From an uncultured archaeon (lineage in GTDB: Archaea; Aenigmatarchaeota; Aenigmatarchaeia; QMZP01): 29,048 nucleotides of DNA. Location of the stretch: the NCBI GenBank assembly GCA_964501695.1, contig CAZCTG010000001.1, positions 1 to 29,048 on the forward strand. Reading direction: 5' to 3'. Numbering within the stretch: position 1 is the first letter of the stretch; every line of letters starts with the position of its first letter. Made by a program: the position numbers and the translations under genes. The notes below the pieces were generated by a model. It saw only the letters and a program-made list of their open reading frames with translations. It was not told where the DNA came from and did no database searches. This document shows, one piece after another, positions 1-29,048 of the stretch.

Positions 1-462
1 TGGTACCCTAGTGGCTCAGAAGGTCAAGATAAATACAACGGTAAGCCATTCCCAGACCTTAGTTGTTATGATGATTTTAGGATGAGCTTTCACAATCAAG
101 GTACTGAAGCGATACTGGTCAATTTGTGGATAACCACCGGCTACACCGATCCAGGATGGGAGCAACTGGGCACGTATGCTCAAAACGGCTGGGTCGAGGT
201 GTCAGAGTGTACATGGATAGAACTGGTGCTCAATTTTCACAATGCCGAGATGTGGCAAGATACCTGGCCAGATGGTCCGTGGGGTCAGTACACTGCCAGC
301 GGGGAAGTGCCGCACAGGAACTATCTTACCGGCATCGGATTTCAGCTTGTAACGCCAGTACCAGCAGACTTTAGCGTTGATGTGGATACGGTTCCTGAGC
401 CTGCGACGATTGCCATACTTGGCCTCGGAGGATTGCTTCTTCGCAGAAAACGGTTTGCATAG
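1..462 (+). CDS. PEP-CTERM sorting-domain protein, 5' end outside the window
   Basis: Frame 1 is open from position 1 (WYPSGSEGQDKYNGKPFPD...) into the listed ORF 82-462. It ends in VPEPATIAILGLGGLLLRRKRFA: PEP motif, hydrophobic helix and Arg/Lys cluster. Confidence 0.92.
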   Translation, partial: WYPSGSEGQDKYNGKPFPDLSCYDDFRMSFHNQGTEAILVNLWITTGYTDPGWEQLGTYAQNGWVEVSECTWIELVLNFHNAEMWQDTWPDGPWGQYTASGEVPHRNYLTGIGFQLVTPVPADFSVDVDTVPEPATIAILGLGGLLLRRKRFA

Positions 463-501
463 GCGTCTGCTAATTTTTTTAGTAATGGAGGTACAACAAG
501 T

Positions 502-1239
502 ATGAAGAAAATTAAGTTCATAGGTTTATTTGTGTTGTTTTGGATTTTAATCGCGGCAGGAGTTTCGGAAGCTACTCTGGTCGCTTACACCGGATTCGAG
601 GAAGTCATCGGAAGCAACAGCGTTTACACCGGTAATCTCACATCACCCGGATGGCTGCCTAACCGCGCCGACGAGATGGTAGTGGAATACTTGTTGCCTG
701 TGAATGAACTTGGATTCCGAACGTACTACAACGGGACTGACGGGCCCGTCTGGGGCACGGCAGATTCCGGTGACTTGATTGGCGTCTATGACTCAGGGCA
801 CAGCGGCAATAACTCGTTTGCATTGCAAGATACCGACCCGGAGTGCAGACTCGTCCTCGATGCTATGAGCCTCGTTGACTGGTCTGATGTCAACGTGACC
901 CTGTGGTTCAAGTTGATGGACACCGATTACACCAGCGCAGGCCCTGAAGGTAGGATGGCAGCATGGGTAGATACTGATGAAGGTAGATTCTACATTTTCG
1001 ACATGGACACAACAGAGCTAAACTTGCACAGCAAGGATTCATGGACGCTGTATAGCGTGAACATACCTAACTCTGCAACCACGGCAACGCTGAATTGGCT
1101 CGTCCACGTGCCTGGTTCAAGGCAGGGTGCCCAACTCGATGACATCCAGTTCACGGGTACTACCATTCCCGAACCGGCAACGGTTATTCTTTTAGGTCTT
1201 GGCAGCATTGCTTTGCTGCCGAGAGGGCGACAGAAGTAG
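502..1239 (+). CDS. Secreted PEP-CTERM sorting-domain protein (245 aa)
   Basis: SD GGAGGT upstream; signal peptide MKKIKF...SEA; C-terminal IPEPATVILLGLGSIALLPRGRQK; N-x-S/T sequons NLT, NGT, NNS, NVT. Confidence 0.93.
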   Translation: MKKIKFIGLFVLFWILIAAGVSEATLVAYTGFEEVIGSNSVYTGNLTSPGWLPNRADEMVVEYLLPVNELGFRTYYNGTDGPVWGTADSGDLIGVYDSGHSGNNSFALQDTDPECRLVLDAMSLVDWSDVNVTLWFKLMDTDYTSAGPEGRMAAWVDTDEGRFYIFDMDTTELNLHSKDSWTLYSVNIPNSATTATLNWLVHVPGSRQGAQLDDIQFTGTTIPEPATVILLGLGSIALLPRGRQK

Positions 1240-1274
1240 CAGCAACGCATATGTCGCAATAGCAACACTAAACT

Positions 1275-1323
1275 CAGAGAGCAAGGGGAAAGAAAACCAT
1301 CCTTGTTCTCTGTTTTGTTTTGT
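1275..1323 (+). terminator. Bacterial-type intrinsic terminator after the PEP-CTERM genes
   Basis: 12-bp stem CAGAGAGCAAGG (1275-1286) / CCTTGTTCTCTG (1301-1312) with one G-U pair, followed by TTTTGTTTTGT. Confidence 0.7.
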
Positions 1324-1337
1324 CAACTTAGAGGGAC

Positions 1338-1344
1338 TTCAGCT
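1338..1344 (+). repeat. Left target-site duplication (TTCAGCT)
   Basis: Identical to 5151-5157. An 8-bp identity CTTCAGCT (1337-1344 / 5150-5157) allows an alternative 9-bp TSD with one mismatch if the TIR starts at GGCTTTG (1346). Confidence 0.85.
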
Positions 1345-1362
1345 GGGCTTTGCTCCTAAACC
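1345..1362 (+). repeat. Left terminal inverted repeat GGGCTTTGCTCCTAAACC
   Basis: Exact reverse complement of 5133-5150. It resembles the IS903 IR (GGCTTTGTTGAATAAATC, recalled). Confidence 0.93.
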
Positions 1363-1402
1363 CCTAAAATCAAGCCCTCTTTAGGAGCAGAATGGTGAGG
1401 AT

Positions 1403-1630
1403 ATGAATAGAAAACAATTATTAAGGAAAGAAAAAATAATACATTATATGGGTCTGGTCATAAGGGTAGTAGCAAGCACAGTTCCAGCAATATTATCTGT
1501 TTTCTATGGTCTATCAGCTTATCAAAATGTAATTGCTGGAAAGAGTGTTTTATTTGAAAACAATCTTGATATATTATTATTTGTTATCTTCTTACTTTTT
1601 GTTCTTGGTTTGTTTGTGCAGAAAAAATAA
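1403..1630 (+). CDS. Small two-TM membrane protein, transposon passenger (75 aa)
   Basis: SD GGTGAGG just upstream; two hydrophobic segments; AT-rich; overlaps the transposase 3' end by 47 bp on the opposite strand. Confidence 0.7.
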   Translation: MNRKQLLRKEKIIHYMGLVIRVVASTVPAILSVFYGLSAYQNVIAGKSVLFENNLDILLFVIFLLFVLGLFVQKK

Positions 1631-2822
1631 ACTTTGGTGTTATCCCCAATTCCTTCATTTCGTGGATAACGCAAACAATGTTATGCGCTATGAACTTGCA
1701 CAATAGCTCGTTCTTCTGCGCTATGAAGTTCTTGCTTTTCAGCTTGTCGCCGAACTTCATTTTGACAGCTTTGAATGTGCTTTCTATATTGCTTCTTAGA
1801 TGATAATGCGTCATGAAGTCGTCACGATTCATCATGAAGTAATGATACATCTTTGACCATGTGTTTGAGCTATACCATCTAACGGCTGCGTTATGCTTGA
1901 AAGCTATGTATGGGACAGCACCTATGCTATTGACTACTTCGTGATTCTCATTACTTGAATACCCCTTGTCGGCAACAAGCTCTTGGATATTGAATCCGTT
2001 GCCATATGCTTCCAATAACATAGGTTTAAGCAGAGGGCAATCATTTACCCTTTCGCCTGTTATTTTAGCCCCGACTATCACATTTGTCTTTACTCCGATA
2101 AGGGCATGAGCCTTAACCCACCTGTGATGCTTCTCCTTGCCATATTTCTCTATGCCATACTGATTGAATTGGCTTGTTCGGAATCCTGTGCTATCCTGTG
2201 CAAATGTGCTTTCAATGCCACGCAGAGGCATAGCCGACAAGACAAGCAACCTATTCAGAACAAGCGTTATGTCCTCTCGCTGGAGCAGCTTGTTTATGGC
2301 ATTGAAGTTCGGTATTTTCTCTATATCCAACCTATCATGCGCTTTTGAGTATAGGGAATAAGCCCTTCGGCTTGATAGTTGGCTATACACCTTCTCTATG
2401 GCGCAATAGACGCTGTTTCTCATGCCCAATCGTGGCCTGCCTGTTATCTGCGGTAGCTCCGCTATGCTTCCGCAGAGGTCAGCAAGCAGCTTGTCAAAGA
2501 GTATAATCTCGCTTGTTTGGGCTGCATTGTATGAAGCCCATGCCTGCGGATATGTGACCTTCATGGTCTTGGTTATGGTTGTGTTTCCTTCCTCGTCTAT
2601 TTTTCTTTCAACTGTGAACATCACAGCATATTGATGTTTGCAAATGCAACCCCTTGTTTCATAGTCAGGGCAAGTGCAAGCGGTTTTGCCGTTATCTTCA
2701 TAGACAAGATAGCCACCATTCGTGGTTTGCGAGGGGACTATCCAGCCCTTCGGAGTTCTTGTCAACGCCTTTGTTTGGGCTATCTGCAAGCCCTTTATTC
2801 TTCGGTTGTTATTTTCTGTCAT
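1584..2822 (-). CDS. IS5-family DDE transposase with N-terminal SWIM zinc finger
   Basis: SWIM motif CTCPD...CKH. DDE motifs QDSTG, W-x-K-x-H, ND, ADKGY and YHLRSNIE-x-x-F, collinear with IS903-type transposases. Start moved to ATG 2822 (MTENN...), which has SD AGGTGA; the ORF track used GTG 2831. Confidence 0.95.
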   Translation of the reverse strand: MTENNNRRIKGLQIAQTKALTRTPKGWIVPSQTTNGGYLVYEDNGKTACTCPDYETRGCICKHQYAVMFTVERKIDEEGNTTITKTMKVTYPQAWASYNAAQTSEIILFDKLLADLCGSIAELPQITGRPRLGMRNSVYCAIEKVYSQLSSRRAYSLYSKAHDRLDIEKIPNFNAINKLLQREDITLVLNRLLVLSAMPLRGIESTFAQDSTGFRTSQFNQYGIEKYGKEKHHRWVKAHALIGVKTNVIVGAKITGERVNDCPLLKPMLLEAYGNGFNIQELVADKGYSSNENHEVVNSIGAVPYIAFKHNAAVRWYSSNTWSKMYHYFMMNRDDFMTHYHLRSNIESTFKAVKMKFGDKLKSKNFIAQKNELLCKFIAHNIVCVIHEMKELGITPKFIFSAQTNQEQKVRR

Positions 2823-2828
2823 ATCATT

Positions 2829-2911
2829 CACCTATTAATAATTGTTAGTTGTTATTAATAAAGATAACCGATAGCTTTATATATACCTTCATTAATAACC
2901 ATTAATAGGTG
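2829..2911. promoter_or_regulatory. Divergent promoter/operator region between transposase and RHH gene
   Basis: Perfect 11-bp inverted repeat CACCTATTAAT (2829-2839) / ATTAATAGGTG (2901-2911); four ATTAATA copies at 2834, 2854, 2891 and 2901; TTTATATA box at about 2877-2884. Confidence 0.7.
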
Positions 2912-2916
2912 CTAAT

Positions 2917-3057
2917 ATGCCCAAAAAGATGATATTGGAAGCTGATAACGAGCTTTGGAAGGATGTGTTGAAATTCAAGATAGACAAGAACCTCAAGAAC
3001 AACAATGAAGCCGTCATAGAACTGATAAAAATCGGGCTTAAGAAGCACGCAAAATGA
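2917..3057 (+). CDS. Ribbon-helix-helix regulator, 46 aa (not in the ORF track)
   Basis: Manual translation MPKKMILEADNELWKDVLKFKIDKNLKNNNEAVIELIKIGLKKHAK shows a strand-helix-helix pattern; SD AGGTG upstream. It explains the region better than the antisense ORF 2892-3089. Confidence 0.8.
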   Translation: MPKKMILEADNELWKDVLKFKIDKNLKNNNEAVIELIKIGLKKHAK

Positions 3058-3232
3058 GCACGAAATACACTTTTAAGCCTAATCACCAATATTTATACAA
3101 ACCTACAGAAGTTTGGCTGCCAAGTGGGTAAATGGGCGCTCCCAGCTCATGACCTTCTCATCACGCAGAGCGTCCTTAGTTTTTCTTCATTTAGCATGAA
3201 GGTTCCGTCACGCTCTTTTGTAATCCTTTACC

Positions 3233-4018
3233 TCAGGCTTTAACTCCTTCTGTAGATTTGCTTTTCTTTGTTCTTTCTATATCATGTTTTCTTTCCCAAT
3301 CCTCACGCATGGACTTTAGGGCTGCTTCAACCACAGGCCAATCCGAATCGGATTTTATGTCCCATACGAAATCTCTTTCAGGTGTCCCTATAGTTATTTG
3401 ATGCATGGCATCAGGTATTACAATCTTTGGTTTCTTAGTATCCGAACCAGATTCCTTGAGAATTTCTTGCTCTGCCTGTTTTATTGGTTCTGTGCTATCA
3501 ATCACTTTTTTAGCGACGTCTGTCAAAACAACTTTTGCTCCTCTGCCTTTGCCCGTATGCGTTAGGGTGTTAATGTATTCACCATAACTAAAGAATGTTC
3601 CAACCATTCGGTCAAGCAGTATATTTGAGCTTACACTCCCAAAGTTCTCAATGAATTTTACCTTGATGTCTTGCGAATTCGTTTCACCGCCTGAATGAAG
3701 AATCCATTTCACCATGCTGAGATATTCACTCGGAAGATTCCTTATCATTAATATGTTTCGTTTTTCGCCAGATGTTATTGATACCTGTCTGCCCAAATCA
3801 GTCAGATGAATTTTCTTGCTATCAGCATCTATGAAACCGAGATATTTAGCAAGATTCAGCGTATATTTTCTGTTGACGTTCTTCTTCTCGCTTAGGTTAG
3901 ACCAAAGCGTATCAACAAGCATCCCATCCTTCCCTGTATTCTTCAATTCGCTTATCATCTTGTCAAGTAGCCCCATGTTTGTGTTATAGGGCAACATTCC
4001 GCCTTTTTCTTTTTTCAT
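3233..4018 (-). CDS. Tandem winged-helix protein (DUF5343-like), transposon passenger
   Basis: SD AGGTGA; N-terminal PY motif; two wHTH-like wing signatures (AKYLGFIDADSKKIHLTDLG and TLTHTGKGRGAKVVLTDVA); small C-terminal domain after a charged linker. Family name is from recall. Confidence 0.6.
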   Translation of the reverse strand: MKKEKGGMLPYNTNMGLLDKMISELKNTGKDGMLVDTLWSNLSEKKNVNRKYTLNLAKYLGFIDADSKKIHLTDLGRQVSITSGEKRNILMIRNLPSEYLSMVKWILHSGGETNSQDIKVKFIENFGSVSSNILLDRMVGTFFSYGEYINTLTHTGKGRGAKVVLTDVAKKVIDSTEPIKQAEQEILKESGSDTKKPKIVIPDAMHQITIGTPERDFVWDIKSDSDWPVVEAALKSMREDWERKHDIERTKKSKSTEGVKA

Positions 4019-4148
4019 GTAATCACCTAATACTACATTGATTTTAAGCTATAGTTACATAATATGTCAATTTATTTATAAGGATAACGTAAGAAGCTAC
4101 TTTTAAGCTCTTTAAAGATGCTTATAAGTAGCGCAAACAATTGCTTTC

Positions 4149-4325
4149 ATGCCAGAGAAGAAATCCGACTTAAGCAAGACCGAGAGGGTGGGAGTCACAT
4201 TCACGAGGAAGCAGATTGAACTTTTGGACGAAATCGTGGTCGGCGGAAACATAGGCAGTAACAAACCCGAAGTCATAAAGTGGATAGTGATGGAATACTT
4301 AAGGCAGCACGATAAGCTCGGATAA
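4149..4325 (+). CDS. CopG/Arc/MetJ-type ribbon-helix-helix protein, 58 aa (not in the ORF track)
   Basis: MPEKKSDLSKTERVGVTFTRKQIELLDEIVVGGNIGSNKPEVIKWIVMEYLRQHDKLG matches the RHH pattern; TATA-like CTTATAAG at 4121-4128. Confidence 0.88.
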   Translation: MPEKKSDLSKTERVGVTFTRKQIELLDEIVVGGNIGSNKPEVIKWIVMEYLRQHDKLG

Positions 4326-4328
4326 TAT

Positions 4329-4532
4329 TTAATCTTCTTTTTCTGTGACAGCCAATAACAACGCCCTGACATGCGAACCGACTGTTTCTGGTATTGGGTT
4401 TCCATTTGAATCCATTTTCACTTCAGATAGTTGTTTGATTAGCTTTTCGTTATTTGGAAACTTTAACTTTCTATCTTCCATCAATTTTTTTAATTTAAAT
4501 AAACTCTCTTTAAGGTCTATCTCCCTTGTCAT
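4329..4532 (-). CDS. Small hypothetical protein resembling the C-terminal tail of a terminase large-subunit nuclease domain
   Basis: LKKLMEDRKLKFPNNEKLIKQL...GSHVRALLLAV parallels the recalled pattern Lk.l.e.g.l.lP....li.eL...hDD.v.alalA. It has its own TATA (TTTTAAAT on the minus strand) about 25 bp upstream. Confidence 0.55.
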   Translation of the reverse strand: MTREIDLKESLFKLKKLMEDRKLKFPNNEKLIKQLSEVKMDSNGNPIPETVGSHVRALLLAVTEKED

Positions 4533-4579
4533 AACAAGAAAATAGATTGACTATTTAAAAGCATTTTGGACTCAAAACT

Positions 4580-4855
4580 TCATTCTATTAAGCAACCCTT
4601 TTCAAAGCTTTCAAGTTCTTCTAAACCACCATAATAATACACATCATAGCAAGCTCTATAAAACTCATTGTAGATTGCTGGTATATCTTTATCTTCGCCT
4701 GCGCACCAAGTCGCACATTCTTTTATCTTCTGCGATACTTCTAACTTCTGCTGGACATCTTCTCTGTATGAATCATAAGCTGTATTATTGGATGCGCATC
4801 CAGAAATGATTATGACAGCAACAATTCCGATTGGGAGTATCCAGCGAATATCCAT
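4580..4855 (-). CDS. Predicted lipoprotein/secreted small protein, passenger
   Basis: Hydrophobic N-terminus ending in lipobox-like ISGC; four further Cys. Confidence 0.8.
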   Translation of the reverse strand: MDIRWILPIGIVAVIIISGCASNNTAYDSYREDVQQKLEVSQKIKECATWCAGEDKDIPAIYNEFYRACYDVYYYGGLEELESFEKGCLIE

Positions 4856-4875
4856 AAAATCACTGCTTCCAGCTC

Positions 4876-5082
4876 TTATTTAGCTCTCCTAAATGTCAAT
4901 AAAGGATAACCGAAAGAAAAAACACTGCCGACACTGCTTTGCTGAATAAGCTCCCATCCCACACTTGCCATTCTATTCACTGTTTCTTCTGTCCACTCTG
5001 GAACATTTCTTTTGAAACGGTCAAAATACGTCATTTGAACTGTTGTGTATTCGTATTCTATCTTTGGCTTCTTAACAGGCAT
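4876..5082 (-). CDS. DUF4177-like small protein, passenger
   Basis: EYEYTTV...VNRMASVGWELI...LTFRR matches the recalled DUF4177 pattern (EYK.v...LN.lG..GWELV...l.FKR); TATA TTTTTAAG at 5104-5111 (minus). Confidence 0.72.
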   Translation of the reverse strand: MPVKKPKIEYEYTTVQMTYFDRFKRNVPEWTEETVNRMASVGWELIQQSSVGSVFSFGYPLLTFRRAK

Positions 5083-5132
5083 ATCTAAAAGTGAGATTTG
5101 TGGCTTAAAAACGCCTTTAGGAGCAACCTATA

Positions 5133-5150
5133 GGTTTAGGAGCAAAGCCC
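5133..5150 (-). repeat. Right terminal inverted repeat GGTTTAGGAGCAAAGCCC
   Basis: Exact reverse complement of 1345-1362. Confidence 0.93.
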
Positions 5151-5157
5151 TTCAGCT
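5151..5157 (+). repeat. Right target-site duplication (TTCAGCT)
   Basis: Identical to 1338-1344. Confidence 0.85.
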
Positions 5158-5273
5158 TAATATCAGGGCTCTGCGAAATAATTGCCATGTAGAGCCTCTT
5201 GGGGCATGCAGTTCCCCTGCCGGACGTGGCCGGGTTTTTGCCGTAATAAAAGAAGATGTCCGCTTTTCAGGGC

Positions 5274-5585
5274 TCACTCTTCCAGCACAGCCCTATTGTC
5301 GAAGCCGCCAAGCTTCCTTATCTTGTGCTTTCTCATGCTTTCCACAGCCTCGACCGAGATTTTATTGTGCTTCATGTAGGAATTTATGGCCTCCACGATG
5401 TCGACAATCTCATCGACTTCCCTATTCTCGGTTTTCGCCTCTTTCAGCCTGCCGGCGCTTTCCAGAATGCTGTGTTTCAGCGCCTCGATGAACTCCGCAT
5501 CTTCAGCTGCCCTGACCTTGCTGCGCTCCTTCTTCCCGAAGAACATTTTCGGTATCTTGTCCCTTATGAGATGCAGTTTCCCCAT
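5274..5585 (-). CDS. All-alpha NTP pyrophosphohydrolase (MazG superfamily, COG4997-like) with eroded active site
   Basis: L(I/V)RDKIP N-terminus, EIVD (ExxD) and R-K-x-x-x-K-x-GGF...VLE tail. The EExxE position reads ESAGR. Confidence 0.8.
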   Translation of the reverse strand: MGKLHLIRDKIPKMFFGKKERSKVRAAEDAEFIEALKHSILESAGRLKEAKTENREVDEIVDIVEAINSYMKHNKISVEAVESMRKHKIRKLGGFDNRAVLEE

Positions 5586-5672
5586 CCTTTATGTTGCGAA
5601 TTGGACTTAAAAGGGGATTTTGACCTAAAAACTATTTTTCGCCAGCTCCTTGCTGTCAACTGTGGTAGCCTT

Positions 5673-5784
5673 ATAAACAGAGTTTAGTATCTGATTGTAT
5701 GATAAACTGGAGTTTAGTTTAGGTATTAAAACTAAAGTTACTTTATAAATGAGTTATAGTTTATGTAATCTTTATAAACTAAAC
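5673..5784. promoter_or_regulatory. AT-rich repeated palindromic boxes upstream of the Fic gene
   Basis: TAAACAGAGTTTA (5674-5686), TAAACTGGAGTTTA (5703-5716), degenerate TAAATGAGTTATA (5746-5758) and half-site TAAACT (5775-5780). Confidence 0.5.
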
Positions 5785-5815
5785 ATGCTATATATTTAAC
5801 ATAAAAGTGGTTTTC

Positions 5816-7021
5816 ATGCAAGAGAATGAATTCTCAGGAACCAAAACTGGTCGTCTGGTATGGGAACAGAATGGTATGTATTATAGGTTTGAGCCCAACC
5901 CTTTGCCACTTGGTTTCAATCTCACAGCTACGCTCGGGAACCAGCTACTGAATACATCGCATGTCCTGGGACAGTTGGACGGTCTAACCAGCAAGCTATC
6001 GGAAGAAGAAATAAGCCTTCTTAGGCTGCCTTTCATAATGAAAGAGGCGCAACTAAGCTCTGAAATAGAGGGCACAAGATCCACCCTCAGTGATGTTTAC
6101 AAAGGCGAGAAGCAGAAGGAAACAGATGCCCAGAAGGCATTGGATAATGAGGAAATTCAGAACTACGCAGAAGCTCTTGGTTATGGCCTCACCATAGCCA
6201 TGGAGAAAGGGATAACAGAAGAACTGATAAAGAGAATGCATGAAATACTGCTTCGAGGTGTCCGTGGTTCCGACAAGCAGCCTGGAGAATACAAAATCCA
6301 TCAGAATGCCATAGGCAGCAGGCAGGACACCATGGAAAGTGCAAAATTCGTTCCTGCATCCCCGGGAACTACTCCTTCTTTGATGGAGAACCTCATTGAG
6401 TTCCTGAACAATGACAGGACAAGCAACGTCCTTTTCAAGACAGCAGTAAGCCATTATCAGTTCGAGGTCATCCACCCTTTCAGGGATGGCAATGGCCGGC
6501 TTGGAAGGCTGCTCATAATGCTCATGCTTTACAAGGACGGTATACTATCGCAGCCGCTTCTCTACATCAGTGAATATTTCAACAGGAACAGAAGCGCATA
6601 CACGGAATCGTTGTATGATGTGAGCTCTAAAAACAAGGTTGAGGAATGGGTGATGTTTTTCCTAAAGGCCTTGGAAGTTCAGGCCAAGAGTTCCCTGAAA
6701 CTGATACGGGATCTGGAATATTACAAGAGAGAAATGAAAGATGTCATGTGCAAGGTGTCCAGCAGCATAAAGATGGACCAGCTGATAAACCTCCTGTTCA
6801 AGAATCCTTTCATAACCATAACAGACGTTGCTAACGCCCTGGGAATGACCGTGCCCGGGGCCTCCAACCTGGTTCATAAGTTGGAGAGCAGAGATATTCT
6901 TAAGGAAATAACAGGGAAGAAAAAAAGAAAGATTTTTCTGGCTCACATTATTCTGGACATCCTTGAGGGCAGACAGGTTATGAGAAATCACTCGAAGACA
7001 GAGAGTTCTGCATCCAAATAA
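5816..7021 (+). CDS. Fic-family protein with N-terminal autoinhibitory motif and C-terminal wHTH
   Basis: Catalytic HPFRDGNGRLGR; inhibitory SSEIEG; C-terminal ITITDVANALGMTVPGASNLVHKLESRDILKEITG HTH. ATG 5816 is preferred to GTG 5807. Confidence 0.95.
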   Translation: MQENEFSGTKTGRLVWEQNGMYYRFEPNPLPLGFNLTATLGNQLLNTSHVLGQLDGLTSKLSEEEISLLRLPFIMKEAQLSSEIEGTRSTLSDVYKGEKQKETDAQKALDNEEIQNYAEALGYGLTIAMEKGITEELIKRMHEILLRGVRGSDKQPGEYKIHQNAIGSRQDTMESAKFVPASPGTTPSLMENLIEFLNNDRTSNVLFKTAVSHYQFEVIHPFRDGNGRLGRLLIMLMLYKDGILSQPLLYISEYFNRNRSAYTESLYDVSSKNKVEEWVMFFLKALEVQAKSSLKLIRDLEYYKREMKDVMCKVSSSIKMDQLINLLFKNPFITITDVANALGMTVPGASNLVHKLESRDILKEITGKKKRKIFLAHIILDILEGRQVMRNHSKTESSASK

Positions 7022-7098
7022 CCATATATGGAACCGTGGGCGTGGATTACGAGCTCCTAAAGGAGCTTGCCGACAATGTGGCCGCCAAGATAGCCTGA
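6967..7098 (+). pseudogene. Decapitated 3' gene remnant overlapping the end of the Fic gene
   Basis: A different frame reads GQTGYEKSLEDREFCIQITIYGTVGVDYELLKELADNVAAKIA-stop. It looks protein-like, has no ATG, and is bounded upstream by TGA at 6964-6966. Confidence 0.4.
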
Positions 7099-7124
7099 TT
7101 TAAGCCGGGAATGCAATTCTGTGC

Positions 7125-7487
7125 ATGGCAAAAAACCCCGCAGAGACTTTCATCAAGGAGATAGTCCTAGGTTTTGGCTTCTTCAGTGGTATATTCGCAT
7201 ACATAGGCATAGACCCGCAGATTGAGTTGCTGAAAGTGGTAGCTTCACTGATACCCAATGGCGGCATATATGTATGGCTCATATCAGTCGCGCTTTTCGC
7301 AATCTCCTCAATACTCACTTATGTTGTGGGAGGCCCTGTTGGCATAATTGCTGTAATTCTGGCGTTCTTCGGGGGCCTTTTCATAGCAACGAATAGCGCT
7401 CTCGGTGTATTTCTGACCATCGCCGCAATTGGCGCGGGATATTTGGCCATATACTTGAAAGGAAATAGCCAGAGACTACTTTTTTGA
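7125..7487 (+). CDS. Hypothetical multi-pass membrane protein (120 aa)
   Basis: Four hydrophobic Gly-rich segments. Confidence 0.8.
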   Translation: MAKNPAETFIKEIVLGFGFFSGIFAYIGIDPQIELLKVVASLIPNGGIYVWLISVALFAISSILTYVVGGPVGIIAVILAFFGGLFIATNSALGVFLTIAAIGAGYLAIYLKGNSQRLLF

Positions 7488-7519
7488 ATGGTTTATAAAT
7501 AAAAATGACAACTATGCAT

Positions 7520-7714
7520 ATGGATTCCAATGAACCTACGAGCGTAACAAAAAGAAATAGGAAACCTGTTTATATCGCTGCTATTATACTTATGGTCATA
7601 TTGGGATTTCTTGTAATTCTTCACCACAGCGCGAAAAATATTCGCAGTACTTGCACATCCAGCCCCACTCTTCGCGCGCCTTTGCCTCTGCTTCGGGCAG
7701 CGCGCCCGACTTGA
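7520..7714 (+). CDS. Small single-TM protein, possibly 3'-truncated
   Basis: TTTATAAA at 7492-7499 fits a leaderless start at ATG 7520; one TM helix. The last 119 bp are antisense to Cas4 and look like read-through. Confidence 0.4.
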   Translation: MDSNEPTSVTKRNRKPVYIAAIILMVILGFLVILHHSAKNIRSTCTSSPTLRAPLPLLRAARPT

Positions 7715-8273
7715 GTTTGCTGTCCAGTTCCGCGAACCGCGCGATTGCCGCCTCCGCTGCGTTCCTGTCGTAGTTCACCGTGAACCACTTGCCTTCCAGC
7801 GAGTTCTTTTCAAGATAGAGTATGACGCCTTCCTTGACTTCGTGGGCATGGAGATAGAGCTGAAGCTGCATCACGTGCGCGTCCTGCGGCGCGTCCATCC
7901 AGCCCAGCTTCAAGCCCGTGCTCTTGACCTCCAGTATGAACCTGCGGCCGTCGGCAGTCAGCATGAAGACGTCGTCAAGCCTGCCTGAAACGACGAAATT
8001 CGGCTGCCTTATCTTCAGCGAAACCTCCTTCTCGAGCAGCTTCACTTCCGTGTTCTTCGGACTTTCAAGCACTTCCGCCATGAAGTCGTGCAGCAGGCCG
8101 CCGAGGTAGAAATACTTGCCCTTCTTGGGGTCGGTGGGCTGCGGATACTTGTATGAATACCATGCCTTACGCATGCAGCTCCCTGCCTCCGACGGATAGT
8201 AGCTGCCTATCCTCTTGGGCCTGCTGTCGCGTTCAAGGTGCCTCTCAATCAGTTTGTTGAAGTCAACGGGCAT
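7596..8273 (-). CDS. cas4: Solo Cas4-like PD-(D/E)XK nuclease with a predicted 4Fe-4S cluster
   Basis: N-terminal Cys (GSCMRK) and C-terminal CKYCEYFSRC; motifs GGLLH, GRLDD, EVKS and QLQLY. No cas1 or CRISPR array in the window. ATG 8273 preferred as start. Confidence 0.88.
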   Translation of the reverse strand: MPVDFNKLIERHLERDSRPKRIGSYYPSEAGSCMRKAWYSYKYPQPTDPKKGKYFYLGGLLHDFMAEVLESPKNTEVKLLEKEVSLKIRQPNFVVSGRLDDVFMLTADGRRFILEVKSTGLKLGWMDAPQDAHVMQLQLYLHAHEVKEGVILYLEKNSLEGKWFTVNYDRNAAEAAIARFAELDSKLKSGALPEAEAKAREEWGWMCKYCEYFSRCGEELQEIPI

Positions 8274-8310
8274 GGAAAATCCCCCACCCAAATGCTGGAT
8301 TTTACTGTCC

Positions 8311-8338
8311 CATGAGTTGCCTGTGCATTGAACTCATG
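8311..8338. other. Intergenic hairpin between the 51-aa ORF and cas4
   Basis: Perfect 8-bp stem CATGAGTT / AACTCATG with a 12-nt loop. Confidence 0.45.
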
Positions 8339-8376
8339 TGGGCATGGATAGAATTGGCGGCCGAGAATAAATGCAT

Positions 8377-8532
8377 TTAACCCAGCAGGACCTTCTGCTG
8401 CCTGCTCCATTCTTTGTCCGGGGTGTTTTTCACCCATTCCGCATGCATCTTCACGAATTCCAGCCGCTGCTTCCTGTTGAGTTCCATCTCCTTCTTAAGC
8501 GCCTTGAGGTCTATTTCAGGAAGCTTTTCCAT
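8377..8532 (-). CDS. 51-aa protein coupled to the nucleotidyltransferase gene (not in the ORF track)
   Basis: MEKLPEIDLKALKKEMELNRKQRLEFVKMHAEWVKNTPDKEWSRQQKVLLG. It starts 4 nt after the upstream stop, and GGAGTGA spanning that stop serves as SD. Confidence 0.8.
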   Translation of the reverse strand: MEKLPEIDLKALKKEMELNRKQRLEFVKMHAEWVKNTPDKEWSRQQKVLLG

Positions 8533-8536
8533 GGAA

Positions 8537-9136
8537 TCACTCCAGTTCCTTTATCCTGCCGAGGACTTTGAGCCTGCGGGCAAACCCCATGAATACTTCT
8601 TTGTCAATCTTGCCCTTAAAGATATGCCACAGGTGAATCGCATCCTCTATGTCCTTTTCGGAGCCGAGATACAGTTTGAATGCAATCTGCAGCTCAATCT
8701 TCGACGTCCACAGCGAGCCTGAAGGCGTGTGCACCCTGATTTTATTGGCAAGCGAATAATGGTTGAGGTCGGTCTTGGGGAACTTGACTTCAAAGTTAGG
8801 CTCAATCCTGCCCTTTTCGGCAAACCTCAACGAAAGTCCGGACTTCAGGTAGTTATTGTACCCATCATTCGGTTCGTTCGTGGTCATGCTCTCGAAACCT
8901 CCTTTGCCAAGTTTATCCCATAATTGCAGAAACTTGTCATAACTCATGTCCTCAACGAACAAGTCCACATCCTCTGTCTGCCTGCTTCGGCCGAAAAGCA
9001 GCGCCACATAGCCTGAAACTATGACGTAATCCACGCCTAGCTTCTCCAGCGTGCTGGTGAATCTCAGCACAAGCTTGTCCAGAGTGGAAGGCACCCTGTC
9101 AATAATTATTACGCCGGACTTGAGGTCTATTTCCAT
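8537..9136 (-). CDS. AbiEii/MenT-like (Pol-beta fold) nucleotidyltransferase
   Basis: IVSGYVALLFGRSRQTEDVDLFV (hG/S...R.T.DhD) and C-terminal K...GSEKDIED. Confidence 0.8.
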   Translation of the reverse strand: MEIDLKSGVIIIDRVPSTLDKLVLRFTSTLEKLGVDYVIVSGYVALLFGRSRQTEDVDLFVEDMSYDKFLQLWDKLGKGGFESMTTNEPNDGYNNYLKSGLSLRFAEKGRIEPNFEVKFPKTDLNHYSLANKIRVHTPSGSLWTSKIELQIAFKLYLGSEKDIEDAIHLWHIFKGKIDKEVFMGFARRLKVLGRIKELE

Positions 9137-9156
9137 ACCCTAAATTGCCTGAATTC

Positions 9157-9166
9157 AATATAAAGG
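9157..9166. promoter_or_regulatory. Single TATA element shared by the divergent genes starting at 9136 (-) and 9185 (+)
   Basis: TATAAA at 9159-9164 lies at the centre of a 48-bp gap, about 24-25 bp from each ATG; neither gene has an SD. Confidence 0.6.
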
Positions 9167-9184
9167 CGCTTCACAATATTTATC

Positions 9185-9967
9185 ATGGCTGACATCATCA
9201 ACCCATTTCTCATGCTCGCGGGCATTGGCATGATGGCCGTGGCCGCCATAGCCGTTGCCTACTGGAAAAGACGTTCTAGTTGGAAGTGGTTCTCCTACGG
9301 CGCTCTGGTATGGATTGCTGCCATTGCGGTCAAGCTGGCCATGGACATGACGATAACCCAGCCCGTCGAAAACGGCATCCTCGACCTTTACGGGATGGCT
9401 GCTGTGATTGCATTCGCTTCCGTCTATGTCGGGCTTCGGACGGGATTTTTCGAAAGCGGATTCACGTATCTATTCGCAAAGAAGAGGGCCAAGAAGAACA
9501 AGGCAAAGATTACGTTCAATGATGCCGTAGCCTTCGGCATCGGCTTCGGCGCGCTGGAGGCATTCCTTCTTGGCCTGATGTCATTCCTCAACATACTTGC
9601 GATATACCTTTACCCAGCCCTGCTCGACCCCCTCGGCGCTGTGCAGAAGGACATGGTGATTTCAGCCCTCAGCCAGAGCACGCTGGTCGTGATTCCTGCG
9701 ATAATCGAGCGTGTGGCTGTCGTGTTCATACACGCCTTTGCCGCGGTTCTCGCGATAGCATCTGTCAACACGAAAAGGGCCAAATACATCTGGGGCTCGG
9801 TTGCTTACAAATCGGTCACGGATGGCATCGTGCCGCTACTTCCCTTCATAGCCGGTTCAGGTTTGCTGTCGTCTTTTGCCATGGAAGTGCCGTTCGTGGT
9901 GCTTGCCGTCATCGGATATTTCGGCATCCGCGAGATGAGGAGCAAATTCAGGGAGGAAGCCAAATGA
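9185..9967 (+). CDS. YhfC/PrsW-superfamily intramembrane metalloprotease
   Basis: Multi-TM; motifs GFFES, GIGFGALEA and IERVAVVFIH. Confidence 0.82.
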   Translation: MADIINPFLMLAGIGMMAVAAIAVAYWKRRSSWKWFSYGALVWIAAIAVKLAMDMTITQPVENGILDLYGMAAVIAFASVYVGLRTGFFESGFTYLFAKKRAKKNKAKITFNDAVAFGIGFGALEAFLLGLMSFLNILAIYLYPALLDPLGAVQKDMVISALSQSTLVVIPAIIERVAVVFIHAFAAVLAIASVNTKRAKYIWGSVAYKSVTDGIVPLLPFIAGSGLLSSFAMEVPFVVLAVIGYFGIREMRSKFREEAK

Positions 9968-10200
9968 GCTACGTGACCCACATAGTCGGCATGCTTGACA
10001 AGGCGGGCGCTGAGCGCAGCCCGCAGAACAAGGCGCTCCTCGACCAGTCCGTCCGCGAGGTGCTGGGCATGCAGCGCGCCGACTGGCAGGAGGTCTGGGC
10101 GAGGGTCAAGGCGCTGATGCAGGGCAGCGACAGGGAGAAGTGGAAGTCATTCGAGTCCCAGGTCACCAAGCTGCTCGTCAGGAAGATGCTTATAGGATAG
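9964..10200 (+). CDS. Hypothetical protein (78 aa)
   Basis: ATGA overlap with the upstream stop; host-like GC; helical. Confidence 0.75.
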   Translation: MSYVTHIVGMLDKAGAERSPQNKALLDQSVREVLGMQRADWQEVWARVKALMQGSDREKWKSFESQVTKLLVRKMLIG

Positions 10201-10247
10201 CCAAAATATAGAGTCTTCTTCCAGCCCTTTCCCATGATGAATTATGA

Positions 10248-11129
10248 CTAAAGCATTTCCCTCATTTTTTCCGCAATGAGGGGAATGACGGAAACCTGCG
10301 AGACAGGCGTTTCAATGGTGTCCGTGGCTATTATGCCGTCCGCGAACGGCCTGAGCTTCTCGATGGCCTCCGCCTTCGTGAGATGTACCGCGGCGGCGGT
10401 CACGCTGGCCGCGCCCGCATCCCTTGCCATCTTCGCCGCATTGGCCATCGTGCCGCCCGAGCTTATGATGTCGTCAATGATTATCACGTCCTTCCCTTCC
10501 GCTTCAATGCTGCCCGTTGTCTTGAGGCCTCCATCTTCAAGATTCCTCTCCTTGGACAGGCAGCCATGTCCGCAGCCGATGGCATCGGCAATCCTTCTTG
10601 CCGCGAATTCAACGCCCGCGTCCGCGCCTATGACGAGCGGGCTGGCAAGGTTCAGCTGTTTCAACTCCTCACCCAGCAGCGAGTATCCGTCTATGTTGTG
10701 CGCTGGCATCGCCGAGAACGAGAGCATCGGCTTGTCCCTGTCCGCGTGGGACGATACCGTGAAGAAGCGGGAAACGCCGCTGCGCAGCAGCAGGTCGGTA
10801 ACAGCCCTCGCGGAAAGCGGCTCGCCTTCCCTGAAGCTCTTGTCCTGCCGCGAATAGATGAAATACGGCATCGCGAGCCATACGTCGCAGCCCATGCCTT
10901 TCAGGCTGCTGGCTGCCAGCAGGGTTTCGACAAGATAGCCGTTCGCGTCTACTGGCAGCTTCATGCGGTTGGCAAGGACGACCCTGCCTTCGGGCCTGCC
11001 TGACAGCCGCGGGCAGACCTCCCCGTCGGGGAACGTGCGCCTTTCCATCGGGATGAACCTGCAGCCCATCGCCTGCGCCAGCCCGTCCGCGAAGCCTTCA
11101 TAACCAGCAACTGATATGTCGGAAGCCAT
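10248..11129 (-). CDS. prs: Ribose-phosphate pyrophosphokinase
   Basis: FPDGEV, YSRQDKSFREGEPLS, KER and PRPP loop VIIIDDIISSGGT. Confidence 0.95.
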   Translation of the reverse strand: MASDISVAGYEGFADGLAQAMGCRFIPMERRTFPDGEVCPRLSGRPEGRVVLANRMKLPVDANGYLVETLLAASSLKGMGCDVWLAMPYFIYSRQDKSFREGEPLSARAVTDLLLRSGVSRFFTVSSHADRDKPMLSFSAMPAHNIDGYSLLGEELKQLNLASPLVIGADAGVEFAARRIADAIGCGHGCLSKERNLEDGGLKTTGSIEAEGKDVIIIDDIISSGGTMANAAKMARDAGAASVTAAAVHLTKAEAIEKLRPFADGIIATDTIETPVSQVSVIPLIAEKMREML

Positions 11130-11173
11130 CTTTACCTACCTGAATCATCAAACCGCATATGACAAGAATCGAA

Positions 11174-11701
11174 TCATGCATCATATTTTATCAGGGAAAA
11201 TATCTCGTAACCAGGGAACTGCTCCCTTCCCTTGAGGTAGCCGAGCTCTATGAGGAAGCATATGCCCGCGACATCTCCGCCAAGCTGCCTTACCAAATCA
11301 ATCGAGGCCTTCATCGTGCCGCCCGTGGCCAGCAGGTCGTCGACCAGAAGCACCTTCTCGCCGTGGAGTATGCCGTCCTTGTGCATGTGCAGGCTGTCCT
11401 CGCCGTATTCCTTGCTGTAGCTGGCGCTTATGGTTTCATAGGGCAGCTTGCCCTTCTTTCGCACGGGCACGAAGGCCACGCCGAGTTCGTATGCGAGCGC
11501 CGCGCCTATTATGAAGCCGCGCGCCTCCGCGCTTACGACCGCGTCTATCTTCCTGTCCCTGAATCGGTTGGCTATCTCACTCATGGCGAACTTGAAAGCC
11601 ACAGGGTTCCTCAGCAGGGTGGTTATGTCCTTGAACGACACGCCTTTCCTCGGCCAGTCGGGTATGTCCCTCACCATGCCCCTGAGGGTTTCGATGTCCA
11701 T
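11174..11701 (-). CDS. apt: Adenine phosphoribosyltransferase
   Basis: IPDWPRKGVSFKDIT, EARGF, RKKGKLP and VLLVDDLLATGGT. Confidence 0.97.
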   Translation of the reverse strand: MDIETLRGMVRDIPDWPRKGVSFKDITTLLRNPVAFKFAMSEIANRFRDRKIDAVVSAEARGFIIGAALAYELGVAFVPVRKKGKLPYETISASYSKEYGEDSLHMHKDGILHGEKVLLVDDLLATGGTMKASIDLVRQLGGDVAGICFLIELGYLKGREQFPGYEIFSLIKYDA

Positions 11702-11710
11702 GAGAGTGAT

Positions 11711-11738
11711 TGGGTTAGTGATTTAAATCCAAAACCCA
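11711..11738. promoter_or_regulatory. Palindromic bidirectional promoter between apt and ORF 11749
   Basis: TGGGTT-AGT-GATTTAAATC-CAA-AACCCA; the dyad axis (11724.5) matches the midpoint between the two ATGs (11701 and 11749). Confidence 0.7.
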
Positions 11739-11748
11739 TAGTGGAACG

Positions 11749-12099
11749 ATGGAAAGAAACATCAAACTCAGCATCAAAGCCAGCAGGAAGCTATATATTA
11801 TATTGGCCATCGTCATTGTAGTTCTTGTTGTTTTGGCAGCTGTTCTTCTGATGCCTCCTGCAAACACGGCGGAGATAAACAGGGCTTCGTGCGAATCATC
11901 GGGCGGGACGTGGAACGAGTGCGGCAGCCCCTGCACGGGCGCGCCGCAGGGCACGGTCTGCATACAGGTATGCCGCCAGCAGTGCGAGTGGTACGCGGGC
12001 AGCGCCGAGGTTGCGAAAAAATCAGCTTATGCCGCGCAGCAGGGGTTCAGTTGCATGACGCAGGACAACGGCATCACGATGTGTTGGCTGAGCAACTAA
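11749..12099 (+). CDS. Membrane-anchored Cys-rich small surface protein
   Basis: N-terminal TM followed by CESSGGTWNECGSPC...CIQVCRQQC and a distal C...C pair. Confidence 0.8.
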   Translation: MERNIKLSIKASRKLYIILAIVIVVLVVLAAVLLMPPANTAEINRASCESSGGTWNECGSPCTGAPQGTVCIQVCRQQCEWYAGSAEVAKKSAYAAQQGFSCMTQDNGITMCWLSN

Positions 12100-12129
12100 C
12101 CGCTTTGTTATTTTGGCTAACGCGGAGGA

Positions 12130-12564
12130 TTACGTTATATCAAGCGCGCGCAGCGCTATGTTCCTGACGTCAGCAGGCACCCTGTCCTGCTTCAGCTCTT
12201 CAGCCGAGAACCACCTGAAATCATCCAGCTCGGATGTGTTGAGCTTCAAATTCTGCATCCCCCTCGGCTTGCACAGGTAATAGAAGCAGCAATGGTCGTG
12301 GTCGCCGACGCTATGCACATTGACATAGAAAGGTACAGCTAGTTGCCTTTTGATATTGCCTGCCATAGGCACGTCATTCTTGCCCAGCAGCTCCACGTCG
12401 AGGTTCAGTTCTTCTTTAAATTCCCTTATGACCGCGTCGTCAGGTACCTCGTCCTTCTCTATGTGCCCGCCGGGCGGCAGCCACAGCTGTAGCTTCCTGT
12501 GGAATATCAGGAGAACTTTGCCTTCGTGAACGAGATATCCTGCCACGACAAGGTCTGTTTTCAT
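12130..12564 (-). CDS. NUDIX hydrolase
   Basis: Nudix box GGHIEKDEVPDDAVIREFKEELNL. Confidence 0.95.
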   Translation of the reverse strand: MKTDLVVAGYLVHEGKVLLIFHRKLQLWLPPGGHIEKDEVPDDAVIREFKEELNLDVELLGKNDVPMAGNIKRQLAVPFYVNVHSVGDHDHCCFYYLCKPRGMQNLKLNTSELDDFRWFSAEELKQDRVPADVRNIALRALDIT

Positions 12565-12624
12565 GCCATATTTTGAGAAAGACGGTTAAAATATATGTCC
12601 GTTCTTAACCCCCACTTGCCGTGC

Positions 12625-14724
12625 TTAGCCTTTGACAAGAAGCGCGAACCTTACTATGAGAACTATGATTATGGCAATGGTTATTATCGCGATGGCTGCG
12701 ACCTTCCAGAGCGGCATCTCGCCTTCCTCATAGATTACGGCACCCGTGAGGTTGCTGAGCGAAAACCCGCCTTCAGCAAGCTCGCTTTCGGGGAGGGTTG
12801 CGTTGCCGACGAGCGCGACCACGGCCGTGCTGCCTGCAGCGTGGCCGGACTTGGCGCTGACGACAATCTTCACGCTGCTATTGTCGGCTTCCGCGGGCGG
12901 CGAAATGTACAGGTAAACCTCGGCCTGCGCGCCGGGCTCAAGGCTGACCTTGTCAGGGCTCACGTATGCCCAGCTCGGGCCCTCTGCGGATATCACGTAT
13001 TCGTCGGCCGTGCTGCCCGTGTTCTTGACTGTTATGTTGGCAGTCCTGGCCTCGTTCACGGTCGCCCTCGGCGCCTTTTCTGCCGCCGCCAAATCAACGG
13101 CAAAGCACTTGCCGAGCTGCTGCACTATGAGCACGGCGGAGGCGTTGGATGCGCCGTGTACTGATTCCGCAATCGCCGCGAGAGAATAGACACCGGACTC
13201 CTCCGAGTAGGCAGGTATGTCCCATGAGGCTGACTGGCCCGGCTCAAGAGAGGCATTCTCGGTGATGTCCTTGAACCTTACGGTGTAACTGTCAGGCTGC
13301 TTGCCCGTGTTCGTGAGCTTTATAGTGTAATTGAACCTCTCGAACGGGCACACGCTCTTGTTGTCAGGCATTATCTCGATTTTCGACGCGTAGCAATTCT
13401 CCACCTCCACGTCCACGTAAGACTTGTCGGAAACCTTGCCGTCGGAAGCCGTTATTTCAATCGTGTTGCTGCCGGGCTCCATCGGAGACGTGTCCACGTT
13501 GAGCTGCACGGTCTGGCTCTGGCCCGAAGCAAGCGTGACGGTGTTCTCGTCCAGCAGGCCGGCGGATGCGGACAGCGTTATCTTGTCTTCCAGCACGCCC
13601 CTGTTCTTCACCGTGACGTCATAGGCCGCTATCCCGCCCCTGCAGGTCATTGTGCTGGCAGGGGAGGCTATGACGACGATGTCCCTGCATTCGGACGCGT
13701 CAAGCCGCGCCGAGAGTTTCTTGGGCGATGCCTCGCCTGTTGAGAGTATCGAAACTTCAACGTCCTGCAGCCCTTCACTAACAGGTACTGCCTCGAGGTC
13801 CACGCTGCCCGAACCACCGGGCGATATCGTGAGTTCGCTGGCACTCGCCTCCACCCAGTCCGGAACGTCGATGGAATACGTGTCCCTTTCTGTGCCCGTG
13901 TTCCTTATCAGCAGCCTGAAGCCGGCCGGCTTGCCGACGCAGCCCGACGACTGGGATGGCTCTATCGCGGCTTCCGAAAGATAGCAGTCCCTTACGTCCA
14001 GCATGATGTCAGCCGACCTCGCCGTCTGCATTGCCCTCGACCTGGCGGACACCGTAATCTTCTGCTGGCCTTCCAACGCAGCAACGTCAACGGCGACCAT
14101 CAAGCCCGCGCTCTGGCCCGGTTCGAGGTTAATACTTCCCATGGAAGGCACGGCGGCATCCGATGACGTTGATACGTCGAACGTCTGCGCGTATTTACCG
14201 CTGTTTTCCAGAATTAAGCTGAAATTGACCGGGGCCACCTTCTCCTCGCATGCATAGCCGGCCTGCTGCTGCGGCTCAAGGCTGAACGTGAAGCACGGCA
14301 GTATCTCCACCTGCACGCGCTTCGGTTGTATGACATAGCTTGCATCCGTCTTGGAAACCGCCTTGATAGTGAAGAAGTAGGTGCCCGGTTCCGTATAGTA
14401 GTTGTTGATGTAAAATAGGTTGAGCATTTTCGACTCGCCCGAGGCGAGCATGAGGTCCGGCTGTATCTGCCCAGTCCATCCGGCAGGCATGTCCTGCAGC
14501 GAGAAAGCATAAGTGTCTGTGCTCGGGCCTTGGTTTTCGACCAGCAAGGTTGCGTCCTTGACAGTGAGCGGTCCTGAGCACATCTGGACAGGGTTCGCCT
14601 GCGTGCCGTATTCGCTGCCTGTTGCCTTCTCTATGAACTGTATGTTGGCTTCGGAAGCCACGGCCGGTATGGCAAGAACCGAGATTGCAAAGATTGCAAC
14701 CAGCACCCCCGCAAAAATTTTCAT
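12625..14724 (-). CDS. Surface protein with six tandem Ig-like (COG1470/NEW3-type) repeats and a C-terminal TM anchor
   Basis: Signal peptide; repeated hxhxNxG...D.Y/F...L.PG motifs (ENQG, ENSG, RNTG, KNRG, TNTG, KNTG); C-terminal hydrophobic helix. Confidence 0.85.
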   Translation of the reverse strand: MKIFAGVLVAIFAISVLAIPAVASEANIQFIEKATGSEYGTQANPVQMCSGPLTVKDATLLVENQGPSTDTYAFSLQDMPAGWTGQIQPDLMLASGESKMLNLFYINNYYTEPGTYFFTIKAVSKTDASYVIQPKRVQVEILPCFTFSLEPQQQAGYACEEKVAPVNFSLILENSGKYAQTFDVSTSSDAAVPSMGSINLEPGQSAGLMVAVDVAALEGQQKITVSARSRAMQTARSADIMLDVRDCYLSEAAIEPSQSSGCVGKPAGFRLLIRNTGTERDTYSIDVPDWVEASASELTISPGGSGSVDLEAVPVSEGLQDVEVSILSTGEASPKKLSARLDASECRDIVVIASPASTMTCRGGIAAYDVTVKNRGVLEDKITLSASAGLLDENTVTLASGQSQTVQLNVDTSPMEPGSNTIEITASDGKVSDKSYVDVEVENCYASKIEIMPDNKSVCPFERFNYTIKLTNTGKQPDSYTVRFKDITENASLEPGQSASWDIPAYSEESGVYSLAAIAESVHGASNASAVLIVQQLGKCFAVDLAAAEKAPRATVNEARTANITVKNTGSTADEYVISAEGPSWAYVSPDKVSLEPGAQAEVYLYISPPAEADNSSVKIVVSAKSGHAAGSTAVVALVGNATLPESELAEGGFSLSNLTGAVIYEEGEMPLWKVAAIAIITIAIIIVLIVRFALLVKG

Positions 14725-14807
14725 AGCTACTAATTGAGGGCAGATTTTTTAAATGGATGCATGCTTTTCCCAATGGGGCACCGAAAAGCTTTTAAGGGTT
14801 TCGGTTT

Positions 14808-16619
14808 TCATTCGCCGCCAACGATGGGCCATTTCTCGCGCTTGAGGCGCCTGTGGCCTATGAGCAGCACTATGACCAGGGCTAGCAGCATCGCTGCCAC
14901 AAGCAGCATCGGCCTCTCTATCAGGTACGCCGCCCACGCCTTTGCATCATCCCATAGGCCGCCGAGGAGGCTTTCCGGCGTTGCTTCGGATGCAGCCGCC
15001 ACAAACAGCGGTATGCTGGTGCTGAAGGTCAGGTTCTCTGCTGCGGCCTTGACAGAGATGCTTATATTGTAGCTGCCTGTTTCCTGCGGCGTTATGTAGA
15101 CGTATGCTGTCTTTTCGTCTTCCACCTCGACGCTGCCCGCGTAGTCAAGCCATTCCGCCGGGCCGGATGCGCTTATCATGAAGGTCTGGGGCTTCGACGA
15201 CACCATACTGACGCCGATTATCCTGACCCTGAACGGCACGGCATCTATTGAGGAGGGATAGAACGAGACCGCAGTCACCTTGGCCGCCGGAACCATCGGG
15301 TAGTACGGGGGGGCCGATGGCTGGCTGCTGTACGGTATGTTCGTGATGCTGCTGGTCCTGCTGTCCTCGGAGCCGCAGCCTGCATTTGATTTCACGAGCA
15401 CGCTGTGCTGCCTGTCGTCGGCTGCAAGGTAGCTGAACGTCGACTGCAATTCCGCGGACGGCTGCACGTTCTGGTACTTGTAGTCCTTCAGGATGCCGTC
15501 AATCCACAGGCTCGTGTTGATTCTGGTCGTGGCATCGCCCGAGTTCTTTGCGCTGACCGTTATGTAGCCGTAAGAGCCCTCGACCACATGGTTCAGATAA
15601 TCGAATGACGTTATCTGGACGCCGCAATTCGGCGTGGTCTGGTTGATGCATGCCCCGTCATAGCACCCATTCACGCACAGCGTCTGCGGAACCCAGTCCA
15701 TGGTGCAATTGGAATATATGTATCCTCTCTGGAGTATGTTCCCGTTGCAGGAATAGTTTTCGGCATAACCCTGCTGGCAGGAGGAAGCGCAGTCGGAGGG
15801 GCATGACGAATGGGTTTCGGCGCAGCTGCATATGCCGTCGCCGCAATGGTGCGGGCAGTTGTTGCAGTAATCGCTCCTGTTGCCAAGTGCCGTCCATTGG
15901 CCGTTGGCGCACGTGAGGTATTGCCCGCTTGCGTAATCGCATCTGTTCTGCGTTTCCGTCCCCTGCGGATTGTTGCACGTGTATTGCTCGAACACCCAGT
16001 GAACGATGGTGGCGCTGTGGTTCGCGCCGCAGTCCGCGTGGGCGTAAAGGCTTATTTCATGCCTGCCTGTGCCGAAGGCGTACTGCTTCTGGTAGCTGTT
16101 TGTCGAGCAGCTTGCCAGCAGAGGAACGGCGTAGTCTATGGAGCCGCCATTGACCGAAAGTACGTAGCTGATGCTCATGGGCGAATTTCCCGCGTTCTTT
16201 ATGCTGTAATTTATGTTGTTACCTGAAACGTCAAGCCCCGTCACTTCCACGCCGCACTGCACGTCCTGGCAGCTCGGGTATGAAGGCGGGGTAGGACCTG
16301 CAACGTATATCGTCCCGCGTGTGGTGTTGATATAGTAATTTGAATGGTAGTTGTATGCGCCTGGGGTGTTGAATGTATGGGAATACGTCATGTTGGTTAC
16401 TATGTCGCCCGAGTCCAGCTCGCTTCCCGTGTCCGATGTCACCGTGTGCGTGACAGGGTCGAGGTTCGTCCATGTCACGGTGTCGCCCAGATTTATGTTC
16501 ATGGCATTGGGAATGAAGGCGTAATTCTGTATGATGACATCCTGCGCCAATGCGGGTGTTGCCATGGCTGCCAGCAGAAAAACCTGGATAACGGTAAGCA
16601 GGGCTGCTTTGTTCCTCAT
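14808..16619 (-). CDS. Surface protein: degenerate cupredoxin domain, Cys-rich region, CARDB/Ig-like domains and TM anchor
   Basis: Signal peptide; plastocyanin-like AFIP...INLGDTVTWTN.D...HTVT; CGDGIC...CPSDC motif; Ig-like NxG repeats; C-terminal TM plus RRLKR. Confidence 0.85.
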   Translation of the reverse strand: MRNKAALLTVIQVFLLAAMATPALAQDVIIQNYAFIPNAMNINLGDTVTWTNLDPVTHTVTSDTGSELDSGDIVTNMTYSHTFNTPGAYNYHSNYYINTTRGTIYVAGPTPPSYPSCQDVQCGVEVTGLDVSGNNINYSIKNAGNSPMSISYVLSVNGGSIDYAVPLLASCSTNSYQKQYAFGTGRHEISLYAHADCGANHSATIVHWVFEQYTCNNPQGTETQNRCDYASGQYLTCANGQWTALGNRSDYCNNCPHHCGDGICSCAETHSSCPSDCASSCQQGYAENYSCNGNILQRGYIYSNCTMDWVPQTLCVNGCYDGACINQTTPNCGVQITSFDYLNHVVEGSYGYITVSAKNSGDATTRINTSLWIDGILKDYKYQNVQPSAELQSTFSYLAADDRQHSVLVKSNAGCGSEDSRTSSITNIPYSSQPSAPPYYPMVPAAKVTAVSFYPSSIDAVPFRVRIIGVSMVSSKPQTFMISASGPAEWLDYAGSVEVEDEKTAYVYITPQETGSYNISISVKAAAENLTFSTSIPLFVAAASEATPESLLGGLWDDAKAWAAYLIERPMLLVAAMLLALVIVLLIGHRRLKREKWPIVGGE

Positions 16620-16664
16620 GCATTATTGTTATGAAGAAACCAATATAAACCAATGGACAGGCCG

Positions 16665-19049
16665 CTACTCCCTGAGCCTGTTCAGCAGCAGCCTGCGCTC
16701 GGTCTTGGCGACGGCCGAACGGATGCTCTCTATGGCATCGATTTCGACCGATATGCTGTCGATGCCGGCTTCAACGAGGAACTCTGCCATCCTTGGGTTG
16801 CTGCCTGACTCCCCGCACAGGCTTACCTCGACGTTGTGCTTCCTGCAGCTCTTTATTACGGACTTTATCATGCCCGTGACCGCGGGATGGAATTCGCTGT
16901 AAAGCCCCGCTATCTTGGCGTTGTTCCTGTCCACGCCAAGGACAAGCTGGGTGAGGTCGTTGCTGCCTATCGAGGCGAATGCTATGCCTTCCTTGCAGAA
17001 CGCGCCAATCTCCGCGGCAGCGGCCGGCGTCTCCACCATTATGCCGACTTTGACAGGGAAGTTTATCATGGACTTCGCCTTCCTCAGCTCCTCGACGCTT
17101 ATGACGAAAGGAAGCATTATGCAGACGTTGTCGAGCCCCTTCTCGCGCAAATTCCTTATCGCCTGCATCTCGCACCTGAACACTTCAGGCTCGTCCAGCG
17201 AGCGGCGTATGCCATGCCAGCCCAGCATAGGGTTCGCTTCGGCTGGCTCGCCCTCCCCGCCTTTCATTCCTCTAAACTCGTCAGTGCGCGCGTCCAGCGT
17301 GCGGTACCACACAGACTTGGGATGGAACGACTTCGCTATCGCGCCTATGCCATCCTCAACCACGCGAACCAGCTCCTCGGGGTCGTCCTTCGCGAGCATT
17401 ACGGGATGCTTTCCCGATTGGGCGAGCATGTGCTCCGCGCGCAGCAGGCCCACGCCGTCGGCCTTGGGCGCGGCCTTTTCCGCCATCTCCGGGAATGCTA
17501 TGTTCACCTTTATGCTGGTCGCGGTGAAATTCTCTCCATCCGCTGGCTTGCCGTTCTCTGCCAACCCCGCTGGAGTTGATGCCGGTGCTGTTTCCTGCAC
17601 AGGCGTCGGCAAATCCAAGGTGTCCACGCTGGCTTCCTGCACCGGCTGCGGTTGCAACTCGGGATGCGCTTCGGGAATGACGGTGCCGCCTTCATAGACC
17701 TTGCCGTTCGTGGCATCAACCACGATTTCCTGCCCGTCCTGCAGCTTCTTCGTCGCGTTGCCCGTGCCGACGATGCAAGGTATGCCAAGTTCGCGGCTCA
17801 CGATTGCGGCATGTGACGTTATGCCCCCCTCATCCGTCACGATGGCTGCTGCCTTTCTCATCAATGGAACCATGCTGGGATTGGTCATGTGTGCTACGAG
17901 AATTTCACCCTGCTGAATTTTTGCTGCATCCTTCATGTCAACAATCATTCTGGCCTTCCCCCTTGCGGTGCCTGGCGATGCGCCGAGCCCCGTGATTATG
18001 GCAATGCCTTCGGTACTGCCCCCGTGTTTGGTTGCCGTCCCGCCAAGCGTCGTCACCGGTCGCGTCTGCACTAGGTAGGCGCGGTTCTTTTCTATGCACC
18101 ATTCTATGTCCTGCGGCTCGCCGCCATAGAATTCCTCGACGCGCTTCCCCAGTTCCCAGAGTTTCCTGAGCTCGGCTTGGCCGAGAACTTCGGCGTCCAC
18201 CATGCCTGGCTCTACGCTCTCCTTTATCACGCCTCCCGTGACAGGGTCCATGCGCCTGAGCCAATTCTTCTTGCCTATTCGTTTTCCCACGACTTCGCCG
18301 CTTCCCTTGTCTATGATGTGCTCGTCGGGTGTTACCAGGCCCGAGACTATGGACTCGCCGTAGCCCCACGACGATTCTATGACCATCTGGCCCGCGTCAT
18401 TGTTCATCGGGTTGACCGTGAACATCACCCCGGACTTCTCCGACTGAATCATGCGCTGGACTATGACGCCCATGCTCGGGAAGTCGTTGAACCCTTTCGT
18501 TTTCCTGTAGAATATCACCCTCGGCGTGAACAGGGAACTCCAGCATTTCTTTATCGCCTCCAGCAGCTTCTGCCTGCCCTGTATGCTGAGGAAGCTCTCC
18601 AGTTGTCCGGCGAAGCTCGCGCCCGCAAGGTCCTCGGAGGTCGCCGAGCTCCTCACAGCGACGATGGCGTCGCCCCTGCCTGCCTTTATCATGTCGAGCG
18701 CGGGTCCGTCCACGCCTTTCATCTCCTTGCCCAGCGACAGCTGGATGTAAGCCTCCCTGATGTCGCGCTCGATAAATTCGGGAATCCGCGCTCCCAGTAT
18801 CATCGAAGTTATTTCCTCGGAAGCCCTGTTCAGGGACCCCACGTCATCAACATCCACGCCTGCAAGCGCCGACTTTATGCCTGCCTCCAGGTTGTTGCTC
18901 TTGAGGAACTGCATGTAGGCCTCCGACGTCACTACGAAGCCCGGCGGCACAGGAAGCCCGCCCCTGACCATCTGGCCGAGGTTCGCGCCCTTCCCGCCCG
19001 CTTCCCCGACGCTTTCCCTGCCAATCTGGCTGAAGCTGAGAATGAACAC
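16665..19049 (-). CDS. ppsA: Phosphoenolpyruvate synthase (pyruvate, water dikinase)
   Basis: GGKGANLG, VRSSATSEDL...SFAGQ, phospho-His motif GGITSHAAIVSRELG, GVGLLRAE, SIGSNDLTQ and CGE. Confidence 0.96.
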   Translation of the reverse strand: MFILSFSQIGRESVGEAGGKGANLGQMVRGGLPVPPGFVVTSEAYMQFLKSNNLEAGIKSALAGVDVDDVGSLNRASEEITSMILGARIPEFIERDIREAYIQLSLGKEMKGVDGPALDMIKAGRGDAIVAVRSSATSEDLAGASFAGQLESFLSIQGRQKLLEAIKKCWSSLFTPRVIFYRKTKGFNDFPSMGVIVQRMIQSEKSGVMFTVNPMNNDAGQMVIESSWGYGESIVSGLVTPDEHIIDKGSGEVVGKRIGKKNWLRRMDPVTGGVIKESVEPGMVDAEVLGQAELRKLWELGKRVEEFYGGEPQDIEWCIEKNRAYLVQTRPVTTLGGTATKHGGSTEGIAIITGLGASPGTARGKARMIVDMKDAAKIQQGEILVAHMTNPSMVPLMRKAAAIVTDEGGITSHAAIVSRELGIPCIVGTGNATKKLQDGQEIVVDATNGKVYEGGTVIPEAHPELQPQPVQEASVDTLDLPTPVQETAPASTPAGLAENGKPADGENFTATSIKVNIAFPEMAEKAAPKADGVGLLRAEHMLAQSGKHPVMLAKDDPEELVRVVEDGIGAIAKSFHPKSVWYRTLDARTDEFRGMKGGEGEPAEANPMLGWHGIRRSLDEPEVFRCEMQAIRNLREKGLDNVCIMLPFVISVEELRKAKSMINFPVKVGIMVETPAAAAEIGAFCKEGIAFASIGSNDLTQLVLGVDRNNAKIAGLYSEFHPAVTGMIKSVIKSCRKHNVEVSLCGESGSNPRMAEFLVEAGIDSISVEIDAIESIRSAVAKTERRLLLNRLRE

Positions 19050-19114
19050 CCCAACACCCTATAACTATTATTATTGCGCTATATTTAATGTAATATCTTG
19101 TTAATGATGTTATC

Positions 19115-19393
19115 ATGCCGAAAACCAGAATGCCGAAAACTGACGCGAAGCTGAAATCCGAGACGGAGAAATGGCTCGCGAAGCTGGAGAAGAAGGCCAC
19201 GGGCGCGAAGCCTGCCGAAGGCATGCTCGAAAGCAGGGTCGTGGGCAACGCGATGGAGAACGTGGACGCTTACATCAAGGATTGCAGGCATTTCCTTGAA
19301 AAGAAAGATTATTTCAATGCCTTCGAGGCCATAATTTACGCGTACGGTATTTGGGAAACGCTTGAGAGGATGAAGCTGCTGTCTGAGAAGTAA
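19115..19393 (+). CDS. DUF357-domain protein
   Basis: AYIKDCRHFLEKKDYFNAFEAIIYAYG matches the archaeal DUF357 pattern. Confidence 0.85.
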   Translation: MPKTRMPKTDAKLKSETEKWLAKLEKKATGAKPAEGMLESRVVGNAMENVDAYIKDCRHFLEKKDYFNAFEAIIYAYGIWETLERMKLLSEK

Positions 19394-19687
19394 TTATTTC
19401 CTCTTCCCTCTTGCCTGCCTGGCATCTTCCTCGTGTATGCCGAGGATGATGAGCTTGATGAGGAAGAAGCCGACGAGACCGCCGAACAGAGTGCCACCCA
19501 CGTATATCCATGGGTCGGTGAATATGTATTTCGTCGGCGGGAACAGGCTGCCGCCGGGATAGAAGTTCCAGTGTATGTCAAATACATAAAGGGCGAGCAG
19601 GGCTATGAGCGCGGGCACGGCGAAGAATATGATGTCGGCAATTATCTCGTTCCTCGTGACGCGTGTCTTCCTGACTCGGTGGAGCAT
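19394..19687 (-). CDS. Hypothetical two-TM membrane protein
   Basis: Two hydrophobic helices around an aromatic/Pro loop; abuts the DUF357 stop convergently. Confidence 0.8.
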   Translation of the reverse strand: MLHRVRKTRVTRNEIIADIIFFAVPALIALLALYVFDIHWNFYPGGSLFPPTKYIFTDPWIYVGGTLFGGLVGFFLIKLIILGIHEEDARQARGKRK

Positions 19688-19711
19688 ATTTTAAATTCGT
19701 TTAGCCTGCTT

Positions 19712-20032
19712 TTATACAACCCTTATTATCCTGCAGTTCTCGGCGACCTCGACGAAATGGTGCGCGGTAATGCCGTAGGACGGACACTGATTCGCAGGGT
19801 CGTCATCGACAGCCTCGCGCGGGCTGTGCGCCATGTCGCATACCCAGTCCGGCGCTATGTTGTCGTCAAGGCACGGCCCTTTGCTGAAATCAATCTTGGT
19901 GGAAACAAGCTCTATGCATTTGTCCTGGCATGCGCTGGAAGCCTGGCTTGCGCCAGCGCCGCCGTTGCTTACCACGCAGCCGCTTATTGCCGCAATTGCA
20001 ATCAACAAAACAAAGAGTAACCGAAGCCTCAT
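19712..20032 (-). CDS. Predicted lipoprotein, Cys/His-rich conserved hypothetical
   Basis: Lipobox-like ISGC; GPCL...DWVCDMAHSPR...NQC...HHFVE pattern, recalled from DPANN/CPR hypothetical proteins. Confidence 0.8.
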   Translation of the reverse strand: MRLRLLFVLLIAIAAISGCVVSNGGAGASQASSACQDKCIELVSTKIDFSKGPCLDDNIAPDWVCDMAHSPREAVDDDPANQCPSYGITAHHFVEVAENCRIIRVV

Positions 20033-20142
20033 ATGTTAAGTTATTCCAAGATGCTTAAAAGCATATCAATCCGGTCCTGCCTATAATCCTGTAAGACAGA
20101 GTGTAAGCAAGCACTTTTAAGTCAGCTCGGACAACAAACATC

Positions 20143-20604
20143 ATGCCAAAGAAAAAAAGCGAAGAGGAGAAGGCCATGAGTGTGCCGGGGTTCGGCCTTA
20201 GGATTGGCATCTCCATCGTGTCGTTCTTCGCGCTTGTCGCGTTCTTCATAATCTGGCTGTTCTTCTACGCGGGCTCGTTCGGAATCCTGCAGAACGTGGC
20301 CGTGGCCATCGCGGCCATAATAATATTCATAGCGGTCATGGTAGGCGCATGGGCCTCATGGGGCATCAGGTACGCGCAGAAGTACGGGAAAGGGCAAAAA
20401 GCCGGCAAATGGGACAAGAGGACGGCGTGCAAGGAAGGCATCAAATGCCATGGCACGGCAGGCTGCATATACGGCCTGGGCTTCCTTGGTGCGCTTTTCT
20501 ACTACGTGTCCACAGCTCCCGACTTCTGGGCTGCCTTATTCGGAGTGCTAAAGGCGCTGCTATGGCCTGCTTTCCTTGTATACGGGCTGCTGGCATTCAT
20601 CTGA
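20143..20604 (+). CDS. Four-TM membrane protein, apparent fusion of two small membrane modules
   Basis: TM pair (...WLFFYA...QN...WASWGIRY), basic Cys-containing linker, then a second TM pair (YGLGFLGALFYYVSTA..FW....VLKALLWPAFLVY). Confidence 0.8.
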   Translation: MPKKKSEEEKAMSVPGFGLRIGISIVSFFALVAFFIIWLFFYAGSFGILQNVAVAIAAIIIFIAVMVGAWASWGIRYAQKYGKGQKAGKWDKRTACKEGIKCHGTAGCIYGLGFLGALFYYVSTAPDFWAALFGVLKALLWPAFLVYGLLAFI

Positions 20605-20633
20605 GGCTTAACTACAGTAAAAACAGCCATAAC

Positions 20634-21431
20634 CTATATCTCGCTTAAAAGCTGCACGATTTCCGTTTTCCTGCATTCTTCTATGGGGCTGTTTGTGGCC
20701 TTGCATAAGAAAGCCGTGAGGATATTGGTTTCTGTCTCGATGCCCAACTTTTCGCCGCTGCCAACCCTGTAATACTTGCCGCCTATTATTATGAGGGGGA
20801 TGTCGCCTCCAGGCGAGTAGTGCTTGAATATTGCCATCTCGGTCGGCGGCTGGCTTATGTCAATCTCGGTCTTGGTGACGTCAATGTAGCCCGCGAATTT
20901 TGCCGTGACGTTCAGTAATATCGGCCTTTCCCAAGCGCAATGCGGGCACAATGTGGTGCCGAAGAAATAAGCAGCAGGCCTGCCTGTTATGTTCGCGGAT
21001 TGTATGTCCCTGAATCCGCCGATGGCTGCAACGCTGTCCGCAACGTTCAGCCCCTGGTACGGGCAGATGACCTTATTGGGTTCGCCGGGGTTGAACACGC
21101 AATCGCCGGGATTGACCGGGTCGCAGGTGCCGAATACGGCGAGGTTGTAAGCCGCATAGACGGAATAGCCAAGGCTGAGCACGAAGGCTATCATGAAAAC
21201 CCACGATATGGCCTTGAAGTGCCTGTGGGCGAAGCGCGCAAGGCCCTGATGCCTGTCCATGAGAGCGGTCGTCACGGCTGCCTTGACCTTGTCGTCAAAA
21301 CCCGTTTCGCACGGCCTCAGCGTCGCCATCCTGCCTACGCACGATGCCGCTTCCTTGGCCCATTTCCTGTATTTCGCGGAAAACACGCCTAGGAATCCCA
21401 GCACGACTAGAGCCACAATGCAAATGACCAT
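20634..21431 (-). CDS. Membrane-anchored thioredoxin-fold protein (CPHC)
   Basis: N-terminal TMs; FFGTTLCPHCAWERP active site; IPLIIIGG cis-Pro loop. Confidence 0.85.
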   Translation of the reverse strand: MVICIVALVVLGFLGVFSAKYRKWAKEAASCVGRMATLRPCETGFDDKVKAAVTTALMDRHQGLARFAHRHFKAISWVFMIAFVLSLGYSVYAAYNLAVFGTCDPVNPGDCVFNPGEPNKVICPYQGLNVADSVAAIGGFRDIQSANITGRPAAYFFGTTLCPHCAWERPILLNVTAKFAGYIDVTKTEIDISQPPTEMAIFKHYSPGGDIPLIIIGGKYYRVGSGEKLGIETETNILTAFLCKATNSPIEECRKTEIVQLLSEI

Positions 21432-21550
21432 AAACTTCGCCTTGTCCTTTCGCCATACTCTTGTTGACGGAGCCGCTTCTTTCTCTTTGCTAATAGCGGC
21501 GTTTAACTTTAGCTCTCCCCTTCCTTTTGTTTGGGATTGATGTTCGCGCG

Positions 21551-22738
21551 CTATCTCAGCTTCGCTATCTTCCTTATCGTTTCCATGAAGACTTCGATGT
21601 CATGCTCATTGTTGTATAGGTATAGCGAGGCGCGCACGCTGCCCTTTATGCCGTGGGCATTGAACCACGAATGCACGCAATGCTGTCCCGAACGCACCAT
21701 GATGCTGCCCATCCTGTCAAGCATGAGCGCGACCTGGTGGTAATCCATGCCCTTCAGGTTGAACGAGGTTATGCCGCCATGTAGGCCCGCGTCCGCAGGG
21801 CCTATTATATCGGCCCCGAGCGAGAGCAGGCCTTCGGCAATCCTGCCGTTAAGCCTCTTTTCAAGCTGTCCAATCCTGTCAAAGCCGAACGACTTGATAT
21901 ACCTTGCAGCTTCCGCAAGCCCGATGAAGCCCGCGTAATCCTGCAATCCGGCCTCGAACATCTCCGGCGGGTCAAGGAACTCATGACCCTCATAGGTCGT
22001 GTTCGCCACCGTCTCGCCACCCACCATGAAAGGCTTCAGCTCTTCCATCGCTTTTCTGCTGGCGTAAAGCACGCCCGTGCCCGTAGGTCCGAGCATCTTG
22101 TGGCCTGAGAACGCAAGGAAGTCAACGCCCAGCTTGTGCACGTCAATCTTCTGGCGAGGCACGCTCTGCGCGCCGTCCAGCATGACAAGCGAGCCGTTGT
22201 CGTGGCCCGCTTTCACTATTTCCTTGGCGGGGTTCGTGACGCCGTCGACGTTGGACGTGTGTATCATCGAAACAAGCTTCACGTTCTTCTTGAGCAGCGC
22301 CCTGTACTTGTCCATGTCGAAGGTGTTGTCAGGCCCAGAAAACACGACGTTGTGCTTCACTCCCCTTTCCGCCAGCAGCTGCCACGGCAGCAGGTTGGAG
22401 TTGTGTTCCTTGTCCGTGCCCAGCACCACATCGCCCCTCTTCAGGCCGAGCGAATGCGCCACGAGGTTTATGCCCTCCGTCGTGTTCTTGGTGAATATGA
22501 TTTCTTCGGGCTTCGCGCCTATGAACTTGGCGATGGTTTTCCTTGCATCCGAATAAGCGTTCTTAGCCGCCTCCCCCAGCCTGTGGTTGCTCCTGCCCAC
22601 GCACGCGGGGAATTCGTCGTAATACCTCATCATCTCCCACAGTACCTGCCTCGGCTTCAGCGACATGCACGCGCTGTCGAGATAGACTATGCCCTTCCGC
22701 AATATGGGGAAGTCCTCCCTGACCTTTTCCGCGTTCAT
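21551..22738 (-). CDS. sufS: Group II (SufS/Csd-type) cysteine desulfurase
   Basis: YLDSA, DGAQS, PLP-Lys FSGHKMLGPTG and catalytic VRSGQHC. Confidence 0.9.
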   Translation of the reverse strand: MNAEKVREDFPILRKGIVYLDSACMSLKPRQVLWEMMRYYDEFPACVGRSNHRLGEAAKNAYSDARKTIAKFIGAKPEEIIFTKNTTEGINLVAHSLGLKRGDVVLGTDKEHNSNLLPWQLLAERGVKHNVVFSGPDNTFDMDKYRALLKKNVKLVSMIHTSNVDGVTNPAKEIVKAGHDNGSLVMLDGAQSVPRQKIDVHKLGVDFLAFSGHKMLGPTGTGVLYASRKAMEELKPFMVGGETVANTTYEGHEFLDPPEMFEAGLQDYAGFIGLAEAARYIKSFGFDRIGQLEKRLNGRIAEGLLSLGADIIGPADAGLHGGITSFNLKGMDYHQVALMLDRMGSIMVRSGQHCVHSWFNAHGIKGSVRASLYLYNNEHDIEVFMETIRKIAKLR

Positions 22739-22858
22739 AAAACCACTTTAAGTATTATTTCAGCCATTTGATTTCAATTGTTTTGCCCCTTAAAAAGCAT
22801 CTGCTAATGCTCAGGTTTATGCCTTTCTTTATATCCTGCACGCATCCATATAGTAATC

Positions 22859-23215
22859 ATGAATAATGCCAGGACATCCGCGCTCATCACCATTGCAATA
22901 ATAGCCATTGCCGTGGCATATTCTGCTGTTTACCTGCTGATGCCGCCAGCAAATAGGTACGACAGCCTTGCAAAATGCCTTGCGGAGGAGGGCACCATAA
23001 TGTACGGCTCGGACACATGCCACGCCTGCGCCTACCAGAAGGAGCTTCTCGGCGGCTCGTTCAAATACGTAAATTACGTCGACTGCGCGCAGCAATACCA
23101 CGTCTGCGTCAGCCAGCGTATAGGCAGCCTCCCTACCTGGCTGATAAACGGCACGTTCCACGTGGGCGTGCAGGCGCCCGAGAACTTGAGCGCGCTGTCA
23201 GGGTGCGCGATTTGA
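22859..23215 (+). CDS. Membrane-anchored small thioredoxin-like protein (CHAC)
   Basis: TM followed by LAKCL...MYGSDTCHACAYQKELLG...YVDC...C...PTWLING...G.Q...L..LSGC, resembling the Trx-like domain of cyanobacterial VKOR-Trx fusions (recalled). Confidence 0.88.
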   Translation: MNNARTSALITIAIIAIAVAYSAVYLLMPPANRYDSLAKCLAEEGTIMYGSDTCHACAYQKELLGGSFKYVNYVDCAQQYHVCVSQRIGSLPTWLINGTFHVGVQAPENLSALSGCAI

Positions 23216-23274
23216 GTTTTTATTTATGTTTCCCTCAACCAAATATTATATTGGTATTTGGTTATCCACCAAAG

Positions 23275-26200
23275 ATGATGATTTTGATGATATCAAATAA
23301 GAAATCTTTATCAATTATAGAAAAAAGAGATTATTTGATTGGAATTTTTTTATTAGGAATATTTATTTCATTCATATCAGTTTCTGTAACTTCATATGAT
23401 TGGTTGGATATTTCAGTCGGAGTGGACTTGGTTAATATCACAGGAGAAAATAATTTCACACATTTGACAATAAATACAGATTCTCCTTTTGATTCTCTGG
23501 TTTTTTATATGCCGTTTGATATTAACACAAGTGAGGCTTATGATTATTCTAACTATGATAATGATGGAACAATAAAAAATAATGCAAGTTATACTAATTC
23601 AGGATTATATGGTGGAGCAATGAGCTTTAATGGGGGTAAGGGATATGTGCAGATAGCCAACAGTCCTTCTATAAACTTAACAGGAAATTTTACAATTTCT
23701 TATTGGGTTAATGAAGCACAAGTGTATGCTTCATATGGGATGATCATAAGTAAACATCTTGCTAAGGGAGGTTATATGGCGCGTACATACAATAATCGTC
23801 ATTATTTTGGTGTTTTTAATTCTTCTGGAACTTATGGAGGTGCTGGAGAATGTTATGCTGTTACTACAAGTGCTGTTGGAATAAATAAATGGGTTCATGT
23901 TGTGGGAGTTTTTAACGGAACTAGTACTATAATATATGTTAACGGTGTTTTAAATAAGACTACAGCATGTCCTGCAGAATTTACTTTTGTAGGAACAACA
24001 TGGGATGTTTATCTTGGTACTTATGCTGAAAATTACTTTTTTTTCAATGGAAGCATTGATGAATTTATGATTTTTAACACAAGTTTAACAAGTGCTCAAA
24101 TATCTTCTATATACAACAATCAAAGCTCAAGATTTGCTGTTAGCGGAACTCAAGCATTTTCTAATCAGTCAAAGATTGACGTTCCAGTTGGAAGCTCTGC
24201 AGTAAATGTAACTTCAAGTCTGCAAAATTTATCTGGTTCAAGTATAAATCTGACAGTTGGGTTCTATAATGGGAGCTGGAGTTATACCTCCCCCCAAATA
24301 TTTACAGGGAGTAATGTTTTCTCAATAGATTCAAGGACGACTAATCTGACTTTTAATTTTACATTCTATGCAGGAAATTCCACAAATCCTTTTTACTCCC
24401 CAATTTTATACGGAAATTTATCTTATTCTTTAATAAAGAATGTCCCTAATATAAGTTTTACAAGCCCAACCCCCTCTTCAAACAGCATTACAAGCAATAT
24501 CTCAATTAATGTTTCAGTTGATTCTGATTTAGATAAATATTCTTTTTTTGACATAGACAATGCTTTGGTTGGTTGGTGGGCAATGGATGACTGGAATTCA
24601 ACAGATATTTTTGATGGTTCTTATTATAATAACTCTGCTAAAATAAATGGTAATTTTGTTCATAGTGTTGGAAGATGGGGGAATGCCATTAAATTAGACG
24701 GAACTACTGCAAATTATCTAAGTGTGAATTGGAGCAATATAGCAAAATTAAATAATTCTGATTTAACTTTTTCTGCTTGGATATATATGAATAATATTGC
24801 TACTTGGAATGGGATTGCCAGTAGTTTAAATTATCAGGACGGGGAATTTACTGGTTTTGAAATTATTTTCAGAAATGTTTCTGCTACTCATAATTATATA
24901 ATTCTAAGAATAGGTAATGGAACTGCTGTTGGTAGTGTTGAATATAGTTCTGTTGATATATCTGCTCTTGCTCCTGAAACTTGGTATCATATTGCTGTTA
25001 CATTTAATAATGATACAAAAAAAATTACATATTATTTAGATGGAGAAAAACTTTTTTGGTATGATTATTCTGGTGATGATATAGTCTTAGCCCCTAGCAA
25101 TATTTTTAAAATAGGTTATAATGCTTATGCTGGAACAGGATTTAATGGCTCAATAGATGATGTTATGCTTTTTTCAAGAGAGTTAAATGAGACAGAAATA
25201 GAAGCAATTTATAATCTTACTACAGATTCTTTTTATAAAAAATTTATTAGGCAAGATTTAGGAAACTATAATATTACTTCTTATGTTGTTGATTATAACG
25301 GAGCAAAAAATTCAACAACTATTACTAATTTAACAGCAATTAATTCTGGACCAGAAATAATAAAATCTGGCTATTCTCACAACAATTATACTCATTACAT
25401 TGCTTTTTCTATTAAAACAGATTATGGGATTTATAATAAATCCAATCTTTATAATAATAGTCAGTTGAATGTCATTTCAGAATATAGAGTTGGTGATGGG
25501 GATTGGGTAAATATCAGTAACAGTTATGGGGAATTTAATTATTCAGAATGGAAAGTTTTTGGTGATAGCATAAGTGAATATTATACTGGAAATCCTACAG
25601 TTTTTGGGTGGTTATATGAGGCAGACAATGTTTTTGATTCTGGGTTTATAAAATATCATACATATACAGATTATGCAACAGGAGGCTATACTTGTTTTCA
25701 GGTTTATAATGATATTTTAACCTATGCAACAAATGATTCAAAAATAACTTTGACCTGCGGAACAAATGATGCATCATCGGGACTTATTTCTACAGACATG
25801 ACTATTGCAAATTACACAGCCATCTTTGATTTTTGCAAAAACCACAATATAAGCATTTATCTTACTAATGTTCCTCCTAGAAATACAAGCGAATTAACAT
25901 TGTCAAAAATAGATACTCTGAATAATTGGTTAGTTAATTATTATAACAGCACCAATAATACAGGGTTTATTGCAGGGTTTTCAGATGTTAATACTCCCTT
26001 GAGAAACAGCACTTCAGGAACAATAAACCTATCCTATTCTAATGATGGAACTCACCCAAATGATAATGGTTCTTTACTCTGGGCAAATACAATCTGGAAT
26101 GAGGGTTTTGAATCTAAAATTTTTGGAGGTCATTATGTTAAATTTAATCCTCCAAGAATTGGAGTATATGATTTTAGATGGAATATTACAGACCCCTCTG

Positions 26201-27597
26201 GAGGAAATACGATTTATACTTTAGATGATGTTTTTAATATAACTTCTGAACATATCCCGCCGCAGATTACAATTAATTCTCCTTTAAATCAGACCTATAA
26301 TGTAATAAACCTTAGTTTTGATATTTCTTCTAATGAAAATTTATCTTTTTGTTTAGTTAGTTTTAATAATTTTTCCACAAATTATACTATGACTTTAAAT
26401 TCAAGTTTGACAGGAGCAAACTATACTAATTCAACAATGCCTCAAGGCTCAAGCACAGCAAAGTTTTGGTGCAATGACACAGCCAATAATATAAATAATA
26501 CAGAGCAGGTTAGTTTTACAATTGACTCAATTGCACCTGATGTTAATGTAACTTATCCTCTTAACATAACTTATAATATTAATGTTTCTGCTTTGAATTA
26601 TACTTCAGACGGAGTTTCGTGTTGGTGGTCTAACAACGGCGGGATATGGAATTCAACTTCTGTAACATGCGGGACAAACTGGACGGGGTTAACAAGCTTA
26701 GAAGGAAGCAATACATGGACTGTTTATGCAAATGATTCTATAGGAAATTTAAATAGTAGTTCTATCACCTTTTTTAAAGATACAATTGCACCCGTAATAT
26801 TCCCCATTTACCCTTCAGATTCTGCATCTTCAACAGAAACGTCATGGACATTTTTATTTAATGTGACTGACAATAACAATGTTAACTGTTCATTAATCTT
26901 AGATAATTCTATTGCCAATTTTAACTCTTCTGTGAATATAAGTGGAGGAACAAATTCTTTTACAAATTCCAGTTCTGTTGGAAGCCATATCTGGAGCATA
27001 AACTGTACTGATTTTATAAATAACAAAGCTAATTCTTCAACAAGAAGTTTTACAATAAGCACTTCTACTGTAAATCTTCCTTCTAGCGGTGGAGGCGGCT
27101 TTCCAGTTTACTCTATAACTTCTAATCAGTTAGAAAATAGTTATTCAGTTTTTTTGGGTGTATCATGGACATTAAAATTTAGAATTAATAACGAGAGCCA
27201 CGAACTAAAAATAGAAAGTATTGATAATGAAAATAAGATAGCTACAATAATAATTTATTCTGAAGAACAAAAAATTACTCTTTTAATAGGACAAGAAGAG
27301 AAATTGGATATAAATAATGATAATTATTATGATATTTATATTAAAGTTAATAATATCACAAGTAGTAAACTTAATCTGACATTAAAAGGTATTCATGAAA
27401 AAATTGGAATAGGAGAAAAACAAGAAGAAAATATTGATATTCCTAGGGATGTTAGTAAAGATACGACTAAAAAGAAAACCGAGAGTTTCTCAAAGAATTA
27501 TTGGACTTTTATCTCACTTGCTTTGGTTGTAATCATATTTTTTAGTGTTGTTCTTATAAACTTGAAGAAAGGGAAAAAGAAAAGAGTCTTAAAATAA
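23275..27597 (+). CDS. Giant surface glycoprotein: two LamG domains, SGNH/GDSL hydrolase, Ig-like repeats and C-terminal TM (about 1440 aa)
   Basis: FNGSIDEFMIFNTSL and FNGSIDDVMLFSREL (LamG); FGDS, GG, GTND and DGTHP (SGNH blocks); PPQITINSP-type Ig repeats; SSGGGG linker; TM plus KKGKKK. True start is ATG 23275/23278/23287; the track's 22975 start runs out of frame through the Trx gene. Confidence 0.9.
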   Translation: MMILMISNKKSLSIIEKRDYLIGIFLLGIFISFISVSVTSYDWLDISVGVDLVNITGENNFTHLTINTDSPFDSLVFYMPFDINTSEAYDYSNYDNDGTIKNNASYTNSGLYGGAMSFNGGKGYVQIANSPSINLTGNFTISYWVNEAQVYASYGMIISKHLAKGGYMARTYNNRHYFGVFNSSGTYGGAGECYAVTTSAVGINKWVHVVGVFNGTSTIIYVNGVLNKTTACPAEFTFVGTTWDVYLGTYAENYFFFNGSIDEFMIFNTSLTSAQISSIYNNQSSRFAVSGTQAFSNQSKIDVPVGSSAVNVTSSLQNLSGSSINLTVGFYNGSWSYTSPQIFTGSNVFSIDSRTTNLTFNFTFYAGNSTNPFYSPILYGNLSYSLIKNVPNISFTSPTPSSNSITSNISINVSVDSDLDKYSFFDIDNALVGWWAMDDWNSTDIFDGSYYNNSAKINGNFVHSVGRWGNAIKLDGTTANYLSVNWSNIAKLNNSDLTFSAWIYMNNIATWNGIASSLNYQDGEFTGFEIIFRNVSATHNYIILRIGNGTAVGSVEYSSVDISALAPETWYHIAVTFNNDTKKITYYLDGEKLFWYDYSGDDIVLAPSNIFKIGYNAYAGTGFNGSIDDVMLFSRELNETEIEAIYNLTTDSFYKKFIRQDLGNYNITSYVVDYNGAKNSTTITNLTAINSGPEIIKSGYSHNNYTHYIAFSIKTDYGIYNKSNLYNNSQLNVISEYRVGDGDWVNISNSYGEFNYSEWKVFGDSISEYYTGNPTVFGWLYEADNVFDSGFIKYHTYTDYATGGYTCFQVYNDILTYATNDSKITLTCGTNDASSGLISTDMTIANYTAIFDFCKNHNISIYLTNVPPRNTSELTLSKIDTLNNWLVNYYNSTNNTGFIAGFSDVNTPLRNSTSGTINLSYSNDGTHPNDNGSLLWANTIWNEGFESKIFGGHYVKFNPPRIGVYDFRWNITDPSGGNTIYTLDDVFNITSEHIPPQITINSPLNQTYNVINLSFDISSNENLSFCLVSFNNFSTNYTMTLNSSLTGANYTNSTMPQGSSTAKFWCNDTANNINNTEQVSFTIDSIAPDVNVTYPLNITYNINVSALNYTSDGVSCWWSNNGGIWNSTSVTCGTNWTGLTSLEGSNTWTVYANDSIGNLNSSSITFFKDTIAPVIFPIYPSDSASSTETSWTFLFNVTDNNNVNCSLILDNSIANFNSSVNISGGTNSFTNSSSVGSHIWSINCTDFINNKANSSTRSFTISTSTVNLPSSGGGGFPVYSITSNQLENSYSVFLGVSWTLKFRINNESHELKIESIDNENKIATIIIYSEEQKITLLIGQEEKLDINNDNYYDIYIKVNNITSSKLNLTLKGIHEKIGIGEKQEENIDIPRDVSKDTTKKKTESFSKNYWTFISLALVVIIFFSVVLINLKKGKKKRVLK

Positions 27598-27601
27598 AAA
27601 A

Positions 27602-27760
27602 GCTGACAGAGGAAATTTTCTTAAAAAGCATTATTCTTTGTCTTGGAGATATATCAAAGAATGCAGGAATTATATTCTTTTTATAATTTTAATTTTTTGT
27701 TAGGAATTGTTTTATCTTTATTTTACCAACCACAAATTATTATTAATGCCATTATAATCC
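27602..27760 (+). pseudogene. Start-less, frameshifted 5' remnant resembling a SpoIIM/DUF95 membrane protein
   Basis: ADRGNFLKKHYSLSWRYIKECRNYILFIILIF, then a frameshift in a T-run into LLGIVLSLFYQPQII; TAG at 27701-27703 in the first frame. Family similarity is from recall. Confidence 0.45.
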
Positions 27761-27887
27761 ATCCGACTTTCTTTGATAAAACCGCGGCTTTAATACCGTC
27801 CTCCTTTTTCATTAAAATTATAGGAAAACTGTGTATATTAGTTCGATGTCACTCATGGAAACATCTTTATAAAAATCAGGTTACGGC

Positions 27888-28955
27888 TTATCCGCAGGTG
27901 CCACCCGAAGAATCGCCTGAAGCTGTGCCATACCCAAAGCCTGTCGATGGCTGGGCGCTTGAAAGTTGCATGCTGCACTCCGAAGGTTCTGCAGTGAAGG
28001 CGCTGCATATGGCGCTGAGCATTGATGCCGAATCCCTGCTGGTTTGCACGGTCTGTCCGTTTATAACAAGCGTCGGGCTGCCGCCGATGCCGTATTTCTC
28101 GTTGTCCGCCTTGTTGACGTCGAAAAGGGGATAATATCCGCTTAGCCAAGAATCCTTGTCGTTGAGGTTCTCTGTTATCGAGAACTCGGCGTCAGCCGCC
28201 GCCACGCATGAATTGAGCTTGGCTGTGTCTATGGCTGCTTCCACGAGACATTGCTCCGGATTGCCGCTGCCAAGGAAGCAGTTGAGGTATGGCAGGTATT
28301 TAGTACCCTGCTCCTTTTGTATGCAGTATTGCCTTGTTTCTTCGTCAATCTCCGTTTTGCCGTGCATCGCGTAATAAACGAACTTTATGGAAAAATCAAT
28401 CTTATCCTCGAGAAGCTCGACGGCCGGGATTATTCCCTTTTCCGCCTGGGTGCCGTATGGGCAATGGGACATCACGAACAGCTCCACCACAGGCCTGTCG
28501 CTCTTCGGGATTCCAGTCGAAGCCGCCGGCTCTCCGCTTGTGTCGGCAGGAAGCTGCTCATTCAGGTCTCCTATGCCGCTGAGTATGTAGTTGCCGTCCT
28601 TTGTCGCATAATAAGGAACCACCTGCGTCTGGCCATTGTACGTTATCTTCGCATCAACCTCATAGATTCCCGAGATGTTTTCAAAATTGCCGACACCTGC
28701 AAGCTCGACCTGGATGCCAGGGTAGCCCATGCTCAGCCTGCTCTGCAGGAAGTCCACGACCTTGGCCCCGACGGCCTGCGAGCCTGAATCAGCAACAATG
28801 CCGCCCGTTATGGAACCCCCTGCGAAGTATCCGACCGCCAGGCAGACTATAGCGACAACCGCCATGTAAATAGGAGCCATGTTCCTTGGCTTGCCCGGCT
28901 TGTCAGAAGCAACGGCTTCAGCCTTCCCGGCGTTTTTTTCCTCTTCAGCAGGCAT
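27888..28955 (-). CDS. Membrane-anchored DsbA-like thioredoxin-fold protein (CPYG)
   Basis: TM helix; VELFVMSHCPYG; GSPTLVING cis-Pro loop; several Cys pairs. ATG 28955 (MPAEEEK) preferred to the track's 28997. Confidence 0.88.
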   Translation of the reverse strand: MPAEEEKNAGKAEAVASDKPGKPRNMAPIYMAVVAIVCLAVGYFAGGSITGGIVADSGSQAVGAKVVDFLQSRLSMGYPGIQVELAGVGNFENISGIYEVDAKITYNGQTQVVPYYATKDGNYILSGIGDLNEQLPADTSGEPAASTGIPKSDRPVVELFVMSHCPYGTQAEKGIIPAVELLEDKIDFSIKFVYYAMHGKTEIDEETRQYCIQKEQGTKYLPYLNCFLGSGNPEQCLVEAAIDTAKLNSCVAAADAEFSITENLNDKDSWLSGYYPLFDVNKADNEKYGIGGSPTLVINGQTVQTSRDSASMLSAICSAFTAEPSECSMQLSSAQPSTGFGYGTASGDSSGGTCG

Positions 28956-29048
28956 GCAATTCAATTGGCATTTACATTTAAATAGGTTGTGAACCAATTC
29001 CGCGACGAAAGAATGAAGGTATATATAACAACGCCCTCTTTATTATAC

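Follow-up and report, generated by a model that had tools for sequence, protein, structure and literature searches.

Bacterial-type PEP-CTERM surface-protein genes on the chromosome of a probable DPANN archaeon encoding small exo/archaeosortase homologues

The PEP-CTERM sorting signal is commonly regarded as a signature of Gram-negative bacteria. Two co-oriented tandem genes, the products of which end in canonical PEP-CTERM tails, were found at the left end of a 29,048-nt stretch of DNA (the whole of the sequence analysed, hereafter the window) from an archaeal MAG. Both genes are most likely a genuine part of the archaeal chromosome and not an assembly artefact, and the PEP-CTERM genes of this lineage were most likely acquired from Planctomycetota/Phycisphaerae-like bacteria. 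The fuller reading, in which genes of such an origin now reside on an archaeal chromosome, have been retained there and yield products displayed after processing by a sortase, is on balance probable. DPANN genomes commonly contain bacterial genes, so the presence of PEP-CTERM genes in an archaeon is in itself no major surprise; a literature search, incomplete in its coverage, returned no paper on canonical PEP-CTERM in archaea.

The features of the window are collected in Table 1. The two genes, ORF1 (C-terminus ...DTVPEPATIAILGLGGLLLRRKRFA) and ORF502 (C-terminus ...TTIPEPATVILLGLGSIALLPRGRQK), are separated by an intergenic gap of only 39 nt and are therefore probably co-transcribed. Downstream of ORF502, a hairpin at 1275-1312 with a 14-pair stem and a 2-nt bulge runs into TTTTGTTTTG at 1313-1322. 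For the 105-nt tail containing it the folding energy is -27.9 kcal/mol (z = -2.6), and the hairpin was not flagged by a simple consensus terminator scan. An earlier reading made from the sequence alone (the sequence-only reading) had described it as a bacterial-style terminator. The hairpin and its T tract are real, but the label is uninformative on origin because an oligo-T tract fits archaeal termination too.

Table 1. Positions of the principal features in the window (strand and basis or content given where available)
Feature	Position	Strand	Description
ORF1	1..462	+	153 aa; 3' part of a PEP-CTERM protein, 5' end truncated by the contig start
ORF1 sorting tail VPEPATIAILGLGGLLLRRKRFA	391-459	+	stop codon 460-462
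Shine-Dalgarno-like GGAGGT	487..492	+	9 nt upstream of the ORF502 ATG; sequence inspection
ORF502	502..1239	+	245 aa; putative signal peptide, beta jelly-roll, PEP-CTERM tail
ORF502 putative signal peptide	~residues 1-24	+	N-terminal sequence
ORF502 CBM/MAM-like beta jelly-roll	~residues 25-219, nt 574-1158	+	AF2 model and Foldseek
ORF502 PEP-CTERM tail IPEPATVILLGLGSIALLPRGRQK	nt 1165-1236	+	sequence, HMM
Hairpin and T-rich tract	1275..1322	+	terminator-like; fold z = -2.6
Target-site duplication (TSD), left copy TTCAGCT	1338..1344		sequence
Cargo transposon, 3.8 kb	1345..5150		bounded by 18-nt inverted repeats without mismatch (1345-1362, 5133-5150)
Transposase SWIM + DDE_Tnp_1	1584-2831	-	inside the transposon at 1345..5150
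TSD, right copy TTCAGCT	5151..5157		sequence
Rest of variable block	5158..7590		103-aa ORF (-), Fic/DOC protein at 5807-7021 (+), 120-aa membrane protein
Conserved archaeal core	7596..22738		synteny with congeneric MAG, 70-84% nt identity

The (V/I)PEP-TM-basic tails noted in the sequence-only reading were confirmed by the ORFs themselves and by two profile models. Pfam PF07589 (cut-off 20.7 bits) scored ORF1 at 24.0 bits and ORF502 at 20.4 bits, 0.3 below the cut-off, NCBIfam TIGR02595 (cut-off 16 bits) gave 22.8 bits and, at the cut-off, 16.0 bits, respectively, and a whole-genome PEP-CTERM scan gave 25.3 and 20.2 bits. The tripartite layout of (V/I)PEP, Gly/Leu-rich helix and basic tail is present at the extreme C-terminus of both ORFs, the basic cluster of ORF502 (PRGRQK) being weak. 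Models for the PGF-, PEF- and VPXXXP-CTERM signals matched neither window tail at E<=0.1, and TIGR04126 (PGF-CTERM) and TIGR03024 (PEF-CTERM) matched none of the 41 genomes scanned (G000, the MAG that holds the window, and 40 relatives). The language-model neighbours of ORF1 are bacterial PEP-CTERM clusters, which serves as a lead only.

The N-terminus of ORF502 reads MKKIKFIGLFVLFWILIAAGVSEA, the putative signal peptide, and continues with TLV; an AF2 model (pLDDT 80.5) places a helix at residues 2-18. Foldseek matches of the model included CBMs, MAM, gingipain adhesin and HpiC1, which suggests a CBM-like beta-sandwich that is likely glycan-binding or adhesive. The four N-x-S/T sequons of ORF502 (N45, N77, N103 and N131) had been put forward as compatible with archaeal N-glycosylation; the count is right, but it is not diagnostic, as the Phycisphaerae homologue described below also has four.

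The window contig (C1) belongs to a 786-kb archaeal MAG with an estimated contamination of 0.33%, in which Ribosomal_S8e (on C34) and a P0 protein with the RL10P insertion domain are archaeal markers; searches for rRNA in the MAG and for tRNA in the window came back empty. The lineage is probably DPANN, Nanobdellota, on the basis of protein markers and an Atlas neighbour (the latter a lead only). Genes of the conserved core encode a Cas4-like nuclease, YhfC, PRPP synthase, NUDIX, surface proteins, PEP synthase and cysteine desulfurase. The whole-genome count that had been suggested was run and found three PEP-CTERM genes and two exo/archaeosortase homologues in this MAG, two of the three PEP-CTERM genes lying at contig ends, and one PEP-CTERM gene in the congener G001. 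Given that the PEP-CTERM pair sits at a contig end, beside mobile DNA and a variable region (the left block, 1-7.6 kb) missing from the congener MAG, and that its proteins look bacterial, an assembly or binning artefact by which 1-1344, or all of 1-7.6 kb, of a co-occurring bacterium was joined to archaeal DNA has to be weighed; it is nevertheless very unlikely. Such chimerism is opposed by the location of the third PEP-CTERM gene on C20, where the archaeal L11-L1-P0 ribosomal cluster is 7 kb away, by the G001 gene (on C15), which is internal between archaeal genes, with TYW2/PurQ/PurL on one side and LigT on the other in synteny with C33 of the present MAG, and by P0002, the one close homologue of ORF502 (62% identity, same tail), which adjoins PcrB on a metagenomic contig. 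The same kind of gene occurs on three other archaeal contigs (from two MAGs and a metagenome), and these three independent places support the view that the pair lies on an archaeal chromosome and not on a bacterial contig. The composition of 1-1344 also argues against a foreign join, being no outlier (tetranucleotide distance at the 77th percentile among genome chunks), as does the GC3 of the window PEP-CTERM genes, 0.49-0.59 (0.59 for ORF502), far from the 0.87 of the Phycisphaerae homologue.

The transposon bears on the same question. Its matching target-site duplications, pointed out in the sequence-only reading, were found at both ends of the element together with perfect inverted repeats; the chance of a 7-nt match is ~6e-5, and matching 7-bp duplications are not what a chimera formed within the element would leave. 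Diverged copies of the element occur on four contigs of the same MAG (C38, C7, C9 and C30), the nearest, on C38 and with both ends present, having only 84% nt identity, which further disfavours an artefactual join. Judged from these sequence features, the variable block at 5158..7590 and the PEP-CTERM pair were already contiguous when the transposon was inserted.

With regard to origin, a word-based homologue search returned a single relative of ORF502, and the family, of 77 representatives, surfaced through a full HMMER search. Most of the tails that could be classified among these are of the PEP, VPLPA or T9SS type. The named relatives, from Phycisphaerae and Desulfosarcina, stand on bacterial contigs of 86 kb to 6.5 Mb. 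The nearest of them is the Phycisphaerae MAG protein MBN1347384.1, with 37% identity over the full length (E = 1e-45), and a related-locus search from a 4-row alignment had this Phycisphaerae MAG as its sole match. In an unrooted tree, ORF502 and P0002 form a branch of their own, nested with the Phycisphaerae and Desulfosarcina proteins (clade support 99%). The PEP-CTERM protein of G001 is 60-68% identical to Planctomycetota proteins, and its gene has a GC of 0.64 vs 0.53-0.59 in its flanks. The bacterium-to-DPANN transfer proposed in the sequence-only reading is thus backed by homologues and tree, and the affinity to Phycisphaerae/Planctomycetota that it had pointed to is upheld by the full-length Phycisphaerae relative and the G001 protein. 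The reverse course, in which DPANN archaea were the original holders of the ORF502-type family and bacteria received it from them, draws on the lack of a root in the tree and on the fact that most metagenomic members have no taxon name or known host; an archaeal context is known, however, for only 2 of the 77 representatives, members of the family bear bacterial T9SS and VPLPA-CTERM tails, the named members are on the bacterial contigs given above, the family profile gave nothing beyond tail-level matches when run on five related archaeal genomes, and PEP-CTERM turned up in few genomes of the phylum (6 of 371, 1.6%), all of which makes this course highly improbable.

The MAG encodes, at C16:6023-6478 and C29:8316-8843, two small exo/archaeosortase-family enzymes of about 170-180 aa, here called type 1 and type 2 (TIGR04178 58 and 45 bits; PF09721 36 bits), neither of which reached the cut-off of a named family (XrtX 53 against 170, XrtH 52 against 86, ArtA 33 against 75 and ArtB 43 against 150 bits). 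On inspection, both keep the Cys/Arg/His residues, within ...SADCTGWK..., ...NIFRV... and ...VHDYVWQ... in type 1 and ...ALCTGIG..., ...NLARL... and ...VHWFIWK... in type 2. The type-2 gene is convergent with a gene for an [ST/A]PGFEP-tailed protein in this MAG (on C29) and at three metagenomic loci, with differing cargo domains; in G332 a PGFE-tailed protein is encoded two genes away from the type-1 sortase, and in G017 a CDP-alcohol phosphatidyltransferase follows the type-2 sortase. The native signal of these sortases in the lineage thus appears, from gene order, to be a PGFE(P)-CTERM with a Gly/Ala/Leu helix and basic tail. In the 28 relatives examined, the 1.5 kb around the type-1 sortase held no tail-bearing gene, and none of the PEP-CTERM genes has a sortase as neighbour. 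Thioredoxin reductase, a pilin-like gene, DUF460, IleRS and a beta-helix protein make up the sortase neighbourhoods, which hold no EPS genes.

The assignment of PEP to the type-2 sortase from co-occurrence was considered and not accepted as decisive. In family f1, PEP-CTERM occurs in two of the three genomes with a type-2 sortase, and a raw hypergeometric test of co-occurrence gave p ~0.008; against this, related genomes are non-independent, G017 has the type-2 sortase and no PEP-CTERM, G236 (97% complete) has GAPEP tails with a type-1-like sortase only, and the conserved neighbour of the type-2 enzyme carries a PGFEP tail. PEP-CTERM is moreover present with no sortase detected in G001 (63% complete) and G049 (77% complete), and the co-occurrence profile therefore singles out no one enzyme. 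An archaeal sortase reading PEP, the other suggestion of the sequence-only reading, is compatible with these data.

In the preferred reading, the few PEP-CTERM surface proteins of bacterial type would have been gained horizontally from Planctomycetota/Phycisphaerae-like donors, and the acquired genes would then have been retained under purifying selection. A Sec signal peptide would export ORF502 and so display its CBM-like beta-sandwich, with the C-terminal helix first holding the protein in the membrane, whereupon one of the resident small exo/archaeosortases could cut at PEP and move the protein onto a lipid, by analogy with ArtA. The native (F)EP core resembles (P)EP, so that imported PEP-CTERM cargo may have been usable at once and hence retained. 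We infer PEP cleavage by either sortase, as well as lipid anchoring and glycan binding. It would be different if the genes, though real and horizontally acquired, encoded tails that remain unprocessed, each serving as a permanent C-terminal TM anchor with the PEP motif a relic or otherwise kept. This is a rather unlikely outcome, albeit one to be taken seriously given that a plain TM helix with basic residues and no common motif ends many surface proteins of the MAG and is the local norm, that the PEP-CTERM genes stand apart from any sortase, that the tails beside the sortases are PGFE(P) and not PEP, and that G001 and G049 combine PEP-CTERM with no detected sortase. Against it, the PEP motif and Gly/Leu-rich helix persist between ORF502 and P0002 although their synonymous sites are saturated (pS 0.75, pN 0.27) and are also kept within the genus on four cargo proteins that are unrelated to one another; the PEP-tailed genes of low-GC relatives match host GC, suggesting long retention; and sortase homologues with intact Cys/Arg/His are present in the genome. 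A bolder extension of sortase processing, in which the small DPANN archaeosortase with its native PGFE(P)-CTERM also takes bacterial PEP-CTERM and the Planctomycetota source reflects physical association with Phycisphaerae-type bacteria, is improbable. If true, bacterial surface proteins could be taken up whole across domains and displayed at once, and a Phycisphaerae-type bacterium may be the host or partner of a DPANN archaeon.

The PEP-CTERM/exosortase system (EpsH, XrtA/XrtB) was described in Gram-negative bacteria (Haft et al. 2006, PMC1569441). The present case shares with it the canonical tails at the extreme C-terminus of proteins with (putative) signal peptides, the use of one tail on several unrelated cargo domains and an exosortase-superfamily homologue in the genome. 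It differs in having an archaeal host without an outer membrane, no XrtA/XrtB-type exosortase but two enzymes below all named-family cut-offs, no exopolysaccharide locus or PrsK/PrsR-type regulators seen beside the genes, and only three cargo genes. The nearest bacterial counterpart, MBN1347384.1 (P0124; contig JAFGLZ010000260.1), likewise has 245 aa, a putative signal peptide, an 'AYTGFEE...DDIxF' beta-sandwich and a PEP-CTERM tail, whereas its host is bacterial, its GC3 is the higher of the two and the archaeal pair branches separately. A canonical PEP-CTERM kept in an archaeon with small unclassified sortases offers a natural test of exo/archaeosortase signal specificity and of whether compatible sorting signals ease the cross-domain transfer of surface proteins, and the Planctomycetota-like source hints at the neighbours of an uncultured DPANN lineage.

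The PGF-CTERM/archaeosortase A system is known from Haloferax volcanii and methanogens (Haft et al. 2012, PMC3256604; review PMC6098224). Common to it and the present case are an archaeal tripartite C-terminal signal, an exosortase homologue and lipid attachment (here putative), and the PGFE(P) tails of the lineage together with the phosphatidyltransferase gene of G017 recall ArtA with PssA; the window tails, however, are PEP, TIGR04126 draws a blank throughout, and the sub-threshold ArtA score belongs to the type-1 enzyme. The best named sub-family of the type-2 sortase is archaeosortase B of the VPXXXP-CTERM system (TIGR04144), both being small (~156-176 aa), although the score falls far short of the cut-off and the tail of the conserved neighbour is PGFEP. 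Kept in conserved gene order, the type-2 sortase and its PGFEP-tailed neighbours form a testable enzyme-substrate pair.

The sequence-only reading had held that two bacterial-type PEP-CTERM genes at the left end of the window are linked to archaeal DNA, and this linkage is supported on present evidence. The tandem genes and their tails stood (see the table of features): PF07589 (Pfam; cut-off 20.7 bits) scored 24.0 bits for ORF1 and 20.4 bits for ORF502, and TIGR02595 (cut-off 16) scored 22.8 and 16.0 bits respectively. The archaeal PGF, PEF and VPXXXP tail models matched neither protein at E≤0.1, and the intergenic gap between the two genes is 39 nt. The hairpin behind ORF502, formerly called a bacterial-style terminator, is present and terminator-like, yet it is uninformative as to the domain of origin.

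Locations of the features discussed (window, or contig of the named genome)
Feature	Location (strand)	Description
ORF1	window 1-462	co-oriented with ORF502; runs off the contig; C-terminal end ...DTVPEPATIAILGLGGLLLRRKRFA
ORF502	window 502-1239	245 aa; typical N-terminal signal peptide; C-terminal end ...TTIPEPATVILLGLGSIALLPRGRQK
GGAGGT motif		9 nt 5' of the ORF502 ATG
Hairpin	window 1275-1312	14 pairs, 3' of ORF502, then TTTTGTTTTG; fold z = -2.6
Target duplication TTCAGCT	window 1338-1344, 5151-5157	both transposon ends
Inverted repeats	window 1345-1362, 5133-5150	18 nt, perfect; enclose SWIM and DDE transposase and passenger genes
Type-1 sortase	source MAG C16:6023-6478	orthologues in 28/41 related genomes
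Type-2 sortase	source MAG C29:8316-8843 (+)	176 aa, divergent; ArtB 43 bits (cut-off 150)
Beta-helix protein	source MAG C29:8791-10227 (-)	overlaps type-2 gene tail to tail; end ...STPGFEPSMLAMVIAALLAGLFLLKPGTKW
GAPEP-tailed genes	G236:C15 (L045) 622-1407 (-), 1831-2241 (-)	neighbours; tails GAPEP(G/A)T(L/V)VLAG(L/F)G...RRR
Cys-rich PGFE protein and type-1 sortase	G332:C152 (L049) 2491-2799 (-), 1316-1903 (-)	DUF460-like gene between
CDP-alcohol phosphatidyltransferase	G017:C2 (L038) 712-1335 (-)	immediately downstream of type-2 sortase, 1432-2016 (-); PF01066, 68 bits

The target duplications reported on either side of the transposon were confirmed, together with its perfect inverted repeats. 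A diverged relative with both ends present lies on contig C38 of the source MAG (2288-5045; 84% nucleotide identity), and transposases 63%, 62% and 41% identical to that of the window element are encoded on C7 (6828-8035), C9 (6872-8078) and C30 (4976-6157). Because these relatives occupy four other contigs, the transposon belongs to the MAG's own mobile DNA; judged by sequence identity, no copy in the MAG is similar enough to cause a mis-join within the element. Four further diverged members of this SWIM-DDE family in a genome of ~0.8 Mb are unusually many for a reduced genome.

The window comprises the full length of contig C1 (29,048 b) of its MAG. As to whether the contig might be bacterial overall, the MAG (786 kb in 94 contigs, 84% complete, 0.33% contamination) is archaeal: it encodes Ribosomal_S8e as well as a P0 in which the RL10P insertion domain is present. 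Between 7.6 and 20 kb, the window can be aligned to MAG G001, of the same genus, at 70-84% nucleotide identity. The Nanobdellota neighbours of its uL1 in Atlas serve as a lead only. The left block (1-7590), comprising the PEP-CTERM pair, the transposon and a Fic protein, was not found in G001, and the pair is therefore placed in a variable region, with a putative join at ~7.5 kb. In G001 a family-2 glycosyltransferase adjoins the Cas4-like gene in place of this block (L061, C97:1-934), and the Cas4-YhfC interval holds a phosphatase-like gene as opposed to the nucleotidyltransferase of the window. The comparison of window 1-7590 with G001:C97 marks this region as a gene-turnover hot spot.

The composition of the pair speaks against the alternative that it is an assembly artefact. 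In tetranucleotide usage, 1-1344 differs from the remaining genome by a distance that ranks at the 77th percentile among chunks of equal size, and the GC3 of the two genes is 0.49 and 0.59 (genome mean 0.65, sd 0.13) against 0.87 in a Phycisphaerae homologue. The artefact reading is likewise opposed by a third PEP-CTERM gene of the source MAG (C20:111-716; tail ...IKIPEPATLVLLGVSVLCLFLWRRPKLT), which shares its contig with KaiC, GGPP synthase and L11-L1-P0 genes, and by a 570-aa PATR and PEP-CTERM gene in G001 (C15, L040, 6150-7862, + strand; PF07589 26.5 bits), which is contig-internal, with TYW2/PurQ/PurL on one side and LigT on the other, in a stretch syntenic with C33 of the source MAG. 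Finally, P0002, which alone of 5.8 billion proteins is closely homologous to ORF502 (62% identity; tail PEPATMALLVLGGLGLLVRRRHS), is encoded on a 6.8-kb metagenomic contig that also encodes PcrB, of the GGGP-synthase family. The Big_13 neighbour of P0002 resembles a surface protein on C17 of the source MAG, and the same ENA sample contains a 77%-identical copy of that MAG's type-2 sortase.

Downstream of P0002, a signal-peptide ORF starting ...TMTWNGSSSVDFGNAANWTGG... (L005:2779-3114, + strand) has no significant match in Pfam; judged by eye, its start is similar to that of PVC-type autotransporter-repeat/PEP-CTERM proteins, and a small island of surface genes of bacterial type may be present here in the relative. 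Elsewhere in the window, the gene at 22975-27597 (+), whose 1540-aa product combines two Laminin_G_3 domains with a GDSL/SGNH esterase domain and ends in a plain TM anchor, is clearly foreign (GC ~30% against 55% for the contig; tetranucleotide distance at the 99th percentile).

Acquisition of the PEP-CTERM genes from Planctomycetota-like bacteria is supported on present evidence, in keeping with the bacterium-to-archaeon transfer proposed earlier. A profile of the ORF502 domain (HMMER, 1.84 billion representatives) retrieved 77 proteins, many of ~240-270 aa, in which a signal peptide and an 'AYTGFEE...DNIxF' domain are followed by a bacterial sorting signal: PEP-CTERM, VPLPA-like (VPVP/VPLP) or T9SS-like. 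The named members are a Phycisphaerae MAG protein (MBN1347384.1; 86-kb contig), 37% identical to ORF502 end to end (E = 1e-45), and a Desulfosarcina VPLPA-CTERM protein (6.5-Mb contig). In an unrooted maximum-likelihood tree of 41 members of up to 345 aa, longer ones being excluded, ORF502 pairs with P0002 (SH-aLRT 99) within a six-member clade (99) that includes the Phycisphaerae and Desulfosarcina proteins. A language model places both ORF1 and the C20 protein exclusively next to bacterial PEP-CTERM clusters, as a lead only. Synonymous sites between ORF502 and P0002 are saturated (pS 0.75), with pN 0.27 and the PEP motif kept; the transfer was therefore not very recent, and purifying selection has acted in archaea. 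Many Planctomycetota MAG proteins match the G001 PATR protein at 60-68% identity across 55-72% of the latter's length. The gene for this PATR protein (GC 0.64, range 0.60-0.66; flanks 0.53-0.59) seems to have been transferred more recently than ORF502.

Matches to the PEP-CTERM model occur in 6/371 genomes of the phylum, namely the source MAG and G001 of one genus, G332 of the same family, and G049, G205 and G236 of the same class; in the low-GC genomes among them, the GC of tail-bearing genes is close to that of the host. Archaeal PGF, PEF and PEFG systems are described in the literature searched, in which canonical PEP-CTERM in archaea was not found. The AF2 model of ORF502 (pLDDT 80.5, pTM 0.76) is a beta jelly-roll flanked by N- and C-terminal helices, matched in Foldseek by porphyran-binding CBM, CBM16, CBM22, CBM61 and MAM domains, the gingipain 'cleaved adhesin' domain and HpiC1-type cyclases (E ~1e-5 to 1e-6; TM-scores 0.45-0.6 relative to target); a glycan-binding or adhesive role would be the likeliest.

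The genome count proposed earlier yielded three PEP-CTERM genes and, by PF09721 and TIGR04178, two exo/archaeosortase-family genes, both retaining the superfamily Cys, Arg and His. Type 1 scores best against XrtX (53 bits; cut-off 170) and XrtH (52 bits; cut-off 86). Orthologues of type 2 within the 47-genome family are confined to G332 and G017; PEP-CTERM occurs in two of the three genomes with type 2 and was not found in G017. The sole detectable sortase of G236 (97% complete), which has two GAPEP-tailed genes, is type-1-like, and no sortase was found in G001 (63% complete) or G049 (77% complete). This phylogenetic profile is suggestive, not decisive. Since the (F)EP core and small-residue helix of PGFE(P) tails resemble (P)EP and ATxxLLGLG, it is proposed that a resident sortase would process the imported PEP tails besides its native PGFE(P) substrates, so that an archaeal sortase may read PEP; the rival explanation is that the PEP tail is a mere membrane anchor.

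When the C-terminal anchors of the source MAG were tallied, just two motifs recurred: PEP, in three genes, and PGFE, in two (on C19 and C29). On C29 the type-2 gene directly follows IleRS, and its convergent pairing with a PGFEP gene recurs at three further loci (L064:1879-4057, L065 and L066:4229-5682). Sortases on an NCBI MAG contig and a Logan contig are 73% identical to type 2 (neighbour tail ...ATPGFEPGLLIIFFSALLAGLLLPIASTRR), and that on a JGI contig is 52% identical, its cargo being a different, 277-aa protein (tail ...SAPGFEPSLLAIALASLIAALFLPKLR). Across the four type-2 loci the neighbour tails consist of [ST/A]PGFEP, a helix and basic residues on two different cargo proteins, and the ArtB-like type-2 sortase with PGFEP-CTERM is probably a dedicated system overlooked by the curated PGF and PEF models, which miss the PGFE(P) tails of this lineage. 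The type-1 sortase of G332 has, two genes away, a Cys-rich protein with C-terminal end ...AAPGFEIGMHAILVASLLAVLFFMI, a PGFE tail that lacks a basic cluster at its end, so PGFE-tailed neighbours exist for both sortase types in the family. As such tails recur beside sortases, the native signal of the lineage is taken to be a PGFE(P)-CTERM variant, and the conserved type-2/PGFEP pairing is a useful by-product of the analysis. In haloarchaea such as Haloferax, ArtA is linked with PssA; the G017 type-2 sortase followed by a CDP-alcohol phosphatidyltransferase is a similar arrangement, and by this analogy hints that substrates may be lipid-anchored.

Follow-up and report, generated by a model that had tools for sequence, protein, structure and literature searches.

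A probable cargo-carrying, single-transposase relative of IS903 in a DPANN archaeon

Results

Structure of the element

The sequence analysed (the window) is a stretch of 29,048 nucleotides, i.e. positions 1 to 29,048 of contig CAZCTG010000001.1 (assembly GCA_964501695.1), from an uncultured archaeon of the Aenigmatarchaeota. Within it, the element spans positions 1346-5149 (3804 bp) and contains one intact transposase with SWIM and DDE_Tnp_1 domains, plus seven further open reading frames (ORFs). The same set of ORFs had been given in a preliminary description made from the letters alone, and their places were confirmed by the ORF list. The features are as follows (coordinates, strand, description).

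1337..1345, no strand: left target-site duplication, 9 bp, CTTCAGCTG; 8/9 match to 5150-5158
1346..1362, plus: terminal inverted repeat, transposase-proximal, GGCTTTGCTCCTAAACC; perfect 17-nt complement of 5133-5149
1379..1389, plus: subterminal end-core copy, in the opposite (inverted) orientation to the terminal site (I, position 34)
1403..1630, plus: 75-aa ORF, predicted small membrane protein, candidate gene; 47-bp overlap with the 3' end of the transposase gene
1584..2831, minus: transposase, 412-415 aa (ATG at 2822 as the probable start); IS5-type DDE domain preceded by a SWIM zinc finger at the N-terminus
2823..2916, no strand: divergent control region of the transposase and RHH genes; palindrome, ATTAATAGGTG ahead of each start, inverted repeats I1/I7
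2917..3057, plus: RHH-like (CopG-type) putative DNA-binding protein, 46 aa; probable transposase regulator
3058..3232, no strand: conserved non-coding stretch at the end of the core; hairpin at ~3134-3175, then a T-run
3233..4018, minus: 261-aa winged-helix-like protein (AAA_assoc_C / DUF5343-like), cargo or accessory; sub-threshold in Pfam, atlas lead 0.93
4149..4325, plus: second RHH-like ORF, 58 aa, divergent from the 261-aa gene; RHH by sequence pattern only, nothing in Pfam or PADLOC
4329..4532, minus: 67-aa ORF; no significant family match in Pfam or PADLOC
4580..4855, minus: predicted lipoprotein, 91 aa; signal peptide and lipobox (...SGC)
4876..5082, minus: 68-aa ORF, weakly DUF4177-like (Pfam DUF4177 22.9 bits, cutoff 25)
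5115..5125, minus: subterminal end-core copy, in the same (direct) orientation as the terminal site (D, position 25)
5133..5149, minus: terminal inverted repeat, distal (cargo side); perfect 17-nt complement of 1346-1362
5150..5158, no strand: right target-site duplication, 9 bp, CTTCAGCTT

As first parsed, the element was bounded by a perfect inverted repeat of 18 nt (1345-1362 and 5133-5150), and simple arithmetic gives a chance expectation of ~1.5e-4 for such a pair within 4.6 kb. The repeat is indeed present, but comparison with the family described below required the ends to be reset one base inward (GGCTTTG...CAAAGCC, 1346-5149), which leaves perfect inverted ends of 17 nt. A flanking duplication likewise exists, although at a length of 9 bp (8/9 matching) and not of the 7 bp first proposed; that 7-mer, TTCAGCT, is found on both flanks of the inverted repeats and is nested inside the longer duplication. 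Within the genome, the motif TTTAGGAGCA is restricted to the ends of this element (C1) and of one sister element (C38). As had been noted, the transposase lies away from both ends, its stop being 238 bp from the left end, and the two terminal ORFs face inward. The GC content of the element is 0.39, versus 0.49 for the remaining contig and 0.52 for the genome. Of the proposed mosaic, with a more GC-rich transposase and RHH gene between AT-rich ends, only the first half survives, since the transposase is GC-richest (0.44-0.48) whereas the RHH region is AT-rich (0.36).

Transposase

The transposase matches the Pfam models DDE_Tnp_1 (3e-23) and SWIM (21.7 bits, cutoff 19.6), the latter bearing out the SWIM finger of the preliminary description, while its best NCBIfam model, transpos_IS5_2, scores 118.2 bits and remains below the curated cutoff of 140. 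In the family alignment, the catalytic residues D213, D288 and E350 and the Y343-R346-E350-K357 signature are invariant, as are, across 41 sequences, the zinc-binding residues C52, C54, C64 and H66 (CxCxnCxH). The AF2 model (pLDDT 76.6) folds residues 24-74 into strands and a helix, and a PDB sequence search with the transposase found no relative. Plasmid-borne IS5-family transposases share 22-26% identity with its DDE part, the SWIM part being covered by no plasmid match, and the protein sits on a very long branch away from the classical IS903 group. Its dN/dS of 0.17 against the C38 copy indicates that it is under purifying selection.

Conserved core

The control region differs from that of the C38 copy at a single position in 94 bp, whereas the transposase genes are only 81% identical. 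The 46-aa protein is even 100% identical between the two copies, with 7 synonymous changes in its gene (dN 0, dS 0.35). It has no significant Pfam match and no PDB sequence match, and the positional equivalents that align with it match RHH_1 (1e-3), RHH_6 (7e-5) and CopG (0.017), all sub-threshold. A small divergent DNA-binding gene occupies this position in 38 of 49 family members, and the 46-aa RHH-like protein probably regulates the transposase.

The subsequent stretch (3058-3232) is about 88% identical to the C38 copy, the homology extending as far as the stop codon of the gene that follows, and cannot be coding because of three 1-nt indels between the copies. Its hairpin is retained in both, while its overall folding is no better than that of shuffles and an Rfam search of the window matched nothing. 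The conserved core is composed of the proximal end, the transposase, the putative regulator and the 175-bp non-coding tail.

Other ORFs

All seven ORFs besides the transposase had been described as passengers. There are indeed extra genes inside the ends, but the RHH-like gene is part of the conserved core, and the 261-aa gene is also found next to transposases at other loci. The 261-aa protein represents a real family (43 representative clusters, full-length), homologues of which are found at the same position, convergent with an RHH gene and beside an IS5-type transposase, in two loci (L135 and L137), and adjoining an IS6-type transposase in a third (L138). The 91-aa lipoprotein shares 44% identity over its N-terminal 32 aa with a lipoprotein ORF of another element (C30). 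For the 75-aa ORF, nothing above cutoff was found in Pfam or PADLOC, and the C38 copy has 26 bp in place of the entire 260-bp segment holding it. Several small ORFs have no homologue, so perhaps not all of them are genes. PADLOC gave zero matches on all ORFs of the element, and this copy carries no recognisable defence cargo.

Sister elements in the same genome

The 786-kb genome holds five such elements (2.8-6.2 kb), which together make up 2.7% of it and each have different cargo. When the whole genome was scanned blindly for RGCTTTG ends combined with an inverted repeat and a 9-bp duplication, exactly these five were returned, all with a transposase and with zero false positives. The search for further copies and the comparison of their cargo, as suggested in the preliminary description, thereby yielded four more elements, whose 9-bp duplications are all perfect. 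Of these, the C38 copy has the same ends as the window element, its own perfect 9-bp duplication and an 80% identical transposase protein, but different cargo: the six other ORFs of the window element are absent and an unrelated 297-aa gene is found instead, which has no sequence similarity to the 261-aa gene at the equivalent place. The genome contains no identical second copy of the window element.

A family in archaea and bacteria

With a seeded inverted-repeat finder, 52 elements were delimited in all, from archaeal and bacterial genomes (metagenome-assembled throughout). The 9-bp duplication is perfect in 50 of them, and the GGCTTTG tip is common to the 104 family ends. An RGCTTTG tip also occurred in 45 of the 50 best finder candidates, though it was not imposed. 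Lax criteria gave 65 candidates in 50 loci, versus 18 in 11 loci for a control in which the ends were reversed but not complemented; because of this sizeable control yield, reliance was placed on the RGCTTTG tip and on the genome scan without false positives. Sizes range from 2.4 to 11.6 kb in 51 of the 52 elements (family median 4.5 kb), the remaining one being a simple 1.5-kb IS, which contradicts the possibility, raised beforehand as a refutation, that the transposase always resides in elements of ~1.4 kb.

The ends typically contain three sites and are asymmetric, with subterminal repeats that are inverted at the transposase end and direct at the cargo end; this architecture was found in 42/52 and 43/52 elements, versus 1/52 control windows. 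Most archaeal members are inserted exactly 6 bp upstream of a TATA box, unlike the window copy, which has no TATA box at its insertion site. Most of the family's cargo, and the part that recurs, consists of restriction-modification (R-M) and other defence genes (R-M systems, GmrSD, NYN, PDC-M19). In species-representative genomes at least 553 loci were found, in DPANN, methanogens, other archaea and many bacterial phyla. The assignment to DPANN-type archaea holds for the present host, but the family is not confined there. In public sources the relatives are labelled merely 'transposase', and no published description came up in literature searches that combined SWIM with IS5 or addressed passengers of IS903, cargo transposons in DPANN and unit transposons with R-M genes, so that the family is apparently still undescribed.

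Assembly and mobility

In the source run, Logan contigs extend across the left and right junctions with zero mismatches and at flank-level depth. An assembly break inside the element had been named as another refuting case, but the junctions are intact and depth is even at 8-9. A related 4853-bp element was recovered as a stand-alone contig, exactly end to end, in five samples, and a 36-kb contig terminates exactly at the end of that element, as expected if the unit occurs in more than one context. An empty site, queried with both flanks of the window element, was not found in 40 related genomes or among the source-run contigs, and no polymorphism was seen in the latter.

Discussion

Following these results, positions 1346-5149 very probably represent a DNA transposon that is complete, encodes a single transposase and is related to the IS903 group (IS5 family); all content between its ends is part of the mobile unit, and a conserved core is flanked by two exchangeable cargo bays. 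This agrees with the earlier proposal of an IS903-like element that mobilises additional genes by means of a single transposase, which is supported by the five-element genome scan, the differing cargo and the large size of 51/52 relatives.

Whether the extra genes are truly cargo deserves consideration, since they could also serve the element itself, in regulation, maintenance or target choice, making it a complex transposon and not a gene-capturing vehicle. The conservation of the RHH-like gene and control region beyond that of the transposase is in line with such functions, as are the small DNA-binding gene in the same position in 38/49 relatives and the 261-aa homologues beside RHH and IS5-type transposase genes in two elements and an IS6-type transposase in another. 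However, none of the six other ORFs occurs in the C38 sister, which has an unrelated gene of 297 aa instead, the 261-aa family profile has no member among the other 51 delimited elements, and the cargo of the relatives (e.g. R-M systems and GmrSD) is clearly accessory, which makes this explanation unlikely.

It is equally doubtful that the window copy is an immobile relic, i.e. a former transposon now fixed in the lineage. Its duplication has one mismatch, an identical second copy is absent and the source-run contigs are without polymorphism. In addition, it has a single subterminal repeat at each end, versus two in most relatives, and may therefore be old or weakened. On the other hand, its transposase has an unbroken ORF in which every catalytic and zinc-binding residue is kept, and a low dN/dS; the inverted ends of the element are perfect across 17 nt, and the C38 copy shares the reduced end architecture yet has a perfect duplication.

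A simple IS of ~1.9 kb (transposase and RHH-like gene) beside unrelated genes, with an outer repeat that arose by coincidence or remains from a second IS copy (a composite), is very improbable: homology between the window and C38 copies is limited to the core and tips, as it would predict, but no end-like sequence occurs inside the element at up to 4 mismatches, the right tip bears the family-specific direct subterminal repeat, the duplication brackets the outer ends, and 51/52 relatives share the whole-unit structure, by which this reading is largely refuted. An assembly chimera of C1 and C38 halves can practically be dismissed, for although the copies share stretches of 81-98% identity where Logan unitigs break, depth is even, contigs cross both junctions without mismatch, and each copy is flanked by its own matching duplication, which a swap would destroy.

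For the transposon proposed here, the transposase would bind the terminal and subterminal sites, and its DDE/YREK site would cut and join the element ends in the manner of IS903, the transposition of which is cut-and-paste and occasionally replicative. The RHH-like protein may repress both divergent promoters via the palindromic intergenic region, while the contents of the two cargo bays on either side of the core would be swapped among related elements.

The IS903 group has the GGCTTTG tip and 9-bp duplication in common with the element (checked on a Klebsiella plasmid IS of 1052 bp, with the end GGCTTTGTTGCACAAATC versus GGCTTTGCTCCTAAACC in the window), as well as a DDE_Tnp_1-type transposase with the YREK (Y-2-R-3-E-6-K) signature. 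It consists, however, of simple ISs of ~1 kb (0.95-1.15 kb) with the transposase as sole gene, compared to 3804 bp and seven further ORFs here. The window transposase also has ~90 extra N-terminal residues with the SWIM zinc finger, which the IS903 group lacks, as it does the divergent regulator gene and cargo of the family. The two phased subterminal repeats of the family ends, differing in orientation between the ends, are absent in the classical ISs examined.

The ISfinder authors' concept of the transporter IS (tIS) or unit transposon, i.e. an IS-like element with passenger genes, describes the window element well: a single transposase, one pair of ends, passengers inside and the duplication outside the unit. 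The tISs described so far derive sporadically from IS families that are otherwise simple, whereas here cargo carriage is the rule for the whole clade (51/52); no tIS of the IS903 group was found in the literature searched. Eukaryotic Mutator-like elements (MULEs) likewise unite a DDE transposase with a SWIM zinc finger and make a 9-bp duplication, but their catalytic domain is IS256-like and not IS5-like, and their SWIM finger is C-terminal to it, in contrast to the N-terminal finger of the window transposase. MULE membership was rejected, there being no Pfam MULE match and DDE_Tnp_1 being the sole transposase domain match.

Tn7-like elements (PMC8649781; archaeal: bioRxiv 10.1101/2025.07.27.667033) are likewise vehicles of defence genes with asymmetric multi-site ends and controlled target choice, but Tn7 uses TnsA/B/C with a target selector and makes a 5-bp duplication, instead of relying on a single IS5-type transposase; no TnsA, TnsB, TnsC or TniQ is present among the ORFs of the element. 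Casposons and aloposons (PMC6563490, PMC8813620) are archaeal and cargo-carrying as well, and casposons also have inverted ends and target duplications. Casposons depend on a Cas1 integrase and PolB, however, while aloposons encode giant proteins and have tRNA genes as integration sites. A DDE transposase of the IS5 type is missing from both, and aloposons proved to be unrelated.

Taken over all members, the evidence tips somewhat in favour of a distinct, unnamed family of archaea and bacteria that has IS903-like ancestors, with a SWIM-DDE transposase (or that of a SWIM-less sister), a small divergent repressor, three-site ends with opposite repeat orientation and obligate cargo bays. Such a family would be a major vehicle of R-M and other defence genes in DPANN, methanogens and soil bacteria, and its archaeal members would select their target by recognising BRE/TATA promoters at the upstream edge.

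In 2019, a survey of the mobile elements of archaea stated that no DNA transposon with passengers had been detected there (PMC6563490), and only aloposons and Tn7-like elements have been added since (PMC8813620; bioRxiv 10.1101/2025.07.27.667033). The window copy itself adds little, being one further, somewhat atypical member, but the family as a whole suggests a simple transposon, widespread and dependent on one protein, for which cargo of 1-10 kb is routine. The precise 6-bp spacing to the TATA box provides a testable case of promoter-edge targeting, and a single-protein, cargo-tolerant system could serve as an archaeal genetic tool. For the organisms themselves, it offers a concrete route by which R-M genes, and defence genes of other kinds, could spread among DPANN archaea and methanogens.

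Structure and integrity of the element

The element at 1346-5149 (3804 bp), whose host is a DPANN archaeon, is a genuine and complete cargo-carrying transposon related to IS903. Its main parts are the following:

1346-1362, proximal end, on the transposase side
1584-2831, minus strand, transposase
2823-2916, control region
2917-3057, plus strand, 46-aa RHH-like gene
3134-3175, hairpin in the non-coding tail
3233-4018, minus strand, 261-aa gene
5133-5149, cargo (distal) end

A perfect 18-nt inverted repeat (1345-1362 versus 5133-5150), flanked on both sides by TTCAGCT, encloses a single transposase ORF with Pfam matches to DDE_Tnp_1 (3e-23) and SWIM (21.7 bits, cutoff 19.6), the rest being filled by seven further ORFs of 46-261 aa; the preliminary description of the element is thus correct. 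The structure read there as an 18-nt repeat with a 7-bp duplication is real, but its parsing is off by one base and the true duplication is 9 bp (CTTCAGCTG / CTTCAGCTT, 8/9 matching). The ends should rather be placed at 1346 and 5149, because sister elements in the same genome show GGCTTTG-type tips and 9-bp repeats.

Logan contigs of the source run span both the left (600-1698) and the right junction (4508-5900) with zero mismatches, at a depth of 8-9 that is the same in flanks and element, and their remaining loose ends were all assigned to the copy on contig C38 of this genome. A swap between the two copies is excluded, since the duplication of each matches at its two ends. The GC content of the element is 0.39, compared to 0.49 in the remaining contig and 0.52 in the genome. 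The mosaic composition proposed earlier was partly right, but the RHH region, claimed to be GC-rich, is in fact AT-rich.

Sister elements in the same genome

Related transposases occur at five places in the genome assembly (786 kb, 94 contigs, 84% complete, the window being contig 1), with identities to that of the window of 80, 63, 62 and 40%. Besides the window's copy there are four sister elements, with different cargo in each.

Sister elements, each flanked by a perfect 9-bp repeat, and their cargo
C38:2288-5044; 2757 bp; one unrelated 297-aa gene
C30:3080-6886; 3807 bp; NYN-domain protein and AN1 zinc finger
C7:5939-10704; 4766 bp; DUF488 / dual-OB pair (locus L017; C7:8144-9708) matching both PDC-M19 proteins
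C9:1960-8168; 6209 bp; GmrSD-N + HNH protein, two adjacent N6_N4 DNA methyltransferases, zinc-ribbon gene; two unknown genes listed at locus L016 (C9:2043-6744)

All five structures start with GGCTTTG (one tip being GACTTTG and one AGCTTTG), close with its complement, and have a 9-bp direct repeat on either side. When the 94 contigs were all scanned blind (RGCTTTG tips, 16-nt inverted repeat and 9-bp duplication), those five elements and nothing else were recovered; their combined length of 21.3 kb represents 2.7% of the assembly. The C7 pair hits PDC-M19, a candidate defence system in PADLOC, at 1.5e-39 and 8.7e-70. The C9 cargo is probably a restriction-modification and modification-dependent nuclease set. 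Four of the five transposases form one clade in the tree (99% local support) and have therefore diversified together while the cargo changed.

The window's copy and the C38 copy have the proximal end in common, and their transposases are 81% identical in nucleotides and 80% in amino acids, with a dN/dS of 0.17 (dS 0.74); both have therefore been kept under selection. Over the 94 bp of the intergenic region they differ at a single position, the 46-aa protein is identical despite 7 synonymous changes, and the 175-bp non-coding tail has three 1-nt indels at an identity of ~88%. Homology then breaks off precisely where the next gene has its stop codon and returns only in the final 35 bp, the cargo being one gene in C38 versus six ORFs in the window's copy. 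A 260-bp segment with a 75-aa ORF at the left end of the window's element is also absent from C38.

Size, hosts and cargo of the family

Thousands of relatives of the transposase, annotated merely as 'transposase', occur in metagenomes, and at least 553 loci were found in species-representative genomes. In 52 elements both ends could be placed; these measure 1.5-11.6 kb (median 4.5 kb), only one being a simple IS, and 50 have a perfect 9-bp duplication. GC content lies below that of the flanks in 51/52, at any host GC (0.27-0.70). By record labels, the hosts are DPANN archaea, Hadarchaeota, Bathyarchaeia and methanogens (Methanothrix, Methanoregulaceae, Methanocellaceae, Methanoperedens), with many bacterial phyla grouped in a separate transposase clade. 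The transposases of loci L046 and L102, from MAGs labelled Desulfobacteria and Acidiferrales, nest in the archaeal clade, which reflects either mis-binned contigs or transfer between domains. SWIM-less sister transposases are found in the same kind of cargo element (loci L033, L034 and L137).

Certain kinds of genes recur as cargo across elements:

Type I / IIG restriction-modification enzymes (HSDR_N + N6_Mtase + Eco57I), in ten elements
Specificity subunits
EcoRI-type methylase with GmrSD/HNH
Dcm with Vsr
Dam
NYN proteins

Transposase and its relation to IS903

In a tblastn search against 72,556 plasmids only the DDE part of the transposase (residues 98-397) was matched, at 22-26% identity to IS5-family transposases, and no match covered the SWIM part. 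One match, on a Klebsiella plasmid, is a 1052-bp IS whose ends read GGCTTTGTTGCA(C/T)AAATC and whose 9-bp duplication is perfect. Bona fide IS903-type elements thus have the same end sequence and the same length of duplication. A very long branch leads to the classical IS903 group in the transposase tree. Among NCBIfam models transpos_IS5_2 fits best, at 118 bits, below its cutoff of 140. No related solved structure was detectable by sequence search. The AF2 model (pLDDT 76.6) predicts a small N-terminal domain made of strands plus a helix, then a disordered linker, and after it a helical region and an RNase-H-like core.

End architecture and target choice

The tip consensus of the family is GGCTTTGC(A/T)C-T-AAAG, and each end holds copies of an 11-nt core (end positions 6-16). 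Inverted copies lie at positions 33 and 53 of the end beside the transposase C-terminus (42/52 elements), and direct copies at positions 24 and 44 of the cargo end (43/52), compared to 1/52 for each pattern in control windows within the elements. The window's copy, with its TTTAGGAGCA repeats, and its C38 sister have retained a single subterminal copy at each end. No such subterminal repeats occur in the two classical IS903-type ISs examined. Asymmetric ends with several sites are a feature of Tn7 and Mu and are not known from simple ISs.

At 26 of 37 archaeal insertions an octamer that reads away from the element agrees with TTTAWAWA in at least 7/8 positions, and in 23 of these it starts exactly 6 bp from the duplication; as a control, the same test at offsets 30-34 from the duplication was positive for 3/37. 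The six intervening bases between duplication and TATA box are often purine-rich, as expected of a BRE. No TATA-type octamer was found at the bacterial insertions (0/15). Among the sisters, C7 and C9 follow the rule, C38 does so weakly and C30 does not; the insertion of the window's copy, where two convergent genes meet with their 3' ends, is likewise off the rule, with a best octamer match of 5/8.

A conserved core with a divergent gene for a proposed regulator

In 38/49 elements a small divergent gene lies just upstream of the transposase, across a gap of ~80-170 bp. Its product has a DNA-binding fold that differs among elements: zinc ribbon (12 elements), RHH-like, AbrB/MazE-like, winged helix or XRE. 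The window's 46-aa gene occupies this slot; a repressor acting on both divergent promoters would fit its extreme conservation and the palindromic control region. In the conserved non-coding tail that follows, a hairpin at 3134-3175 (GGGCGCTC...GAGCGTCC) precedes a T-run and is possibly a terminator. The C38 copy has the hairpin as well, with pairs changed from G.U to A-U and from U-A to U.G.

Mobility

A 4853-bp relative (element P0009; the whole of locus L042, and L041:7547-12399) makes up a whole contig in five samples, extending exactly from GGCTTTG to the opposite tip, and a 36-kb contig terminates precisely at its end. An exact-element contig together with one stopping at a tip is what an assembler produces for a unit in more than one context, which suggests several contexts and hence recent movement. 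This relative has a PemK-like toxin gene aboard. A 7715-bp relative with an Eco57I-like enzyme occupies one site in several samples. For the window's copy, neither an empty site nor a second context was found among the source-run contigs and 40 relatives; the element-free junction would read ...GAGGGA-CTTCAGCT(G/T)-AATATC...

Cargo and surroundings of the window's copy

PADLOC defence models matched none of the ORFs of the window's element. The 261-aa protein, with weak AAA_assoc_C / DUF5343-like winged-helix signals, belongs to a family of ~43 representative clusters. Homologues occupy the same position in two other elements, convergent with a small RHH gene beside an IS5-type transposase; one of the two is the 5487-bp family member L137, which has a Tsp45I-type R-M system as well. 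Given this recurrence beside transposases, the gene may have an accessory function rather than being a plain passenger. At L138:1013-3488 the gene immediately upstream of an IS6-family (DDE_Tnp_IS240) transposase is a homologue too, and proteins of this family may accompany transposases in general. No informative relatives were found for the other five cargo ORFs, all putative:

75 aa, membrane
58 aa, RHH-like
67 aa
91 aa, lipoprotein
68 aa, weakly DUF4177-like

The stretch from 1 to 9 kb looks like a variable accessory region, its flanks having no counterpart in 40 relatives. PEP-CTERM-like tails (VPEPATIAILGLGGLLLRRKRFA; IPEPATVILLGLGSIALLPRGRQK) close two tandem ORFs (1-462 and 502-1239), the contig belonging otherwise to an archaeal genome, and a 404-aa ORF with the Fic motif HPFRDGNGRLGR (5807-7021) lies immediately to the right of the transposon. 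A further island, far richer in AT (GC 0.24-0.37 versus ~0.55 around it), spans 23200-28000.

Meaning of the family

According to a 2019 survey, no passenger-carrying DNA transposons had been detected in archaea (PMC6563490), and Tn7-like elements in archaea are the subject of a 2025 preprint (bioRxiv 10.1101/2025.07.27.667033). Aloposons are unrelated to the present elements (PMC8813620). In the published papers searched no description of SWIM-DDE IS5-type cargo transposons was found. Relative to the IS903 type, the element has several additions: a domain, a probable regulator, its end architecture and cargo bays. The family is of real interest; within it, the window's copy is poor in cargo and slightly atypical.
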